Positions 1 to 64,000 of a stretch of DNA of 64,000 nt are shown in pieces. Both the position numbers and the translations under genes were made by a program. The notes below the pieces were generated by a model. It saw only the letters and a program-made list of their open reading frames with translations, was not told the origin of the DNA and did no database searches. Each line of letters opens with the position of its first letter. The first letter of the stretch is position 1. Source of the stretch: a virus. The stretch is taken from IMG/VR virus record IMGVR_UViG_3300038560_000007, positions 1 to 64,000 of that record, one strand, 5' to 3'.

Positions 1-84
1 CCCTATGCAGCCCTATGCAGAGGCAAGGAGGGCTTGATCTGACTATGCAGTCAGAGGCAAGGAGGGCTTGATCTGACTATGCAG
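1..84. repeat. Short direct repeats at window start (possible genome end/packaging region)
   Basis: CAGAGGCAAGGAGGGCTTGATCTGACTATGCAG at 18-50 and 52-84; CTATGCAG occurs 4 times. Confidence 0.8.
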
Positions 85-139
85 GCACACCCTACCCCTG
101 CATTTTAAAAGATCTTGAAGCCACACCCTACTACACCCG

Positions 140-168
140 TTGTGAAATGATGATTCAGCCTATATAAT
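140..168 (+). promoter_or_regulatory. Phage early promoter P1
   Basis: TTGTGA-17 nt-TATAAT; same TATATAAT context as 9 other copies. Confidence 0.75.
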
Positions 169-237
169 AAAGATATAGGAAAACAGCAGAACAAGATCCG
201 GAGCAAGATCCGGATCAAGAACCGAAAGGATCATGCT

Positions 238-495
238 ATGTCCAACACGGAACTCGCAGTCATCGAGCGGACCGAAGAGTCCGTCACGATCTCCCCATAC
301 CGCGCGGCCCAGCTAGTCAACGAGATGTTCAGGGAGCTCGGACTCACGAAGCAGATCCCTCCGCAGATGATCTACACTTACGTCCGCAAGGGGTACATCA
401 CCGCAACGGACCGCCGGATCGACCGCCAGTCCTTCGAGACTTGGGCCCGCCCGTACATCGAGCGGACCGCCAAGCGGGCCATGAAGACAGCGTAG
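238..495 (+). CDS. Putative HTH DNA-binding protein, paralogue family A
   Basis: ISPYRAAQLVN...IPPQMIYTYVRKG motif shared with 2024-2467, 4907-5353 and more weakly 20690-21175. Confidence 0.6.
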   Translation: MSNTELAVIERTEESVTISPYRAAQLVNEMFRELGLTKQIPPQMIYTYVRKGYITATDRRIDRQSFETWARPYIERTAKRAMKTA

Positions 496-575
496 CCGGA
501 CCAGAGTGGACAGGGGCTAAAGCCCCTAGTCCGCTCCGGACTTACTACGAAGTCCGATTAAGGAGGGAGGGAACG

Positions 576-884
576 ATGTCCGACATCGACTACGATGCCC
601 TAGCGGCAGCGATCCTGAACCGCGAGTTCGGTCCGAGGAACGATCGGATCACGCAACGCGACCTGACCACGTCGTCAGTTCCGCCAAAGCGGGACGGCAA
701 GCGGCACAACGATCGGGTCAAGGAACGCGGGTCCGAACTGCCGAAGGATTTCATCAGAGCGGCCTACACCGACCACCTACAAGCAGAAGCCCAAACCGCT
801 CGGTTGCCGCGAGAAAGCGGCCCGCGATGGAACGGGATCGTCACCCGATCGAACACCAGCTTCGGCCCAGGCCGAGCGCATTAG
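576..884 (+). CDS. Hypothetical protein
   Basis: AAGGAGGGAGG RBS before ATG 576. Confidence 0.65.
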   Translation: MSDIDYDALAAAILNREFGPRNDRITQRDLTTSSVPPKRDGKRHNDRVKERGSELPKDFIRAAYTDHLQAEAQTARLPRESGPRWNGIVTRSNTSFGPGRAH

Positions 885-892
885 GAGGAAAA

Positions 893-1027
893 ATGGCCAG
901 CATCATGACGCCAGAGATTGGTGTCGGAACGACCGGCCCGACCATCACCATTCGCATGAGGCAGGTTGTATTCGGCCAGTCCTTCTGGACTGACTGCATC
1001 ATCCACCCTGTTGTCACCCGCCCCTAG
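893..1027 (+). CDS. Small hypothetical protein
   Basis: AGGAGG RBS before ATG 893. Confidence 0.55.
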   Translation: MASIMTPEIGVGTTGPTITIRMRQVVFGQSFWTDCIIHPVVTRP

Positions 1028-1203
1028 GCAAGCGAACCCACGTAGCAGGCAGCCGTCACGGTGCAACCGATGACCACGTCGATCGGGAACCGGAGTAGCG
1101 GAAGCCAGGACCGAAAGTTAGCGAGCCTACCCACCCTCTAGACGCCGGGACGCAAGCGCCGACCGATTCCACATCGGCAACGAACAAAGCTACGTACGGC
1201 ATC

Positions 1204-1257
1204 AGGACGAAACCTGCGACGGCAGGTCCACGGCTAGAAGCCGTGCCGATGAGTCCT
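1204..1257 (+). ncRNA. Type II hammerhead ribozyme HH1 (U4C core variant); cleavage after C1228
   Basis: AGGAC-GAAA-CCTGC gacg GCAGG-TC^-CACGGC tagaa GCCGTG-CCGATGA-GTCCT; all three stems pair. Confidence 0.88.
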
Positions 1258-1277
1258 AGCAAAGAAGGAGACCAGCC

Positions 1278-1568
1278 ATGAAGAAGTTCGTAGTCCGAGT
1301 ATACGAAGTGACCATCAAGGACACCGATCAGTACAATAACCTGATGGACCAGATGATCTCAGACGACCCGGAGATCGAGACCGGCAACAACGGAGACCCG
1401 TCCAGAGAGTGGCTGGACGAGCAACTGGCGCTCCGGATGACGTACCAGTACGACATGGGCAATTACGTGACCGCGGACGCGGCCGTCAACGGAGTCCTTG
1501 AAGGGGACGCGTACGTGGTCAGCCTGGACCAAGTCAATCGCATCCAGAACATCCTGCTAGAACGGTGA
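1278..1568 (+). CDS. Hypothetical protein
   Basis: GAAGGAG RBS directly downstream of HH1. Confidence 0.75.
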   Translation: MKKFVVRVYEVTIKDTDQYNNLMDQMISDDPEIETGNNGDPSREWLDEQLALRMTYQYDMGNYVTADAAVNGVLEGDAYVVSLDQVNRIQNILLER

Positions 1569-1636
1569 CGTCACCAAGCTAAGTCACACCCGCCTACATC
1601 AGCCCCCTTCAAAATTAAAGATCTTGAAAAAAGTCC

Positions 1637-1666
1637 TTGAAGGGGCCGCGAGGTCCGCGCTATAAT
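1637..1666 (+). promoter_or_regulatory. Promoter P2
   Basis: TTGAAG-18 nt-TATAAT; AAAGATCTTGAA upstream. Confidence 0.7.
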
Positions 1667-1711
1667 AAAAGTAGAAGCAAAAAACCAACACAAATCCGAG
1701 GCAGGATCAAG

Positions 1712-1933
1712 ATGAAGATTTCGTACCTCAAGGATCAGAAGTTCAGGCCAAAGCCGGTTACGACGAACATGAACTACGTCCGTTGTCCGTGCGAGCCTAA
1801 GACCAACGTACCAGGTTGGTTGCTGGACAAGATCGCCGAGGAGCGCCTGACCGGAAGGTTCAACGTACGAAAGTCAAACCTATGCCCCGGGTGCGGAGAG
1901 TACCGCTCCGTGAACGGTACATGTAGCTGCTAG
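1712..1933 (+). CDS. Small Cys-rich (Zn-binding) protein
   Basis: CPC...CPGC...CSC; GGCAGGA before ATG 1712. Confidence 0.6.
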   Translation: MKISYLKDQKFRPKPVTTNMNYVRCPCEPKTNVPGWLLDKIAEERLTGRFNVRKSNLCPGCGEYRSVNGTCSC

Positions 1934-1942
1934 GACCGAACA

Positions 1943-1994
1943 GGACGAAACGTACGAGAGTACGTCCACGACTGAGAGTCGTGCCGATGAGTCC
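1943..1994 (+). ncRNA. Type II hammerhead ribozyme HH2 (U4C variant); cleavage after C1966
   Basis: GGAC-GAAA-CGTAC gaga GTACG-TC^-CACGAC tgaga GTCGTG-CCGATGA-GTCC. Confidence 0.88.
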
Positions 1995-2023
1995 ATCGGA
2001 ACAAACACGGAAGGAATCCCGTC

Positions 2024-2467
2024 ATGAGTGCAAACCGCAATCGCCGGCCCACGCGTCCGCAGGCCCCGAAGGCGCAGGAGCCCAAGACCGGCACCGAGCT
2101 CGTCCTCTACGGGGACGGCAAGGAGGAGTTGATCGAGGGAACCTTCGTCGAGGAGCCCGAGACCAACGAGCCAGAGACCGACGCCGAAGAGGCCGACGTC
2201 ACCGAGACGGCCGAGGACGCTCCCAAGCGGAAGCGCGTGTTCGTCCTCACACCGTACCAGGCGGCCAAGATCGTGAACCGCAAGCTGATCGAGGCAGGCA
2301 TCGAGAAGGTGCTGCCGCCCCAGATGCTGTACACGTACCGCAAGCAGGGCAAGTTCACCTCGCTGAAGGCCGAAGACGGCCGCTACATGGTGGAGCCGAT
2401 GAGCTTCCTGGCCTGGTGCGACAGCTACATCGCCCGAGTCGCCAAGCGCGAGGCCGAGGCAGCCTGA
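2024..2467 (+). CDS. Putative HTH DNA-binding protein, family A, acidic N-terminal linker
   Basis: LTPYQAAKIVN...LPPQMLYTYRKQG. Confidence 0.65.
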   Translation: MSANRNRRPTRPQAPKAQEPKTGTELVLYGDGKEELIEGTFVEEPETNEPETDAEEADVTETAEDAPKRKRVFVLTPYQAAKIVNRKLIEAGIEKVLPPQMLYTYRKQGKFTSLKAEDGRYMVEPMSFLAWCDSYIARVAKREAEAA

Positions 2468-2476
2468 CCGAGAGAA

Positions 2477-2528
2477 AGGACGAAACCGCTTCGGCGGTCC
2501 ACGGATTAGATCCGTGCTGACGAGTCCT
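2477..2528 (+). ncRNA. Type II hammerhead ribozyme HH3; cleavage after C2499
   Basis: AGGAC-GAAA-CCGC ttcg GCGG-TC^-CACGGA ttaga TCCGTG-CTGACGA-GTCCT; canonical CUGANGA/GAAA/GUC core. Confidence 0.95.
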
Positions 2529-2547
2529 AGAAAGGCAGGAATCAGAA

Positions 2548-2781
2548 ATGGCCAGCATCTTTGCCGGGCTCACGCCCGAGCAGATCAAAGCCCTTACCCC
2601 TCAGGAGATCGGCGACCTGGTAGACAAGTCAATGGTGGGGCGTGTCTGGATCTCCAGGAGCAGCATCACCTGGAGCGGTACTCTCCGCAGGGTCGGAGAG
2701 GCACGAGCAGTGCCGGAGGCGGAGGTTGAGCAGTTTCTCGCTGACGGGTGGCACCTAGTCACACCCGAGTCTGGTGACTGA
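2548..2781 (+). CDS. Hypothetical protein
   Basis: ORF downstream of HH3 with GGCAGGA RBS. Confidence 0.65.
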   Translation: MASIFAGLTPEQIKALTPQEIGDLVDKSMVGRVWISRSSITWSGTLRRVGEARAVPEAEVEQFLADGWHLVTPESGD

Positions 2782-2926
2782 CGTGAACATGGAGACGCTG
2801 TGGCCGTGCCTCATGCACATCGCCACGTGTGGACACCATCTCGCGTACACGCTTCACGTGTTCCACGAGGGTGGACGAACGTTCGGAGCGTACTACTTCA
2901 AGCTAGTACGCAACTAAGGAGGGAAC

Positions 2927-3214
2927 ATGGAACACAAGAGCTCCGACGGCCACGCGATCGAGGTCGGCAAGAAGTTCTGGAACAACGACCTTCGCGTGTG
3001 CGAGATCACCGAGGTTGCTTCCTGGAGCAACGAGTACGCCGACACCGGGTGCACGCAGACGTGGCACGACACCAACAAGGGCCACTTCGACACGCTGGAC
3101 GGATCGATGAAGCCGTACGGCAGGCTAGCCCGCTACTACGGCGGCAAGGATGCTGAGCGGTACGAAGCAGGTACGTACTACGGAGACATCAGCGGTCTTC
3201 CCAATCCGCTGTAA
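2927..3214 (+). CDS. Hypothetical protein
   Basis: AAGGAGGG RBS. Confidence 0.75.
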   Translation: MEHKSSDGHAIEVGKKFWNNDLRVCEITEVASWSNEYADTGCTQTWHDTNKGHFDTLDGSMKPYGRLARYYGGKDAERYEAGTYYGDISGLPNPL

Positions 3215-3217
3215 CCA

Positions 3218-3270
3218 AGGACGAAACGGCGAGAGCCGTCCACGGCTAGAGAGCCGTGCTGAAGAGTCCT
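3218..3270 (+). ncRNA. Type II hammerhead ribozyme HH4; cleavage after C3240
   Basis: AGGAC-GAAA-CGGC gaga GCCG-TC^-CACGGC tagaga GCCGTG-CTGAAGA-GTCCT. Confidence 0.95.
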
Positions 3271-3311
3271 GTAGGAGGACGACCATAGAGCAGTTCAAGG
3301 GAGAGTAGAAG

Positions 3312-3644
3312 ATGAAAGTCAAAGTATGCAAGTGTGGCCACGGTGACTATGAGCATATCGGGTCCGAGAAGAACGGCCCGTGTTCTCATTTGCTGCTAGT
3401 CTCAGAGCGCCATAGGTTCTGCGACTGCATGAAGTTCGAAGAGGAGGTGACAAAACTGGATATGGACGAGGCACACCTGAAGGCCGTCAAGGTCTTCCGC
3501 GAGGCCATGCAGGCCCGCATCGAAGAGTACATCAGCGAGTTCGAGCGCGAGGACGTCGACATCGATGGAGACTACGACCAGCCGATCCTAATGTACGACT
3601 TCGGCCTGTACCTACAGGTCGCCAGCGGGCACCACCCCGAGTAG
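3312..3644 (+). CDS. Hypothetical protein with N-terminal CxCGH...C motif
   Basis: CKCGH..H...C...CDC; RBS AAGGGAG. Confidence 0.65.
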   Translation: MKVKVCKCGHGDYEHIGSEKNGPCSHLLLVSERHRFCDCMKFEEEVTKLDMDEAHLKAVKVFREAMQARIEEYISEFEREDVDIDGDYDQPILMYDFGLYLQVASGHHPE

Positions 3645-3653
3645 CAAGGGACA

Positions 3654-3706
3654 GGGCGAAACGCGCTTCGGCGCGTCCACAGGTAAGTGCCTGTGCTGAT
3701 GAGCCC
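3654..3706 (+). ncRNA. Type II hammerhead ribozyme HH5; cleavage after C3677
   Basis: GGGC-GAAA-CGCGC ttcg GCGCG-TC^-CACAGG taagtg CCTGTG-CTGATGA-GCCC; stem II covaries (GGGC/GCCC). Confidence 0.95.
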
Positions 3707-3717
3707 AAGGAGGGCAC

Positions 3718-3990
3718 ATGTCAAAGATCCAGATCGAGCTGGACCTGACGACGATGCAATATCGTCGCCTGGTCGAGGACGCCGAAGAGGCGATGGACGC
3801 TGCGAGTAACCCGAACTCGTATGAGGCGTTCTACCAGCTTGCCAAGGCCATTTCCGACGCCAAGGGCTGGGAGCTCACCGCTCGCGACCCGGCTACGTGG
3901 AAAGAGGACCAGAGCGCCGAGTGGCGTGAGGAGCAGCAGGCGCAGTACGACGAGCAGTATCCGACACTCCCAGACATGCCGGCTCCATGA
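3718..3990 (+). CDS. Hypothetical protein
   Basis: AAGGAGGGCAC RBS adjoining HH5. Confidence 0.75.
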   Translation: MSKIQIELDLTTMQYRRLVEDAEEAMDAASNPNSYEAFYQLAKAISDAKGWELTARDPATWKEDQSAEWREEQQAQYDEQYPTLPDMPAP

Positions 3991-4086
3991 GAGAGCGGTT
4001 CCACGACTTCGTCTCCGAGATGCTGGTCGCCTTCTTCGAGGCGTACCAGCTCGCGAAGGCACAGAAAAGTTCCCATCGTTAGGGCC

Positions 4087-4116
4087 TTGCTTTTTGCTCG
4101 AGAGCCCCTATATAAT
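4087..4116 (+). promoter_or_regulatory. Promoter P3
   Basis: GGGCC-TTGCTT-18 nt-TATAAT-AGAAGTAG. Confidence 0.75.
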
Positions 4117-4146
4117 AGAAGTAGAGCCAAACTCCAAGGAGATACC

Positions 4147-4305
4147 GTGACCACACACAGGCGGCTACAGAAGACCATGCGCAGCCCGGCACGCGCGAAG
4201 CGCCGGGCCAAGAAGACGCCTTCGGCCATGCGCGAGCGCATGTACATGGCGTTCAGGGCACCACGTGAGGAGCTGGACAGTCTGTTCCTGCACCTCAAGG
4301 GCTAA
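4147..4305 (+). CDS. Small basic protein
   Basis: AAGGAG RBS, GTG start, Arg/Lys-rich. Confidence 0.55.
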   Translation: MTTHRRLQKTMRSPARAKRRAKKTPSAMRERMYMAFRAPREELDSLFLHLKG

Positions 4306-4307
4306 CA

Positions 4308-4360
4308 GGACGAAACGCGGAGTGTCCGCGTCCTAGCGTAAGGCGCTAGCTGACGAGTCC
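4308..4360 (+). ncRNA. Type II hammerhead ribozyme HH6; cleavage after C4332
   Basis: GGAC-GAAA-CGCGGA gtg TCCGCG-TC^-CTAGCG taagg CGCTAG-CTGACGA-GTCC. Confidence 0.95.
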
Positions 4361-4382
4361 GTCAGTACAACAAGGAGGGCAC

Positions 4383-4685
4383 ATGCCAGGAGACCCTAAG
4401 CCATCGCTGAATGCAGTCGAATTCGCTGCCGCGTTCGCGAAGGTATTCGCCCACGCGATCAGCCGAATAGGGCTAGAATGCCCCATTTTCGTCGACGACT
4501 CTGTGGGCACCACGTACGTAGTCGACAGCGTTACGTACGAGGAAGACATGGCGGGAGCCGTCGTAGTTCGTATCCACGAGCTGCCCAAGAGTCGGCATGA
4601 GCTACCTCGAGATGCGCAGGTCATCAGCGAGACGTGGGCCGAGTTCATCGAAGACACCGGTTCCTGTCTACGTACCGGAGCATGA
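4383..4685 (+). CDS. Hypothetical protein
   Basis: CAAGGAGGGCAC RBS. Confidence 0.7.
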   Translation: MPGDPKPSLNAVEFAAAFAKVFAHAISRIGLECPIFVDDSVGTTYVVDSVTYEEDMAGAVVVRIHELPKSRHELPRDAQVISETWAEFIEDTGSCLRTGA

Positions 4686-4781
4686 AGAGCCGGTCATGGC
4701 AATCCGCTTGGATGACCCCTACTCGAGATAGGTCATCAATTGATTTGCCCAAAAACAATTCAAAGATCTTGAATTGGAGCC

Positions 4782-4811
4782 TTGCTAAGTCCGCTAGGTC
4801 TCCTATATAAT
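4782..4811 (+). promoter_or_regulatory. Promoter P4
   Basis: TTGCTA-18 nt-TATAAT; AAAGATCTTGAA upstream. Confidence 0.75.
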
Positions 4812-4906
4812 TGAAGTATAAGCAAGAACGATCTGCGAGAGGTAGGCGAGAGCCGTCCACGGACGGTTGTCGGGTGCAACTCGCATCGGGAAGAGAGGTG
4901 ATACAC

Positions 4907-5353
4907 ATGACTGACACCGACACCAAGGCTCCGGAGACCGAGGCCAAGGTCGAGAAGAAGGCCAAGCGCGCCTACGTCTTCACGCCGTTCCAGGCGATGA
5001 AGAAGGTGAACGCGATGCTGGCAGAGGCGGGTGTTGAGCGGACCCTTCAGGGCCCCATGCTCTACTCCTACGCCAACTCCGGCAAGTTCAAGGTCGCTCC
5101 GGCGCAGGTCGACATCGATGCCAAGGCTGAGAAGCCGAGGCAGGAGGTCGACGAGGAGTCCTTCACCGAGTGGGCAAAGGCGTTCGTTGAGAGTGCCAAG
5201 AACGGTACCCGCAACACCTCCAAGAAGGCGGACAAGGCCGATGAGGCCGAGGACGCTGACGACAACGAGGTCGACGACGAAGACGAGTCCGATGAGGACG
5301 AGGACGCCGACGAGCTCGAGGACGACGACGAGGAGCTCGACGAGGCCGAGTAG
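4907..5353 (+). CDS. Putative HTH DNA-binding protein, family A, long Asp/Glu tail
   Basis: FTPFQAMKKVN...LQGPMLYSY; GAGGTG RBS; acidic C-terminus ending EAE. Confidence 0.7.
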   Translation: MTDTDTKAPETEAKVEKKAKRAYVFTPFQAMKKVNAMLAEAGVERTLQGPMLYSYANSGKFKVAPAQVDIDAKAEKPRQEVDEESFTEWAKAFVESAKNGTRNTSKKADKADEAEDADDNEVDDEDESDEDEDADELEDDDEELDEAE

Positions 5354-5372
5354 GTCAGGAGCTCCTCCGGTA

Positions 5373-5404
5373 ACTGAGTGGGCCTCTTCGGAGGCCCACT
5401 CGGT
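5373..5404 (+). terminator. Strong UUCG-capped hairpin (terminator-like, no U tract)
   Basis: ACTGAGTGGGCCTC-TTCG-GAGGCCCACTCGGT. Confidence 0.5.
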
Positions 5405-5511
5405 ACAGGACAGTACCAACCACGGCTAGTAAGCCGAGCACAATCCCGGGAACAATCCCGGACAAAAAGGCAGACACAAGAGCCCCAAAGGGGCAGGAAG
5501 CAAGGTCCAAA

Positions 5512-5865
5512 ATGCAGGACACAACCAAAGAGCATGGCACGGACTTCAGGCCGGGTAAGGCCCCCCTGAGGGTCACGCTGACCGGCAACGTCGCCCAGTT
5601 CCTGGCGAACGCTGGGCAGGAGATCGCGGACGCGTACGATGCGGCCGACGACGTCGACGAGCTGATCAAGCTCCTGGAAGGCCATGCCGACTGGACGTCG
5701 TACGACATGGACTGGACGCCTCCGCGTGGCGGCGCGAAGCAGACGTTCCACAACGTCTACCGGTCCACCCAGACCTCCGCTACGGAGGAGCTCCGCGTCA
5801 TCGTGACCAAGAGCAGCCGCGGCGACCTCAGCGTCACCTTCCACACCTGGTGGAAGCCGGCGTAA
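5512..5865 (+). CDS. Hypothetical protein
   Basis: ORF with phage-like codon usage. Confidence 0.7.
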   Translation: MQDTTKEHGTDFRPGKAPLRVTLTGNVAQFLANAGQEIADAYDAADDVDELIKLLEGHADWTSYDMDWTPPRGGAKQTFHNVYRSTQTSATEELRVIVTKSSRGDLSVTFHTWWKPA

Positions 5866-6009
5866 CAAGCCCCCGGTCCGGGGTGAAAGTGCACTGCAAG
5901 AGAGCCACACGTGCGGGACGACAGCCTGGTGCGGTTGCGCGCCCAGGCAAGAGAACCTGCGGGTGAGGACGACGGCAGGGCCAAGTACCCTCGGATCGGG
6001 TCCAACCAA

Positions 6010-6062
6010 GGTCGAAACGCCCTGTGAGGGCGTCGGCGGATTATGTCCGTCCTGATGAGACC
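6010..6062 (+). ncRNA. Type II hammerhead ribozyme HH7; cleavage after C6034
   Basis: GGTC-GAAA-CGCCCT gtg AGGGCG-TC^-GGCGGA ttatg TCCGTC-CTGATGA-GACC; stem II covaries (GGTC/GACC). Confidence 0.95.
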
Positions 6063-6073
6063 AAGGAGGCACA

Positions 6074-6322
6074 ATGGCTAGGCACGCTCGCGAAGAGGTC
6101 CTCGCAGAAATCGTCGAGGCCGACAAGCACGAGGCCCTGCTTATCGACACGATGTCCGCTCAGGATGTCGCCGAGGTTCTATTCGGCCTCTTCGGCGAAG
6201 CGACACTCGACGACGTCGGCGTGTTTCTCCGAACACGAAACGATGCCGAGTTCGCGATCCGATCAATCCGGCCGATTCTTCCCAACGAGGACATCATGGA
6301 CGGGAACACCGGAGCCGAGTAG
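6074..6322 (+). CDS. Hypothetical protein
   Basis: AAGGAGG RBS adjoining HH7; flanked by HH7 and HH8. Confidence 0.75.
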   Translation: MARHAREEVLAEIVEADKHEALLIDTMSAQDVAEVLFGLFGEATLDDVGVFLRTRNDAEFAIRSIRPILPNEDIMDGNTGAE

Positions 6323-6323
6323 A

Positions 6324-6376
6324 GGACGAAACGCCCGCCGAGGGCGTCCACGGGTAAGGCCCGTGCTGACGAGTCC
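6324..6376 (+). ncRNA. Type II hammerhead ribozyme HH8; cleavage after C6348
   Basis: GGAC-GAAA-CGCCC gccga GGGCG-TC^-CACGGG taagg CCCGTG-CTGACGA-GTCC. Confidence 0.95.
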
Positions 6377-6399
6377 GTCAGAGGCAAGGAGGGCACAGC

Positions 6400-7572
6400 A
6401 TGGAAGACACCACCCGAGAGGGGGTGAATCCCACGACTGAACGTACTGGCCTGGACAAGGCTATGTGCGAGGCTGAAACAGTCTATGAAGACTTCAGCCC
6501 GAACATGAGGAAGGCTTACAGGACGGTATTGGTTACCTTCGCGACGCATACACACTGTGTCGACATGGAAGGCAAGCTAGTATCCGACGCGACGCCGATA
6601 CCGGCGATCTTGAGCGACAAGCCGAACAGCGGTAAGACGACAGTCCTAGAACTAACGCGGCTGATGTCTCGCCGGGGCTACAAGGTCAGCGCGCGGAACA
6701 CGACCGCGCCCGGCATGCTCAGGGCCATCCAGGAGGAAAAGGCATCATTGTTCCTCGATCAGTTCGAAAGAATGATCAGTCATACTGGTCAGGGATTCGC
6801 CAACCGCCTAGACATCATCGAGACGGGGTATGAGAGGACAGGACAAAGCCTGGACGCGAATGGATTCCACTCGACGTTCTGCGCAAAGGCTCTAACGAGT
6901 CTACAGTCAATGTTCCTTGGCAATCCGAACCTCGAGGCAGTACGATCAAGATCGATTCCGATCTTCGTCGAGCCCATGCCCAGCGGCATGATGAATGACG
7001 ACGATTGGTACGATCCGGCGTTCCACGCCGCGATGGTCAAGAGCATAGGTGAACGCCTCGACAACGAGGTGCGAGTCGCGCTCGAGGACATCATGGTGGC
7101 ACGACCCTCAATGGAAGGCATCTCATCTAGGATGCGCCAGATCTGGAGGCCGCTTTTCCGTATCGCCCACGTGGCGGGTGGAGAATGGCCAGAGAGAGTC
7201 AAGGCCGCGTGCCGAGAGATCGCCCTAGGGCTGGAGACGAGCAAGAAGGTCCTCAGTCCACAGGAGCAGTTGATCGAGGACATCGGAATGGTCGTTGGCC
7301 TGACAGAAGGCGACCTCACGATCGGACAGATTGTTGATCGAGTCTTCGAAGAGGGTCTGCTCAGTGGGAAGTACTGGTCCAGTGAAGGGCAGGGATCCAG
7401 GGCCGTTGGTCGAGCGATGCGAGAGCTCGATGTTGACCAGTGGCGAATCTGGAAGGATGGAACTAACCGGCCAGGCTTCAAGAGGGCGGACCTAGAAAAG
7501 TCACCCTCGCTCGCTCGCTTCATCGCTTCACCAGATCTTGCAGAGCAAGATGAAGCTGCAGATGTAGCCTGA
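6400..7572 (+). CDS. P-loop ATPase, DUF3631-like (replication/primase-associated helicase type)
   Basis: Walker A-like KPNSGKTT, Walker B LFLDQ, SRSIPI, RxxQIWRPLFRIAHVAGGEWPER. Confidence 0.7.
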   Translation: MEDTTREGVNPTTERTGLDKAMCEAETVYEDFSPNMRKAYRTVLVTFATHTHCVDMEGKLVSDATPIPAILSDKPNSGKTTVLELTRLMSRRGYKVSARNTTAPGMLRAIQEEKASLFLDQFERMISHTGQGFANRLDIIETGYERTGQSLDANGFHSTFCAKALTSLQSMFLGNPNLEAVRSRSIPIFVEPMPSGMMNDDDWYDPAFHAAMVKSIGERLDNEVRVALEDIMVARPSMEGISSRMRQIWRPLFRIAHVAGGEWPERVKAACREIALGLETSKKVLSPQEQLIEDIGMVVGLTEGDLTIGQIVDRVFEEGLLSGKYWSSEGQGSRAVGRAMRELDVDQWRIWKDGTNRPGFKRADLEKSPSLARFIASPDLAEQDEAADVA

Positions 7573-7581
7573 GGAGACGAA

Positions 7582-7635
7582 AGGTCGAAACGCCCTTCGG
7601 GGCGTCCACGTCTGAGAGACGTGCTGAAGAGACCT
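7582..7635 (+). ncRNA. Type II hammerhead ribozyme HH9; cleavage after C7606
   Basis: AGGTC-GAAA-CGCCC ttcg GGGCG-TC^-CACGTC tgaga GACGTG-CTGAAGA-GACCT. Confidence 0.95.
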
Positions 7636-7657
7636 GACAAAGGGAGGTGAACAGGAA

Positions 7658-7990
7658 ATGGGAATGATGGGATTTATGGCGCGGACTTACATTCGCCAGT
7701 CCATCAACGACGGTAGGCGCATACCTACCACACTGAACCAGCGGGAGCGGAACATCCTGAACAGGGAGATCCGCAAGGCTGGGATCATGCACGACCACTC
7801 GAAGGGCCGTAATCGGTGCAGGGCTTGTGCTGAGTACAACTCCGCAGCACGACGCATTCTGAAGGGAGAGAATCTCCTGGCCACCTCCACGAAGCAAGGT
7901 AACCGAGTGGTCATCAATGGTCACAGGCCAGGAACCAAGGTCACTGGCAGTGGCATGGGGACAGGGACTCCTCTGGACCTATTCATTTAG
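7658..7990 (+). CDS. Hypothetical protein
   Basis: GGAGGTG RBS after HH9; H...CRAC motif. Confidence 0.65.
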   Translation: MGMMGFMARTYIRQSINDGRRIPTTLNQRERNILNREIRKAGIMHDHSKGRNRCRACAEYNSAARRILKGENLLATSTKQGNRVVINGHRPGTKVTGSGMGTGTPLDLFI

Positions 7991-8181
7991 GGAGGAACTA
8001 TGCCGGTTGAGCCGGTAGATGTATGGGACGACCGAGGCTGTCCCATGCCCAAGGTCAGCCTCGTGGAGGCGAAGGCCTACATCGAAGCTGCGGCGCCTGC
8101 CGTCGCGGTCCAGCTCTACATTACGGACCAGGAGCAGAACGATTTCGTTCTTCTCGAGTCCGGCGAGTGGGAGGCAGCCTG

Positions 8182-8565
8182 ATGAGGAAGGAATCCAAGG
8201 TCCTCTTCGACGACATCCTCGGGGAACCACATCCCGCGGATATCACCATCCCGTTCAGTGTTGGCGACGCGAGCTACGAGATTGACCTGAACACGGGTCA
8301 TGCGGCAGCGTTCTACGCCGCACTCGAACTGTTCACGTCGAAGGCACGTCTGGTCGGGACTACGGAGAGGCCGAAGCCGAGGGTGATCCGTCGGCGAGGC
8401 GAGAAGCTGACCCCGAGCGGGTACAGGTCTCGTCCCATGCCTCAGCGCAGGCATGCGCAGGCAGTCAGAGACTGGGCTCGAGCGGACCCCGAGTGGCGTA
8501 AGCTCGTGCAGCCGAAGGGCCGCATACCTAACCGCGTCTACGAGGCGTATGACAAGGTGCACTGA
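8182..8565 (+). CDS. lsr2: Lsr2-like nucleoid-associated protein
   Basis: DD..G...TIPFSVGDASYEIDL dimerisation domain; VRDWAR...KGRIP...EAY AT-hook domain. Confidence 0.9.
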   Translation: MRKESKVLFDDILGEPHPADITIPFSVGDASYEIDLNTGHAAAFYAALELFTSKARLVGTTERPKPRVIRRRGEKLTPSGYRSRPMPQRRHAQAVRDWARADPEWRKLVQPKGRIPNRVYEAYDKVH

Positions 8566-9644
8566 CCTTCAGTGCTGATCAGGCTCATTCTCAGGGGCAT
8601 GAGCCTGTTCAGGAAGGGAGGTAGGCATGTCTAATCTATTCGAATCAGTACCGAATGGCAGCCTTACCGAACTCAATCGTTGGCTTACCGAAGTCCACGA
8701 GACGACATCCGCGGCCTGGGTACAGGCGGCTACAAGGGGCTTGAGAAGTGCACCGCTCTATGGTGTGCTGAAAGACACTACGGAGCTTCTAAAGGAAGCC
8801 GCACGTGAAATGAGGAAGCGAAATGGCATGGGGCAGTAAGGACCCGAGCAGCGGCAACTGGGCTGAGAACGCGAAGGCAGCCCGGCGAAGGGCAAGGGCG
8901 GCTGGGGCAAGCCGCAGAGGAGACACCGTGACCGAGAACCTGCAAGACGTCGTGTTCGACGGCGAGGGCGAGTATCACCCGGCCGGATCGTGCGATGCAT
9001 GCGCGGAGCCGCCCGACCTGGACGCGCTGAAGCGCGAGCCCGGCGAGCCGCTGTGGAAGTTCTCGCAGCGCGTGGACGACGAGATGAAGTCGCGGCCCTG
9101 CACCTGCGATCCGTCTCCTGATGGCATTCACCACTGGTACTGCGGGCTCGACGGCGACGAGATCCAGGAAGCGATCCGCGCTGCGACGAAGGATAGAAGG
9201 CCGGCCGACTCTACCGAGTCGCAAAGCGGCTTCCCGGCATGCCGTCAGCGCGGTGCCACGGCCGCCCTCCGATCCGATGGTACCGAGGACTTCTGCCCGG
9301 CACACAAGCCCGGCAGCGGCGGTGAGCGATGAGAGCCTTCGACACTCTCGTCGCAAGCTACGGCCGGGACGCCTACTGGGTCGGGCCGTTCGAGGACGAC
9401 ATAACCGAGCTCGGCATCCGCGCGGCCCGATGGGAAGTCGAGGAGAACGACGGCGGAAACCCCGCTGACCTGATGCTCGAAGACTGGGCCGCCAGCGGCT
9501 ACGGCCCGATCGGCGGTGCGTCGTGAACGGCTACGACGTGATCGCCATCTACCTCGTCACCGAAACCGTCATCCGGATCCTGGCCGCCGTGCTCCGGCAC
9601 CTTGCGACCCAGGCCGCCGCCAGGCGAAAGGCAGGCACCCAGAC

Positions 9645-10070
9645 ATGAACGAACGGACGAACTGCCCATTCTGCAAGCGCATCGCGGCAGGCGAGTATGA
9701 CTACGAGGACACCTGGTCTGTCGCGTTCCAGCCACTGCTCCCGGTCACGCCAGGCCATTTCCTGGTCGTGCCGCGCAAGCATGTCGCGCACGCCCTGGAG
9801 AGTCCCGGGTCGGCCGGCAAAGCGCTGGAATTCGCCGGTTACCTGGCGAACCAGATGGGCCTGGAGGCGGCGAACTTCATCACGTCGGCCGGACTGGCAG
9901 CCACGCAGTCGGTCTTCCACCTGCATGTCCACGTCGTGCCGAGGCACGCCGACGACGGCCTTGTCCTGCCGTGGACTCATCAGCGGGACGAGCTTCTGAA
10001 GCTGCCCGGAGCCGTTTCAGGCGAGCTTCTGAAGCTGCCCGGAGCAGTTTCACCGGAGGTGCCATCATGA
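9645..10070 (+). CDS. HIT family nucleotide hydrolase
   Basis: CPFC, PVTPGHFLVVPRKH, QSVFHLHVHVVPR histidine triad. Confidence 0.9.
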   Translation: MNERTNCPFCKRIAAGEYDYEDTWSVAFQPLLPVTPGHFLVVPRKHVAHALESPGSAGKALEFAGYLANQMGLEAANFITSAGLAATQSVFHLHVHVVPRHADDGLVLPWTHQRDELLKLPGAVSGELLKLPGAVSPEVPS

Positions 10071-11273
10071 TCGTCCGCTGGCTTGACCGTCTCCTCGCGC
10101 GCCTCCTGCCCGTCCGCACCCGGACCCATCCCGCATCTCGGTGACTTCACCAACGCCATTCAGTGCGTTGCCGTTAACTACGGTCACGTGGTCACGGTCA
10201 CGCTTAACGCCGATGGTGACGAGCCTGCTCCCATGGGCGGAGTCGGATGGTGCGGCTATCTCGCCGAGCACGGTTTCTCAGTATCATCATAAAAGGAGGA
10301 GTAATGCCAGGAACATGGACCGAACGGGAGCGGAGGATGCTACACGGCGTCACCGAATTCCGTCGACGTATCAGGGAGCAGGACGAGTTAATCGCCCAGC
10401 TCCAAAGTGACCTCGAGAGAGCCGGCGACAAGAACGCCGCACTCGAGCGGGAGAACATCCGACTCAACAGTGAACTCAACCAGCATATCCTCAGCGGCAT
10501 GGCCGGGGGTCAGGCAAAGGGATGGGATCAATGAGGCTCGAACAAGTTCAGACGGCGGTGAACAAAATCCGCGTGGCTGTGTACCAAGGTGACTTCGAGA
10601 AGGCACACGTCCTGGAGGATGACCTATACAAGAGCGTGCTCTTCGACGTAGCTCGAGGCTCAGCCGATGCAAGGAAGAAGGCATCGGTGGCGCTGACTTC
10701 TCAGCACATTGACTTCGCGAGGGTGTGTTCATGAACACACGCAAGGAACCGTCCGACATGTATGTAGCGTTCACATGTCTGGCTGCCCTTTCAGAGTTCG
10801 CTCTCGAGCCAGAGATGCTACCAGTGTACTCCGAGTATGTCTCGAGGAAGGCACTCGAAGTAAACGGGGCCGTCATTGAGATAACTCCCGAGACGGTCGA
10901 GTTCCTCCGAGCGAACATAGTGCTCGGGATGCAGTACGCCAGAACAGTCCTGGCAGGCCTGGAAGCGAGAGGAGAAGACTTCGTATGACCATGAAGGATC
11001 TCACGTGGGAACCTGAGTGGCTCCTGAAGATCGAACGCAAGTTCTGGTTCTACGTATACTGGATCAGGCATCCGCGTGACGCCTACTTCCTCCACAAGAA
11101 GTGGCGCGACCGGCCACACATCGGTGACGAGGTCCTCGTACACGGTACGGAGATCAAGATCGTTGCCATGTTCGGGGAGTCTCAAGACGACCTGATCTTC
11201 ACCGACGACAGGCATGACTCCTGGATGAGCTGCTGCAGTAGGGTGACGCCAGAAGATCGCGCTTGAGGGTGCC

Positions 11274-11302
11274 TTGCTTTTTGCTCGAGGATACTATATA
11301 AT
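11274..11302 (+). promoter_or_regulatory. Promoter P5
   Basis: TTGCTT-17 nt-TATAAT-AGAAAGTAG. Confidence 0.75.
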
Positions 11303-12588
11303 AGAAAGTAGAGGGGAGAAAACGCTATGGCATGGATAAAGATGGCTGGCAGCCAGACGATTATCAACACGAACTTCATCGTGCGTGGCGAGGTTGGGGG
11401 CCGGGAAACTAGCTGTCAGGTGGTCCTGACCGACTCGCTTGGGAAGGAACACCGAGGAGCGTTCTGTCAGTCCTTTTCTCAGGCTGAGGAGGCACTCCGA
11501 AAGTTCCTTGAGGCTGTAGTAGAAGACGAAGGAGGCCTAGATGAGGCTATCACCCTCTACGATCGAAGAGGCAGTCACACTACCTGACTGGCAGAGGTTC
11601 CGGATCTCGCTTAAGGGCCGGACGACTCAGATCAAACTGGCCATGCTACGCCTCTGGATGGTGAACAGGGCTCCTCTTTCGACACCGAAGCAGAAGCAGA
11701 TTCAGGTACAGAACTACCTGAACGCTCTCGCTCGGGGAGGGCTCATCGAGACATGTGACAAGGAACTGCCCGTCTCGGTGCAGTGTAGAGATGCGGAGAT
11801 CATTCGATGACAGTACAACCATACGACATCAAGAGCTTGTACAATAAGCTCGGAGGAATCTATGTCCCCTCGGACACGGCATATATAGCGACGGCACGCA
11901 TGGCGAACGAGGCCGGATGGCAGATCCTGACTCCAGAAGAGGATCCCGAAATAGACCGGGAAGACCTCGCCTACCAGGCGGAGAACAAGGAGATTATCGC
12001 CGTCCTGATGCGTCTTCGCCAGATCGAGAGTGACCAGGTCCCCGGCTTCAAGAGGGAGTGACTAGAATGCTTACCAACATTCTTATCGGAGCAATCTGCT
12101 TCGCGTCAGGCTTTATCCTCTGTGAAGTCGTACTACTTCACGATATGAGGATGTACGAGAGAGGAAGGTGGAAGAAATGAGCGAAGAGAACCTCGGAGAT
12201 ATCGTCTTCAACGAAGACGAGAGGCACCTGTTCGGAGGCTTCAACGAGAGCTACTACGACATCTTTCCCTCACAAGCCGAACTCGAGACCGCGTCCGCGC
12301 CGGACACAGGTTCGGCCTACATCGCAAACCTGCAGAAGGAACACGCGAACAGGATGGCCGAGGCTGAGATCTGAAGGATCATGCAGGACGACAAGGTCGA
12401 TCGACGATCAGCTGCCTGGCGTGCATCAGCCGCATGGGCGCTAAGCATCGCTACCGCCCTTGCAGACGGAGAGAGAGTCTGGGCCCCGTCCCTGCTCAAG
12501 TTCCAGTACGCGCGGGAACAGTTCGACGCGTTCTATCTCGATGACGACGGCAAGCCGAGGCGGAAGCATGACCTAATGGGCGAGAGTA

Positions 12589-13146
12589 ATGCTACTTGAG
12601 TATCATTCTCAGTCTCCGCACGGCCGACCTGTTCCTTACGGTCAGAAAGGACAGCATCCTGTGCCGCAAGTCAAGGCCCAGCCTCTCACCCAGGCTGAGA
12701 AGGTCGCTGGTCGCAAGTTCCGTGACGACGCGCAGCAAGCACTGCTTGACAGTGTGAACACTAAGGAGGTCCTCATGACGAAGCCCAAGAGCACTGACCC
12801 AGTCGCTCAGGCTCTAGGTGACTGGGCCGAAGGCAAGCTAGGTTCCGATGAGGCTGGTGCTGCTAACCTCGTTGGCGCCATAGTCCAGAAGAACTACAAC
12901 GACTACGCAACCAATACCCAGCAGCTCCTGGAAAATTACCGGCGCCAGGAGGCCGAGGCCAAGGCGACCATCGATCTGATTCGGTCTGACATCGACGCCC
13001 TGTTCCTCCAGCCGTGGATACCGCAGCCACACATGGTGCTGAAGGCGCTGTTCCCTGCGAGAGCTAGGGTCGAAGCGCTAGTGGAAGAGCGTGAGACTGA
13101 CCTGAATGCTCAGGCTAGCTCGCCGTACAGGAGCTATCTCCAGTGA
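12589..13146 (+). CDS. Hypothetical protein
   Basis: Long ORF coupled to neighbours. Confidence 0.6.
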   Translation: MLLEYHSQSPHGRPVPYGQKGQHPVPQVKAQPLTQAEKVAGRKFRDDAQQALLDSVNTKEVLMTKPKSTDPVAQALGDWAEGKLGSDEAGAANLVGAIVQKNYNDYATNTQQLLENYRRQEAEAKATIDLIRSDIDALFLQPWIPQPHMVLKALFPARARVEALVEERETDLNAQASSPYRSYLQ

Positions 13147-13463
13147 AGGATCAGTACCACACTGAGCACGGCGAGTGCGTAATCGACCTAATGCCGATAC
13201 CTAACTATGGCGAGAACTGGTGGCTCATGACAGGTTGCCAGACGTACTGGAAGTATCGAGGCCGAGGCTATGCAAGTCACCTCATGAGGCAGGTCATCAA
13301 AGACGCCGATGAAGAAGGTGCACGCATTGCGCTACAGGCTGATGCACAGCCTCACGACAACAGGAAGAAGCCTGGGCTGAACCAGATGCAGCTCATGGCC
13401 TTCTATCGAAGATACGGGTTCCGAAGTGGATCCGGAGATGACGAAAGGATGATGGTCCGATAA
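13143..13463 (+). CDS. GNAT family acetyltransferase
   Basis: YRGRGYASHLMRQV acetyl-CoA motif A; FYRRYGF. Confidence 0.85.
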   Translation: MKDQYHTEHGECVIDLMPIPNYGENWWLMTGCQTYWKYRGRGYASHLMRQVIKDADEEGARIALQADAQPHDNRKKPGLNQMQLMAFYRRYGFRSGSGDDERMMVR

Positions 13464-14062
13464 TGGAAAACGACGAAGAGCCGATCACCCTCATGGCTCG
13501 AACCTTGTGGGAGTTTCTGAAGCCCGCCTGGCAACGACGAACCTGGGAAGAGATCACTGACGACGAACGTCACAGGTTTGAAGTGGCAGCTACCAAGAGC
13601 CACACTGCATACCACGACCAGTACGAGAGGATGCAGGACCGATCCGCTCGAGGGATGAGGTCATGAGGCGCTTGTATCTTGGAGCCCTCATAGGTTTCAT
13701 AGTCGGCGCCACGCCCTGGCTTATCGTTGTCTGGAATTGGAATAGTTCTTGGACAGTGCTACTCAGCGTCCTCGTAGGCGGAGTGTCCGCCCTCGTAGGC
13801 ATGTGGGTCGCGAGCGCGACGGAAAAACTATGACGCTTACGGACTTGTCAGATGCCAGACGCGCTCTCAAGTCTACCCTTGGTGAAGACGATAGGGATGT
13901 AACTAACGAGCGCGTTAAGGAAGACGAAAACGGGCTTCCTGTCTGCGTACTGCACGGGGCTATGAACCGCGTGCATCCGACAGAGCAGTACTGGCGATGC
14001 TCGGAATGGCACTGCGGAGTCGGAGCACAGATCGTCTGAGAAAAATTCACCAAAAAGGGGCC

Positions 14063-14092
14063 TAGCTTTCACCGCGAGGTCCCCTATATAAT
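14063..14092 (+). promoter_or_regulatory. Promoter P6
   Basis: GGGGCC-TAGCTT-18 nt-TATAAT-AGAAGTATAG. Confidence 0.75.
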
Positions 14093-14412
14093 AGAAGTAT
14101 AGCCACGAGAAGAAAAAAAGACAGAAAGAAAGAAGGGCACGTGTCCGCTTACACCAGTATCCAGGATCCTCACGAGGGTCGGAACGTCGACTTTATGCTC
14201 GAGATTGGCATGGACGCAACCAACGCCTTCTTCAAGAACGCCACCCCCGATGATGTCCTCGGCGCCATTGAGTCCAACGAGGAGAAGTGGCCTCTCGAGA
14301 AGCTGATAGAGCTCCGTGACAAGCTCCAGGACGTGATCCTCCACGAGGCGGCGCAGACAGGTCCTGAGCGGCTCCGGCTCATGACCAACGACAGCTAACC
14401 CTTCCCTGAACC

Positions 14413-14514
14413 CCTGGCTAGAACGTCTCGGAAATCCAGTCTAGCTAACTGGCCTGGCCGACTGCAGTGATGGATTAGAATCCCTCTAATCGAGAGAGGC
14501 GCGTTCTAGTCAGG
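14413..14514 (+). ncRNA. Structured intergenic RNA element (CCTGGCT..CAGGTT closing-stem family)
   Basis: CCTGGCTAGAACG pairs with CGTTCTAGTCAGG; related stems at 19175 and 21187. Confidence 0.5.
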
Positions 14515-14535
14515 TTTTGAGGAGAAGGAGGGCAT

Positions 14536-15273
14536 ATGACCAGTCTCATGACTACCAAACTGGTAGTTTCACTAGATGAGTACCTTAGATCACGGACGAT
14601 GGCTGGTAGCCGTGTGCAGGTCACGAACGATCACATCGCGACGCACCTGAACGTAACAGTCGAGGCAGCAACCAAGGCACTGCAATTGCTCACGCGAATC
14701 GAGGGCTCAGGCCTTACCCGGATCAAGAGCCTGAACGGGAACGGGTACGAGTACAGGATGCCTGAGAAGTATCCATCAAGGCTAGGGGAGATGAGGAACG
14801 CTTTGCTCCGAGACGAGAAGCGCGAACAGGACTCAAGACGTCGAGGCCAGCTGACAGGTGAAATCCTGACCTGGATTAGGGAGCATCCTAACAAGATGCC
14901 CGCTTCGATTCGCATGATCGCCGAGGAGATCGAGGCCGATCCCAACTCAGTGGCGAACTGCCTGCTGAAGCTGTCGAGGAACGGCTTCATTGAGAGGTGT
15001 CCGATACAGTCAGGCTGGTATCAGATTCCGGCTATGCACGACGAGCTCGAGTCGCTGACTAAGCCACACGATTACCAGGAAGGCTCAACGACGCTAGCAG
15101 AGGTGCTTAGCATCGCGAAGCCTGAGCCCAGTGCGAGCGGCTATGCGCTTACTGAGCCTAGGTCCGCTCGAGTTCCCTACTGGCCTCACATCGAGATCGT
15201 CGCGGAAATGGAAGATGGATTCGTCGCTAAGGACGTAAACACCGCTAAGGCGTATAGGGTGACTGAGCTATGA
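14536..15273 (+). CDS. Putative double winged-HTH DNA-binding protein
   Basis: Two wHTH-like segments (VTNDHIATHLNVTVEAATKALQLL; SIRMIAEEIEADPNSVANCLLKLSRNGFIER). Confidence 0.55.
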   Translation: MTSLMTTKLVVSLDEYLRSRTMAGSRVQVTNDHIATHLNVTVEAATKALQLLTRIEGSGLTRIKSLNGNGYEYRMPEKYPSRLGEMRNALLRDEKREQDSRRRGQLTGEILTWIREHPNKMPASIRMIAEEIEADPNSVANCLLKLSRNGFIERCPIQSGWYQIPAMHDELESLTKPHDYQEGSTTLAEVLSIAKPEPSASGYALTEPRSARVPYWPHIEIVAEMEDGFVAKDVNTAKAYRVTEL

Positions 15274-17473
15274 AGGGACATGCGCTGGTCAGGTACGGAC
15301 CACGCGACTGGCGCTGCAAGTGCGGGATTCCCCTGTCTGACGGCCCGCTCGGCGGGGGCCGAACGGGCGCCCGCGACGTCATGCGCTTCCACCGGTTCGA
15401 CCTCCAGCAGGCTATCCTGGAGGCGCGGCTGAACGAACTGGAGAACACCATGCTCGGCGACTTCAAGCATGCGAAGGAGACCCCGCTCAAAGGGATTAGA
15501 AATCGAAGGAGGTGAAACATGGCAAGGGAAATCTACCTGTTGATTCAGGACAACAAGGTTGCGGAAGAGTTTGCTAAGGCGATGCTCGTAACCGAACGTG
15601 ATGGCATGCCATTTGTCCCTAGAGGGACAACGATCGATGCGATCGTCGCTAGGCCGACACTGTACTGCAAGTGCTCTTCAACCAAGAGGAAGCGGGGTCG
15701 GCAAAAGCCACTGGATGACTTCACACAAGTCAAGAAGTTCGGATGGTGGGTGCACGCGCTGTGCAATCGGCCTACGAAGTACGTAGTCGAGCACTGGCTC
15801 GAGAACCACATAGGCGGATACAGAAACTTGCTATCCGACTTGAGGAAGCAGAGGGCAGGCACAGATGCAGATAAGGAGGACACAAATGAAGGACGCAGAG
15901 GTAGTTCCGCTGAAGAAGAAGGTAAGCGAGTTCCCTGAGGACATGGACCCCGCTATTAAGCGGGCGATTCTGCACCAGCGTGAGCTCGCCGCCGAGATCG
16001 TTCGCGGCGTGGGGCCTTTCCGACTCAAGACTAAGGCAAAGGCCAAAACGGAGGACAAATGAAGTGGCTAGACATTGTAGCCTGGATTGTGCTCGCTGTG
16101 GTCGGGGTCGTGATCCTCGGATGGATTCTAGGGCACATCCTAAGACGAGTGCACAGGAAGGTGCAGCGTCGAGAATACGAGAGCACTAGCGAGACCCAAA
16201 CGCAGAGCAGGCACATCATTGATGATGGCGTAGTCCGAGTTCTCCCCAAACCGACTGATGAGTGGACTGATGTCGGGCCCACCGAAGGCGGAGTCACACT
16301 CGGGTATGGCACCATCCGCGTAGGACTGGAAGGATGCGGCGGCGGCGGAGGCCAACTCCCTAGTCAGCCCTACCATATCACAGGCATACGCACCGAACGC
16401 GCTGAGCAGTCTGGAGCTGGTGTTGACTGGCACCGCTACCACGGTGAGCCCTGCATCATCGGTGTCGACCCTGCGAACTGTCCCGGGTGTCATCCGGAGT
16501 GGAAGTATGACGAGCTATGACCTACGTGAGGATCTGCAATGGCAAAGGCAATCGACCAGCGTGCCGAGACGGAGTCGCGTCCAGCGATGGAGATCCATCT
16601 CGGTGAAGCATTCGGGCCTCTTGAAGAGCAGGCTGGCTGGCAGCTGAACACCGCCAGGCACTGCATCATCTGGATGAACGGTAAGCGGTGGGAAGGCACG
16701 CTGTTCGAGCACACAGAGCGTGACCTATAATGGATCGAACGCTCTGGGATGAACTATACAAGGAAGCCGACGAACTTCTGAAGAACACAGCCATCGCCGA
16801 GGCTGCGGAGAGTCTTTCGACTGACCTAGTCTGGCAAAGCGAGTGCAGGACTCTAGCTAGGCAGTTCAGTCGAAAGGGGAGACGCCTCGCATCCAGGCTG
16901 GTCCCGTGCACGCATTGTGGAGCCCTCCCGGTCGAGTACTGCCAGACCGAGACAGGCCTGGACCTCCGTTATGTACACGCCACGCGAGAAGCCAGGGCAG
17001 AACTCAAGGGTTTCCTACCGAAGATGTACGTTCACGTTCATGCCGAGAACAGGGAATACAAAGGAGCCGACGAGATCAATGGACAGTCTTGAGCCTCACG
17101 AGCTCGATGAAGCAGCCGAGGTCGCAAACGACACCGGGCACATGTCTGGGTGGGCAGCCCTCGCCCTTGAGTACTGCTCAAAGAACGGCTTTGAAGGGTT
17201 CAAGGCCTGGATGGAAGAGCCTCTAGGCGATGAGTCTCCGGAGCAGTATGCATACCGGATGGAGATCGCCGGGGGAATATACCGAGAGGGCCTAAGGGGC
17301 ATCGCGATTCAATATGCAAACCAGTCCCTCGCCATGCAGGTAACGCACCGCGAGCTACACGACCAGGCCAACAACATACGAAGGAGAATGTCGTGACCGA
17401 AACGAGACAAGCGCCAGACTCACGCTACAGACCTGGAGATAATGAAGTACGCAGTTAGACATTGGAGTGAACT

Positions 17474-17857
17474 ATGACTCTCTACGCAGGTGGCCTGCGT
17501 AAGGACGAAGCTGGTCGAATAGTGTCGAACGTTCGCCAGCACGGCCAGAACATCGACGAGGTCGTCATCTGCCAGTCTCACACGATCTGGGACGTCCTGA
17601 ACTTCCTGGGTAGTGAATACACAGACGTGATGCAGAAGTGGATTGCGGCTCACGCTCCGGAGAACAAAGTCATCCACGTCAAGTGGGCTGACGTTATCTT
17701 TGACGTCCCCTCTAGGACTAGAGGGGACAGGATGCATATCGTCACCAAGCAGGGTGACCGATGGTCCTGTACATGCGAAGGCTATGGCTACCGAGGAACC
17801 TGCTGGGCTATAGCTGCCTGTATGGAGGGCGTATACGAACCGAGGAAACCACTATGA
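17474..17857 (+). CDS. SWIM-type zinc finger protein
   Basis: VPS...WSCTCEGYGYRGTCWAI. Confidence 0.6.
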   Translation: MTLYAGGLRKDEAGRIVSNVRQHGQNIDEVVICQSHTIWDVLNFLGSEYTDVMQKWIAAHAPENKVIHVKWADVIFDVPSRTRGDRMHIVTKQGDRWSCTCEGYGYRGTCWAIAACMEGVYEPRKPL

Positions 17858-18306
17858 GGTCAGAATCCTTCCCCTGCATCATCTGCGGAGTGACACTACA
17901 TCGCGCCTGGGATGAAGGTCTCGAGCAGCAGCCCGAAGATGGGATCATGTGTGAGACCGCAGGCAACTACGGCTCAACGGTATGGGACAGGACAAACGGA
18001 GAGCGTCTCGCTTTCAACATCTGTGACCCTTGTATGGTTAACGCCGGCATTCAGGGTCGCGTCATGACCTATCGTAAGTTCCGCGTGCTACTTATTGACA
18101 ACGGTGGTCCCGCCCCCATCGTGATCGGTAGGGAATGGCTACGGGACAGGCCTTACGTTCCGTGGCATAACGGCCTGGAGAGCGATGACGAGAACGTCGT
18201 TCTTTCCCTAGATGAGGTGGAGCACCTGCCAGATCACTGTGAGCTACAGCATGACCTTACGGTCGAAGACATACGAATGATGATTCGAGGTGAAACCGAT
18301 GAGTAG
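17854..18306 (+). CDS. Hypothetical Zn-binding protein
   Basis: CIICG...GNYGSTVWD...ICDPC. Confidence 0.65.
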   Translation: MRSESFPCIICGVTLHRAWDEGLEQQPEDGIMCETAGNYGSTVWDRTNGERLAFNICDPCMVNAGIQGRVMTYRKFRVLLIDNGGPAPIVIGREWLRDRPYVPWHNGLESDDENVVLSLDEVEHLPDHCELQHDLTVEDIRMMIRGETDE

Positions 18307-19117
18307 AATGACTGAACTCACAGCTAGGATGCCCTGGGTAGAGCGACTCCAGCTACCAGTCGACTGCCAAGGGTTCATGTCCCATACGCCCTTGAAGGCC
18401 ATCTATCGGATGGCCAACAACCCACCAGTCGGCCTAGATGCCTATCGGTGTAAGAAGCACGCGTACTGGAAGTTCACCTCAGTCTCGAACCGGCGAGGCC
18501 CTCGTATCCTATGCTGGGCCCACCTCTGGAGCGAGATGCGAGGCACCATAGAGGACTGGACCCGCCTCAAGAAGTGGATGCGAGCACATCGAGACCCAGT
18601 CGCCTCGATCGATATGACAGCCTTTAACCGTGAACAGGCTGACATCGAGATCTGCATTCTCGCCTATGGCACCGTCAAAGGCTCCCGGGAGTTCTACATG
18701 CCTCGAGGTGAGATGGCTACGGACGCCTTTGACCGGGAGCTAGACGAGGCCTGGAATAGACTGACCCCTAATCAGCAGGCTGCAATCCTCGATGGAAGGT
18801 TCAGCATGAAGGTCGGGACCTGGACCGACGCTATGACGGGGAAGGTTCTACCATAATGGAGGGGACTTTGCAACACAGTGCGAAGAGAGGTCGGCCAGCC
18901 CTGTATGACTGGGACTACCTGATCGAGAGGTCCCTGAAGCACACGGAGGAGCATGACTTCGTTCAAGGCGAAAACTTCCTATGCACGCCAGACTCTTTCG
19001 CTTCCCTTGTCCGAAGGACCGCACGCGTTCGTCACCTAGACGCTGGCGTGAGCATCGATGGAGATCATGTATACTTCATCTTCCTCCCGGAAAGAAAAAG
19101 ATCCTAGCGTAGGGGCC

Positions 19118-19147
19118 TAGCTTTCCACATGAGTCTCGCTATATAAT
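19118..19147 (+). promoter_or_regulatory. Promoter P7 (drives non-coding structured RNA cluster)
   Basis: GGGGCC-TAGCTT-18 nt-TATAAT-AG. Confidence 0.75.
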
Positions 19148-19174
19148 AGACTTATAATTGAATTTGATAAAGCT

Positions 19175-19696
19175 CCTGGCTCGGACGTTGGGCGTATGCC
19201 TGGCCCCCCGTAGGCATGCGTTTGTTCTGCGAGGGCGTTCGAGCCAGGTTAAGCAGGGTGGTGGGGAGTAGTGACCCCCGAGACGCCTTACACTGAGACG
19301 TCGAAGTTGCATGGGAGCGGGTTTGATGACCTCGCCATGAGAGCCACCCGTCGACGGGCTCCTGGGCTGAAAGCCCGTGACGTTGGAGAAGGCGACACGG
19401 TCAAGTACGACAGGAGCCCACCAAAGTGAGTGCCTGCGATCCTCGGCGTTCGGGAACGAGCATCCGGATGGGTGGAGGTAAGGGCAGGGCGGTGGGCCGC
19501 CAGAGAAACCGCCCTGGAGGGTTCGAGTGAGGATGATCCTCGCCACCAGGCACTCACCCAAGCGCTCGACCTAGCAAGTCACGTACCCCATGCGTGCGCC
19601 GCGCCCCCCGATCGCGGCTGGCTGACCTAGGTCGAGTGAGGCCCTGGCCGGGAGATATGCGAGCTTCCCACGCTATGCTACCTCTCCTGACCAGGG
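19175..19696 (+). ncRNA. Cluster of six tandem folded RNA domains (unknown ncRNA or ncRNAs)
   Basis: Six consecutive closing stems of 7-14 bp; no credible RBS-led ORF; directly downstream of P7. Confidence 0.7.
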
Positions 19697-19820
19697 TACC
19701 TATATCTAGAGAGGACGGAAATGAAGATCGGTTGTTGGCCAAGCGTGGCACTGGGAGCTCTTGGAGGGCTCACAGTTCTCATGGGACTCAAGGTCTGGAA
19801 GACGATAAGGAGGTCGAAGG

Positions 19821-20591
19821 ATGCCGACCGTCTTGTGCGCGGAGTGCGGTAAGGCTGCGCCGTGCCCCGATGGACACTACGCAGTCGTAGACATCGCCGG
19901 GACGCAGATCGACTGGATCAAGAAGCTTCCGGAGACATCGTGGATTCCTGCCCTGAACTTGCTCAACGAACTGATCGGCATTGAGGCTAGCTATACGAAC
20001 ACGAACGAGAACGACGTTCAGTTCGGCTACAGACCCTACCCGCTAGGCACGTTCGGCAGCCTACTCATGACTGCTCGCGCGAACGTCCAACAGGGCAACT
20101 GGGCAAGGCCGCGCTTCCTCGAGGTCGGATGTGGCCCTGGTACCAAGCTCGTTCTGGCCAACAAGGTCTTCGGCCTCGAAGTCTCTGGCTTCGACGTTGA
20201 CGCGCAATACATCAAGGACGCTGCGGATCTCCTAGTCAGCCAGACACTCATAGACTTCCAGGTCAGGGTCGACGACGCAGAGGACTTCGACGACTATGGT
20301 CTGTTCGACATCGTCTTCCTGAATCGTCCACTGCGTGACTACGACCGCCAGCTCCAGCTGGAACAGCACGTCATGAGTCGAATGGGGAACGGGGCAGTCC
20401 TGATCCTCGCCAACTCGCTGACGCACCCTCCATACTGGAAGTGCCTACAGCAAGCAGTCGCTTGCTCTGTCTACCAGAAGACCTGTCGCTGTTACGAAGC
20501 CGAGAGCTATCTGACCTTTCCTGGAGACCAGGCTAACCTAGTGTCATGCAAGCTCTGTGGCCGAGTACTCTGGGCTACAGGACCCAGCTAG
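19821..20591 (+). CDS. Class I SAM-dependent methyltransferase with terminal Zn-ribbon motifs
   Basis: FLEVGCGPG, VSGFDVD, DDAEDF, FDIVFLNRP; CAEC and CKLC motifs. Confidence 0.85.
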   Translation: MPTVLCAECGKAAPCPDGHYAVVDIAGTQIDWIKKLPETSWIPALNLLNELIGIEASYTNTNENDVQFGYRPYPLGTFGSLLMTARANVQQGNWARPRFLEVGCGPGTKLVLANKVFGLEVSGFDVDAQYIKDAADLLVSQTLIDFQVRVDDAEDFDDYGLFDIVFLNRPLRDYDRQLQLEQHVMSRMGNGAVLILANSLTHPPYWKCLQQAVACSVYQKTCRCYEAESYLTFPGDQANLVSCKLCGRVLWATGPS

Positions 20592-20618
20592 GTCTTGAAA
20601 AAATCCTCATTGGGGGCC

Positions 20619-20648
20619 TTGATTTTTGCTTGAAGCCCCCTATATAAT
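20619..20648 (+). promoter_or_regulatory. Promoter P8
   Basis: GGGGCC-TTGATT-18 nt-TATAAT-AGTAGTAG. Confidence 0.75.
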
Positions 20649-20689
20649 AGTAGTAGAGGCAAACAATCCAGAGAGGGGCGACGTCTACA

Positions 20690-21175
20690 ATGGCGGGCGT
20701 TAAGGAAGCAGAGAAGAAGGTCGAAGAGAAGGCTGAAAAGGCCACCAAGCACAAGGTGCCCGAAGGTCACATCACTCCGGTCGAGGCTACTCATCGACTC
20801 AAGAAGGAGACCAACCCGAAGACCGGGAAGCCCTACGCCGAGGACAAGCTGACCAGCCAGCAGGTCTACACACTACTCCGCACGTCGGAGAGCAACGGCA
20901 TGCCGGTGAAGCACTTCACCCCAGACGGCAAGTCTCACAAGACTCGTCAGGTCGATGGCGAGGGCAACCTCATCTCGCGTCCCGGATTCAACTGGGACGA
21001 GCTCGCTGCGTGGTGGGCCGATCGTCCGGCGCGTGGATCCAAGAAGGCCAAGGACGAGGAGAAGAGCGGCGGCGAGGCCTCTGACGAGGCGGACGGCGAC
21101 GACTCCGAGGACGAGATCGACGAGGACGAGCTCGAGGACGACGGCGAAGAGGGCTCGCTCATCGAGGCCGAGTAG
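20690..21175 (+). CDS. Putative DNA-binding protein, divergent family A, acidic tail
   Basis: ITPVEATHRL...LTSQQVYTLLR; acidic tail ending EAE like 4907-5353. Confidence 0.6.
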   Translation: MAGVKEAEKKVEEKAEKATKHKVPEGHITPVEATHRLKKETNPKTGKPYAEDKLTSQQVYTLLRTSESNGMPVKHFTPDGKSHKTRQVDGEGNLISRPGFNWDELAAWWADRPARGSKKAKDEEKSGGEASDEADGDDSEDEIDEDELEDDGEEGSLIEAE

Positions 21176-21186
21176 TTCTCTGAACG

Positions 21187-21291
21187 CCTGGCTCGGGCGA
21201 CGTTACGAAGGACGAGAGCGGCATCCTAGGATACTGCCGGCTATGATAGAACCTCGTACCGATGTGTGGTCAGTGGAGGCTCCGAGCCAGG
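21187..21291 (+). ncRNA. Structured intergenic RNA element (CCTGGCT..CAGGTT family)
   Basis: CCTGGCTCGG pairs with CCGAGCCAGG; same TGAAC...TTTTGAGG flanks as the 14413 copy. Confidence 0.5.
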
Positions 21292-21326
21292 TTTTGAGGG
21301 AATTACCGGAAAGGAGGTGAATTAGG

Positions 21327-21695
21327 ATGGTACCAAAGATCTACGAGCAGGCCTGCGTCACCTATGCCGCAATGCTTGAAAGGTCTGAGCCTGCGAAGGA
21401 GCCTGGAAGCCCTCCCGTGTACAGAGGGTACATTACGTACCTGGTTGAGGAGCTCGGCTTCGGCATCTCACACTACACTGTCATCATGCGTCGGCTTGTG
21501 GCAATGGGTTGTATCAACCAGCTAGTAGCGGGCGGACGCGCTGTGCCCAGCGAGTGGGAGATGCTACACGAACCAACTCCGGCACTGTTCGCAGCGAACA
21601 GTGGCAGGAAGCACAGCCGAATCGACGACCTGGAGAAGAGAGTCGCTCAGCTCGAGGAAGAGATGGAACGAGACCCGGAGGAGCAGGCTTCCTAG
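21327..21695 (+). CDS. Putative wHTH protein with C-terminal coiled coil
   Basis: AAGGAGGTG RBS; RRLVAMGCINQL; RIDDLEKRVAQLEE. Confidence 0.55.
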   Translation: MVPKIYEQACVTYAAMLERSEPAKEPGSPPVYRGYITYLVEELGFGISHYTVIMRRLVAMGCINQLVAGGRAVPSEWEMLHEPTPALFAANSGRKHSRIDDLEKRVAQLEEEMERDPEEQAS

Positions 21696-22443
21696 TGGCT
21701 AGAACAAACGAAGAGTTGAAGGCATACGTCGGCTTCATGCTGGAATGCCCTCGCGAAGATGTCCTAGGCTTTGCTCTCGTTGTCGTCAAGACAGATAGTA
21801 ACGTCGCTATCCTGTCTAATGGCAACAAATACCAAGTTTCAGACCTGTTGGAGAGTGCAAGAGATACCATCTTTAACATAACGGAGGAGGAATACCTCAG
21901 TGGCAAGCAAGGACCAGAAGGGCCAGAATCCTTTCAATCCGAACTGGAACAGCACGTTCCTGAGACTCAACCAGAACTGTGAGGACTGGAAGGTTCCGAG
22001 TGATCACCGAGGCGTAACCTTCGAGGAGTGGGTGGAAGGACTACCGCTTCAACTCAACCGCGAAGAGATTACGCTTGCTGAGTCAGCCTGGAGGGCTTCG
22101 ATTACACATCACACGGCAACGCTTCGTCGCATCGGCTGGATTGATCAGAAGGGTCGCGTCTGGCTAGAGGTTCCTTCCGCGAAGGACTTCGATGGCGGAA
22201 GCCTCACGCCTTTGCTAGTTGACGTTCGAGGCGATGACTAATGGCGAGACTACGGCTAGGCCGAAAGCTTAGCCAGACTGAAGGTTTGCAGACGCTTTAT
22301 CTTCAGAATGGGGAAGAGCCTTCCGACGATGACCCTTGTGTAGGTGTAGTCATATCACCTGCTCTGGCAAGGTACATCGTGCGAGGGACCAATGATGATG
22401 GAGCGTTCCGGAGGCTGACAGAACTATGGAGGCTGACAGAACT

Positions 22444-23844
22444 ATGAAGCCCTATCCGTTTCAGCAAGAGCTCATCGACTTTCTAGGCGACCCTGAGAAG
22501 AAGGGCCGTCTTATCGGCGATGACATGGGCCTAGGTAAGACCCTCGAAGGCCTCGCCATCGACAAGAAGCTCCGTCAGCGCGTCAAGGGTCGCCGGAAGA
22601 CTCTGATCATCGCACCTCGACAAACACATGAGGAGCCGTGGGCTGAGACCATCCAGGAGTTCTTGGGTGCAAAGGCTTGCGTCATAGACCGAAAGAACCG
22701 AGCTCCGTTCCTCAGGGCGATTACGTCTAACGACGGTGAGTACGAGTACTTCGTTTGTCACTACGAAGCATTGCGTTTGATGCCACAGCTAAAGCAAGTC
22801 CCGTTGTTCCATCTGATCCTGGATGAGACTCACCGGATCAAGAACCGTAAGGCCCAAGTCACTCGCACTGTCAAGGGCTATAGCACGGTCTACAAGACTT
22901 CGATGTCAGGTACGCCTGCAGACGACAAGCCACAAGACCTCTGGTCGACGCTGAACTTCCTGTACCCGGGACGCTACCCTTCGTACAACCGATTCGTTCA
23001 AGAGTACTGCCTAACCGAGCCACTCCAGATTCGGAGTCGCTTCGGAGGCATGATGACTGTGAACAAGGTTATCGGAGCGAACCCCAATACCGTGCCGAAG
23101 CTTCTGGAGGGCATGAAGCCCTTCTACATGCGGAGGCTCAAGGAAGAAGTCCTCAGAGATCTCCCGGACAAGTATTATTCCCGGATCCTGGTCGATCTAC
23201 CCTCGCCTCAGCGAAAGATCTACGACGATCTTCGCGAAGAGATGCTGGCCTGGATCGGAGAGCATGAGGACCAACCTCTTCAGGTCGCACTTGTCGTAAC
23301 ACAGCTCGTACGACTCCAGCAGGCAGCTCTGGCTACACTAGAGTTCGACGAGAACGGTAAGGTTCGTCTGATCGAACCCTCAGCTAAGCTGGACTCTCTA
23401 GTCGAGGTTATACAGGACGAGAGTGTTCATCCCTTTGTCGTCTTCTCCCAGAGCAAGTCAATGATCAACCTAGCAGCCACTAGACTGGCTAAGGAAGGTC
23501 TACGCGTCGCTAAGTTCCATGGCGACGTGCGGGATGCTGATCGACTAGATGCCGTACGAGGCTTCAAGGCAGGTAAATACGACGTCTTCGCATCGACGAT
23601 CGCTGCCGGCGGTGAAGGCATCGACCTGACTCGAGCCTGCACGGAGTTCTTCTTCGACCGTTCTTGGAGTCCATCCAAGAACAGGCAGGCGGAAGACCGC
23701 TGTCATCGAGTGACACAGAAGAATGCAGTTCAGGTTATCGATCTGGTCGCTAGAGACTCCGTCGACCAGCGCGTGCGTGAAACGAATATTCACAAGTGGA
23801 CACAGCTCCGCACAATTCTAGGAGACAGCAGACGTGGTAGATGA
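22444..23844 (+). CDS. SNF2-family (SF2) helicase/translocase
   Basis: PYPFQ, DDMGLGKT, LDETHRIKN, SGTP, GEGIDL, QAEDRCHR. Confidence 0.93.
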   Translation: MKPYPFQQELIDFLGDPEKKGRLIGDDMGLGKTLEGLAIDKKLRQRVKGRRKTLIIAPRQTHEEPWAETIQEFLGAKACVIDRKNRAPFLRAITSNDGEYEYFVCHYEALRLMPQLKQVPLFHLILDETHRIKNRKAQVTRTVKGYSTVYKTSMSGTPADDKPQDLWSTLNFLYPGRYPSYNRFVQEYCLTEPLQIRSRFGGMMTVNKVIGANPNTVPKLLEGMKPFYMRRLKEEVLRDLPDKYYSRILVDLPSPQRKIYDDLREEMLAWIGEHEDQPLQVALVVTQLVRLQQAALATLEFDENGKVRLIEPSAKLDSLVEVIQDESVHPFVVFSQSKSMINLAATRLAKEGLRVAKFHGDVRDADRLDAVRGFKAGKYDVFASTIAAGGEGIDLTRACTEFFFDRSWSPSKNRQAEDRCHRVTQKNAVQVIDLVARDSVDQRVRETNIHKWTQLRTILGDSRRGR

Positions 23845-24233
23845 CTCGAAGGCCGTCGAGCTTGGCGGAGACAGCAGCACCGGCGGGAAGATCGTCCCGC
23901 ACGGAATACTTCCCGCACCTTTGAGCCTCCGCATGTACGACGCCGTGATCAAGCGCGCCGAAGCCCACAAAGGCCACCTAGGAGACCCGCTACATGGTCT
24001 CGACATCATTGGCTTTGACGTGACCTATGGACACGCTCACGTACCGCAGGGTCTCGTCGAAGGCTACTTCATGCAGATCACCGCACGAGGCCTCCTGCTC
24101 GGCCCACAGTACTACGTCACATCGGTACACCCCCTAGGCAGGGCGATCCCATCGGATCAGGAGATCGACATGGGTCTCACTCTGTCAGCTCAAGTTCTCC
24201 ACCAACAGAGGGACCGACAGAGAGGATCAGGAA

Positions 24234-24581
24234 ATGGCTCTGGGCCCGCTCAATCCTTCGGGTGACCCTCCCGAGACCAAAGTCGTTGCTACAGCCAGCA
24301 TGGGTGGTCTCATCGGGATCGTCCTACAGCTTCTGGCGACGTACTTCCCTCACCTGACGTTGCCTTCTCCAGCTACGGCGACACTGATCGCTACCGCCCT
24401 GGGGGGCCTCATCGGCTACCTCGCGCCACACACGGACCGGGCGTCCGAGATGATCAACTCGGCAATGGAACAGCTTCTGAAGAACTACATCGCCAAGGTA
24501 GTGCCTACGGGAACTGTTCGAGAGCAGACTCTAGAGGGGCACCCTGACGGGCCGACGCGCCATGTTGACACTCAGGCCTAA
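24234..24581 (+). CDS. Holin-like two-TM membrane protein (actinophage type)
   Basis: ETKV...two hydrophobic helices...GYLAPHTDR resembles actinophage holins. Confidence 0.6.
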   Translation: MALGPLNPSGDPPETKVVATASMGGLIGIVLQLLATYFPHLTLPSPATATLIATALGGLIGYLAPHTDRASEMINSAMEQLLKNYIAKVVPTGTVREQTLEGHPDGPTRHVDTQA

Positions 24582-24601
24582 AAGAATTTCTCGATGGGGC
24601 C

Positions 24602-24631
24602 TTGCGATCACCCTCGATGACGCTATATAAT
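24602..24631 (+). promoter_or_regulatory. Promoter P9
   Basis: GGGGCC-TTGCGA-18 nt-TATAAT-AG. Confidence 0.75.
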
Positions 24632-25981
24632 AGATCTATAAGCGAAATAAGGAGGGCGCCGTGGGAGACTTCGTTGAAGAGATTAGGATCGCGAACGAGG
24701 CTGCAAAGCTTGTGCACGACAGGAATGAACTAGACAGAATGATGAAGCTCCACCCACGAGCTCGCGCAGTCCTGAGACGTACGGTCGAGTTCGAGTACGA
24801 ACTAAACATCGCTGACTATACGCACCTCACACTACCCGAGGCTGTCGAGAGGGAGCGGAAGATGCAGGTCTCGGCACTGTTTCGCTCAACCGACACGGAA
24901 GTCGTCGAGGACAAGCTAGAGATAGTCTGGGAACTGCCAGACGAAATGAACCGCTACCGTTCAGATCCAGAGGCAGCTCCATGAGCCTGCATTCATATAG
25001 GGTGTCACTCGAACTCGCAGGGCAAGATCTGCCGTTCAGCGCCTTGATCATGGCGGCTATGAGAAAGGCTGACACAGAGAATCAGATTATCCTGAAGTAT
25101 GCATACCCAGAGATCTGGACCGAGCTAGAGGCACGGTACAACGCCCCAGGTGGCGCACTCGATGACGAGAGAAGAGAAAGTGACGACTATGGCGTCTGGC
25201 CAAGTTCCCGTTAGGGAACTAACCTTCTTCGACATGCTACTCACCGGCAAGTGGAGTCCTAGCTTCGTTCAGGACCAGCTTAGCCGAGCGATTATCACTG
25301 ACGCTCCGCTGGTGATGCCCATAGCTGAAGTCATCGAAGTCATCGATGAATCAGTTCCCGATGACCCTAAGAAGTGGGCCGAGTTCATCGAAGACACCGA
25401 GGCTGAACGGGAAGACACAGACCTAACTCAGGTTATCTCCAACAAGCCACTCACTAGGCGACAGGAGAGAGCCGAGCGTAAGGCTACGAACAAGAGGAGG
25501 AGGAATTACGACCTATGACACCTGACATGTCATTCTACGTCAGCGCCGGAATTGACAAGCACAAGTGTCAGGCAGACGCTGAGGTGCGAGCCCGCAATGG
25601 AGAGGTCGTTGTCGTTCACGATCATCGCAAGGGCGGAGAGTGCCAAGGCAGCTGCTACATCTACGAAGGAAGCACTGCCAAGCCCTACGAGGAGGGCACA
25701 TGACTAACGAGAACAACCTGTTGCCTCAGGACGATGACATCGAAGAGAACGACGGAGACATCGAGGAGGACGAGGATGACGATGACTGGATCGACGACGA
25801 GGACTACTACGACGAGGACGACGATGGAGACGACGACTAAGCAAGTCCCGTTCTGCACGCACAAGGACGACGACGGCGTCGAGGACTGCGGGGTTCGAAT
25901 GATCAGGTTCCTGAACCCGTTCCGCTTCGTCTGCCCACGCGGGCATGGCAATACGCATCGGCTCCTGCGCATTGTGGTTCG

Positions 25982-26758
25982 GTGATGTCAGACCTCTTGA
26001 ACGTTAACGAAATCTTTGGCCCGACTATCCAGGGGGAAGGTCCGGCGACTGGAAGGCTGGCTGCCTTCGTTCGCCTGGCCAATTGCAACCTGACTTGTAA
26101 GTGGTGCGACACGCCATACACATGGGCCTTTACGTCCAACAAGGCAGGGCATCATCAGTCTGGGAAGCAGTACGACAAGGCTGAAGAGGTTCACTCTATG
26201 AACCCGCTCGAGATCATGGAGCGCCTCCACGAGATCGTTCCGCCTCGGCAGAACCGATTTGGGTCGATCGGCAGGATCGGGACGCTCGTTGTCATCTCTG
26301 GAGGCGAGCCTCTTATTCAGGCAGTCCCACTCCTGGCGCTAGCTAGGCTAATGTGGGCGCAAGGCTACACCGTCCACATTGAGACGGCAGGCACACGTTA
26401 TCCAGGACAGCTAGCTAGCTTCGTCGACACGTTCGTCGTTTCTCCGAAGTTGGAGAACTCAGGCAACCTGATCGACAAGAGATTCAGGCCAGCCATCCTC
26501 CGAGAGTTTGCGACGACGCTATCGAACCAGACCTGGTTCAAGTTCGTCGTAGAGGGAGTAGCCGACCTCAAAGAGGTCGACTACATCGTGAATGAATGCA
26601 ACATCCGACGCGACCGAGTAATGATCATGCCCGAAGGTACCAAGACGGACAAGATCATCGCGAAGGCCCAAGAGATCGTCGTGGACGTCCTGGGAAGGGG
26701 CTACGGTCTCACTCTACGAAACCATGTCTTTATCTGGGATGACGTGAGGGCACACTAG
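25982..26758 (+). CDS. queE: 7-carboxy-7-deazaguanine synthase (radical SAM)
   Basis: EIFGPTIQGEG, FVRLANCNLTCKWCDT (CX3CX2C), SGGEPL, IETAGT, VSPKL, FKFVV. Confidence 0.93.
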   Translation: MMSDLLNVNEIFGPTIQGEGPATGRLAAFVRLANCNLTCKWCDTPYTWAFTSNKAGHHQSGKQYDKAEEVHSMNPLEIMERLHEIVPPRQNRFGSIGRIGTLVVISGGEPLIQAVPLLALARLMWAQGYTVHIETAGTRYPGQLASFVDTFVVSPKLENSGNLIDKRFRPAILREFATTLSNQTWFKFVVEGVADLKEVDYIVNECNIRRDRVMIMPEGTKTDKIIAKAQEIVVDVLGRGYGLTLRNHVFIWDDVRAH

Positions 26759-27138
26759 GCGGACTAGGAGATACCATGCCCTTGTTTGGAAGGAGAGACC
26801 CGAAGGCTATCAACGCCTCGGTCAACGATGGCGAGGTAATCGTACTCGTCACCACCTACAGTGAGTGGCACTGGCTGCCACGCGAGGGCAAGGTCCAACG
26901 GTGGATCCTTGACACCGAACTAGGAACCTCCATCAAGATGAAGGGCGAGGATGCAATCCTGTTCTCGACCCACAACAACTTGGAGGGGGCTACTCAGATA
27001 GCAGCGAACCGAGAGTATCGCCTGCTTCTGGCAGCACTCAACCTCCGAGCTGCACAGCCGCACCACGTGGGGGGTGATGCACCTAAGGATTGACGCACGG
27101 CTGTACAGAACACGACTACAAGTTTCCGAAAGGAAGAC

Positions 27139-28041
27139 ATGTCTAGGTTCATCAAGTTCGCAGCCACGGTGGCTGCGATCGGCGGTCTCACGGGCTATGG
27201 CCTGATGGCGGCTAGCTCGGCAGGCGCAGCTACGGCTCATGCGTCCCTGGCCAAGCCTCTCGTAGTGGAAGGCGCTCCGGCCGAGACGACCTACCTGGCC
27301 GGCTACGCCACGATCAACGAAGGCGACAGCCACTTCTACGACTTCCGATCGAACATCAGCGTCCCGAGCCAGATGGCCTCCGGCGTTACGCCGGACTCTT
27401 TCGCAGCGGGTATCTCTCAGCAGGACCGAGAGAACGCGAGCGGCGAGACCGACTATACCACGGCGCTTGGCTGGGTCTGGGACGACACCTCGGGAGATGC
27501 GTGCGGAGCCAATACCTACACGCTGGAATACGGCGATGGGGACAGCTACGCCTACGTTCCGCTGAACGGAAGCGATCTGCGGGTAGTCCTAGTGACCGAC
27601 CCGGACACCGACCCGACTACCCAGGTGCCGATCTGCAACGCGAACCCGGTCGATACGTACCTGGAGCTGGAGTACGACGCCACCACGCATCACCTGCACT
27701 TCTATGAGGGCACCGCTTACAACAACAAGACTCTCATCGCAAGCTGCTACGTGCCAAGTGATGGACGCAGCTTCAACGTACTCGGCGTTGGTCTAGACAC
27801 GGCTGTGGACGGTACGAACGGTGCAGCGGCGCTGAACTCTGGCACCTTGGCATCCTTCGGCCGCGCTCGGTTCACCCTGAGCGATGGCAAGATCGGCAAG
27901 CTGCAGGCACTCAACCTGGAGCAGTTCGACGGCACCGAGTTCGGTGGTGCTCCGTCAGTCTCCAACCCGGCTACGCTGACCACGAGTGGTCTCGTCACCG
28001 GCGGCATCAGCGCGACTGGCTTCCACGTCGTCGCGCCGTAG
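27139..28041 (+). CDS. Secreted beta-rich protein with Sec-type signal peptide
   Basis: MSRFIKFAATVAAIGGLTGYGLMAASSAGA; Thr/Asp/Tyr-rich mature part. Confidence 0.65.
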   Translation: MSRFIKFAATVAAIGGLTGYGLMAASSAGAATAHASLAKPLVVEGAPAETTYLAGYATINEGDSHFYDFRSNISVPSQMASGVTPDSFAAGISQQDRENASGETDYTTALGWVWDDTSGDACGANTYTLEYGDGDSYAYVPLNGSDLRVVLVTDPDTDPTTQVPICNANPVDTYLELEYDATTHHLHFYEGTAYNNKTLIASCYVPSDGRSFNVLGVGLDTAVDGTNGAAALNSGTLASFGRARFTLSDGKIGKLQALNLEQFDGTEFGGAPSVSNPATLTTSGLVTGGISATGFHVVAP

Positions 28042-28051
28042 TAGCTAGCGT

Positions 28052-28096
28052 TCCAGGGTCAAGCTGGAAGCGAGAGCCTCCAGCTTGGCTCTGGGA
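28052..28096 (+). terminator. Long hairpin after secreted-protein gene
   Basis: TCCAGGGTCAAGCTGGA...TCCAGCTTGGCTCTGGGA inverted repeat. Confidence 0.5.
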
Positions 28097-28729
28097 TACT
28101 AGTTAACGGAAGTACGACATCGCCCACCGAGGGGTGAAGACTGGTAGCCATCAACACAGAAACTAACGAGTACATATTCGAGAGGCAGACCCACTGATGT
28201 CGCTGGTGACAGTCGAGATGGTCGAGGAGAGATCTTGCCCTGACTGCTGGAGTGGAACAAACGTGCCCTGCGTTCCGATTAGGAACGTAGCAGGCTCTAA
28301 GGAACTGTACGACCTCGACCGAATGTATCACGCAAGCAGGAGGTATGGGACAGGACAACGATGAGCATTGAGCAGGTAACAGGGCTGATGTTCATTGGTG
28401 TCGTGGTTCTCGCCGTTCTCTGGTACAGAATCCTCCTCAAGAAGTCGAACGTTCAACGGCTTGATAGGATCCCATACAACTACGCCATCTGCATATGTGG
28501 ACGGCACTACATTCGAGGCTGTAACCACAGCCGCGGAGTAGTCTCCACGTGGGTAGATGTACGTACCGGATTGCATTATCACCCAGACGGAAGCCCGGTG
28601 GAGCATCGATAATGTGGATAATACGAGGCCTAATAATTGACGCAGGTCTATTCAGCCTGATAGTAGCGGCCGGCACATATGGATGTGCCGGCCTTAAACA
28701 TCTTCGAGAGAAGAGAAAGGAACGGAGAG

Positions 28730-29557
28730 ATGCTAAGGGAAAGGATCTTCAAGCTGCTGACTGCGATGTTGGCTATCATAGCCATGATCTTCACAGCGGG
28801 ACAATCTAGCCCTGCACATGCGCAGACTCAAACGACCAAGCAACTAGTTCCGAGGGAACTTATGGTTCAAGGTAACGACTTGGCAAACCTGAACTCGCTG
28901 GGCACTGGTTATACATCAGACTTCACGTACATTACCTGCGGTGGTAACTCTGGCGTTTGCTCCCCCGGTGACATCAACTCCTATACTAGCGAGGCCGTGT
29001 TCGCCGCTGCCATAGCTGACGGCACGCAGCCGCCCGGGTCGACGGCGCTGCTGGACCTGGAACCGTGGGACCTGACCCCCGCCAGCGAGTCGGCGCACAT
29101 CGAGTACTACGACAAGCTCGCAACTGAGGCAGCTATCGCGAATGGGATCAACCTAATCTTGAGCCCGGTCGATTACGTAGACGGCCTACCAGAGGCAGCC
29201 GAGGCTGAGGCAGCCTATGCAGGCGCGGGCACGATCATCGAGATTCAGTCACAGGGTCACGACGCTACTCCAACCAAGCTCTACGACTACGTCGACCCGA
29301 TTGTCAAGGCTATTCGAGCTCAGAACAAGACCGTGCCAATCATGATTGGACTAGCTACGGACGCAGGAGGATGGAACGTCATCTCTGGCACTACGCTATA
29401 CGATGACTACCTGACAACCTACGGCCTAGCATCCGCATTCTGGCTAAACGCCGCTACATGGACAGACGTGAACGCTAAGCCCTGTGCAGCAACAGGCTGT
29501 CCAGTAGATGGCGATGCCTTCCTCGACCTCTGGGTGACAGGAGCTACGTCGTCATGA
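28730..29557 (+). CDS. Secreted protein, possible glycoside-hydrolase-like TIM barrel
   Basis: Signal peptide ending PAHA-Q; LLDLEPW, IIEIQSQ, IMIGLAT, AFWLN strands. Confidence 0.55.
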   Translation: MLRERIFKLLTAMLAIIAMIFTAGQSSPAHAQTQTTKQLVPRELMVQGNDLANLNSLGTGYTSDFTYITCGGNSGVCSPGDINSYTSEAVFAAAIADGTQPPGSTALLDLEPWDLTPASESAHIEYYDKLATEAAIANGINLILSPVDYVDGLPEAAEAEAAYAGAGTIIEIQSQGHDATPTKLYDYVDPIVKAIRAQNKTVPIMIGLATDAGGWNVISGTTLYDDYLTTYGLASAFWLNAATWTDVNAKPCAATGCPVDGDAFLDLWVTGATSS

Positions 29558-29849
29558 GCAAGACCCAAACCTCAGCTCACTATCATATCTGGGCGGTGAT
29601 GATACTATGTCTGCTAGTCCTGATCGCAGTCCTGATAGCAATGAACTAGCAGAACACGAACTGCTTATCGTTCACTCACACAGAGAGGATGATGGCCGTT
29701 ACATCGTAGAAGGACGATGCCTCTGCGGTGAAGGGCCTTTCACCGGGATGTCTACAGTGAGCTTCCGCATCGCGCGCTCGCACGTTAGCCAGTCGCCCTA
29801 CAAGAAGCACTTGGAAGCGCAGGTCAAGAAAGCTTCCTCGTAAGGGTCC

Positions 29850-29879
29850 TAGCTTGACCTCGTGGAGTACATATATAAT
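29850..29879 (+). promoter_or_regulatory. Promoter P10 (recombination/replication operon)
   Basis: GGGTCC-TAGCTT-18 nt-TATAAT-AG. Confidence 0.7.
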
Positions 29880-29910
29880 AGATGTATAACAATGAGGAGG
29901 GCACCCGGTT

Positions 29911-31086
29911 TTGATTGATCCTACCCAAATCCATGAAGTGCACGGAAGCGTGCTCAAGTCGTTTCAGGGCTGCCGCCTTCAGTACAAATGGAACTTCATC
30001 GACGGGTACACTCCGCCGACCGTCGCTGCTCCATTGGAGTTTGGCTCGGCATTCCACCGTGGGATGGAAGTCCTCTATAACCCAGACACCTGGGACCTCC
30101 CGCTATTGGAACTCTACCGTCTGGCTAAGGAAGAGTTCACTAACGTTTGCATGCACCAGTTGGAAGCCTTCCTCAATAGAGCCGCGCTGTATCAGCTAGA
30201 CCACGAAGCTGAAGTTGACTACCTCAAGCGCATCGAGCTCGGATGCGGCATGCTCCGCAAGGTCGCTCGGACTATGGATCGTAAGAGCTTCAAGCCCGTT
30301 CTAACCGAGAAGGAGATCTTTGTCCCGATCAAGTATCCTACCACTGATCAACAGTTGCATTGTCGGTGCAACGATTGCTGGGATAAGTCCAGTAAAGCTG
30401 ACCCTGATCTCATCCCTACCGAGTGGTCCGGTCTTCCAGTCTACTACGGACTACGTGTCGATGCCGTACTCGTGGACGAAGACGGAGGCTACTGGCTCGT
30501 CGACTGGAAAACCGCCAGTCAGCTCTTGAAGGATCAACTCATCCTCGAGCTCGACGGCCAGATCATCAACTACCTCTGGGCGCTCAAGCTCGCCTCAGGT
30601 CTAGACCTCCGAGGCTTCAAGTACGTCCAGATCCTAAAGGACTTCCCCCACAAGCCGAGGGAGCTAGTAAACGTCCGTCTCGGACGTAAGTTCAGCGTGG
30701 CCAAGAACGCTCGAACAGATGCTGCCACGTTCTCTACCTATGTCAAGAAGCACGACAGCGATGCTTTTAAGGCTGGACTCTACGCCGAGCATATCGAATA
30801 CCTTCGCAACTTCGGCCCCATGTTCATTAACTGGATGACAGTCTACAAGACCGACCAACAGCTCGAAGTCGTCGGTACAGACTTGGCCTATGCAGTTAAG
30901 GACTTGCTAGACTCTCCGGACATCTACGCTACTGGTGGTCGAATGGTTTGCCAGCGTTGCGTCTTCCAGGAACCTTGCCTCGAACGGCAATCAGGAGGTG
31001 ATTTCCAAGACATCCTAGACTCGCAGTACGAGAAGCTCCCACCGTACTTCATAATCGAACGAGAGCGCAGGAAGGCGGACGCGTGA
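29911..31086 (+). CDS. Cas4/RecB-like PD-(D/E)xK exonuclease
   Basis: FQGCR, FGSAFH, RVDAV..LVDWKT, QIINY, CQRCVFQEPC (split Fe-S Cys). Confidence 0.88.
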   Translation: MIDPTQIHEVHGSVLKSFQGCRLQYKWNFIDGYTPPTVAAPLEFGSAFHRGMEVLYNPDTWDLPLLELYRLAKEEFTNVCMHQLEAFLNRAALYQLDHEAEVDYLKRIELGCGMLRKVARTMDRKSFKPVLTEKEIFVPIKYPTTDQQLHCRCNDCWDKSSKADPDLIPTEWSGLPVYYGLRVDAVLVDEDGGYWLVDWKTASQLLKDQLILELDGQIINYLWALKLASGLDLRGFKYVQILKDFPHKPRELVNVRLGRKFSVAKNARTDAATFSTYVKKHDSDAFKAGLYAEHIEYLRNFGPMFINWMTVYKTDQQLEVVGTDLAYAVKDLLDSPDIYATGGRMVCQRCVFQEPCLERQSGGDFQDILDSQYEKLPPYFIIERERRKADA

Positions 31087-31258
31087 ACGTTGCAATGTTC
31101 AGAGAGCAAGTCCAGAAGGCTCACGAAGAATTCGACGAGACGGTTGACGCGGCACGAGCTAGCTACCGGCAAAGGATGCGAGAGATCCACTCCGAATTTC
31201 TCGGAGAGCCTTACCCTAATGACATAGCTGTCGATGAGCACCCCAAGAGGGCTCACTG

Positions 31259-32065
31259 ATGACTCTGGTTATTCCGGAAGCATTCGGAGGCATCCCACTC
31301 AAGCGCGTCGGAGATCTCCAGCCCTACATCAAGGGTCTTCTCTATGGCAAGCCTGGAGCAGGCAAGACGTTCTTCTCTGCGCAAGCGTCTAAGGTCCCGG
31401 CCATGAGTCCTTGCCTAGTCATGACGCCAGATGCTACCGAAGCTGACACATTGCGCGAAGCGGCCCCAGATGCAGTCCATGCCAAGATCAACAACTTCGA
31501 AGAGTTCTGGGACATCTACAGAGCCTGCGCAGTCGGTCTAGATGATCCTGACAAGATCCCGTTCAAGACGATCATCATGGATACAGGCACCGAAGCCCAG
31601 AAGATGAACATGCGTGACATCATGGCTAAGCTCATGATCACTGGTCGCCCTGGCGGTGGCGAGGTCAACATGGACGTGCCCAGCGTTCGCGAGTGGGGCC
31701 AGTCCAGCAGTGAGATGCGTCGCATCCTCAGGTCCTTCCGAGACTTGCCTGTCAACTTCATAGTCAACTGCCACGAGCAGGAGAGTCGCGACAACCGCGG
31801 AGTGAACTGGTACAAGCCAGACCTCCCCGGCAAGCTCACCAACCAGGTTGCCGGCATGTTCTCCCTCGTGGGTTATGTCTACATCAATGCCAAGTATGAG
31901 AAGCAGGATGGTCGCAACGTCGTCGTAGACGAGAAGCGTTGCCTACTGACTGGCTTCGTAGACGGGTTTGTCACGAAGTCTAGAGCCGGCACTCTACCTA
32001 GGGTCATGGAGGACCCACAAATGGCTACGCTGTACGAGCTCATAACCGGCAAGCCTGCCGCGTAG
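31259..32065 (+). CDS. AAA_24/Sak4-like ATPase (single-strand annealing)
   Basis: LYGKPGAGKT, TIIMDTGTE, VNCHE; lies between exonuclease and SSB. Confidence 0.85.
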   Translation: MTLVIPEAFGGIPLKRVGDLQPYIKGLLYGKPGAGKTFFSAQASKVPAMSPCLVMTPDATEADTLREAAPDAVHAKINNFEEFWDIYRACAVGLDDPDKIPFKTIIMDTGTEAQKMNMRDIMAKLMITGRPGGGEVNMDVPSVREWGQSSSEMRRILRSFRDLPVNFIVNCHEQESRDNRGVNWYKPDLPGKLTNQVAGMFSLVGYVYINAKYEKQDGRNVVVDEKRCLLTGFVDGFVTKSRAGTLPRVMEDPQMATLYELITGKPAA

Positions 32066-32105
32066 CAAGACATCTCGTAAACGTACTCGAAACGGAGAAA
32101 CGTAA

Positions 32106-32657
32106 ATGGGTTTCAAGGTCGATGTTAGCGAGCGGGAAGCGGCTGCTGGCGACAGGTCATCACTCCCGATCGGCAAGTTCCACATGGCGATCACGAACGT
32201 CGAGACGGGCACTCCAGCACAGGGAGACAACGTCGGCAGGCCGATGCTCATCTTCGAGTTCACTGTTCAGGACTCGGACCTTACCTCAGTTCAGCTCCCC
32301 GACGCGAGCGGTAGGCTCCAGCCGCCAAAGCAGACGAACGACTTCGTCAACCGGAAGGACTTCGTCAACGCGATGTGCTGGGAGGGTGCCCTGTACACCA
32401 TCGTCAACATCCTCAAGGCGATGGGTAAGTACCAGGACTGCCTCGACAACCAGGGCAAGCTGGACATCCCGTCGGATCCAGAGTTCTACCTCGGCGAGCA
32501 GATGATCGTTCGTCGCGGCATCAACAAGAAGTCCCAGCAGGCGAACCCTGACAACCCGGACTACTGGGTCCAGGCTCAGGGCTTCTCGCCCGTCAAGGGA
32601 GCGGCGGCAGTGAGTGCTGGGGCGTCTAGCTCCGGCGAAGGGTCACTGCTTCCGTAG
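32106..32657 (+). CDS. Phage ssDNA-binding protein (DUF669-like OB fold)
   Basis: LPIGKFHMAITNVE...PMLIFEFTV; operon position. Confidence 0.7.
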   Translation: MGFKVDVSEREAAAGDRSSLPIGKFHMAITNVETGTPAQGDNVGRPMLIFEFTVQDSDLTSVQLPDASGRLQPPKQTNDFVNRKDFVNAMCWEGALYTIVNILKAMGKYQDCLDNQGKLDIPSDPEFYLGEQMIVRRGINKKSQQANPDNPDYWVQAQGFSPVKGAAAVSAGASSSGEGSLLP

Positions 32658-32708
32658 CGAGGTCGGCGGCCAGATGATTTTGGATGCCCTCCTTGCATCT
32701 GGCCGCCT

Positions 32709-32780
32709 CGGGAGGTAGCTTAATGGCAGAGCAGGCAGAGGCGCCACCATGGATCCGGGTTCGAGTCCCGGCCTCCCACG
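32709..32780 (+). tRNA. tRNA-like element: intact acceptor, D and T arms; no canonical anticodon stem; no encoded CCA
   Basis: C-GGGAGG TA GCTT AATGGCA GAGC ... CCGGG TTCGAGT CCCGG CCTCCC-A; positions 27-31/39-43 do not pair. Confidence 0.7.
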
Positions 32781-32905
32781 CGTATACGATTTATGACTGC
32801 TATCTCGGCTGGATAATTCAGTCGACGTACAATCGAAACCGAACACCGCCGTATAGGCCTGCAGATCCTATTCAGTGGCTATGGCTAACTAGGTGAAGGG
32901 ACTAC

Positions 32906-33448
32906 ATGTACCGCATATCAAAGAAGTTCGAGTTCAGTGCAGATCACGCACTCAAAGGACTTCCTCCGGAGCACCAGTGCTCTAGGTTCCATGGACATAA
33001 CTACGTAGTTGACGTAGTGCTCGAGTCGGCCGTTCTAAATGAGGCCGACTTCGTTCGAGACTACGGTGAACTCAGTCCAATCAAGGATTGGATCAACAAG
33101 ACGCTCGATCATCGCTGGCTTGGCTGGGGAATGATCGCTCGCCTAGAAGGTACGGAGCCATGTACGGAGCCATGTACGGAGTGCGAGAACGGCCCCTGGC
33201 ACGTTAGCCAGATTACTAAGCCTGTTCTTGATTTCAACCCGACGGCCGAGAACATGGCGAAGTTCATCTACACCTTCGCCTGTACGATTGCACCCGAAGT
33301 CTCCATGGTCGGAGTGAGTGAGACACCGAAGACGTGGGCCTGGTACACCCCAAACAACCTCACGCTCGACGTCTTAGAGCACGCGGTAGCTACGTTGCCT
33401 CAACCTCTCAGGACCAGCTTCCGCGCCGCGCTTAGGGACAATACATGA
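32906..33448 (+). CDS. queD: 6-carboxy-5,6,7,8-tetrahydropterin synthase
   Basis: FEFSADH, CSRFHGHNY, LDHR, PTAENMA, VSETPKTWA. Confidence 0.93.
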   Translation: MYRISKKFEFSADHALKGLPPEHQCSRFHGHNYVVDVVLESAVLNEADFVRDYGELSPIKDWINKTLDHRWLGWGMIARLEGTEPCTEPCTECENGPWHVSQITKPVLDFNPTAENMAKFIYTFACTIAPEVSMVGVSETPKTWAWYTPNNLTLDVLEHAVATLPQPLRTSFRAALRDNT

Positions 33449-34041
33449 CATCACCCTCCTGGTCTACATCGATGCCGCTTCTAGCAGATGCTTCTCCTGA
33501 AGAACTCATCCACGAGTTCCTGATGAAGACCTGCCCTGACATCTACAATCCTGACTCGGAGCATTTCAGGGACACTCCGAGACGCTTCACCAAGATGATT
33601 ACGGAGCTCACTTCCTCGGAGGACTTCAAGTTCACTACCTTCGAGGCTTCGGCCAGTGAGATGGTAATCGTTCGCGCGATCAACTTCGTCAGTATGTGTG
33701 CACATCACATCGCGCCGTTCGTCGGGACCTGCCATGTCGGTTATATCCCTGCAGAGAAGGTCGCTGGCATTTCGAAGTTCTCCAGGCATGTCAGACAGTA
33801 CGCACACACTCTGACTAACCAGGAGGCGCTGACGACGAACATCGCAGACTCGCTCGATGATATCCTGGAGCCTCGCGGTGTCGCCGTCATCATGCAGGCA
33901 AGCCACTCGTGTATGAGTACACGCGGGGCGCTGGCTCATGGATCCGATACGGTGACTAGCGCTATGCGAGGCGTGTTCATCGATCACACCAAGACGGCCA
34001 AGTCCGAGTTCATGGCTATCGTAGGTCCGAAGCTCCAATGA
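33445..34041 (+). CDS. folE: GTP cyclohydrolase I
   Basis: DTPRR, SMCAHHIAPF, GISKFSR, QEALT, HSCMSTRG, TSAMRGVF. Confidence 0.95.
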   Translation: MTSPSWSTSMPLLADASPEELIHEFLMKTCPDIYNPDSEHFRDTPRRFTKMITELTSSEDFKFTTFEASASEMVIVRAINFVSMCAHHIAPFVGTCHVGYIPAEKVAGISKFSRHVRQYAHTLTNQEALTTNIADSLDDILEPRGVAVIMQASHSCMSTRGALAHGSDTVTSAMRGVFIDHTKTAKSEFMAIVGPKLQ

Positions 34042-34643
34042 TCCCGACGGCAGGTTGGTGCATTAGACCACTGAGGAGGAGGAAGCGAGTGTCTGGGAAC
34101 GAAAAGCCTGTCCCATCAGGCTCTGCAGGCGCTATGGGCAGCGCGGGCGGCGGAGGCGGAGGCGGAGGCGGAGAGTACATCAGCGAGTTCGAGCGCGAGG
34201 ACGGAGGCGGAGGCGTGTCGCCGGCGACGTTCATCGTCAGCGCGATGGAGGAAAAGGCAGAGAGAATGGCTGCTGCCTACGGTGGGGTAAGCATGGCGGA
34301 AGCGAACGCCGCCTTCACGGCAGCAGCACAGAAGCTTGAAGGCCATCGCCACTCACGGTGGATCATGTGTACGCCAAGCTGTCCAGGCTTCGAGAAGCTT
34401 CAGGAGGAGCTGAAGGCCTCCGTGCAGGGCGATGCGGTTAATCACCCTCCACACTACAACCAGCACCCGAGCGGCATCGAATGCATGACCGTCGTGGAGT
34501 GGTTCAACTTCTGTCGAGGCAACGCCATCAAGTACATCTGGCGAGCCGGCTCCAAGGGCGATGAGATCGAAGACCTAAAGAAGGCTCGATACTACCTCGA
34601 CACAGAGATCGCACGACTGGAGAAGAAGCGAGATGCCAAGTAG
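34038..34643 (+). CDS. DUF3310 (T7 gp1.7-like nucleotide kinase) domain protein with Gly-rich N-terminus
   Basis: VNHPPHY...IEC...FCRGNAIKYIWRAGSKG...EDLKKARYYL. Confidence 0.85.
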   Translation: MIPTAGWCIRPLRRRKRVSGNEKPVPSGSAGAMGSAGGGGGGGGGEYISEFEREDGGGGVSPATFIVSAMEEKAERMAAAYGGVSMAEANAAFTAAAQKLEGHRHSRWIMCTPSCPGFEKLQEELKASVQGDAVNHPPHYNQHPSGIECMTVVEWFNFCRGNAIKYIWRAGSKGDEIEDLKKARYYLDTEIARLEKKRDAK

Positions 34644-34974
34644 ACCTCCTGTAGCTACGCCGAAGAATGCACGATACTGGATTCACTGTATGCGTCTAGC
34701 TAAGTCCGAACAGCGCCTCGAGCGCATAGCACAGGCGCGCGAGCTCGACGGACAGGGACTACCAAGACGACTAATAGCCGAGAAGCTCGGCGTGTCTGAA
34801 GACACAATCCTCCGATACCTCTGGCCTGGCTCAGAGAAGGGTTGTGATCACGGCAAGCGAACTTACCCAAGAGCAAAAGGGCAGTCGCGATACACAGGCC
34901 GTGAAGAGCCAACCGAGAGAGATGTAGCAACCGGCAGAGTTGACCCTGAATCACTGCTCTTGAAAGGGGCATGA
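34633..34974 (+). CDS. HTH DNA-binding protein
   Basis: GLPRRLIAEKLGVSEDTILRYL. Confidence 0.7.
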   Translation: MPSRPPVATPKNARYWIHCMRLAKSEQRLERIAQARELDGQGLPRRLIAEKLGVSEDTILRYLWPGSEKGCDHGKRTYPRAKGQSRYTGREEPTERDVATGRVDPESLLLKGA

Positions 34975-35768
34975 TGGAAATCGCCCTGATACCGCCCGTC
35001 AGCATGCTTGAGAAGACACTCGGGCGAAAGTTTCAGATGTTGATTCCACAGCCTCTAACGGATCCAACGGACTGGAACTTCTATCACACGATCGGCCATC
35101 GCGACGGATACTACGTCATGATGGACAACGGGATGTTCGAGAAAACAGAAGTCGAACCGAAGGTCCTCGTATCGATGGCTCATCGATTCAACGTCCAGGA
35201 GATTGTCCTTCCTGATGTCTGGTCAGAGCCATCCGCAACGACCGACGTCATTGCGGAATTCTTCCTCAAGGCAGGAGAGCCTCCGGAAGACTTCCACCCA
35301 GTGCTAGCCGCGGTAGCGCATGGGGGAACACTTCGCGATGCGCAGGCCTTCGTAGACTATATATCCAGGCTGCCTGCCATCGACGCGATTCACATTAGCC
35401 GCTCAGGAACGTACGCGACGAAGAATTACAACTTCCGTATTGATCTCGCCGACTGGATCGATGAGGAGTACCCAGGACGCTTCGACATCCACTTCCTCGG
35501 CTTCGACGATACCTGGCATGGAGAGGTCTCCGTCGCAGCCGATATCGGCTGCGTCCGCAGCCTAGATACGGTAGCTCCGTTCACGGCAGCTTGGGCGAAC
35601 ATGAAGTTGTCACCCGCTGGACCACTACGAATACTACGCCCGGATGACTACTTCTTCCGTCGAGCAGAAGAGTTCCCAGACGCCCTCGTAGACCGCAACA
35701 TCGCTTACCTCGACTTCCTAGCGAAGGGAGAGATGCCAAGTGAGATCAGCCGAAACCTGGGGCAATGA
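34971..35768 (+). CDS. Divergent TGT-fold protein, candidate DpdA-type 7-deazaguanine DNA transglycosylase
   Basis: MMDNGMFE, EIVLPDV, IHFLG, VRSLDT motifs of the TGT/DpdA barrel; next to folE/queD. Confidence 0.65.
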   Translation: MMEIALIPPVSMLEKTLGRKFQMLIPQPLTDPTDWNFYHTIGHRDGYYVMMDNGMFEKTEVEPKVLVSMAHRFNVQEIVLPDVWSEPSATTDVIAEFFLKAGEPPEDFHPVLAAVAHGGTLRDAQAFVDYISRLPAIDAIHISRSGTYATKNYNFRIDLADWIDEEYPGRFDIHFLGFDDTWHGEVSVAADIGCVRSLDTVAPFTAAWANMKLSPAGPLRILRPDDYFFRRAEEFPDALVDRNIAYLDFLAKGEMPSEISRNLGQ

Positions 35769-36399
35769 TTACTGGCCTTGGGCGCTCCTCGCAGTCGTCC
35801 TGATCATCATGATCCCTGAGACGATTGCACTCGCGACTAACGCCGCGAACACCCTATCCGACTGGGTCTGGCGAGTCCTTCACGTCAACCCAGGCGGAGG
35901 CGCCATCAGTGGATGGACGTTCCTCCACTACGCGTTCTTCGTCCTCTGGGTCGGCCTATTCGTCTGGCTGACCTATCACTTCTTCTTCCGGGACATCACA
36001 GTTGTCTAGACTCAGAGCCTGGCTCCTCCGAAGGCTTACGCAGCCTGAGATAGGCGAGATCCGTAGGTTCCATGACATCGACTTCGAGTTGGTCGGTTAC
36101 CAACTCGACTACAGCCTTTACTCTACGACTTCGCTTACGCTCCAGTACTGCCCAAGGATGTGGATCGAGGACATGGTGATCGGACATGAGGACGAGGTGT
36201 TTCATGACGGAACAGGATAGTAAACAACCGATAGATAGCCTGAAGCACTGCACTGGATTCTGGGGCTGGGACAGTTGGTTCCCGCTTATCTGGATCTACC
36301 ACGCTCTCTTCGACGGCACATGGCTCTGTAAATGCGAACACTCCAAGTGGTACAAGGAGAAGACGTTTTGAGTAGAGTCAAGACTATGGGAGCGATGAT

Positions 36400-39078
36400 T
36401 TGACTACTGAGGCCCTAGAAGTACATCTAGATCCCAAACGCCTCGCTGCTACCGCTCTAGGCGCAAACTGCGCTGGCTGTCCAATGAACGACAACCGAGA
36501 GTACGGCTGCGTTAGCTCAACAGGTCCGCAGAAGGCAGACATTGGCGTCGTAGGGCAGAACCCTGGCCAGCAGGAGATCAGGACTGGCAAGCCTTTCATG
36601 GGACCTTCGGGTCGACTACTCGACCAAGTACTGAAGCACTACAATCTAGATCGTTCAAAGATGTTCATAACGAACGCCTGCCTTTGCGTACATCGGAACG
36701 AGAACATCACACCGCCAGCTGCTGCAGTCGCCGCATGCCGACCTAGACTCATTAACGAATTGCGAGGCCGAGATGTCAAGCAAGTCATCAACCTCGGAAA
36801 GGTCCCAGCTCAAGGACTCTTCGGAGTCAGAGATTCGATCACCTCACTTCGGGTGGGCTCATTCCGAGAGGTGTACGACCTGCCAGGCGTACAAGTCTAT
36901 TCTACGTTCCACCCTGCAGCTTGTCTTCGTAGTTCCGGATTCTTCCCTAGCCTTGTTGCTGATTTTGGTAAGCTTGTCAATCCACCTCCACCTTGGCGGG
37001 AACCTCAGTTCGTGGTATGGGAAGATCCTCATACCGCTATACGAGGCATCCGAGAGATGGAGCGCAGACATATTGATGTCATCACTCTCGACCTCGAGTG
37101 GGCAACACCTTTCGACAAGGACGTCTCTTTCGATCACCCTTACCGATACAAGCTCCTCTGTATCGGCATGGCATACGCAACAGATAAGGCAGTCATCATT
37201 GGCAAGACAGCAAGCCAGTCGATCGCGGTACTAGAGGTACTCCGGCAGTACCTGTCGACCTGCAAAAAGATCGTCTGCCAAAACGGGAAGTCGGACAAGC
37301 AGGGCGCGTACGCCAAGGGCTTCAACTTTGACTTCACCGATGACACCATGCTGTCGAACTACGTTATGGACGAAAGGCCAAGCATCCATGGACTCAAGGT
37401 TCAGCTGGAGGAGAAACTCGGATACCCTCGTTACGGGGATGAGATCAAGCAGTACCTCGGAAAAGGAAAGGCCAGGTCCTTTGCTAACATCCCCCTGGAT
37501 ATCCTGTATCGTTACAACGCGTTCGACACGTGTGGAACTTTCGCTCTCGAGGAGCACAACGGAAAGCTACTGGCTAGCGACGACTGGGCCGAACCGATAC
37601 GGCCTCGAGCTGACGGTGAACGCTGGGGCCTTGTTCGTCTTCACAGCTTCCATGTCGAGACGGCCAACAACCTCGCATACGTTGAGCTCAACGGTTTTCC
37701 CGTTGACCTAGAATGCAACGCCAAGCTGACTGAGAAGTACGACACGATCCTCGCCGGGCTCGAGCAGAACATGTTCGACGCGCTAGCAGGCGTTCGGGAG
37801 GATCCGAAGTTCAATCCTAGATCCCCTCAACAGTTGAAGAAGATCTTTGCCGAGCTAGGTGTTCCGCTCCCTAAGGTTCGTCGACCTAACGGAACGATGT
37901 CGGAGACGACAGACGCAGCGACGCTGAACGACCTGTATGACAAGTACAGATCGATGAAGCAGGTCACACTACAGGCACACATCCTCGACTCGGAAGATAA
38001 CGCTCTCGGTCCCGAGGTGGCTGAAGTCGAAACGCGATCAGTCGAAGTACGATTTCTCGAAGCGCTACTGGCTTATCGCAAGGCGGCTAAGACGAACGGC
38101 ACGTACGTTCGAGGACTGAAAAAGCATGTCTGGAAAGGTCGCGTCTTCCCGACCGTAATGATCCACTCCACCGTCTCTGGGCGTACGAGCCAGAAGAAGC
38201 CATCGCTTCAGGTCATCCCTCACGCCGACGAGATCAAGCGACAGTTCGTCGTGTCCGATTATCACCAGTGGAAGTATGGCTGGAAGCCTCATGAGGACTA
38301 TCACCTGCTAGCCGAGTTCGACTTCAAGCAGATCGAACTGCGAGTCCTCACGTGGCTCGCGGAAGAGGATTACTTCCGAGACATCTTCGAAGATCCTAGT
38401 CGGGACTTGTTTACGGAGCTAGCGGACGTCGTCCACCCTGAGCGTTCATCTAGGACGACAATGCATAAGAAGGACAGGCGTAACATCGTGAAGGCGTTTG
38501 TCTACGGACTCGCTTACGGTCGCGAGGCTGGATCGATCGCCGACGAGTTCAATATTCCTCTCCGGGAAGCCCAACGCATGCAGCGAGAGTTCTTCCAGGT
38601 CATTCCGAAGGTTGCAGCCTTCCGAGAGCAGGTCAAGTGGGCAGCTACGTCTCAGGACGACTTGGTAACTCCGTTCGGCAGGCGCAGACGATTCATGCTT
38701 GTTACCAGTGAGAACAAGAAGGACATTCAGAATGAAGCACTGTCATTCTATCCGCAGTCGATCGCGAGTGACATTTGCATCCAGGCCTTTGATTGGTTGC
38801 GGCCTAAGCTCAAAGGCGTTGCGTGGTGTCGCAATCTTGTTCACGACGCCTTGTTCTGGGAATTTCGCGAAGCCGATCTCGAGTACGTTGCCAACACAGT
38901 CATCACCACTATGCGTGAATCAGCCCGACGGGTCATGGGAGACTACGTACGAATCGATGTAGATGCCGAAGTGGGGCGAACCTGGGGAGACCTAATTAGC
39001 CTGGAGGAGTGGAGAGAAGGAAAGCGACCTTACCCGACATCGATAGTAAAGTGGGAACCAAGTGAACGAGCCAGCTAG
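36400..39078 (+). CDS. polA: Family A DNA polymerase with N-terminal family-4-like uracil-DNA glycosylase domain and 3'-5' exonuclease
   Basis: UDG: CAGCP, GQNPG..E..GKPFMGPSG, TNACLC, FHPA; exo DLE, QNGKSD, YNAFD; pol DFKQIELR, KAFVYGLAYG, VHD. Confidence 0.93.
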   Translation: MTTEALEVHLDPKRLAATALGANCAGCPMNDNREYGCVSSTGPQKADIGVVGQNPGQQEIRTGKPFMGPSGRLLDQVLKHYNLDRSKMFITNACLCVHRNENITPPAAAVAACRPRLINELRGRDVKQVINLGKVPAQGLFGVRDSITSLRVGSFREVYDLPGVQVYSTFHPAACLRSSGFFPSLVADFGKLVNPPPPWREPQFVVWEDPHTAIRGIREMERRHIDVITLDLEWATPFDKDVSFDHPYRYKLLCIGMAYATDKAVIIGKTASQSIAVLEVLRQYLSTCKKIVCQNGKSDKQGAYAKGFNFDFTDDTMLSNYVMDERPSIHGLKVQLEEKLGYPRYGDEIKQYLGKGKARSFANIPLDILYRYNAFDTCGTFALEEHNGKLLASDDWAEPIRPRADGERWGLVRLHSFHVETANNLAYVELNGFPVDLECNAKLTEKYDTILAGLEQNMFDALAGVREDPKFNPRSPQQLKKIFAELGVPLPKVRRPNGTMSETTDAATLNDLYDKYRSMKQVTLQAHILDSEDNALGPEVAEVETRSVEVRFLEALLAYRKAAKTNGTYVRGLKKHVWKGRVFPTVMIHSTVSGRTSQKKPSLQVIPHADEIKRQFVVSDYHQWKYGWKPHEDYHLLAEFDFKQIELRVLTWLAEEDYFRDIFEDPSRDLFTELADVVHPERSSRTTMHKKDRRNIVKAFVYGLAYGREAGSIADEFNIPLREAQRMQREFFQVIPKVAAFREQVKWAATSQDDLVTPFGRRRRFMLVTSENKKDIQNEALSFYPQSIASDICIQAFDWLRPKLKGVAWCRNLVHDALFWEFREADLEYVANTVITTMRESARRVMGDYVRIDVDAEVGRTWGDLISLEEWREGKRPYPTSIVKWEPSERAS

Positions 39079-39817
39079 GCGTACGGATCTTGCCCAAGGC
39101 TTCCTCGGCTCTGGCGAGGGAGGCTTCATGCGACCCGACTGGGTCATGTGCGGTGCTCCTCAGCCAGGAGGCGTAGGGGTCCGCCTCATAGCCAGCAAGA
39201 GCCTGTCCTTCGCCGAGCTTCGATACGAAGCGAGGTATCAAGACATCATTCTTGAGGACCCTCTTCCACATGATATAGGTCGTCGAATACTTACTTGGCA
39301 AGATCTCTCGCTAACCGTTCACATGATGCCGATGAGAAACGGAGACGTCATCATCCTTGATGGACCTGACTATCCGACGGTAATAGAGGCACTGTTCAAG
39401 GAGTGGTCGCCCACGCCGTCGAAGGCTATTGAAGGATCTTGAAACTCTAGCTCTAGCTGAGCATTGGAATTTGCTATGAAGATAGCGCTCAGCAGCGCTC
39501 TAACAAGGGAAAACCATAGCTCGCGCGTGGATATGTAGAGCAAGATCCTTCCTTGTTTAAACTCAAGATCCTTAGACATAATGCCGAGCAGAAAGAAAGA
39601 AAGAAATGCCAATAGATCCAAAGGACGTCGACCTTCTTCCGTTTATTGAAAACCTTGAACCTAGTCAGTTCCCGAACAAGCTACAGGGCTGGCTGGAGGA
39701 GAACTATCCAGACATCCAGGTCCTGCGTGTGATCGTCGATCCTGCCACGATGGGCAAAACGTATATCCACATCGAGGTCGGAGTGTGCCCTGAAGCCATA
39801 GAGAGGGCGATGCAAGA

Positions 39818-40261
39818 GTGAAGCTACTGGCTATCGTTCCAGGGCCTGTTACAGGCTGGGCCACCTTCAACGACGATCACTTCGGAGCTTCAGGAGAGTA
39901 CGGACCGAGAGAGCACCACGGCGACACCTTCACGGCGATCACTATCTACGACCCTGATGTCGTCATATGTGAAAGCTATGGAGTCGAGAACTCCTGGGTC
40001 AAGCTCGAGTACATCGGAGTAGTCAAGGCGGCAGCGATGCTGGCTGCCAAGAGACTTGTCCTTCAAGGGCTCGTAACCCAAGAGTGGGCTACCGACATCA
40101 AGCTGAAGCGTACAGGAGTGACGCACACCAACTGGTATCTAGTTCGCCAACAGGTCGCCGCCCAACGCCACATCCTGTACTACCTTGCGCACAATACATT
40201 CGTAGAAGATTCAATCCGTCGAGCTGTCCTACGAAGCATTAAGCCGAAGCCCGGCTCGTAA
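39818..40261 (+). CDS. RuvC-like resolvase fold, first catalytic Asp replaced by Val
   Basis: LLAIVPGPVTGWA (usually AIDPG..TG); PDVVICES. Confidence 0.55.
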   Translation: MKLLAIVPGPVTGWATFNDDHFGASGEYGPREHHGDTFTAITIYDPDVVICESYGVENSWVKLEYIGVVKAAAMLAAKRLVLQGLVTQEWATDIKLKRTGVTHTNWYLVRQQVAAQRHILYYLAHNTFVEDSIRRAVLRSIKPKPGS

Positions 40262-40321
40262 CGGACCCTCAAACAATTCGCTACGATGCAGCGGGCGGAC
40301 GTCGCTTTACCGGGCTTCGGC
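40243..40321. terminator. 12-bp inverted repeat at the convergence of the two genome arms
   Basis: GCCGAAGCCCGG / CCGGGCTTCGGC. Confidence 0.5.
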
Positions 40322-40324
40322 GCC

Positions 40325-40984
40325 CTACTGGTGGGCTTTGAGCAGCGCCACCAAATCCGTGAAGTCCGAATTGATCTGGTTGGCCTTCGCCAACGCCCGA
40401 GCCTGCCATGAAGCAGCAGGCGCGGCCGGAGGATACCAGCCAGGAAGGGTTACGCTGAGATCTACGTTCGCCTGCGCAAGAGTCAGGCTAGTTCCAGGCA
40501 CGAGGGTAGTCGGATTCTCAGTAGGACTTGCCCACTGAACCGCGACGACTTCGTTCCCGAGAGTGGCAACGGCCTGACTCTGATCCAGATCCCAGTTGGC
40601 AACCCAATAGCCAACCTTGTGCATCTTGACGCCGGCGTCCTTGAGCTTCGCCTGGAGCGCAGCCAGGTTGCCCGCGGCGACGTAGATCGTTGAGTACTCA
40701 CCACGCTTCTGCCTCTCGGGCACGCTCGTGACTGCGTCGGCATCAGTAGCCGCTCCAGTCTCGATGTCGAGTACCTGAGCTGTGCCAGCTGCGAAGGCGG
40801 CACCTCCTGCCGACTGGTCGATCCTAATCCGCACCTTGTCTGGATACTTGTCGAAGTCGGTAGCTGTCCACGGAACGATTCCGCTACCGGTGACGTAGCC
40901 TGCGACCTTACCTACTGTAAGGCTGGCTGGGACGCTAGCTACCGCTGCGCCTGTGAAGTCAGCCATCGTGTCGAATGACGCCAT
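40325..40984 (-). CDS. Endolysin, GH25-like muramidase fold
   Basis: AGYVTG, LDIETG, TIY, YWVANW, AVQW, VDLS pattern; last gene of late operon. Confidence 0.65.
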   Translation of the reverse strand: MASFDTMADFTGAAVASVPASLTVGKVAGYVTGSGIVPWTATDFDKYPDKVRIRIDQSAGGAAFAAGTAQVLDIETGAATDADAVTSVPERQKRGEYSTIYVAAGNLAALQAKLKDAGVKMHKVGYWVANWDLDQSQAVATLGNEVVAVQWASPTENPTTLVPGTSLTLAQANVDLSVTLPGWYPPAAPAASWQARALAKANQINSDFTDLVALLKAHQ

Positions 40985-41096
40985 GTAGTCCGCCTTCTTC
41001 CTGAGACGCTCTAGCCACGCCTCGTCGCTCTCTTTCACTCGGTAACGTGAATCACCGAACGTTTCCACGAACTGGTGCCAGAGCCATCGGACGACC

Positions 41097-41624
41097 TTAC
41101 TTGATCTTCGCATCGATGGCGTTCAGCTTCTCGATGATGGTCTTGATACCTCCATCGGTGTTCTCATCTAGCCAGTCCTTGACTTGTTCAAGATCCTGGA
41201 ACTGCTTAGCCTGACGTGCATCAGCGGCCACTGCAGCGATGTTGCCCTGCACCATGATCGCAGGCATCAGCACCAGCTCCAGCCAGGTCGACAAGACCAG
41301 CGTAGCGAGCAGCTCGAAGCCGAACGTGGTGATGAAGCCAAACTTGCCGATATAGCCACCTGCGTACAGACAGGACGGGGCTACGAGAGCCGCTAGCAAG
41401 GTGAACAGCCAGAAGGCATTCATCGAGCCAACTCGCTTGGTAATCCAGATCGCGCAGCGCTTGTTGAAGCTCGTCCACCAGCCGTCTTCCGGGAGTGGCT
41501 TCAGATGATCGATCGTACGCGCGTGGACTGCAAACGTGTGACCACCCACATGAGCATAACCAAAGTGCGGTCGATGTGGATGCCCTTTGGGAAGCTCCGG
41601 GACTACTGAGTCCTGTGCAGTCAT
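41097..41624 (-). CDS. DUF1003-like membrane protein (lysis cassette)
   Basis: AIWITKRVGSM..TM..LELVLMPAIMVQGN. Confidence 0.65.
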   Translation of the reverse strand: MTAQDSVVPELPKGHPHRPHFGYAHVGGHTFAVHARTIDHLKPLPEDGWWTSFNKRCAIWITKRVGSMNAFWLFTLLAALVAPSCLYAGGYIGKFGFITTFGFELLATLVLSTWLELVLMPAIMVQGNIAAVAADARQAKQFQDLEQVKDWLDENTDGGIKTIIEKLNAIDAKIK

Positions 41625-41838
41625 ACTGTCCGCCTTTCGTATTTTCTAACTTATGGAACCTCGCGAACGGATATCAACGCTACTGGCCCATGACCATTAG
41701 ACGCCTCCATCCACAGCACGTTCTCTACCGAGAGCGCCTTGTTGGCCCCTTCGAGGAGAACCTGCTCACCCTTTCGTGGTGTCGCCGAGAGAATCACCTC
41801 TTTGCGCTGACCATTCGGGAACAGGAGAATCACAAGCG

Positions 41839-42459
41839 TCACCCGTCCTCCCTCGCGCTGAGGCGGTCATATACGTCCTTGGCAGCTAGAGAACTACCGC
41901 CAGCGCCGGCATCGCTGACAACCCGCTGAGCCGCCTCTGCACGGTCAGCGAGAGCCGCCTTCAGTTCATTAATCTTAGTCTGCGTGGCATCAATAGCGCC
42001 TAGCGACTCTTCGGATGGAGGCCGACCAGCGGCCCCGTTGAGCGCCACTACCTCTCGCATCATGGCTAGTTCACGAACAGTGGCATCCAGCTCAGACTGC
42101 ATCGCCGTAGTCATATTCGAGTTTACCAGTGCATGAATAACGTCAAGCTTACTGTTAGTCTTAGCATTAGCCACCACTAGCGTGTCGGCAACTACCTTCT
42201 GCGACGCTATCAGGTCAACAGCAGCTTCTGCAGCCTTAGAGGCCACCTGTGTCTGTGACGCAGTCAAGGACACGGCGGCTTCTGCGGCCTTATGAGCAAC
42301 TTCCTTCGCCGCAGCTACTGCAATCTTATTGTCACTCCTGATCTTGCGAATCTGGAACGTCCCAGCTATGACGCCGAACGCGACCCCGAACACCGTAGCT
42401 ACGCTAGCGATAGAAGTAATGATACTGGGGATGGATGCCGGTGCTGCCGCAATGAACAT
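41839..42459 (-). CDS. Membrane-anchored coiled-coil protein (lysis cassette)
   Basis: N-terminal TM; KLDVIHALVNSNMT. Confidence 0.6.
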   Translation of the reverse strand: MFIAAAPASIPSIITSIASVATVFGVAFGVIAGTFQIRKIRSDNKIAVAAAKEVAHKAAEAAVSLTASQTQVASKAAEAAVDLIASQKVVADTLVVANAKTNSKLDVIHALVNSNMTTAMQSELDATVRELAMMREVVALNGAAGRPPSEESLGAIDATQTKINELKAALADRAEAAQRVVSDAGAGGSSLAAKDVYDRLSAREDG

Positions 42460-42524
42460 ATAGTTACCTCCCTTCCCTCCTTAGTACAAGTCGCGCTATC
42501 AATGATCAAGTTCGCCTCCTAGCA

Positions 42525-45281
42525 CTAAGTTGCCACGACCGGGAACAACATCATCATCGCTCCCGCTTCAATAGAATAGTTATCCGCAGAAGCTGACGTA
42601 TTAGCCTGAAGAGACAAAGTCCCTGAGGCTGTAAAGATCGCCCTTAGCCATATGTCTAGTACCTGATAGTGACTACCCATCACCGGACCAGCTATGGGGC
42701 CCAGAGCATTGATCTGATAACCTCCCCAGCTAGATGAACTACTGTTCACTGACCAGCTTGCGTCCAGGTCGGCCTGACTAAAGGTAGGGCCAATGAACTG
42801 GAATCTAGGAGTACCTGCTGTTGCTTCAGCATAGACTAGGCGAGCATGACAGATATAGGAACCTATGCCTACAGGCAAAGACAGACTAGGTCCCGAGCCC
42901 GGGCTTATGGTCTGATAAGAAGTGTTAACAACCGTAATGCCTACGCCGGTAGTCGTGAATACGGATAGGTGCCCTGTATCATAGGTGTTACCGTCCGCAC
43001 CCGAAACATAGTTGAGAATACCCTCGTTGGCGAACAGTGCAGCCCAGTCCGCCAAAGACTCAGGAGCCGTTGAGTTAGCTAGCCCAAAGCCCGGACCAGG
43101 AAAAGCCTGGCCCGTAGCAGGGTCCGTGCCGGCGTAAGCCGACAGGCTAGCCAGCAGGTTCGTACTGGCTGTAGTCACATACGTAATCTTAATCTGTCCA
43201 GTAGCTCCGACCTGAGTATTACCTCCCCCAGTTGCAGACCCTCCAGCGCCGCCCCCCGGGCCCATGGAAGGACTCTTACCTTGTTCGCTGGAGCTATAGT
43301 TACCTCCATGACCTCCCGGACCGCCTCCGTAGACCGCCGGACCTCCAGCACCGCCAGCGTTACCGGTAACGCTAATACCGCCATTACCTCCTGATAGAGG
43401 CCCGCCGGAGCTTCCGCCTCCGCCGCCGCCATTGCCAGTAGCTGTACCGCCTCCAGCTCCCGGGTTGGCGATCGTATTGGTACTACCGCTACCCCCGTTG
43501 CCTGGTGGAGCTGTACCCAACCCTCCATGCGCAGTAACCGTAACAGACGTGCCTACGAACGTCGTGGTGTTACCATTAGTAGCATCAGCGCCACCAGAAC
43601 CAACAACGTAAGCACAAGTCCCACTAGGAGTAACTGCTAGGTTGGGCTCGCAGGCGTACTCGCCCCCGCCGCCTCCGCCTGAGCCAGACGGCGCGTGCCC
43701 ACCCGAGCCGCCGCCCCAGCACTCAGATTGGACGGCATTAGCAACACCCGTAGGCGAAGTCACAGAGGCTGGAACTGCCCAGTTACCCGAGCCGCTCGAG
43801 ATCACCTGCTGCACCGTCGTAGTATCCCCATAGAGCAAGAACGGTCCAGGATCAAGAGTCAGGGTGTTCCCATTGAATGCAGACCCGTAGATAGCTCCGA
43901 CGTTCACGTACAAGCCTTGAGGGTACGAATTGCTATAGGAGTCAGAGCCACTCGCACCCGATATGGCACAGATCAAGTTACCGGTAGTGGGTATACCGTT
44001 GTAGATAAGGATCTCGCCGTTAGTACCATAAGCGAGAAACTGTGCGCCCTCAATCAGAGTACCGTTAACGATGCCTGCGACAATGATGCCTGCTGCGATC
44101 TGGATCGCAGTAATAGTACCTGCCTGAATGAGCTGACCCGGGACTTGAGGCAGAACTAGAATTGCCTCACCATAGATAGTATCACCTATGGTTCCTGGAG
44201 CCATCACTGCACAAGCCTGCGTTGCAGTCGTCGCCGGAGAAGCCTGAACGGTAGTAACCTGTGTCCACGTATTAGGAGTCACGGTAAATGACTGTGTGCT
44301 ATTGGACACTACCCCGCCTGAGGCATTGAGCCAGGAGAAACCCAGGACAGCTGTTGCGTCCGTAGAATACACCCATGCAGTAACAAGGTATTGCGTACTA
44401 GCCGTAATAGGGAATGGCTGAACGCTTTCCTCCATGTAGCCACCGGAGCCTGTTAGAGAAAAAGCCCCGGCGTAGCCATAGGGAGATCCTGCAGGAGGAG
44501 TTGCCGTAACTACAAAGTTCCCGTTAGTTCCAGTCCAACCTACGCCGCTGCCTCCTGCGAAATACGGATTGGAGTTAAGAACGCCAATGTTCCCAATCAA
44601 AGAGGCTGCAAGAGCACCAGTCAATAGTTCCGTAGGAACAGAGCCAGACCCGTTGTTATTAAGTGTCCAACCCAAGCCTATGTTACCTGGAGCATTAACT
44701 TGGACGTTATCAACGTAGAGCGCATACCCTGCCGGCGTAGTCTCATTATCATTAACCGAGACGATACAGTAGGACGTGTTATTAGGCACAGCCAGCGCAT
44801 TGAGCTGGAGTGTAGTCTCACCCTGCGCAGCCATAGCTAGACCCGTAGTGGGATAGCTATCCAACAGGACGCTACTAGAGTTATAGAACGCAATAGTAAG
44901 TGTAACTTGACCTAGAACCTGAGGCGCGTAAACGTCCGCCTGAACATTTATCTGTGTAACACTGCTAACAGGAACCGTAAGCTCAGGAGAACTAGCCCCC
45001 ATATTTGAGCCACCAGTACTGATTATCTCCAGAGAGTAACTACCTTCGGTAGCCCAAGCAACCGAAGAAGATAGAGTCGCTACGGATCCTACCCAACTAT
45101 CCGTTGAGTTCTCAAACGACCAGTTAATAAGCGAAGGCAGACTACTAAGGCTAGCTCGGTTTAGAACGCCCCCTATTTCAGTCGGGTTGTTAACTATATT
45201 CTCAATCCGCTTGAGGCGCTTGTTCAGACTATTGATAGTCGCAACGAGACGATCTTGAGCCCGTACTGGATGCCCGGTCAT
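42525..45281 (-). CDS. Minor tail protein / receptor-binding protein with CBM-like and Gly-rich domains
   Basis: Two CBM4/9-like modules (NWSFE..W; NPYF..GW..TPNTWTQV); WGGGSGG..GGGGGEY Gly-rich domain. Confidence 0.8.
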   Translation of the reverse strand: MTGHPVRAQDRLVATINSLNKRLKRIENIVNNPTEIGGVLNRASLSSLPSLINWSFENSTDSWVGSVATLSSSVAWATEGSYSLEIISTGGSNMGASSPELTVPVSSVTQINVQADVYAPQVLGQVTLTIAFYNSSSVLLDSYPTTGLAMAAQGETTLQLNALAVPNNTSYCIVSVNDNETTPAGYALYVDNVQVNAPGNIGLGWTLNNNGSGSVPTELLTGALAASLIGNIGVLNSNPYFAGGSGVGWTGTNGNFVVTATPPAGSPYGYAGAFSLTGSGGYMEESVQPFPITASTQYLVTAWVYSTDATAVLGFSWLNASGGVVSNSTQSFTVTPNTWTQVTTVQASPATTATQACAVMAPGTIGDTIYGEAILVLPQVPGQLIQAGTITAIQIAAGIIVAGIVNGTLIEGAQFLAYGTNGEILIYNGIPTTGNLICAISGASGSDSYSNSYPQGLYVNVGAIYGSAFNGNTLTLDPGPFLLYGDTTTVQQVISSGSGNWAVPASVTSPTGVANAVQSECWGGGSGGHAPSGSGGGGGGEYACEPNLAVTPSGTCAYVVGSGGADATNGNTTTFVGTSVTVTAHGGLGTAPPGNGGSGSTNTIANPGAGGGTATGNGGGGGGSSGGPLSGGNGGISVTGNAGGAGGPAVYGGGPGGHGGNYSSSEQGKSPSMGPGGGAGGSATGGGNTQVGATGQIKITYVTTASTNLLASLSAYAGTDPATGQAFPGPGFGLANSTAPESLADWAALFANEGILNYVSGADGNTYDTGHLSVFTTTGVGITVVNTSYQTISPGSGPSLSLPVGIGSYICHARLVYAEATAGTPRFQFIGPTFSQADLDASWSVNSSSSSWGGYQINALGPIAGPVMGSHYQVLDIWLRAIFTASGTLSLQANTSASADNYSIEAGAMMMLFPVVAT

Positions 45282-46576
45282 GGTGTAGGCCCAATCTGCA
45301 GACCGCCTAGAGTAAACTGAGTCTGCTCAGCTTGTTCCCCCGTAGGAAACGTTAGTGTCCAAGAGGTAATACGAAGCAACTCAGCTATTCCTGGTACGCC
45401 ATTAGCTCCAGCAGGATGAAGCGGTGAGGTCGCTATACAGTATACCTCATCGCCCAGCTGAGTGTCCTTAATCTGCACGGGGGCTTGAGGCCCCAACGTA
45501 AAGATAGGTTGCAATGACTTATTCACCGCTGTTGTATACAAAAGCTCTTTAGCATAGCCGTTAATCTGAGTCTGAGAAGTAACAGTGCCATAGAACGAAG
45601 ATGTAGCCTCCAACAAGGGCCAACCGGCGCTCAACTCACTACTGGCCAGAGCTACAGCGACATACGTCTTGGGATTAGTTCCTCCACCCTGACCCGTTAC
45701 AGTCATACTATTAGCTGGACTCGTAGGAATCCACTGCCAGGCGTAGTCCACCATTCCCTGGCCGGGGAAGACAAATTGAAGACCCGTATTCTGATACAAC
45801 CTACCCATCTGAGGTAGACCGAGCTGCACCTGGGTATACAAAGACCCAGCAGGCGTAATAGCCGGTGTGAGAGCGAACTCAAGGCCGTACGCGTTAACAA
45901 GATCATTCCAGTTGTCATAGATCGACTGATAACCCGCTTCCTCCGTAATGGAGGCAATGACGCCGGAGTACTCAACAGTATCCACGATACCTGAAGTGTT
46001 AGCATACTGCCCTGACCCTGCGATCTGGCCATTCGGGCTCTTGCTCAAGGCGTACTGAAGTTCATCCCGGAAGATCTCGAATACGTCCAGGTTAGTATAT
46101 GTCAACACCTTAGACGTTACACGACACTGGAACATCTGCTCCATAGAGGCAGCCTGAATAGGAAGTTGGCCGTCCATGATCGAGTCAGGAGACCAAGCAG
46201 TAATCGGGCCGTTAAAGATCGGCTGGCCATTCTGCAAGATCCAGAGTACAGACTTCCAAGGAATGCAAGCGTTGACCCAAGTCTGCACAATGCTGGAACT
46301 AGTAACGGGATCTATCCCAACCTCTAGCATCTGCGCATCCGCAGTTTTCAAAGCCAAATACCCTTGGAACTGTCCAACGTTATTAATCTGCCTAGTTGCA
46401 GTCTGTCCAATCATAGGGAGATTATCCGCGAGGACTGCACCGGTCAGGATATTCGTCGTAATGAACTGATACTCGTTAGCCTCCGGAGCGCCTGCAGCCG
46501 GAGATACCAGGGCATGCGCCATCTGCAAGGAATACGCAGCCAGCGCACCGCCCACAGGCTCCATGGACATCGTCAT
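45278..46576 (-). CDS. Minor tail (hub/Tal-like) protein
   Basis: Position after Dit; FNGPI, LGDEV..RITSWT pattern. Confidence 0.75.
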   Translation of the reverse strand: MTMSMEPVGGALAAYSLQMAHALVSPAAGAPEANEYQFITTNILTGAVLADNLPMIGQTATRQINNVGQFQGYLALKTADAQMLEVGIDPVTSSSIVQTWVNACIPWKSVLWILQNGQPIFNGPITAWSPDSIMDGQLPIQAASMEQMFQCRVTSKVLTYTNLDVFEIFRDELQYALSKSPNGQIAGSGQYANTSGIVDTVEYSGVIASITEEAGYQSIYDNWNDLVNAYGLEFALTPAITPAGSLYTQVQLGLPQMGRLYQNTGLQFVFPGQGMVDYAWQWIPTSPANSMTVTGQGGGTNPKTYVAVALASSELSAGWPLLEATSSFYGTVTSQTQINGYAKELLYTTAVNKSLQPIFTLGPQAPVQIKDTQLGDEVYCIATSPLHPAGANGVPGIAELLRITSWTLTFPTGEQAEQTQFTLGGLQIGPTP

Positions 46577-47640
46577 AGCGACGCCTGTGAAACGAAGAGG
46601 TCGATCGGGTAGCTAGAAGCCCCACCGAGCGTAACCGTGTTACCGGCCGACATGTACAGAGGCTGTCCACGGAACTGAATCGTGTGACTGCCAGCCGCAG
46701 GAGTTGTACCCTTGGCCGAGCTAGTCTGATAGAGCACTACCGAGTTGCCACACCTGTAGTTCGTACCATCGATCTTGGTAGTCGTACTGTAGTACGCACC
46801 CTGCTGAACCAGAGTCGAGTCGATGTAGATGCGTTGGTTGATCGCGAACGGGTTATTGGCAGACCACATGTCCATCGCCTGTGCGATGATCAGCAAGTCT
46901 ACGCCGCCAGGGCTAGTGATAGTACAAGACAGGAACGTCGTCTCGCTGCCATACGTCGCGGTCAGGTTAGTAGTCGAGATTGTCTCAGCCGCTGGGAAGG
47001 AGTAGACGTGAAGTGGCCCAGCACCGCTGGGACCTAGAGCAAACAGGCGACTATTCACGACGTCATAGCCGAGCTGTCCAGTTGCACCAGCCGGCAGACT
47101 AGCCATGTTCGGACAGACTAGAACACCGCCGGGAGCTATAGCGAAGAACCGCTCGTCAGTAATGTTCGTCTGCAGGATACTAGAGACGCCAGAGCCTACC
47201 GCGATCTGAGCCAGAACAAGTGAGTTGTTCGGAGCCGTAGGTGCAACACCCGGGTTCCCAGCTGTGCCCTCGACATAAAGCAACTGAGCATACGACGAAC
47301 TACTACCCAGGTCATCCACGTTGATACAGATCAAGTCGATTCGCGTGTTAGGCGAACCCGGTGCAGTCGCAACGGTCAATGTCTGCAACGAAGGACTCGT
47401 AGGACGATAAGCACCCTGAGTCGCACCCGAGTTACTCGGAATGACTGCCGACCCAGGATTGACAGTGATGTTCATGCCGCTAGAGGCAAGCACCTGAAGA
47501 GGGTTGCTAATGCTTTGCAGGACGCCTCCTACCGACCCGCCCAGATACGTACTAGCAGCGATATCTAGACGACCGATGGTATCGTTCCACGTAGACCCCG
47601 CAAGGTATCCGCAGTAGCCTAGGTTGATCGAAGTAGCCAA
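46573..47640 (-). CDS. Minor tail protein
   Basis: GMNITVNPGSA, RIDLI, PTAPNNSLVLAQIAV, ITDER motifs of actinophage minor tail proteins. Confidence 0.8.
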   Translation of the reverse strand: MATSINLGYCGYLAGSTWNDTIGRLDIAASTYLGGSVGGVLQSISNPLQVLASSGMNITVNPGSAVIPSNSGATQGAYRPTSPSLQTLTVATAPGSPNTRIDLICINVDDLGSSSSYAQLLYVEGTAGNPGVAPTAPNNSLVLAQIAVGSGVSSILQTNITDERFFAIAPGGVLVCPNMASLPAGATGQLGYDVVNSRLFALGPSGAGPLHVYSFPAAETISTTNLTATYGSETTFLSCTITSPGGVDLLIIAQAMDMWSANNPFAINQRIYIDSTLVQQGAYYSTTTKIDGTNYRCGNSVVLYQTSSAKGTTPAAGSHTIQFRGQPLYMSAGNTVTLGGASSYPIDLFVSQASL

Positions 47641-47649
47641 GGCATTCTC

Positions 47650-48540
47650 CTATATCCAAGCATCTCGGTGCTGAATGATCATGAGTCCCTGATCGCCTGA
47701 GAGGTGATTACCTGTCAGCAACTGGACGGAATTAATACCTGGAGGCAGCGACCACCAGGACGAGGTGATGTCAGCAGGTACGTAGGCTCCGTTGTGCCAG
47801 GCCATCTTAGCATCAAAGTCAGCGATCAGCTGATCACCGCTGTTCAATGTTACAGTGCTCCAGGTCACCTGCTGACCCGTGTTTACCAGCTTAAGACCGG
47901 GAGCATGCATGGGGCCTACCACTTGAATGATCGGGCGCGTCTCGAAATTACCCGCATTCGTATTACCTGTAGCAGGCTGTACAACTCCAGCAGGAAAGAT
48001 CAGTGGAATGGTAAAGGGGATCGTGCTATAGTTCGGCGAGATAAGTGAAGCCGATGGCCATTGCTTCAGAACCGTAGAGTATTTACGGGGATCCGGCGCA
48101 ATCAAGACAACCGCGAAGACGACCTCGTTTAGGTTGTCATACTGCTCCACGATCTGACCTGAGCGCCTTACCGCCATCTGCTTCGGGATAGGCTCATTAT
48201 ACTGAAGCATAGCCAGGTCATTAACCGGAATGACCTGCTGTAGAATCGATCGAGACAGATCACGAATAGCCCACGTAGGGCTACTCGCTCGAAGCGACAG
48301 GGTCAAAGCTCTCGGGGCGTACCACTGGCCTGTAGCCCAGCCACCAGTGTCAGCCCCTCGCTGAAGAACCGCACCAGCAACGTCGGGACTATCCCACCCC
48401 TGAATGCCTTGCCAGATCCAGTCAATGCCATTCGCGTCAGGACCCGTACCAATGCTAACTACGAGAGGCGAGGTCATATAGGGCGCCTGGTAGCTAATCG
48501 AGCCTGACCAAAACCCTGCGTCCGTACTCATGACGCTCAT
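47650..48540 (-). CDS. Distal tail protein (Dit)
   Basis: Follows tape measure; [36 protein letters not shown]. Confidence 0.85.
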
Positions 48541-51500
48541 GGAGCCACCCCTAGCGCTAGAACCAGGTCCATCCTCATCTGAGCCCTCTGCTGCGGCGAA
48601 GGATACTGCGGACCGTAGTAGTTCATGTTGATCATAGGCCCGCCAGGATTGGCCCCGCCTCGCATGGGCCCTCCAGGGATAATCGTCGCGCCCTGATCAC
48701 CGGCCATGGCAAACTCAGGACCGTTCTCGCCTACGATGCCTATCTGACCTGGCGGAATATATCCACCGGCGGCATAGCCTACATACGGACGCCCCTGTTC
48801 GACGGCGATGACACCTGGCACGTTCCAGACGCTACCGTACCTAGCCTTGATATAGTTAATGGCTGCGGCAGCGTTAGCTACTGGATCATAAATGTTCCAG
48901 CTAGTGCCCGCCTGATGATAAGCATCGAACGTGGTCATGATGGTCTGCATTAGACCTCGCGAAGGATCGCCCGCTGCAGCGTTCGAGTCCGTCAGGTTGA
49001 TCGCGTTCGGGTTATCACCAGACTCGTGAGAGGCGATGATCTCCAGACCGCTAAGCCAGGAGGACGAAGTCTTAGTATCCTTCAGAGCGGTCATGAGCCA
49101 AGCTACAGTCTGCGCTGTGGTCGCAACACCACCCTTGCCTGGTGTACCGGCCATCATCTGCTGGGCCATAGCTGCCAAGGCATTCGCCGAAGCATTCAGC
49201 GTGTCCTGGTACTCCGTATCCGCCCAAGACCCTAGACCTGTAATACTGTCACTGTTATAGCTACCTACGACGCCGCCATCCTGATATCCGGGAACGCCCA
49301 TCTTCTTGAAGAGCGGAGCTAGCTTCTGACTAGTCTCCTTGGACACGACGGTCTCACCAGGCTCTGCCAGAAGCGGGAATATGTCCCCGCCGCCGTAGCC
49401 TGGGATCCTCATGCCTTCTCTAGCTGTCGACTGTGAGCCTCCGGGCGCGACGAGCTTACCCAGCGAAGTCTGATAACTCCACTGCCCAGTAGCACTAATG
49501 TGAATCGCTAGCTGCTTTTCCAGAGGCAACCTAGACAGGGCCTGACCGTACTTTTCCGTCTTCGAAGTAGCGATAACCGCAGCCTCGCTATCATCGCCCA
49601 ATGATCGAGCATACGTTTCAGCGATCGTGTTCGCCTGCTTGTTATTCCCCGTCACGTTCGTCAAGAGCTGAACTAGGTTCTGATAGTCCTGCCTAGTAAT
49701 GTTAGACTGCGCACCGTTCTTCTGAAGCGAGTTCGTGTAGTTCTCAGTCGCTTGCTGAACGTTATCAACCTTCAGCTTGGCCGCGTCCATCTGAGCGATG
49801 ATGTCCTGCGCCATGACGTTACCCAAGTTCTGAGCAACCTGAGCCATGTTGCCCATCTTCTGAGTCGTCGAATCGATGATCTCCTGAAGATTCTTCGTCG
49901 CGTCGTGAGTATTACCCAACCACTTTGTTAGGGTCGTAAGGTTATCGGTAGTCGGTCCACCGGCCTGCTGAGCCAGGGCATCCAGCTCCGTGATCGCCGT
50001 CTTGTTAGTTCCCACAAACGGGATCATCTCAGCGACCATGTCCTTGATAGCCTTTGTAAACTGACCGCCACTCAGTTCGCCTTCAGAGCCTGCCTCACGC
50101 AGCCAGTCGATTAGCTGCGGAGCAGAACTTCCGATTATCTGGTCCAAGTTCTGCCAAGCCTGTGCGCCCGTTGACCCTGCAGTATTTAGAGACTCTGCAA
50201 ACTTCTTCGTACTTAGGCTCATACCGGTCATAGACTCAGAAAACGAGAACTTCGAAGTGTCTGTAATGTTCGTTAGGTTAGTCAGTCCCTGAGTAAAGGA
50301 ACCTAGGTTACTAGTGCCACCAGTAATAGACTGCATCCAAGCATCCCAGGCCTGATTTAGCTCAGATACCTTCGTAGCCTGCTCACCCGCCTGGATAGCT
50401 AGCGCAGTCATGTCCCTACCGACTATGCCTGCAGGCTGGCCCATGGCCTGATACCCTGCAACTAGGTCAGCAATCTTCAGCCGGTTAATGTCGGCAGCTT
50501 CACTCGTTCCGGTAATACCGTCTGCCAAGTGAACGTTTGCCATCTGGGCCAAAGCGAGCGCACCGATATAAGAGGTGCCATACGTCTTTTCCAAGAAGGC
50601 AATGCCGCCGCCCACGCGAGCCGTAGTCTGTAGCAGATCCTTCTGCTCGGTATTAAGATCCGAAACCCTCTGCGTAACGATGCCCGCAACCTCGCCATAG
50701 CCTCGCATAGGCGTAGTGTCATACATACTGTTTAGGCTCTTCTGCGACTCCTGTGCATAGTCCATCTGCTGATCGAGCTGCTCAAAGGACTTAGCCAGCT
50801 TATCGATAACGTCAAAGTTAGAAGTAGACTGAATCGCCGCGTTGAGGCTCGATATCCATTCTTCCGTTGCAGTCTTCGCGGTCATGATCTTGTATGCGAG
50901 GAACCCAAACGCTGCAGCGCCAATGACAACTACGGAGGCCAACCCAGGACCCATACTGTTTGCGGCGTCACCTATCTCAACACCGGCCTTACCGATAGCG
51001 CCGCCAGCCTTATCAGCAGCTCCTCCTACTTCCCCGAAGCTGCCCACCATCGCGCCGATTCGCAGCATAAACGAGCCGATGATAGATCCAGCCGTACCTA
51101 GGATAGTCGAGAAGTACTCTCCAAACTTCGCGAGCAGCGGAATTCCCTCACCCAGTACCATCCCGCTAATGGCAGCGCCCATACGAGCAAACAGAGTAAT
51201 GAATAGACCACCCCAACGATAGAACTCTTCGATGACAATGATAGCCATAACAAGAGGCTTGGGCAGCTCGGAGAACCACTTAATGAGTTCTATAACACCA
51301 TCAACCATAGCCAACAAGACATGAACTAGTCCAGGCATATCGGCAGCGAGATGTACAATCGCATCACCGAGGTTACCGAAGATCCGAGCGATCTCGACCG
51401 CGTCTTCTGTCATGCCCCCGAGCAGACCCTTAGCCAGGCCCGCACCACCAGCAGACAGATCATATTGAACCTTCGCCAAGAAGGTGTCAAAGATGCCTAT

Positions 51501-52280
51501 AATCTTGAGACCTTCAGCAGCCAAGTCTACGGTGTGCATCCTGGCGACTTCGATCGCGGCACCCATAGCCTGATACACCATTGGGTTAGCCATGTTCTGA
51601 GCCCGTTGTAGCTCATTCCCAATGCCCAGAGCCTCACCCAACGTCTTATGAAACATGTTAGTAGTGGCTTCAGATGCAGTCCACAGAGACGTCATGTGCT
51701 GAGCAGCCATCTGAACGCCCTGCGCAGCATCAGCCGCTGCACCACCTAGAGCGACTGCCGCCGGGACTACGACTGCAGCCAGCTCCGCACCTGCAGCAAG
51801 GATCCAGTGCAGCCACTGAGCCCAGTTCTTTGTCCAGCCTCCGCCGCCAGCACCGAGGATGAAGTTGATCCCGCCCAGCTCTGCAGCAACGTCCCGAATC
51901 TTCTCAAAAGATTCCGCCGTGGCGCGCGCACTAGCATCCAGGAGCATGACATCCGTAATGGCTGTACTAATGCCATCCAGATTAACCTGGATGTTGAATT
52001 CCTTCTGAAGGACCTCGATCATTCCCATGATCTCAAGCCACTCAGCGTCGAACTCGGCCTTGTTAATGCCAACGTTAATAGAACGGTCGTGAAGGGCTGC
52101 TAGCCTGGCATTGATTACAGCAATAGTCGCATCGAGCTTTTGCTGGTCGATCGACACGCCAACCGCACGGTCCTTGATCTCTGCCAGCTTGGCCTCTACA
52201 ACACCTATCTGCTCATCAAGCCGTGCTTGGTCGATCTCGACGTCGACATAAGCACTAGCAATCCTAAAACCGTCTGGCAC
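48537..52280 (-). CDS. Tape measure protein with C-terminal lytic transglycosylase domain
   Basis: 1247 aa helical; [34 protein letters not shown] motif. Confidence 0.93.
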
Positions 52281-53043
52281 TAGGTCATCTCCGCAATCTC
52301 AAACAACCCAACATCCTGACCGATAGCGGGAGCGGGGCGATACATCGCTGCCAACTGCTCGCGTGTCAAGGGAGGCACATCCGCCGATGGAGCCGACGAG
52401 GCTCTCGGATCCGACTGCTGAGGAGCCTGAGCCTCGGGAGCCTCCTGCTGTCGAGCCGTCTCGACGTCTCCGGGAATAGCCGAGGCGAAGACTGCGCCGT
52501 TGTAAGACACCAGCCTATGCGCCAGGAGGAAGAACGTCGGCCCATCAAGTTCATTGGCATCCCTTATCCCATGCAGAGCACTCAGATCACTAGCAATGTC
52601 CCCTAGGTAGTTGATGGTCCAGAGGATCTGCGCTGCGCGCTGCTTCCATTCTGGCCCGTTCTCGAACTCCCGTTGGAGCTCCTCTTCCGTTCTTTTGGGC
52701 CTGTAGAGATGGCAACTGCACGACTCATCACGTCGTCGAAGTCTTTCTGAGTCAACTTGTCGTACGTCATGAGCGCCCTGTAACCCTCGTTACCTAGCAG
52801 GCTGTTGAGAAGGAAGTAGTTCGCCTCAGCTTCACCCTTCGTATGCAAGAGGTAGAGGTATCGAAGCCCGACGTTCGGCGCCGGCTTGGCAGGTACCGTG
52901 TATTCCTTATCATCGATGTAGAACAACGGCATGCGCTTCGATGCCCCAACCTCTGCATCACTCCTAAGCCTAACCGCCGGAACAATTTGTCCGACGACCG
53001 AGCCTTCGATCGTGTCTTCGCTAGTGTCCGCCATTGAAGACAC
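52280..53043 (-). CDS. Tail assembly chaperone G/GT with -1 programmed frameshift
   Basis: G = 53043-52603; slippery C CCA AAA at 52699-52693; -1 frame stays open into 52510-52280. Confidence 0.8.
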
Positions 53044-53047
53044 CTCC

Positions 53048-53641
53048 TTACGCGGTCTGGTCTTGGATATGGAAGGGGGCGATCGTCGACGACACGTAGT
53101 ATGCCGTAAACGTACAGTCCCAGGTAACCTGATTGGTCAGGTCGTACTTCGCGCTCGCCTTCAGATCGTCAAGCACCTTCCGAACGATGATCCGACGGCG
53201 TGCCTGGAGGCCCGTAGCAAGCGTAGGCGCCCAGCCATCGATGATGAGCCCGATGTACGTCGGCTGCGTAGCTGACGTGGTAGTAATCGGGTCCAGGGTG
53301 GTAACTCCCGACAGCGGGTTCTGGATCGCGACCTGGTTCATCGCTAGCCACAGGTTCTGCATCGTGGCTTCCAGAAGGTTCGCCATCACCTGGATCGTCC
53401 TACCAGAGAGGCGAGCCCCGATGGGGTCGATGTTCTGATCGGCCTTGATCTGAGTATACGTATGCGCTACGCTCAGCGACACGCCTCCCGTAGTAGCACC
53501 CAGATCGGTCCAGTTGGCGTTTCCGGTGACCCACGGAGGCTGCGTAACAGCTGCGTTGGTGTCCGGAGGCTCCGCAGAGCCAAACGCGTTCCAGTACAGG
53601 ACTGCTGGTCCCTGGACCACGTTATTCGGGTTGACTGGCAT
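53048..53641 (-). CDS. Major tail tube protein
   Basis: VVQGPAVLY, WTDLGATTGGV, ADQ, LEAT.QNL; upstream of TAC. Confidence 0.85.
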   Translation of the reverse strand: MPVNPNNVVQGPAVLYWNAFGSAEPPDTNAAVTQPPWVTGNANWTDLGATTGGVSLSVAHTYTQIKADQNIDPIGARLSGRTIQVMANLLEATMQNLWLAMNQVAIQNPLSGVTTLDPITTTSATQPTYIGLIIDGWAPTLATGLQARRRIIVRKVLDDLKASAKYDLTNQVTWDCTFTAYYVSSTIAPFHIQDQTA

Positions 53642-53654
53642 TTCTCACCTCCTA

Positions 53655-54035
53655 TTAGTAGACGCCGGACGCCTGAAGAACGACGCAGAGAACGTTGGTG
53701 ACGGAGCTGAAGTCAACCGCGACCTGGCTCGTCCCCGCCTGGTCAAGCGCGGAGTGGAAGGGCCCAAGAAGTGACAGAGTCGAGACCGTCAGAGGCCCAA
53801 CCGAGAAGGCCGTGGCGGCTAGCCCGAAGAGCGTAGCGCCGATGTTGACCGTCAGGGTAGAGGCTGTCGTGCCCAGCTGAACTAGCAAGAACGTCTGGCC
53901 GGGAACGTTGGTGAACTGAACACCATTACCAGCACCCGTGCCGCCCGGTGCAACGCCTGCGGTAGCGAGCGTGTTCAGGTTAGCTGCCGTTGAGTCTGCC
54001 GTCAACAGTGTTGGCGTGAGAATGGTCCTAGCCAT
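53655..54035 (-). CDS. Small virion beta protein (paralogue of 54035-54400)
   Basis: ADS...PGQT.L..GAT.FG.A..LGPFHSAL..SGVY shared. Confidence 0.7.
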   Translation of the reverse strand: MARTILTPTLLTADSTAANLNTLATAGVAPGGTGAGNGVQFTNVPGQTFLLVQLGTTASTLTVNIGATLFGLAATAFSVGPLTVSTLSLLGPFHSALDQAGTSQVAVDFSSVTNVLCVVLQASGVY

Positions 54036-54400
54036 TAGTACACCCCCGACAGCTGAAGACAGGCCATGCTAGCGACTAGCCCAGCCGACGTAATGACCTG
54101 AACGACGTTACTGGCCCCCGGTAGCTCTAGCGCCGAGTGGAACGGGCCGAGAACGTAGATGGTCGACAGAGTCAGCGTCAGCGCCGTATAGGACGCAAAA
54201 GCCTGCCCGAAGATAGTCGATCCGACTGTAGTCTGAACGGTCCCACCCGTGCCGCCAACCGAGATAAGCAGGATGGTCTGACCAGGGAAGTTCGGGAACG
54301 CAACCGTGTTGCCGCCTGTAATCACAGTCAGCCCGGTGGTCACGTTGTTCGCTACCGAGTCAGCCCCGCACAGCTGAGCCGTCAGAGTCTGAGTTGCCAT
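54035..54400 (-). CDS. Small virion beta protein (paralogue of 53655-54035)
   Basis: Same motifs. Confidence 0.7.
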   Translation of the reverse strand: MATQTLTAQLCGADSVANNVTTGLTVITGGNTVAFPNFPGQTILLISVGGTGGTVQTTVGSTIFGQAFASYTALTLTLSTIYVLGPFHSALELPGASNVVQVITSAGLVASMACLQLSGVY

Positions 54401-54403
54401 TCG

Positions 54404-54613
54404 TCACCTCCTCTTCCTTCTCTTTGAAGCTCCGCCGAAGTTCTTAGCGAAGTTCGCCTGCCTCCGGGTGGAAGCAGGATACCGACCCTTCGGGGCTCGC
54501 AGGACCTTGCTGGCGTAAGCTTGAACGCCCATCCCAGCGGCCTTGGCCTTCTTGGTAAAAGCCCCCTTCTTGGACGGCTTGATCCTAATCGGCCGCCGCT
54601 TCCTTGCCGCCAT
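54404..54613 (-). CDS. Very basic small protein
   Basis: IKPSKKGAFTKKAKAAGMGVQAYA...RRQANFAKNF; no acidic residues. Confidence 0.65.
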   Translation of the reverse strand: MAARKRRPIRIKPSKKGAFTKKAKAAGMGVQAYASKVLRAPKGRYPASTRRQANFAKNFGGASKRRKRR

Positions 54614-54948
54614 CAGTCGGCACGCCTCCCTTCACCTCTACTCGTACCGGTCCCGGAACGGTAACATCTACCGGCGGCGGCTCGACCTTCGACTCCCCTC
54701 CCCCTGCGTACGTAGCTCGAGTCACCTCAGGAGTCACTACCTCACGCGGCTCCCCCAGCTTGCCTTCGGAGTCTCCGTCCTCGTCGTACAGGATCTCCTC
54801 GATCTCGCCGCGCTCTACCATCCCGTCGATGTCGTCGATATCAACGAGACGCGGCACGTCGCTGCCAACGACCTTCACCATGTTGCTGACTGGTTTGCCG
54901 TTAGACTGTCGCTTGATGTCCTTTTCAGTCAGTGGCACGTTCGCCTCC

Positions 54949-55461
54949 TTAGTTGGAAATGACAAGGTTAACTTCCTTCCAAGTCACTCCCATGTCGAAT
55001 TGGTAAACCGCGTACTCTCGAGGATCACCATAGATCCTCCTAGGCTCCGTATGCATCACGGTCTCCAGGACTACAGCAGGGTTATAATCTAGGCCGTTCG
55101 CCTGAATAGTCAGAGCACGCCCGAACACTCCCAAGCCTCTACTATACATCGCGATACGAATTATCTCCGCCATGTTGTTAGCCGCGAACCAGGGAGGCTT
55201 AGTCGACGTCAGCTTTAGAGCCCAGCACTTTACTTCCATGACAGGCATAGCCAGGGGAGCCTGTCCAACAGGCTTAGGCGTACCCCCCACCACGCGACAG
55301 GTAATGAACTGACTGATACCGCCGACCGCCGGCCACTGTTCCTGTGGAGGGGCCTGAGTCGCCACCATGTTCGACGTGAAACCCGAGCCAGGGATCGAAG
55401 AGAGCCAAGCGCAAGTCACTAGCTCAGAGTTCGGATGGTAGGTCAATGGTCGAACCTCCAA
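54949..55461 (-). CDS. Tail terminator-like protein
   Basis: Synteny; VVGG.P..P.MEV.CWA; PRRIYGD..YAVY.FD. Confidence 0.65.
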   Translation of the reverse strand: MEVRPLTYHPNSELVTCAWLSSIPGSGFTSNMVATQAPPQEQWPAVGGISQFITCRVVGGTPKPVGQAPLAMPVMEVKCWALKLTSTKPPWFAANNMAEIIRIAMYSRGLGVFGRALTIQANGLDYNPAVVLETVMHTEPRRIYGDPREYAVYQFDMGVTWKEVNLVISN

Positions 55462-55871
55462 TGAAGATGAAACTCTTCATACGTAAAGAGGTTCGGATAG
55501 GAAATGCCGGGATGCGACACCGCAGTATTCATCGTCGCCGGAGGATCAGGAACCATCGGCGTACGATACTTATACAGGGCCGGTCGGAGGAAGGGCTCCT
55601 CTAGAACGACCTCAGGCCCTACGTTACCTGTACTTGGGTGAAACACTCGATGGCCTAGCTCAACCCATGCGGAGTAGGGAGCTGGCGAAATGATGTAGAG
55701 AGTGTCACCGTCAACACTATGATGAATAAGGGCGGCCATGACCCCCGTGCGCTTCGGTGCATAACGCTTAGCGTCTTCCACAATGAGCGGCCCAAGCCGA
55801 TCATCAAGAAAGACGCTGCCGGCCAGCTCAATTTGAGCAACCGCGCCTGCATCTATTACCACACGCGCCAC
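55443..55871 (-). CDS. HK97 gp10-like tail completion protein
   Basis: AKRYAPKRTG, PYSAWVELG, PFLRPAL. Confidence 0.8.
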   Translation of the reverse strand: MARVVIDAGAVAQIELAGSVFLDDRLGPLIVEDAKRYAPKRTGVMAALIHHSVDGDTLYIISPAPYSAWVELGHRVFHPSTGNVGPEVVLEEPFLRPALYKYRTPMVPDPPATMNTAVSHPGISYPNLFTYEEFHLHWRFDH

Positions 55872-55919
55872 GGACCGTCCTCTACGTTAGGTCCTAATGC
55901 CCGCTGAACGTCTCTACGA

Positions 55920-56297
55920 CTAAGCGGGCTGTGTAGTTGTAATACGCCTCAGAGTCACCTGCATGTCCTGAACGATGCCACCTACATTCCCCAGCTGCGT
56001 CACCATATAGACAGGATAGGTAATGTTAGTGCCCTCGTCCAGTACTTGATCGTTTATAGTCAAGTCTGTATTACCTGGAAGGATAAGAGTGATAGCCCTC
56101 ACGATCGCCGGCATCTCCGTCGAAGGCGGATACGCTGTAGTACCCATGATCAACGGGCGCAGAGCACTCATACCAGGCGAGCTAAGGAAGGCTGGCACTC
56201 CGCTAGCGATGACTACAGGCTGATCCTCGATGTCGCCAAACGAATCGAAACCGGTCCCTCTCAGGATCGATATCGTCGTGTTGGCCATCACATACAA
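55920..56297 (-). CDS. Head-closure (stopper) protein
   Basis: TTISILRG..DSFGD..D; DLTINDQVLD; synteny. Confidence 0.7.
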   Translation of the reverse strand: MYVMANTTISILRGTGFDSFGDIEDQPVVIASGVPAFLSSPGMSALRPLIMGTTAYPPSTEMPAIVRAITLILPGNTDLTINDQVLDEGTNITYPVYMVTQLGNVGGIVQDMQVTLRRITTTQPA

Positions 56298-56367
56298 ATA
56301 GTCCTCCTATCTACTATTATAGTATGATTCATCCTGCGAAGGCCACGGATGTAAGGTAAGTGTCCTC

Positions 56368-59300
56368 TTAATCTATGTTCAGTACCCCCGCATACATAGC
56401 GGGAAGCTCTCCCGTACCAGTAGAGTTAACCTGCACCCAGGCATAGTACGTCCCCGCGGTCAGGCCTGTATTCGGAATGAGCGCCAGGTACGGAGGCTGA
56501 ACAGAGTTCGTCCCCCATGTTCCTCCAATCCACTGCCCCGAAGTAGGCTCACCTGTCACGTCAGGAGACCCCATCCCTGGAGGCGGCGTAGTCAGGAACG
56601 CACCCTTCACAGGGAGAGATGAAAGGACTACACCTAGAGGCCCCCACACGTTGATGGCGATGTTCTGTTGTGATACCAAAAAGACCGACGCTGTTGATGT
56701 CATAAGCTTAGCCTCCCAAATTCCGCTCGTTAGCTCGGCTGTCCATGTACAAGGCACGATTCTCGCCTCCCAAAGCGACGCCTGGATTATCGACACCCAG
56801 GGTGTTCCCTCAAGCTCTGTAGTCGACGTGACCACCGCAGTAGCCGAAAGATACCCCATGCCTGTCAAAAGGGCTGTCGATGCTATGTTCGATGTGACTA
56901 GGGCCTGTGACGTAAGGTTACCTACACCAGTTAGCGTCGTCCCACTAAGGAAGTTCACGACAGGTTGAGCCGTTAGAGTGCCCAACCCAACTAGAGTAGC
57001 CGCCCCGGGCAGACCTGTAATGCTCTGCGAAGTCAACGAGCCTATACCCGACATAGTCAACGCACCGAGGAAGTTCACTACAGGCTGAGTCGTCAGAGCC
57101 CCTATACCTGAAGTCACGCCCGCCGTAAGGAAGTTCACGATAGGCTGCGTGGTAAGCGTACCGGCACCGCTCAACACCGCAACCGAAAGGAAGTTAGCTA
57201 GCGCCTGAGAAGTCAAAGATCCTGTTCCGGTAAGGACTGATGCGTCTAGGAAGTTCACTACAGGCTGCGACGTAAGAGTGCCCGTGCCCGATACCGAAGC
57301 TGTTGCCGAGAAGGAACCGCTAACCGACGCATTGGCTGTAAGCGAGCCTATACCAGATAGCAACGCCGTCTCTAGGAAGTTCACAACAGGCTGAGACGTT
57401 AGCGCACCGAGACCTGACATGGATGAAGTCATCAGGAAGTTGACTACAACCTGTGACGTCAAAGACCCTGCGCCACTTATGCTCGCTGCGGTTAGGAAGT
57501 TCACAACAGGCTGAGACGTTAGCGTCCCCAGACCTACAAGGGCCGCCGCCTGATACATATTGACACTCGGCTGAGCTGTCAAGGTACCTAGGCCAGACAT
57601 CGAAGACGCACCGAGGAAGTTAACTACCGGCTGTGAGGTAAGCGTTCCAATGCCTGAGAACGATGCTGCATCCTTGAAGTTCACTACCGGCTGGGACGTA
57701 AGCGACCCTAGTCCACTAAGAGCCGCGTTGCCAAAGAGGTTAACGACCGGCTGAGCCGTTAGCGTACCAGCCCCAGTCATCGAAGAACTCTCGAAGAAGT
57801 TCACGACAGGCTGCGACGTAAGCGACCCTATGCCAGTCAGCGCCGCGTTGCCAAAGAAGTTCACGATAGGTTGTGAAGTAAGAGAACCGGTTCCGGATAT
57901 TGTCCCTGCCGAAACAAAGTTCACTACGGGCTGAGTAGTCAGCGTACCTGAACCGTTCAGCGAAGCGGTAGCGTTAAACGAACCACTAGTAGACACCGTA
58001 GCGCTCAGAGATCCTGTACCTACCAAGGACGCAGTCTCTAGGAAGTTCACCACAGGCTGACTGGTCAGACCCCCCATGCCAGACAGGGACGCAGCCTCAA
58101 TGAAGTTAGCGACTGGCTGCGACGTCAGAGTTCCCGAACCGCTTAGACTGGCATTACCGAAGAAGTTAACAACAGGCTGAGCAATCAACAAGCCGGAACC
58201 GCTCAAAGACGCTGTCGAAGCAAAGTTGATGACAGGCTGAGCAGTAAGCAGCCCACTGCCAGAGAGAGACGCTACCTCTAGGAAGTTCACCACAGGCTGA
58301 GCCGTTAGAGACCCGCTGCCAGACAGAATCACACTAACCTGAGCATACGCCTTCAACGAGCCCGTACCAGACAGAGCAGCAGCACCTAGGAAGTTCATTA
58401 CAGGCTGAGCCGTTAGAGACCCTGCCCCGCTGAGTGACGCCGTCTCAAGGAAGTTGACTACCGGCTGTGACGTTAGCAAACCGGAACCACTAATACTAGC
58501 CGCGGTAAGGAAGTTGACTACCGGCTGAGACGTCAACAACCCAGAGCCACTAAGCGCTACAGCAGTTAGGAAGTTTATGACTGGCTGCGCAGTAAGGGAA
58601 CCAACGCCCGATAGTGCAGCCGCGCCTTCTACACCCACAGTCCACAACGCTGTAAGCGATCCAGAGCCTGACAGCGAAGAAGTCTCTATGAAGCTAACGA
58701 CAGGCTGAGATGTCAGACCTCCTGAGCCACTAAGGCTCGACGCCTCTAGGAAGTTAACGACAGGCTGAGACATCAAGACGCCAGAGCCAGACAGCGACGC
58801 AGCATCCTCAAGATTGACTACAGGCTGTGCGCTAAGAGAGCCTGACCCTGATAGCGAGGCAGTCTCTACGAAGTTAACGACCGGCTGATCCGTTAGAGCA
58901 CCCGCACCGCTGAGGCTTGACGCCTCAACCTCGTTGACGACCGGCTGAGACGTAAGAGAACCTGAGCCCGAGATCGCCGCTGCGCCTAGGAAGTTTACGA
59001 CCGGCTGCGCAGTAAGCTGTCCGCTACCACTAATAGACGCGCCTGAAGGGAAGCCTACAGTCGTCGGAGGAGCAACAGCTTGGAACTTGGTCGGAGTCGG
59101 CTCCCACTGCTTCCGAACCTTATGAAGACCCGAGAGGACTGGAGGTCCCGCGACAGGACCCGCCGCAGCCTTGAACGCGAACAGGCCGGTAGCGCTATAG
59201 TTCGTCGTGCCGAACGTCACTGAGTACGACGTCGCAGCATTAGACGTAGCGGTCTGGTACGAGGTAATGCCCCAGATCTCACTGCCGGTATAACAGGTCT

Positions 59301-59940
59301 GATTAGCCTCATTCGTCCAGCCCGATGCCGGGCCGTTCAGCGCTGTCGTGAAGTAGCCGAGACTCAGACCAATCAGGAAGTCAGTTGAGGTAGCAAACGT
59401 CCCAGTCGTGCCCGACGTCTCCGGCGAGGTGCCAGTGCTTGAGCTATACCCGGTCGCCTTACTCGCGCTGTCGTAGCTACCTGTAGCCAGCAGACCGTTG
59501 ACCTCATAGACCCAACACTCGGAGTAGACCGTGCCGGTCGAGAAGGTGACCGTGAAGGTTGTCTGGCCTCCAGACATGGAGTCTTTGGACAGCGTACCGA
59601 TGTAGGCAACCAGGCCGCCGGCTGCCTCGGTGAAGCCATTGTTAGTCAGCGAGGTCGAACCGCAGGTCGCTGAGACCGTAGTACTACTAGTCGACGTCTG
59701 GTAGATAACCGCGATGATGATCGAATTACCGGCTTTAACTGCTGGGATAGTGCCAGACAGGGTCAGCCCAGCTGTCGTGCCGTTGGTCAACGGAGTGAGG
59801 TTGATCAGTGTCGGCCCAGCACCACCACCCTGGAGCCAAATTGGCATTCCGTTTTTACGATAACCAATAAGGTCACCGAACGTGGGCTTGCGGAATGGGT
59901 CAGCCAGAGTACGTCGGGCCGGCTCCAGGTCAACCGTCAC
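56368..59940 (-). CDS. Large repetitive fibre-like virion protein (~37 x 20-aa repeats)
   Basis: ASLSGSGSLTSQPVVNFLET-type repeats, 60-bp period, about 56830-59040. Confidence 0.85.
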   Translation of the reverse strand: MTVDLEPARRTLADPFRKPTFGDLIGYRKNGMPIWLQGGGAGPTLINLTPLTNGTTAGLTLSGTIPAVKAGNSIIIAVIYQTSTSSTTVSATCGSTSLTNNGFTEAAGGLVAYIGTLSKDSMSGGQTTFTVTFSTGTVYSECWVYEVNGLLATGSYDSASKATGYSSSTGTSPETSGTTGTFATSTDFLIGLSLGYFTTALNGPASGWTNEANQTCYTGSEIWGITSYQTATSNAATSYSVTFGTTNYSATGLFAFKAAAGPVAGPPVLSGLHKVRKQWEPTPTKFQAVAPPTTVGFPSGASISGSGQLTAQPVVNFLGAAAISGSGSLTSQPVVNEVEASSLSGAGALTDQPVVNFVETASLSGSGSLSAQPVVNLEDAASLSGSGVLMSQPVVNFLEASSLSGSGGLTSQPVVSFIETSSLSGSGSLTALWTVGVEGAAALSGVGSLTAQPVINFLTAVALSGSGLLTSQPVVNFLTAASISGSGLLTSQPVVNFLETASLSGAGSLTAQPVMNFLGAAALSGTGSLKAYAQVSVILSGSGSLTAQPVVNFLEVASLSGSGLLTAQPVINFASTASLSGSGLLIAQPVVNFFGNASLSGSGTLTSQPVANFIEAASLSGMGGLTSQPVVNFLETASLVGTGSLSATVSTSGSFNATASLNGSGTLTTQPVVNFVSAGTISGTGSLTSQPIVNFFGNAALTGIGSLTSQPVVNFFESSSMTGAGTLTAQPVVNLFGNAALSGLGSLTSQPVVNFKDAASFSGIGTLTSQPVVNFLGASSMSGLGTLTAQPSVNMYQAAALVGLGTLTSQPVVNFLTAASISGAGSLTSQVVVNFLMTSSMSGLGALTSQPVVNFLETALLSGIGSLTANASVSGSFSATASVSGTGTLTSQPVVNFLDASVLTGTGSLTSQALANFLSVAVLSGAGTLTTQPIVNFLTAGVTSGIGALTTQPVVNFLGALTMSGIGSLTSQSITGLPGAATLVGLGTLTAQPVVNFLSGTTLTGVGNLTSQALVTSNIASTALLTGMGYLSATAVVTSTTELEGTPWVSIIQASLWEARIVPCTWTAELTSGIWEAKLMTSTASVFLVSQQNIAINVWGPLGVVLSSLPVKGAFLTTPPPGMGSPDVTGEPTSGQWIGGTWGTNSVQPPYLALIPNTGLTAGTYYAWVQVNSTGTGELPAMYAGVLNID

Positions 59941-59960
59941 GCCTGCCTCCTGTCAGGCGG

Positions 59961-60539
59961 TTAGTTCTCTGCGTAGATCTTGAACTTGTTCAGGTAAAAA
60001 GCGGTAGGTGCCGTGTTGAACAACGACCACAGCTCAAAGTAGTACGGAGTTGTAGGAACCAGCACCACGGCCGTTGCCACTCCAGCCACATTCAAGCCGC
60101 CCATGGTGAAGACCGTCTGAGTCGCAGTCGACAGGTAAACGCCGTATGCGATAGTTCCATCTGCTATCCAGCCAGAGGTAGCTGCCCCGACAGTCACACA
60201 TGCCATGTCGACGTCTAGCTCAAACACACCAGTAGTCTGCGCACCGCTCGCGACTGCCGCTGCGCCCGAGGCCGCAACCACAACCTCACTAGACTGAGAC
60301 CCGGCTGTAACGTCAGCCCCTAGCGTGAGCGTATTGGTATAAGCTCCAGCGACATCGAAGGTGCCACTGCCATGAAACCGCAGTGACTTACCCAGCATGC
60401 GATCTTGCGACCAGAGGCTCGCCAGCGTAACGGGCTCCGCTGCAGCTGCCGAAATCATCGAAACCGCAGCCGTGGTCTTATTCGGACCGATCCCAGGCAT
60501 GGAGTAAATGAGCTCCATGTTCGACCAGATGCTGGTCAT
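59961..60539 (-). CDS. Putative virion protein
   Basis: Beta-rich ORF in neck cluster. Confidence 0.65.
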   Translation of the reverse strand: MTSIWSNMELIYSMPGIGPNKTTAAVSMISAAAAEPVTLASLWSQDRMLGKSLRFHGSGTFDVAGAYTNTLTLGADVTAGSQSSEVVVAASGAAAVASGAQTTGVFELDVDMACVTVGAATSGWIADGTIAYGVYLSTATQTVFTMGGLNVAGVATAVVLVPTTPYYFELWSLFNTAPTAFYLNKFKIYAEN

Positions 60540-60543
60540 GCCG

Positions 60544-61353
60544 TCACCAGGTCGAGGCGTTAGCAGTAATGGACGCGGCCGCGAAGGTAATCGTGTCCGT
60601 GTTGGTAACGGCGTTAGCTATGATCGCTGTCGTCAACGCCCCCCACAGGATCCGAACGGCTGTAGAGGCTCCGTCGTAGACTTCGAGACCGGCCACGCCC
60701 AGTGACCACGTACCGGTCGCAGTCCACTGAACCTGGTTCGAGTTCGACGTCGACCCGGACGCACCTGCGCCGAACGCGTTGGCGCCCATGGACGAGCCGC
60801 CGGTTGCGTTCAGGCCACTCGTGTACCCAGGAGATGTAGCCGCTACGTTCTCAGTACCCGTGGCAGTCTCAGTACCGGTCGTAGACATCAGGTGAAGACG
60901 TAGAGGTGGAGTGATCGTCAGCGTCGTACCACCCGTACCTGGAGTCCACGTAGCCGTCGTAGAGGCGTGCAGAAGGTTCGACAGTAGTGTGTTGACTAGC
61001 GTCTGGTCCGTCATGCCGGCTGCAGCCATCATCAGGCGATAGACAGCGAATGCCTTCAGGAACAGGAGCTGCGTACCGATGAGGCCCAACGGCTTCTTAG
61101 GCACGACCCCCGATCGTGGCATGTTAGCGAACGACCAGTCGAGGCTATAACCGCTCTCGGGGTCATTCACGCAGTCGGGCCCGTGGTCATGCCGGAACTT
61201 AGTCCGATCATAGACTCCGTACATTCCCGTATCAGGGACGTACTTAACTGCAGGATGCCCCGGACCTACGAGGTCATAGGTCCCGCACTCATGGCACGTC
61301 ATCAGCCAGCCGTTCTGAAAGGCTGCGGGCGGTGAAGCTACAGGGGTCGTCAC
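60544..61353 (-). CDS. Putative virion/fibre-associated protein
   Basis: C-terminal EVYDG...RILWGALT...DTITFAAASIT resembles phage fibre-adaptor proteins. Confidence 0.6.
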   Translation of the reverse strand: MTTPVASPPAAFQNGWLMTCHECGTYDLVGPGHPAVKYVPDTGMYGVYDRTKFRHDHGPDCVNDPESGYSLDWSFANMPRSGVVPKKPLGLIGTQLLFLKAFAVYRLMMAAAGMTDQTLVNTLLSNLLHASTTATWTPGTGGTTLTITPPLRLHLMSTTGTETATGTENVAATSPGYTSGLNATGGSSMGANAFGAGASGSTSNSNQVQWTATGTWSLGVAGLEVYDGASTAVRILWGALTTAIIANAVTNTDTITFAAASITANASTW

Positions 61354-61645
61354 GTACTCACCTCTTCTTGGCCTATAATTCGCACTCTAGGAGCGACGCC
61401 AGTCTTCTTCTTTACGGCTGAAGTCACTAGAGACTGAACAGCTTCAATGATGCCTTGATAGTCATCTGCATAGTTGAACGGAACTAGGACGCTCCCGCTC
61501 ACGCCTGTTTTATTACTCGGACTCACAATTACATAACAGGCATTAATCCAAACACCCGTGTAGACTACGCCCTCCTCGGGAGCGTCCATAGAACCTGGAT
61601 GGCCCTGAACGCTCCCGAGGGTGACGTATGCAATCGAAGCTGCCA

Positions 61646-61804
61646 TCAGAACCAATGACTCCGACCACCGACTGCGTGATGTCCTACCGTGCCGACGAGC
61701 AGCAGGATGAGACCGATGACACAGATAATGATGCCGGCTGTAACGAGGATACCGATACCGGCAACAAAGCCGATAATCAGCAGGATTAGACCGAGGATGA
61801 TCAT
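61646..61804 (-). CDS. Small actinobacterial membrane protein (DUF6131-like)
   Basis: MIILGLILLIIGF...GHHAVGGRSHWF. Confidence 0.65.
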   Translation of the reverse strand: MIILGLILLIIGFVAGIGILVTAGIIICVIGLILLLVGTVGHHAVGGRSHWF

Positions 61805-61995
61805 GCTCAGACACCGGCTCCATGACGCCATGGGTACCAGCCCCACGTCAAGTGCAGACACAGGAACGCTGCGCCTGCGAACGCGAAGTCGATCGCGTAC
61901 TTCGCGTCGTGCCCAACTCCCTTGGTGATGATGAACATGATCAGCGCGATCAGGAAACACACGAACGCGATGAGACCGAACATTTTCGCCTCCTA

Positions 61996-62505
61996 CTAAT
62001 AATCAGGCCCCGACGGGAATCCGAAGCCTCCACCAATCGGAGACCATGGGAAGATCCACTCGCCGAAGTTGACTGAGTTCGCCGTGTACAAGTCTTCGAA
62101 CGGACTACGTACATGCAGCGCACGGCTACGGAGCCACGAGACTCGACCCAAGGCCTTCTTAGCCAAAGGGCCAACGGACAACGCATTCGCCTCGACAGGC
62201 AAAGGCTCACGCGTTGTCGGGATCCGCTTAACGTCTAGACGTGTCATGAGATCAGGCTGCTGAGTCATCCAGACCGTCTGGTAACACACAGCCAGCATCA
62301 TGTAGTACATGTCTGCTCCACCAACGTTCTGCCACCAGTTAAAGGTAGTAATCTCATCAGTGGAAGGATCAGTCCAGGAGAAAGAATACGGTCTCCCGGA
62401 GAACAGGTCGATGACGTAGCCGGCGATGGTCACTTGCTGATCTGTAACTGTTACTCCGGTGTACTGCAAAACCTGCTCCGAAGTTGCCCAGGTCGTCTGT
62501 GTCAT
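61996..62505 (-). CDS. Head-to-tail adaptor
   Basis: WAT..QV..YTG..V..A..VIDLFSG; AVCYQTVWM; PLAKKALGRVSW. Confidence 0.75.
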   Translation of the reverse strand: MTQTTWATSEQVLQYTGVTVTDQQVTIAGYVIDLFSGRPYSFSWTDPSTDEITTFNWWQNVGGADMYYMMLAVCYQTVWMTQQPDLMTRLDVKRIPTTREPLPVEANALSVGPLAKKALGRVSWLRSRALHVRSPFEDLYTANSVNFGEWIFPWSPIGGGFGFPSGPDY

Positions 62506-62952
62506 CGCCGGCTACCTCTCCCCTACTGCCTCTCCGCTGCGGAGGGAATCTCCGCCTGCGGCAGAGCGGCCTTGGCACGATCGAGGAAGCTAGGACTAGG
62601 ATCCTTAGCCTTCTCGGCCTCTTCAGCCTCCTGAGCCTTGGTAGTCCCTACAGCCTCACCCGGCGTGACTGACACCGTCGTTGGATAGGACTCACCCTTG
62701 TGAACGAGACCAGCCTCAGCCTCGTCCTCCTCTTCCTCATCATCCTCAGTGACGGTGTCTGGATGTGCCAGAGCCAAGTCCTCATCACTAAGAGGGTTCC
62801 CAGTAACATGGTCACCCTCGAAGTAGACCGGCTGAGCCGTCCCCGCGCCTTCGGAGCGCAGAACCTTACTGAGAAGACGGAACATCTTCTTCTCAGCAGC
62901 CTCGGATGTAGCGTGCCCCTCGGCACGCAAACTCCATGGCATCGATACCTCC

Positions 62953-63762
62953 TTACAGAGCCGTGACGCAGTGGTTGGCGGTGAAGGTTGCAGACCCCGG
63001 CGTGCCGCTCACGATCGCGATCACGTAATACGGGGCCTTGACAGCAACCTCCTTGATGGCGACGTACGCGCCTGCGGCCGAGGTCACGTACGAATCCACA
63101 GGGTCTCCCCCGAAGAACGGAAGAGGGTTCGTAGACACGTTGTACGGAAGCCCCGTAAGGCTCCAGTAGATCTCGAATACCGGAGTCGTGAACGTATCAG
63201 CTGTCACGTTCAGCATGATCGCCAACCGAGAGACAGGCATGGGAGCCTGCTCACTCGGGACCGTTGGCACTGCCGTGATCGCTGAATACGTAGTCGTCGT
63301 AGCCTGCGCGAAGACCGCCGCCAGGGTCGTTGAAGCGACTGCCCCGAAGACGGGAACGCCTCCGACTGCAGAGCTAGCACCCAGAACGAACCCGTCCGGA
63401 GTACCAGAGGCTGCATAACCTGAAGGCATCGCCTGCGCGGTGAACGTGTACGCACCTGTCGTCCACGTCAGTCGGTAGTACGGAGCCTTACAGGTAACAG
63501 TCTTGATGACTTGACCGAGACCGTTCGTGAGCGCTGTGATGTTGACGAATGTGTCCTTCGGATCGGCGGAGTAGAAGTTCACTCCGTCGAAGGACCACTG
63601 CACTTCGAACGTAAGCGTACCGCTCGTGTAGGCAGTGACGTTGACGAGGACAGAGAACGTCGAGGAACCGTAAGGCGCCTCGAGAGCCGCTGTCGCACCT
63701 GAAGCCGAGACGACCGTCGACGGGACGATCGTATCGGCCCAGGCATTGCTTACTCCTGGCAC
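62953..63762 (-). CDS. Two-domain beta-sandwich virion protein
   Basis: Internal duplication VNVTA..FEV.WS..DP.D..K.V..KAPYY. Confidence 0.7.
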   Translation of the reverse strand: MPGVSNAWADTIVPSTVVSASGATAALEAPYGSSTFSVLVNVTAYTSGTLTFEVQWSFDGVNFYSADPKDTFVNITALTNGLGQVIKTVTCKAPYYRLTWTTGAYTFTAQAMPSGYAASGTPDGFVLGASSAVGGVPVFGAVASTTLAAVFAQATTTTYSAITAVPTVPSEQAPMPVSRLAIMLNVTADTFTTPVFEIYWSLTGLPYNVSTNPLPFFGGDPVDSYVTSAAGAYVAIKEVAVKAPYYVIAIVSGTPGSATFTANHCVTAL

Positions 63763-63770
63763 GAACCCTC

Positions 63771-64000
63771 CTAGAAAGCCGTAGGAATGGCGTCGACAGT
63801 GAACGTTGCCGTCCCCGGCGTCCCGACAGTCATAGCAACGACGAAGAACGGTGCCTTTACGGCCAGTTCCTTGATCGCCGTAAACGCGCCGGCCTGACTG
63901 GCAAAGATGTCCGTTGGGTCAGCATGCAGGATATTACCTACACCTCCAACGCCGGTTGGTACCCACAGAACCTCGAATTGTGGCGAGGCAGTCCAGGTGT
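63771..64000 (-). CDS. Partial CDS, paralogue of 62953-63762
   Basis: Translates ..PQFEVLW..ADPTDIF..AIKELAVKAPFFVVAMTVGTPGTATFT..; stop at 63773-63771. Confidence 0.7.
   Translation of the reverse strand, partial: TWTASPQFEVLWVPTGVGGVGNILHADPTDIFASQAGAFTAIKELAVKAPFFVVAMTVGTPGTATFTVDAIPTAF

Follow-up and report, generated by a model that had tools for sequence, protein, structure and literature searches.

What do nine similar elements, recurring at the left end of a phage genome, do to the transcripts of the genes that they separate? The phage, uncultured, comes from a peat metagenome, and the array lies between its small early genes. The window analysed comprises the first 64,000 nucleotides of the 79,614-bp IMG/VR record of this phage.

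Nine type II hammerhead candidates between early genes

All nine elements (HH1 to HH9) lie within the left 7.6 kb, on the coding strand (+), and are strictly intergenic. They share one order: the 3′ strand of stem II, GAAA, the stem III hairpin, GUC, the stem I hairpin, C(U/C)GANGA and the 5′ strand of stem II. Judging from these sequences, it is very likely that they are genuine type II hammerhead ribozymes, each predicted to cleave. The core is kept in every copy (GAAA, A15.1-U16.1, GUC, C-(U/C)-G-A-N-G-A and the G10.1-C11.1 pair). It is canonical in seven copies, HH3 to HH9, and carries the U4C variant in HH1 and HH2, with the GUC cleavage triplet present in all nine. Stems II, III and I of HH1 comprise 5, 6 and 6-7 bp, respectively, and stem II measures 4-5 bp across the array. 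When the nine copies are aligned, 96.1% of the pairing cells pair and both partners change in 11 of the 17 pairs; in 500 shuffles the observed pairing and covariation were never reached, and shifted registers pair at 24-41%. The type II core with covarying stems described in an earlier note on this DNA is thus borne out. A wider alignment, with 123 relatives drawn from 16 sources, has 94.2% of its cells paired and a covariation score of 0.757 versus 0.160 after shuffling, and the plentiful G-U pairs among these relatives argue for pairing at the RNA level. Stems I and III vary far more than stem II, in which three of five pairs are invariant across the nine copies and the strands read GGAC/GUCC in six of them. 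The minimum-free-energy fold of every isolated element is the three-way hammerhead junction.

The motif is specific to this region. A loose regular expression gave exactly nine matches on the + strand and one junk match on the − strand. Over the whole record, a stricter descriptor found nine elements on the + strand and none on the − strand; 100 shuffled versions averaged 0.01. With a covariance model trained on the nine copies, these same sequences scored 64.5-75.2 bits, the next best score in the record being 11.6 bits. By both the model and the descriptor scans there is no tenth copy in the rest of the window or of the record, as had been stated for the remaining 56 kb. A scan with the Rfam hammerhead models, as proposed earlier, was less clear-cut. 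At gathering thresholds none of the nine copies is reported, because the pseudoknot between loop I and the 3′ tail is absent (0/9). In E-value mode (E <= 10), four copies match RF02276 (HH5, 35.9 bits; HH8, 31.8 bits; HH7 and HH9, 26.9 bits each), all under the cut-off of 37, and the other five are unreported. This family, Hammerhead_II (clan CL00010), has the same core, helix order, GUC site and open stem II as the elements described here, but in its consensus stem II has 2 bp and the tail forms a pseudoknot, neither of which is seen in them.

Four sigma-70-like promoters, all on the + strand, and small ORFan genes make the earlier designation of this stretch as the early region plausible. 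P1 (140-168; TTGTGA, 17 nt, TATAAT) would drive the unit with HH1 (1204-1257; U4C core CCGAUGA; predicted cut after 1228; next gene start at 1278; 71.9 bits with the nine-copy model). P2 (1637-1666) would drive the unit with HH2 (1943-1994; cut after 1966; gene start 2024; 69.2 bits), HH3 (2477-2528; cut after 2499; gene start 2548; 67.7 bits), HH4 (3218-3270; cut after 3240; gene start 3312; 64.5 bits) and HH5 (3654-3706; cut after 3677; gene start 3718; 72.3 bits), all these cuts, like those that follow, being predicted. P3 (4087-4116; TTGCTT ... TATATAAT), whose design is repeated in the record at 11274, 20619, 24602, 70938 and 74339, would drive the unit with HH6 (4308-4360; cut after 4332; gene start 4383; 67.9 bits). 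Finally, P4 (4782-4811) would drive the unit with HH7 (6010-6062; cut after 6034; gene start 6074; 68.2 bits), HH8 (6324-6376; cut after 6348; start of the gene for a DUF3631 protein at 6400; 75.2 bits) and HH9 (7582-7635; cut after 7606; gene start 7658; 75.1 bits).

Seven of the hammerheads start 1-9 nt past a stop codon (9 nt from the stop codon at 1933 to HH2, 9 nt from 2467 to HH3, 3 nt from 3214 to HH4, 2 nt from 4305 to HH6, 1 nt from 6322 to HH8 and 9 nt from 7572 to HH9), HH1 and HH7 lying 176 and 144 nt past theirs, respectively. All nine end 11-41 nt 5′ of a start codon preceded by a Shine-Dalgarno sequence (GGAG-type ribosome-binding sites), and the predicted cuts lie 39-71 nt before these start codons. 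In HH5, the ribosome-binding site immediately abuts stem II. The nine positions, the sense strand, the predicted cut sites and the spacing relative to stop and start codons all coincide with those of the earlier note. The 144-nt spacer 5′ of HH7 is strongly structured (z = -3.9). Several junctions contain large hairpins without a ribozyme, and the ribozymes are therefore not the sole device in the region. Within one junction, 18 nt (4845-4862) exactly duplicate part of HH4; a stem I-like hairpin lies at 5421-5436.

Putative processing of early transcripts

We consider it probable that nine self-cleaving ribozymes cut the four promoter-driven early transcription units into short messages in infected cells. 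During transcription, each junction would fold into the three-way junction and cut itself after the C of GUC. Hammerhead cleavage leaves a 2′,3′-cyclic phosphate and a 5′-OH. Because the open helix of a type II element is stem II, here of 4-5 bp, the cut would split the ribozyme between two messages. The upstream message would end with the stem III hairpin plus one nucleotide, whereas the downstream one would begin with the stem I hairpin (6-7 bp) from nucleotide 1, followed by a leader of 11-41 nt, the Shine-Dalgarno sequence and the start codon. In folding predictions, all nine 3′ products have a 6-7 bp hairpin flush with nucleotide 1, and the 5′ products end with the stem III hairpin. Long transcripts would in this way give messages of one to three genes, overlapping genes and those separated by 8-9 nt remaining together. 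The hairpin caps at both ends may render the stability and translation of each message independent of neighbouring sequence. Moreover, the five bases past stem II in HH2, HH6 and HH8 are the exact complement of the catalytic C3-N7 segment and may mask it; in others, the liberated stem II strand could pair with the leader. After the two strands of stem II separate, the downstream message would probably refold, which would either make the cut irreversible or provide a competing inactive state before cutting.

Processing of polycistronic early mRNA by ribozymes is a reasonable proposal, not a new one. In phage T7, early mRNA is processed by a protein nuclease, the host RNase III, which leaves 5′-phosphate and 3′-OH ends. 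RiboJ is an engineered hammerhead derived from a satellite RNA, and the whole ribozyme stays on the downstream RNA. Both share with the present array the logic of cutting between cistrons to give a defined, structured 5′ end; the likeness is an analogy only and implies no family membership. The earlier comparison with RiboJ is fair, because every predicted 3′ product opens with a 6-7 bp hairpin. The accompanying suggestion, that RNase E/J would act poorly on such a message, only half holds: RNase J1, a 5′-3′ exonuclease, accepts the 5′-OH RNA left by the glmS ribozyme as a substrate (PMC3328962), and cutting could therefore destabilise the downstream message instead of protecting it. Any protection would have to come from the 5′-terminal hairpin.

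How fast the elements cut is another matter. Most type II hammerheads use the pseudoknot between loop I and the 3′ tail for fast cutting at low Mg2+. Since this pseudoknot is missing and the Rfam scores are below gathering, the rates at physiological Mg2+ are uncertain. A U4C core has considerably lower activity in vitro and sustains viroid infectivity (PMC3088659). Its presence in HH1 and HH2 means that uniform cutting is not assured; these two copies are probably slower cutters. Activity in comparable settings is documented: clustered prophage hammerheads cleave in vitro and in Escherichia coli (PMC3088659), and, in cells of Desulfovibrio vulgaris, so do type II hammerheads located near phage-like genes (PMC8782182).

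Core-complementary tails and alternative roles

The tail of HH2 (AUCGG, 1995-1999, + strand) is the exact complement of C3-C4-G5-A6-U7 of its own core, and those of HH6 and HH8 (GUCAG, 4361-4365 and 6377-6381, both on the + strand) are exact complements of the CUGAC of theirs; each could form a core-masking hairpin. Other phage contigs yielded 256 unique type II hammerheads, of which 51 have a core-complementary tail that matches their own N7; only nine have a tail that fits one of the three alternative N7 bases, and most core-complementary tails start exactly where stem II ends. In 224 of the 256, a Shine-Dalgarno sequence and a start codon follow within 60 nt (median 22 nt). No description of a core-complementary tail is found in PMC3088659, PMC6765202 or PMC8782182.

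These tails raise the possibility that the ribozymes are conditional switches. The masks of HH2, HH6 and HH8, together with leader pairings against stem II in HH4 and HH5, would hold some transcripts inactive, cutting being tuned gene by gene or coupled to the loading of ribosomes at the neighbouring binding site, with the U4C copies as slow members. Such a role is unlikely, but several observations are consistent with it. When the leader is included, an alternative fold beats the hammerhead stem II by 2.2-6.6 kcal/mol in five of the nine copies (6.6 kcal/mol in HH2), according to a nearest-neighbour model that ignores the tertiary contacts stabilising a hammerhead. The mask covaries with N7 across unrelated phages, as the counts above indicate. 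U4C occurs among the 123 aligned relatives only in HH1 and HH2, the stems of which differ by compensatory changes; the variant core was thus retained as the stems evolved. However, only three of the nine copies have an exact mask, the masking hairpin is equally well explained as a trap for the product after cleavage, and no signal or ligand is apparent.

Alternatively, cutting could shorten the life of the downstream early messages and so limit or shut off early expression, either through RNase J-type attack on the 5′-OH, in a glmS-like manner, or through loss of the link with upstream ribosomes. Confinement of the elements to the early region, where expression is expected to be transient, would suit this idea, as would degradation of the glmS 5′-OH product by RNase J1 in Bacillus subtilis (PMC3328962). 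Nevertheless, we regard it as improbable, as all nine predicted 3′ products open with a flush hairpin and each retains, 11-41 nt further on, a strong ribosome-binding site that is intact. 5′ exonucleases enter poorly at a flush 5′ hairpin.

The end chemistry also allows one to imagine that neighbouring ribozyme halves re-pair through their nearly identical stem II strands, of which three of five pairs are constant, and are joined, by the reverse reaction or by host RtcB, into circular or spliced messages. Ends with a 2′,3′-cyclic phosphate and a 5′-OH suit the RtcB ligase. Such re-ligation appears very improbable here: stem II strands mismatch between HH7 and HH8 and between HH8 and HH9, the phage encodes neither RtcB nor an RNA ligase, and constraints near the core would also predict a conserved stem II. 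Perreault et al. raised the same possibility and looked for such products, but found none (PMC3088659). Least credible of all are inactive relics, selfish repeats or DNA-level palindromes that resemble hammerheads incidentally, for although decayed pieces do exist (the HH4 copy and the stem I-like hairpin mentioned above) and all nine copies score below Rfam gathering, the conserved core bases are kept throughout save for the known U4C change, the stems change by compensatory substitution and use G-U pairs, every copy is sense-strand and strictly intergenic, and far less than one motif is expected by chance.

Relation to known hammerhead arrays

Processing of early transcripts, the reading preferred here, has a clear precedent. 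In prophages, Perreault et al. (2011, PLoS Comput Biol) found single genes or short gene blocks to be flanked by multiple hammerheads; they showed that triple arrays cleave, and proposed that long phage transcripts are processed into single-gene mRNAs (PMC3088659). The earlier note knew of no described nine-ribozyme operon architecture; in fact, the layout has been known since 2011 (PMC3088659) and larger arrays exist in IMG/VR. The search of related phages that it had called for returned arrays of 7-12 in other IMG/VR contigs and of 6-8 in cultured Streptomyces phages. The clustered layout is common among phages, and the nine-copy array is a large, clean example of it, not a new system. As here, the arrays of Perreault et al. 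lie on one strand between genes, flank small, unrelated phage genes singly or in short blocks, and were given the same proposed role, type II topology being common in the class. These authors tested triples, whereas nine copies are found here in 6.4 kb. The present copies also differ from that class in their 4-5 bp stem II, in the absence of a loop I/tail pseudoknot and in the core-complementary tail of three of them.

Unannotated type II arrays were found in the cultured Streptomyces phages Yara (MH019215), Lizz (MZ648036), Wentworth (MH019216) and phiRKBJ001 (MT936332). Each has 6-8 matches to the model, on one strand, in about 7 kb of small hypothetical genes. No protein similarity was detected between the nine-hammerhead phage and these Streptomyces phages, in which the stem III or stem I inserts of several copies are longer. 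In Yara, for which the matches were checked against the annotated genes, most hammerheads begin 4-9 nt past a stop codon, with 10-15 nt between their end and the next start codon. Unlike the nine-hammerhead phage, these Streptomyces phages can be cultivated.

Sequence and structure of the nine hammerheads

Nine hammerhead elements, HH1 to HH9 (1204-1257, 1943-1994, 2477-2528, 3218-3270, 3654-3706, 4308-4360, 6010-6062, 6324-6376, and 7582-7635, all on the + strand), were recovered by direct reading and by a loose pattern search at the places where the earlier note had located them. The loose pattern, GAAA followed downstream by C[TC]GA.GA with a closing helix of at least 3 bp, matched exactly these nine on the + strand and gave one junk match on the - strand. 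A stricter descriptor, which adds hairpins III and I with the U-H junction, found nine matches on the + strand of the whole record and none on the - strand; in 100 shuffles of the genome, the average number of matches was 0.01.

The aligned copies share GAAAC, GUC, C-(U/C)-GA-N-GAG and a core-adjacent G-C pair (G10.1-C11.1, kept in 9/9), while their stems vary. The type II hammerhead core claimed in the earlier note was borne out at the tested positions C3-U4-G5-A6-N7-G8-A9, G12-A13-A14, A15.1-U16.1 and H17. The core is canonical at all positions in HH3-HH9, position 4 is a C in HH1 and HH2, and H17 is a C in every copy. On the hammerhead structure, 96.1% of the paired cells can pair, and 11 of the 17 pairs, including all six of stem I, show changes on both sides. 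These pairing and covariation values were reached by none of 500 shuffles, and shifted registers pair at only 24-41%. Thus, the proposal that structure rather than sequence is conserved holds. The three helices around the core are supported by covariation, and the minimum-free-energy fold of each element taken alone is a three-way junction in all nine cases.

A covariance model built from HH1-HH9 scores the nine copies at 64.5-75.2 bits. When this model was run with filters off over 12 kb in search of extra degenerate copies, the next best match reached only 11.6 bits. In the 79.6-kb record the model finds no copy beyond the nine, in agreement with the earlier note, in which none was seen in the remaining 56 kb. 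The nine elements are real hammerheads, and very probably active ones.

At gathering thresholds, Rfam gave no match. In E-value mode, RF02276 retrieved four copies (35.9, 31.8, 26.9, and 26.9 bits), all below the gathering cut-off of 37, and the other five were not listed. Extended to the whole window, the E-value mode matched no ribozyme class other than the hammerhead, which was hit just twice and both times below threshold. In the Rfam consensus, stem II has 2 bp and the tail behind it forms a pseudoknot with loop I; in the present copies, stem II is 4-5 bp long. The scores fall short because stem II is longer and the pseudoknot tail is absent, not because of core defects. Most type II members have this pseudoknot of loop I with the 3' tail, but a hammerhead does not require it. 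In the nine copies, loop I is complementary to the tail over 1-4 nt at most, a length that shuffled tails match equally well, and its complementarity to the 5' flank does not exceed the shuffled level either. The nine copies form a subtype without the pseudoknot. Among 123 aligned relatives, the first base of loop I is a U in 100 of the 100 rows with a base at that column. The base directly 5' of stem II is an A in 103 of the 123, and it pairs in only 18. It may be that this U and this A make a tertiary contact in place of the pseudoknot.

Layout of the early region and predicted cleavage products

The nine copies span 6.4 kb of the + strand and separate gene units of one to three genes. Seven of them lie close behind a stop codon (gap of 1-9 nt), and the 3' ends of all nine are found 11-41 nt ahead of a start codon preceded by GGAG or GGAGG. 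The distances given in the earlier note, including 39-71 nt from cut to start codon, are all correct. Ribozyme-free junctions fall into three classes: genes that overlap or lie 8-9 nt apart (884/893, 2781/2774, 2917/2927, and 3990/3987), promoters, and strongly structured spacers (496-575, z = -4.9; 4812-4906, z = -3.9; 5354-5500, z = -6.3; 5866-6009, z = -3.9). From the stop/start spacing and the types of ribozyme-free junction, it follows that the ribozymes stand between translation units, each of one to three genes.

At about 140, 1637, 4087, and 4782, the + strand has sigma-70-like promoters that share a single design, CC-TTGCTT..., 17-18 nt, TATA(T)AAT-AGAAGTAGAG. Five further promoter-like sites of the same design are present on the + strand, at 11274, 20619, and 24602 and at positions 70938 and 74339 of the record. 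The motif AAAGATCTTGAA (110, 1619, and 4764) precedes three of the first four promoters, possibly as an UP element or operator.

The spacers at 496-575, 5354-5500, and 5866-6009 may serve as RNase III sites, as stabiliser hairpins or as terminators that lack a U tract; the last, a 144-nt element ahead of HH7, is a single long imperfect hairpin. The leader 4812-4906 of the gene at 4907-5353 repeats 18 nt of HH4 (3228-3245) without a mismatch at 4845-4862, where they cap a long hairpin (z = -3.9). This segment runs from the stem III hairpin through GUC into stem I, of which it includes the five bases at the start; neither GAAA nor CUGANGA is present around it. A hammerhead that decayed or was duplicated in part may have been reused here as leader structure. 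A second decayed copy may be present at 5407-5436 (AGGAC, 9 nt, CACGGCUAGUAAGCCG), just 3' of a perfect 13-bp hairpin at about 5374-5403; it looks like HH1 and HH4 reduced to the beginning of stem II and the stem I hairpin, with the part between them lost.

When the early proteins were compared with Pfam and PHROGs, no family was recognised except DUF3631 for 6400-7572. Three small proteins without a Pfam or PHROGs match (238-495, 2024-2467, and 4907-5353) are paralogous, with the motif TP(Y/F)(Q/R)A..VN...E.G......M.Y.Y...G; the second and third are 42% identical over 77 residues. The product of 4907-5353 carries a C-terminal tail of about 40 very acidic residues and might, as a guess, be a DNA mimic or a host-takeover protein. 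Farther downstream, the ORF at 9516-10070 matches phrog_3962, a family with no assigned function (E = 8.5e-26). Its HxHxH-like motif, HLHVHVV, recalls the nucleotide hydrolases of the HIT family.

Hammerheads cut after H17, leaving a 2',3'-cyclic phosphate and a 5'-OH. The cut positions predicted in the earlier note, after 1228, 1966, 2499, 3240, 3677, 4332, 6034, 6348, and 7606, were all reproduced as predictions. In the type II topology, as deduced from the folds, the cut would split the ribozyme itself: the upstream RNA would have the stem III hairpin and a single C as its 3' end, and the downstream RNA would open directly with the stem I hairpin of 6-7 bp. Since the two halves would be joined only by the 4-5 bp of stem II, they should separate, after which every message would be hairpin-capped at both ends.

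The earlier note had also considered the 5'-OH hairpin leader likely to be a poor substrate for RNase E/J. As regards RNase J, this is weakened by a statement in PMC3328962, citing Collins et al. (2007), that RNase J1 acts on the 5'-OH RNA left by the glmS ribozyme. A 5'-OH alone is therefore unprotective in RNase J hosts, and it is the hairpin flush with the 5' end that would have to provide any protection. Neither RtcB nor an RNA ligase was found among the phage genes searched for RNA-end enzymes.

Masking tails and variant cores

When the leader up to the start codon is included, nearest-neighbour folding favours an alternative to the hammerhead in five of the nine copies, by 2.2-6.6 kcal/mol; the leader is then taken up in pairing with the freed core or the freed strand of stem II. 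Directly behind stem II, HH2, HH6, and HH8 have five bases that are the exact complement of core C3-N7 (AUCGG for CCGAU, GUCAG for CUGAC). We call this stretch the masking tail. Among 256 unique type II hammerheads in other phage loci, a tail matching the copy's own N7 occurs in 51, as against 9 for the other three N7 bases, and 32 of the 51 start exactly at the end of stem II. The masking tail thus recurs in about a fifth of the phage type II hammerheads sampled, and is no local accident. The hairpin that it forms is incompatible with the active fold. It would act either as a post-cleavage trap making the cut irreversible or as a pre-cleavage off state. Should it be a true pre-cleavage off state, it would represent an undescribed control layer on a classic ribozyme.

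The U4C core, with a C at position 4, is found among the 123 aligned relatives in HH1 and HH2 only. This known natural variant is considerably less active in vitro and still supports viroid infectivity (PMC3088659). The stem differences between HH1 and HH2 are compensatory, so that the variant core was retained under selection for the fold.

It can be imagined, although we hold it to be improbable, that the array is a programmed set and not a series of identical scissors, with fast canonical cutters, two slow U4C copies and three copies with covarying core-masking tails, so that processing would be graded and switchable. If this were true, the phage would have a protein-free means of controlling the level or timing of every early message, or its dependence on translation. 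The window is a very clean natural case: four promoters and defined gene units accompany the nine ribozymes, whose cores include natural variants.

The phage record and hammerhead arrays in other phages

The IMG/VR record comprises 79,614 bp, of which the window is bases 1-64000, with a CheckV completeness of about 90% and a GC content of 56.5%. It is a virus contig with capsid, PolA and SNF2 helicase genes. The + strand has small ORFan genes and, behind them, the genes for an SNF2 helicase (22.4 kb) and a UDG-PolA fusion (36.4 kb); the - strand, from about 40 kb onwards, is occupied by large structural and capsid-like genes. Near-identical DNA occurs in peat metagenome runs from two studies, and a small share in one soil run. 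The same phage is therefore present in peat and soil metagenomes (three DNA contig sets). At the left end of the record (1-90), short direct repeats are seen, CCCTATGCAG twice and then a unit of about 34 nt twice. They contain GAGGCAAGGAGGGC, the same 14 bases as the downstream leader and ribosome-binding site of HH8 (6381-6394), and may be a terminal repeat, a contig-end assembly artefact or a shared binding-site module.

Megablast of 1-8000 revealed no close relative among cultured phages, and tblastn with PolA gave identities of at most 29%, with no closer cultured-phage relative. Searches of IMG/VR with the DUF3631 protein and with PolA found no related loci, and 20 early proteins compared by tblastn with all the hammerhead-bearing loci fetched had no match. 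In the search for a T7-type RNA polymerase, the control genomes themselves gave no match.

The first natural type II hammerheads were reported by Perreault et al. (2011; PMC3088659). In prophages, single genes or short gene blocks are often flanked by multiple hammerheads, and three triple arrays cleave in vitro, one of them in E. coli (PMC3088659). The present array likewise consists of several same-strand intergenic hammerheads flanking genes or gene blocks. Consequently, the nine-ribozyme operon presumed to be novel has an architecture already described in 2011, from which it differs in its size and regularity. Three type II hammerheads near phage-like genes were shown by cyPhyRNA-seq to cut in Desulfovibrio vulgaris cells (PMC8782182). 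According to a 2019 review, the biology of bacterial self-cleaving ribozymes is still largely elusive (PMC6765202). On hammerheads in Streptomyces phages or on larger arrays, our literature search found nothing beyond Perreault et al. (2011) and this review.

The same architecture was also sought in other phages, as the earlier note had proposed. A narrow pattern scan of IMG/VR gave at least 119 loci, and the covariance model found 245 hammerheads in 100 of the listed loci. Among the matches listed, the largest single-strand arrays have 12 copies (L077 and L087), followed by arrays of 9 and 8. Hammerhead arrays are thus not rare; they are common in uncultured phages and are missed by standard Rfam annotation. 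Moreover, BLAST with HH8 led to cultured Streptomyces phages, in which same-strand matches lie among small hypothetical genes: eight in Yara (MH019215), eight in Lizz (MZ648036), six in Wentworth (MH019216), and six in phiRKBJ001 (MT936332). In each of these four records, the BLAST-matched copy has no annotation beneath it. The hammerheads of Yara keep the same distances to the preceding stop codon and the following start codon as those of the present phage. Since these unannotated arrays occur in growable Streptomyces phages, the hypotheses of processing and of the masking tail can be tested at the bench. One Yara match (MH019215.1, L127; 3922-3991 in locus coordinates) falls inside annotated gene 88 (3890-4141); either the start of this gene was miscalled or the match overlaps coding sequence.

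Follow-up and report, generated by a model that had tools for sequence, protein, structure and literature searches.

What is made from positions 19175-19696 of an uncultured peat-soil phage, where a promoter is followed by a long, highly structured stretch? The window analysed here is the whole 64,000-nt stretch of DNA (positions 1 to 64,000 of IMG/VR record IMGVR_UViG_3300038560_000007). A sequence-only reading had proposed six back-to-back folded domains directly behind the promoter, which would form either one large noncoding RNA or a set of tRNA mimics or decoys and C-rich small RNAs on one polycistronic transcript. Besides the six-module array, the phage carries nine hammerhead-like motifs, three handle elements (described below) and a tRNA-like module (~32709-32780).

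Noncoding character and fold of the array

A coding reading was examined in all six frames and for the internal ORFs, including a 140-aa minus-strand ORF (19139-19561), and was rejected, as no frame showed the codon usage of the phage. The best frame reached a codon-usage score of -0.014 vs 0.307 ± 0.078 for in-frame gene segments, and no internal ORF had a Pfam match above the curated cut-off. The array stretch is noncoding, in agreement with the original interpretation, codon usage being absent from every frame.

Six abutting stem-closed RNA domains (A to F) occupy 19175-19696 of the + strand, with the boundaries first proposed, and all six closing helices are present both in the sequence and in the MFE fold of 19170-19700 (+ strand). 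The MFE of this fold was -250.3 kcal/mol (z = -3.04, equalled by 0 of 100 shuffles), and the - strand of the same segment gave z = -1.03. Folded singly, the domains had z-scores of -4.50 (A), -1.68 (B, the weakest), -3.65 (C), -3.17 (D), -3.40 (E) and -4.42 (F). A strict architecture count, which registered top-level domains of 40-160 nt with a closing helix of at least 7 contiguous pairs, found five closed domains in the array, a mean of 0.09 (maximum 2) in 150 dinucleotide shuffles of it, and 0-2 in 198 other 531-nt windows from the same phage genome. The modularity of the array exceeds chance, and the claim of six consecutive folded domains was borne out by the sequence, the MFE fold, the shuffles and the window counts. 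By GC-corrected MFE the array ranked third of about 450 windows of 531 nt, which is supportive, not unique. A raw tally of long-range helices (9 bp or more) did not discriminate as a metric, and the closed-domain count was used instead. The folds of domains B-F are purely thermodynamic predictions, derived from energy statistics.

All six domains lie on the + strand. Domain A (19172-19254) is closed by the helix CCUGGCUCGGACGU/GCGUUCGAGCCAGG (19175-19248) with a 3-bp outer extension; its inner hairpin has 13 bp and shows CCCCCC in its loop (19204-19209), and its G-U pairs are compatible with the + strand only. Domain B (19256-19349) has a 7-bp closing helix, GGGUGGU/GCCACCC, around a three-hairpin multibranch interior. 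Domain C (19356-19423) has a cloverleaf topology: three small hairpins inside a 9-bp closing helix (GGGCUCCUG/CAGGAGCCC) make a four-way junction with a G1:C72-like closure, and single-stranded ACCA (19420-19423) follows. Domain D (19426-19560) combines an 11-bp closing helix (GUGAGUGCCUG/CAGGCACUCAC) with a branched interior containing a G-rich, Shine-Dalgarno-like stretch, GGAUGGGUGGAGGUAAGGG, that is largely unpaired, and unpaired in the centroid fold; the CCA that follows this domain has no discriminator base. Domain E (19563-19638) is closed by 12 bp (CGCUCGACCUAG/CUAGGUCGAGUG) and contains two hairpins, the second with CCCCCC in its loop (19604-19609). The closing helix of domain F (19642-19696), CCCUGGC.CGGGAGA/UCUCCUG.ACCAGGG, consists of two 7-bp segments flanking a 1x1 mismatch, and CCUCUC in its 3' arm is, on a reading of the sequence, complementary to GAGAGG ahead of the next ORF. 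The ACCA after C, the CCA after D and the C-rich loops in two domains had all been noted before, and each was found again, the CCCCCC runs lying in the apical loops of A and E. Only three such runs occur on the + strand of the 40-kb rightward arm, two of the three being these loops; their placement is non-random.

The linkers between domains are very short (3-7 nt) and include ACCAAA and CCAAG. CCUG/CAGG is found in four of the six closing helices, a post hoc observation on two words that are common genome-wide. A DNA-level reading through CCWGG sites was rejected: the array has eight of them, but the word is common throughout the genome and another region has nine.

The promoter copy ahead of the array (19113-19163, + strand; a TAGCTT -35-like box and TATAAT), designated P7 when first noticed, belongs to a repeat family (D6) of at least eight copies (1632, 4082, 4777, 11269, 14058, 19113, 20614 and 24597) with the consensus TTGCTT/TAGCTT, ~17 nt, TATAAT, which supports the claim of a promoter directly before the array. 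The other copies lie only ~25-35 nt ahead of a start codon; the array leader of ~560 nt is exceptional. Directly after the array there is a possible 43-aa hydrophobic ORF (19721-19852, + strand) of uncertain gene status, with a codon-usage score of 0.024 vs 0.307 ± 0.078 for real genes of the phage; family matches were sought for it and none were found. The first clear gene of the transcription unit encodes a SAM-dependent class I methyltransferase (19821-20591, + strand; Pfam Methyltransf_31/25/11), has a strong AAGGAGG ribosome-binding site and homologues 35-50% identical, and no terminator-like site was found between it and the array. The unit is closed by a terminator-like hairpin with a T run (20604-20616, + strand), just ahead of the promoter copy at 20614-20664. 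Of the 66 ORFs of the rightward arm, none was recognised as encoding an RNase, an RNA ligase or an RNA-binding protein. The phage encodes an Lsr2 domain and its nearest cultured helicase relatives point the same way, suggesting a host that is probably actinobacterial.

Comparison with known RNA families

ARAGORN called no tRNA gene across the whole window, no Rfam family matched the array at the gathering score (only chance-level matches appeared at E up to 10), and the Rfam tRNA model had no match in 19050-19800 at E up to 10, all of which had been anticipated. Likewise consistent with the remark that no domain has standard D/T-loop placement, neither a T-loop (UUCRA in a 7-nt hairpin loop) nor a D-loop elbow was present in the array, the instances of UUCGA being confined to the 3' arm of helix A and to a site in D that is not part of a hairpin. 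Domain C, which lacks T-loop and D-loop motifs as well as any internal UUCRA, is the only domain with an acceptor-like stem and single-stranded NCCA (G:C terminal pair, 9-bp stem, ACCA at 19420-19423).

In bacterial and phage Y RNAs (YrlA/YrlB), which bind Ro60/Rsr, the 5' and 3' ends pair into a closing stem around an interior that varies; their genes lie in tandem, and some members have tRNA-like modules (Chen et al. 2014, PMC4201824). The combination of a constant handle with variable cargo is shared with the handle family of this phage, whereas a TROVE/Ro60 gene, D/T arms, an Rfam match and the 5'-end motif GNCGAAN0-1G are not. Membership was rejected on two counts: a search of the 79.6-kb record found no PF05731 (TROVE/Ro60) match, control genomes being positive, and the motif, as defined in PMC4201824, has a single instance (19300), inside domain B and outside any closing stem.

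The mycobacterial 6C sRNA needs no chaperone when its C-rich loops bind ribosome-binding sites rich in G (Mai et al. 2019, PMC6486639). Stable hairpins with six-C apical loops are a trait in common, as loops with runs of at least six C are present in A (19204) and E (19604), and 6C acts in the phylum to which the host probably belongs. Here, however, the two C-loop hairpins sit in larger stem-closed modules ~400 nt apart, and the Rfam 6C covariance model had no match in the array at E up to 10.

Covariance models of ROOL, GOLLD and other large Rfam noncoding RNAs gave no match, nor did those of self-cleaving ribozymes (hammerhead, twister, pistol, hatchet and others); the array contains no CUGANGA motif, the hammerheads being located elsewhere in the window. 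ToxI-like type III toxin-antitoxin repeats, defined as tandem near-identical direct repeats of ~34-36 nt ahead of a toxin gene, were also discarded, with no direct-repeat family over 19175-19696 and a methyltransferase as the downstream gene. From these searches, the array appears to match no catalogued RNA family, being neither tRNA, Y RNA, 6C, ROOL/GOLLD nor a known ribozyme. The small stem-closed, non-tRNA RNAs rnaC and rnaD (species 1 and 2) of phage T4 are reportedly co-transcribed with a tRNA cluster and released by processing. Relatives of this phage similarly mix stem-closed modules with tRNA or tRNA-like genes, but there is no sequence or model similarity to the T4 species, and the present array has six modules and no tRNA gene and leads a protein-coding operon.

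A covarying handle family in related phages

Domain A shares its handle helix with two further sites, 14413 and 21187, whose interiors are unrelated, and with two relatives (L013 and L002), in which the helix is syntenic to 21187. The two paralogues in this phage, both on the + strand, were classed as type-1 handles, which consist of an outer CCU/AGG, a G.G mismatch, AA:UU, a Y.Y mismatch and a CCUG...CAGG helix (alignment A5, model R1). The copy at 14402-14526 shows all these outer elements followed by CCUGGCUAGAACG/CGUUCUAGUCAGG, has an interior unlike the other copies (z = -4.17; 53.2 bits with R1) and adjoins, on its upstream side, the ribosome-binding site of the gene at 14536. The copy at 21176-21303 has the closing helix CCUGGCUCGG/CCGAGCCAGG, as in domain A, around a different interior (58.2 bits) and lies between an acidic 161-aa gene and a 122-aa gene, a position with stem-closed RNAs in most of the relatives examined (L013, L002, L118, L120, L129, L003, L008 and L113). 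Domain A itself scored 16.7 bits against R1 (E ~0.07, marginal), over positions 12-64, which correspond to the inner helix without the irregular outer part, and domains B-F had no match to the model.

The alignment of eight type-1 handles from six phages had 89.9% of its cells paired vs 30-52% when the partner was slid, and 0 of 500 shuffles matched the observed value. A search for covariation across related phages had been suggested as a check: it succeeded for the handle family, with compensatory changes in 15 of 24 pairs, and failed for domains B-F, for which no homologue was found. The model built from the eight handles recovered members outside its training set (L128, L122, L008 and L129). 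The G-U pairs of the handle helix are compatible with the + strand only, and + strand copies outscored their own reverse complements by 25-45 bits.

The handle pattern CCTGGCTCGG..CCGAGCCRGG had 16 matches in IMG/VR, most of them apparently chance or coding matches in high-GC contigs, and its flanked version retrieved two more true members there (L147 and L149). Among 185,579 species genomes the flanked pattern had four matches, three of them one orthologous mycobacterial gene end with no helix, and these were dismissed as chance. R1 had no match in three mycobacterial genomes, and a host counterpart was rejected after a single marginal match, at chance level, in 151 sampled Actinomycetes genomes. 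The L120 handle fits the helix plan of the mraW RNA of Actinomycetota (RF01746), with 7 bp, a 1x1 mismatch, 2 bp, a 1x1 mismatch and a long stem with C-U-G..CCGA/UCGG..CAG. It scored 22 bits vs a gathering score of 50, and the mraW model had no match in the phage genome or five relatives at whole-record E-values; the two seem to share a resemblance only, not membership.

In the passages of Pope et al. (2011, PMC3203893) that describe them, the extended start-associated sequences (ESAS) of Cluster K mycobacteriophages are conserved imperfect inverted repeats, spread over the genome in a single orientation and directly upstream of translation starts, with half-sites of 17 bp and variable spacers of 4-13 bp. 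The type-1 handles at 14402 and 21176 resemble that layout, but differ from the elements described in those passages in sequence, in enclosing ~20-100 nt of folded cargo, in their G-U pairs and RNA-type covariation, and in occurring in tandem without genes between them.

Relatives were found through methyltransferase and helicase alignments; no close relatives emerged from IMG/VR when sought by the methyltransferase, a 188-aa protein or the DNA polymerase singly. Searches with domains B-F and with the whole array (blastn and nhmmer) found no homologue in any of the retrieved relative loci, and the array DNA had no match in the cultured-phage collection. In the relatives that were examined (L002, L003, L008 and others) the methyltransferase gene is preceded by coding ORFs and not by an array, which makes the array young or mobile and possibly dispensable. 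Six peat and soil DNA sequencing runs carry the stretch or part of it, with no RNA run among the listed holders; their contigs were short fragments of this phage with a single difference, outside the array; they left 19184-19695 uncovered and offered no strain variation for a covariation analysis.

Handle-type elements in the relatives are single or in tandem, sometimes beside tRNA or tRNA-like genes. Tandem arrays of 2-5 modules, unrelated in sequence to the six-module array, were located in several relatives, for example L120 (4882-5200), L129 (5069-5290) and L116 (2092-2525), and the linkers after such modules often start with CCA (CCAAAC, CCAGAC, CCAAGC). The number of modules differs between L120 (five units) and L129 (three), a difference that speaks more for independent modules than for a single large, integrated fold. 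The L013 and L002 arrays, which include an ARAGORN-called tRNA-like gene with a true T-loop, are ~85% identical (estimated from the alignment), with flanking proteins 45-63% identical, and their alignment has four compensatory, nine one-sided and no broken pairs. In L008 and L113 an anti-SD/SD hairpin stands at the end of the equivalent intergenic RNA. The content of the intergenic position after the acidic-protein gene is highly variable among the relatives.

Possible roles of the array

The explanation to which we give roughly even chances is that the array is a transcribed, noncoding, lineage-specific modular RNA that is cut into small stable RNAs. A transcript would start at the promoter at 19113-19163, its first ~520 nt would fold co-transcriptionally into six independent modules, and the methyltransferase operon would follow downstream on the same molecule. 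The long closing helices (9-15 bp, or >20 bp with irregular extensions) and the single-stranded linkers would provide endonuclease processing sites and protective ends, whereby the array would be cut out of the mRNA and yield several small stable RNAs. At least in modules A and E, exposed CCCCCC loops may pair with G-rich stretches resembling ribosome-binding sites in target mRNAs, as 6C sRNA does. Transcription, processing and base-pairing targets are all points that we infer. As regards the two options first put forward, the noncoding and modular nature, the position next to a promoter and the C6 loops were retained, while no tRNA-like domain was detected in the array.

With no terminator between array and operon, the two would be co-transcribed, and the array could act only in cis, as a 5' leader whose 5'-proximal helices stabilise the methyltransferase mRNA by blocking 5'-end-dependent RNases and whose CCUCUC in domain F may gate translation by competing with the GAGAGG ahead of the 43-aa ORF, no small RNAs being released. 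Apart from that complementarity, such a role would agree with the type-1 handles at 14402 and 21176 and in relatives, which directly precede ribosome-binding sites, and with the anti-SD/SD hairpin that closes the equivalent intergenic RNA in L008 and L113. We consider it unlikely, however, given that 520 nt and six modules far exceed the other leaders of the phage (~25-35 nt), that the methyltransferase gene of the relatives has no such leader, and that tandem modules in the relatives also lie beside tRNA genes, whose products are processed RNAs. Domains C and D, each with an acceptor-like stem and (A)CCA, might alternatively be tRNA mimics or minihelix decoys, bound by RNase P, the CCA-adding enzyme or tRNA-targeting defence nucleases, which they would titrate or exploit for processing. 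The G:C terminal pair, 9-bp stem, cloverleaf topology and ACCA of C and the CCA after D fit this idea, as do the module linkers of relatives that often begin with CCA, the tRNA-like gene in the L013 and L002 arrays, the phage's own tRNA-like module and a bacterial Y RNA whose tRNA-like domain is cut by RNase P and gains CCA (PMC4201824). Against it stand the missing ARAGORN and Rfam tRNA matches in the array, the lack of T-loop and D-loop motifs in C, the position of the single UUCGA of D outside a hairpin, the absence of anticodon-loop likeness to any tRNA, and a canonical NCCA in just one of six domains, expected by chance in about 1 in 10. No link of the array to tRNA-targeting defence nucleases was found, so this part of the earlier proposal was not upheld; the evidence speaks weakly for tRNA decoys, and we regard mimicry as quite improbable.

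The length of ~520 nt, the promoter, the phage location and linkers of 3-7 nt would also suit one large noncoding RNA with a higher-order fold of the ROOL/GOLLD type, its domains packed by loop-loop contacts such as those of the C6 loops with G-rich strands of B and D. C-rich loops and unpaired G-rich stretches are both present, and such RNAs lie near tRNA genes in the relatives, as ROOL and GOLLD do. This is the least probable of the explanations weighed, as no large-RNA family of Rfam matched, every domain is thermodynamically self-contained, and both number and identity of the modules vary in the relatives (five in L120, three in L129). Non-functional or selfish DNA, either a REP- or MITE-like pile-up of hairpins or decayed remnants of a tRNA cluster tolerated in an intergenic hot spot, would account for the orphan domains B-F, for the missing array at the syntenic site of the relatives examined and for the high variability of the neighbouring intergenic position. 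Nevertheless, the modules differ in sequence with no direct-repeat family spanning them, the G-U pairs and R1 scores indicate selection on the transcribed strand and not on DNA, conservation in L013 and L002 is higher for the arrays, which show compensatory changes, than for the genes that flank them, and a dedicated promoter precedes the array, all of which makes this origin highly improbable.

Returning to the modular RNA reading, the array is a lineage-specific case of a habit of its clade, in which handle-and-cargo modules, tRNAs, tRNA-like genes and hammerheads are placed between early and middle operon genes; the clade comprises uncultured soil phages, probably of actinobacterial hosts. 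A wider and rather unlikely proposal is a clade-wide system of interchangeable modules cut by a host or phage factor at CCUG...CAGG-type helices, from which the six-module array would release effectors for host takeover, among them 6C mimics silencing G-rich host ribosome-binding sites and an ACCA-ended cloverleaf.

The handle family described by model R1 is a new, covarying and searchable RNA family, which can be tested for a binding or cleaving partner. If the modules of the array are released and active, they would represent a rare phage-encoded precursor of multiple small RNAs in a probable actinobacterial host, and possibly a case of a virus mimicking the 6C regulator. Noncoding RNAs of phages are poorly covered by catalogues, and this phage seems unusually dependent on RNA structure for the organisation of its early and middle transcripts.

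Fold and coding status of the array

The six back-to-back RNA domains that the sequence-only reading had described at 19175-19696 (+ strand) were confirmed. All of their helices were found where that reading had placed them, and six abutting top-level domains, here A to F (19172-19254, 19256-19349, 19356-19423, 19426-19560, 19563-19638 and 19642-19696), were regained in the minimum-free-energy fold of 19170-19700 (+ strand, -250.3 kcal/mol, z = -3.04; reverse complement, z = -1.03). Folded singly, five domains gave z values of -3.2 to -4.5, and B was weak (z = -1.68). A strict count, limited to top-level domains 40-160 nt long whose closing helix has no fewer than 7 contiguous pairs, gave 5 for the array, domain A being missed because a bulged outer extension of 3 bp closes it; the same count averaged 0.09 in 150 dinucleotide shuffles (maximum 2), and among the other 531-nt windows of the genome (n = 198) it was 0 in 185, 1 in 12 and 2 in one. 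After G+C correction the folding energy of the array ranked third among about 450 windows, its G+C content being a local maximum (64% vs about 57%). The genome's most negative corrected energy belonged to windows around the hairpin at 28041-28108 (+), which is long, nearly perfect and very strong (UAGCUAGCGUUCCAGGGUCAAGCUGGAAG...CUCCAGCUUGGCUCUGGGAUACUAGUUA) and lies inside a 319-nt ORF-poor gap.

Phage codon usage was absent from all six frames of the array (best score -0.014 vs 0.307 +/- 0.078 for in-frame gene segments), and its internal ORFs had no family match over any curated cut-off. The folds of domains B to F are predictions from thermodynamics.

As the sequence-only reading had expected, ARAGORN called neither a tRNA nor a tmRNA anywhere in the window and Rfam 15 gave nothing at gathering scores, with only chance matches in region 19050-19800 (E between 1 and 4). 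Membership in tRNA, 6C, ROOL, GOLLD, Y RNA and all ribozyme families was excluded by the Rfam result. The array resembles Y RNAs with Ro60 in its handle-and-cargo logic, but the defining Y RNA features tested were absent from it: the TROVE/Ro60 gene is missing from the record and the GNCGAA motif was found at the 5' end of no module. A hammerhead was ruled out for the array by the missing core, and a ToxI-type antitoxin array by the lack of direct repeats covering the stretch. Elsewhere, nine intergenic type II hammerhead-like motifs (CGAAAC..GUC..CUGAUGAG) were detected as repeat families at 1203-7642 (+), four of which scored 27-36 bits with Rfam Hammerhead_II, just below the 37-bit cut-off (best 3654-3710, E 2e-4). 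Region 32651-32780 (+) holds a 12-bp hairpin, whose loop (AUGCCCUCCUUG) is the complement of the ribosome-binding site common in this phage, followed directly by a tRNA-like module (acceptor stem GGGAGG/CCUCCC, D-arm-like UAGCUUAAUGGCAGAGCA, T-arm CCGGGUUCGAGUCCCGG) that was not called by ARAGORN and has a weak nhmmer link to a tRNA-like stretch of L119, from a related phage (E 0.001-0.006).

A family of closing helices and its relation to domain A

The closing helix of domain A (CCUGGCUCGG/CCGAGCCAGG), a CCUG...CAGG handle, recurs in the genome at 14413-14514 and 21187-21291 with unrelated interiors. The 21187 copy is intergenic, between the genes for an acidic 161-aa protein (20690-21172) and a 122-aa protein, and in the related loci L013 and L002 the syntenic space opens with the same helix. 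The N-terminus of the 161-aa protein is rich in lysine, its long D/E tail ends in ..EAE, and no family match was found; the stop-codon context of its gene (GAGGCCGAGUAG/UAA) was kept in most relatives examined, where structured RNA modules then follow. The full, type-1 elements at 14402-14526 and 21176-21303 share with elements in L120, L129, L122, L116, L147 and L149 an irregular helix extension, which runs inward as CCU/AGG, a G.G mismatch, AA:UU, a pyrimidine mismatch and then GU-CCUG...CAGG-GC.

An alignment of eight distinct copies from six phages showed compensatory changes at 15 of 24 pairs; 89.9% of its cells pair, against 30-52% with the partner slid, and none of 500 shuffles reached the observed value. 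Part of the alignment was found with a pattern spanning the CCUG/CAGG core and its flanks; therefore the covariation that counts is that of the pairs in columns 4-9 (outer) and 20-29 (inner). The covariance model of the family, R1, picked up members outside its training set in L128, L122, L008 and L129, reverse complements scored 25-45 bits below + strand copies, and the G-U pairs agreed with the + strand. These comparisons are evidence that the handle is a real RNA family. In 154 actinobacterial genomes the hits of R1 did not exceed chance level. The mraW RNA motif of actinobacteria follows the same helix plan, but the likeness (22 bits) lies far under the 50-bit cut-off; for type-1 handles that precede ribosome-binding sites, the closest analogue described is the set of ESAS inverted repeats in Cluster K mycobacteriophages (PMC3203893).

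Domain A itself scored only 16.7 bits (rough E about 0.07), comparable to tandem units in L120 and L129, and through the inner helix alone, so it would at best be a peripheral relative of the family and not a full member; its stronger tie is the exact helix identity with the 21187 copy. Domains B to F gave no R1 score. The words CCUG:CAGG are present in the closing helices of A, C, D and F, a post hoc observation on words that are both common in the genome.

Module arrays in related phages

Relatives were collected via methyltransferase and helicase alignments, and no sequence homologue of the array was detectable among them. Upstream of the methyltransferase gene, L002, L003, L008 and the other relatives examined carry ORFs and no array; because ORFs fill the same space, the array is, by this comparison, lineage-specific at that site. 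Tandem stem-closed modules nevertheless sit in ORF-free gaps of relatives, with five hairpin modules in L120 (4882-5200), three in L129 (5069-5290) and at least five in L116 (2092-2525). The L120 and L129 arrays start directly 3' of the acidic-protein gene stop codon, and their units have closing helices (GUCCUG-N...N-CAGGAC) covarying from unit to unit and linkers of about 5-10 nt with a (C/U)CAAAC-like core, e.g. AUCCAAAC and ACCCAGAC. True tRNA genes adjoin such gaps in L116, L125 and L126.

L013 and L002 have four modules each: a handle, a tRNA-like gene called by ARAGORN and not by Rfam, and two further closed domains. The last three form a conserved array (L013 1124-1372; L002 2870-3122) in which no module matches Rfam; it is a candidate new RNA family. 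The two RNAs are about 85% identical (estimated from the alignment), vs 45-63% for the neighbouring proteins; changes in the helices are compensatory in 4 cases and one-sided in 9, and no pair is broken. Since this RNA is better kept than its flanking proteins and arrays are conserved only among near relatives, the comparison suggests that RNA structure is under selection and that module content turns over rapidly.

Transcription, C-rich loops and possible roles

The record (79.6 kb in IMG/VR, completeness estimate 90%, the window being its first 64 kb) occurs in peat and soil metagenomes, and no RNA run is among those listed for this DNA. No DNA-level likeness to any cultured phage was found; identity to cultured-phage counterparts is about 30% at most for both the DNA polymerase and the helicase. 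The host is likely actinobacterial, because the nearest cultured phages by helicase infect Arthrobacter, Micrococcus, Rhodococcus and Gordonia and an Lsr2 dimerisation domain is present in one ORF.

Genes run rightward as far as about 40.3 kb, and this arm holds at least eight copies of a promoter-like repeat (GGGCCTTGCTTT..N..TATATAATAG). The copy at 19113-19163 (+) ends about 10-20 nt upstream of domain A; other copies lie only about 25-35 nt upstream of a start codon, so the predicted leader of about 560 nt is exceptional. Domain F is followed by a doubtful 43-aa ORF (19721-19852, +; codon score 0.024), a gene (19821-20591, +) for a class I SAM methyltransferase, whose ribosome-binding site is strong, and a terminator-like hairpin at 20604 (+) before the next promoter copy. 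Many contigs of soil phages encode homologues of the methyltransferase; each of its two ends carries Cys pairs, which suggest zinc-ribbon-like extensions around its fold.

The favoured reading, about as likely as not, is that the array is a functional, transcribed, modular noncoding RNA. In the centroid fold, a G-rich Shine-Dalgarno-like stretch of domain D stays unpaired, the 3' arm of domain F carries CCUCUC, the complement of GAGAGG upstream of the next ORF, and the C-rich loops noted earlier in two domains proved to be CCCCCC runs in the apical loops of A and E. Such runs number three on the + strand of the 40-kb arm, against about 16 expected from composition, and the chance of two of the three falling within 520 nt is about 5e-4 (both by rough arithmetic).

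Among the rival readings, a purely cis-acting leader seems unlikely, and mimicry of a tRNA or minihelix is still less probable. Domain C has a 9-bp stem with a G:C terminal pair, a four-way junction and a 3' ACCA; neither T-loop nor D-loop was found in it, in line with the irregular loop placement already remarked upon. Post-module linkers in relatives frequently start with CCA (CCAAAC, CCAGAC, CCAAGC), and those after domains C (ACCAAA) and D (CCAAG) resemble them. Of the earlier suggestion of tRNA mimics and C-rich small RNAs, the C-rich part finds support in the placement of the loops of A and E, and no domain was called as a tRNA by ARAGORN or Rfam. An accumulation of non-functional hairpins is improbable, and a single large integrated fold is the most doubtful of all.

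In mycobacteria, the 6C sRNA needs no chaperone to pair its C-rich loops with G-rich ribosome-binding sites, and 6C overexpression arrests growth (PMC6486639). The array shares C-run loops with 6C but does not match its covariance model. Another known system for comparison is T4 rnaC and rnaD, stable RNAs processed out of a tRNA operon. If the array is a modular noncoding RNA, cuts in its transcript, at linkers and closing helices, would probably yield small stable RNAs. Domains A and E at least would then act by base pairing through their C-loops, and a 6C-like step specifically, proposed by analogy and much less certain than the general reading, may be part of this action.
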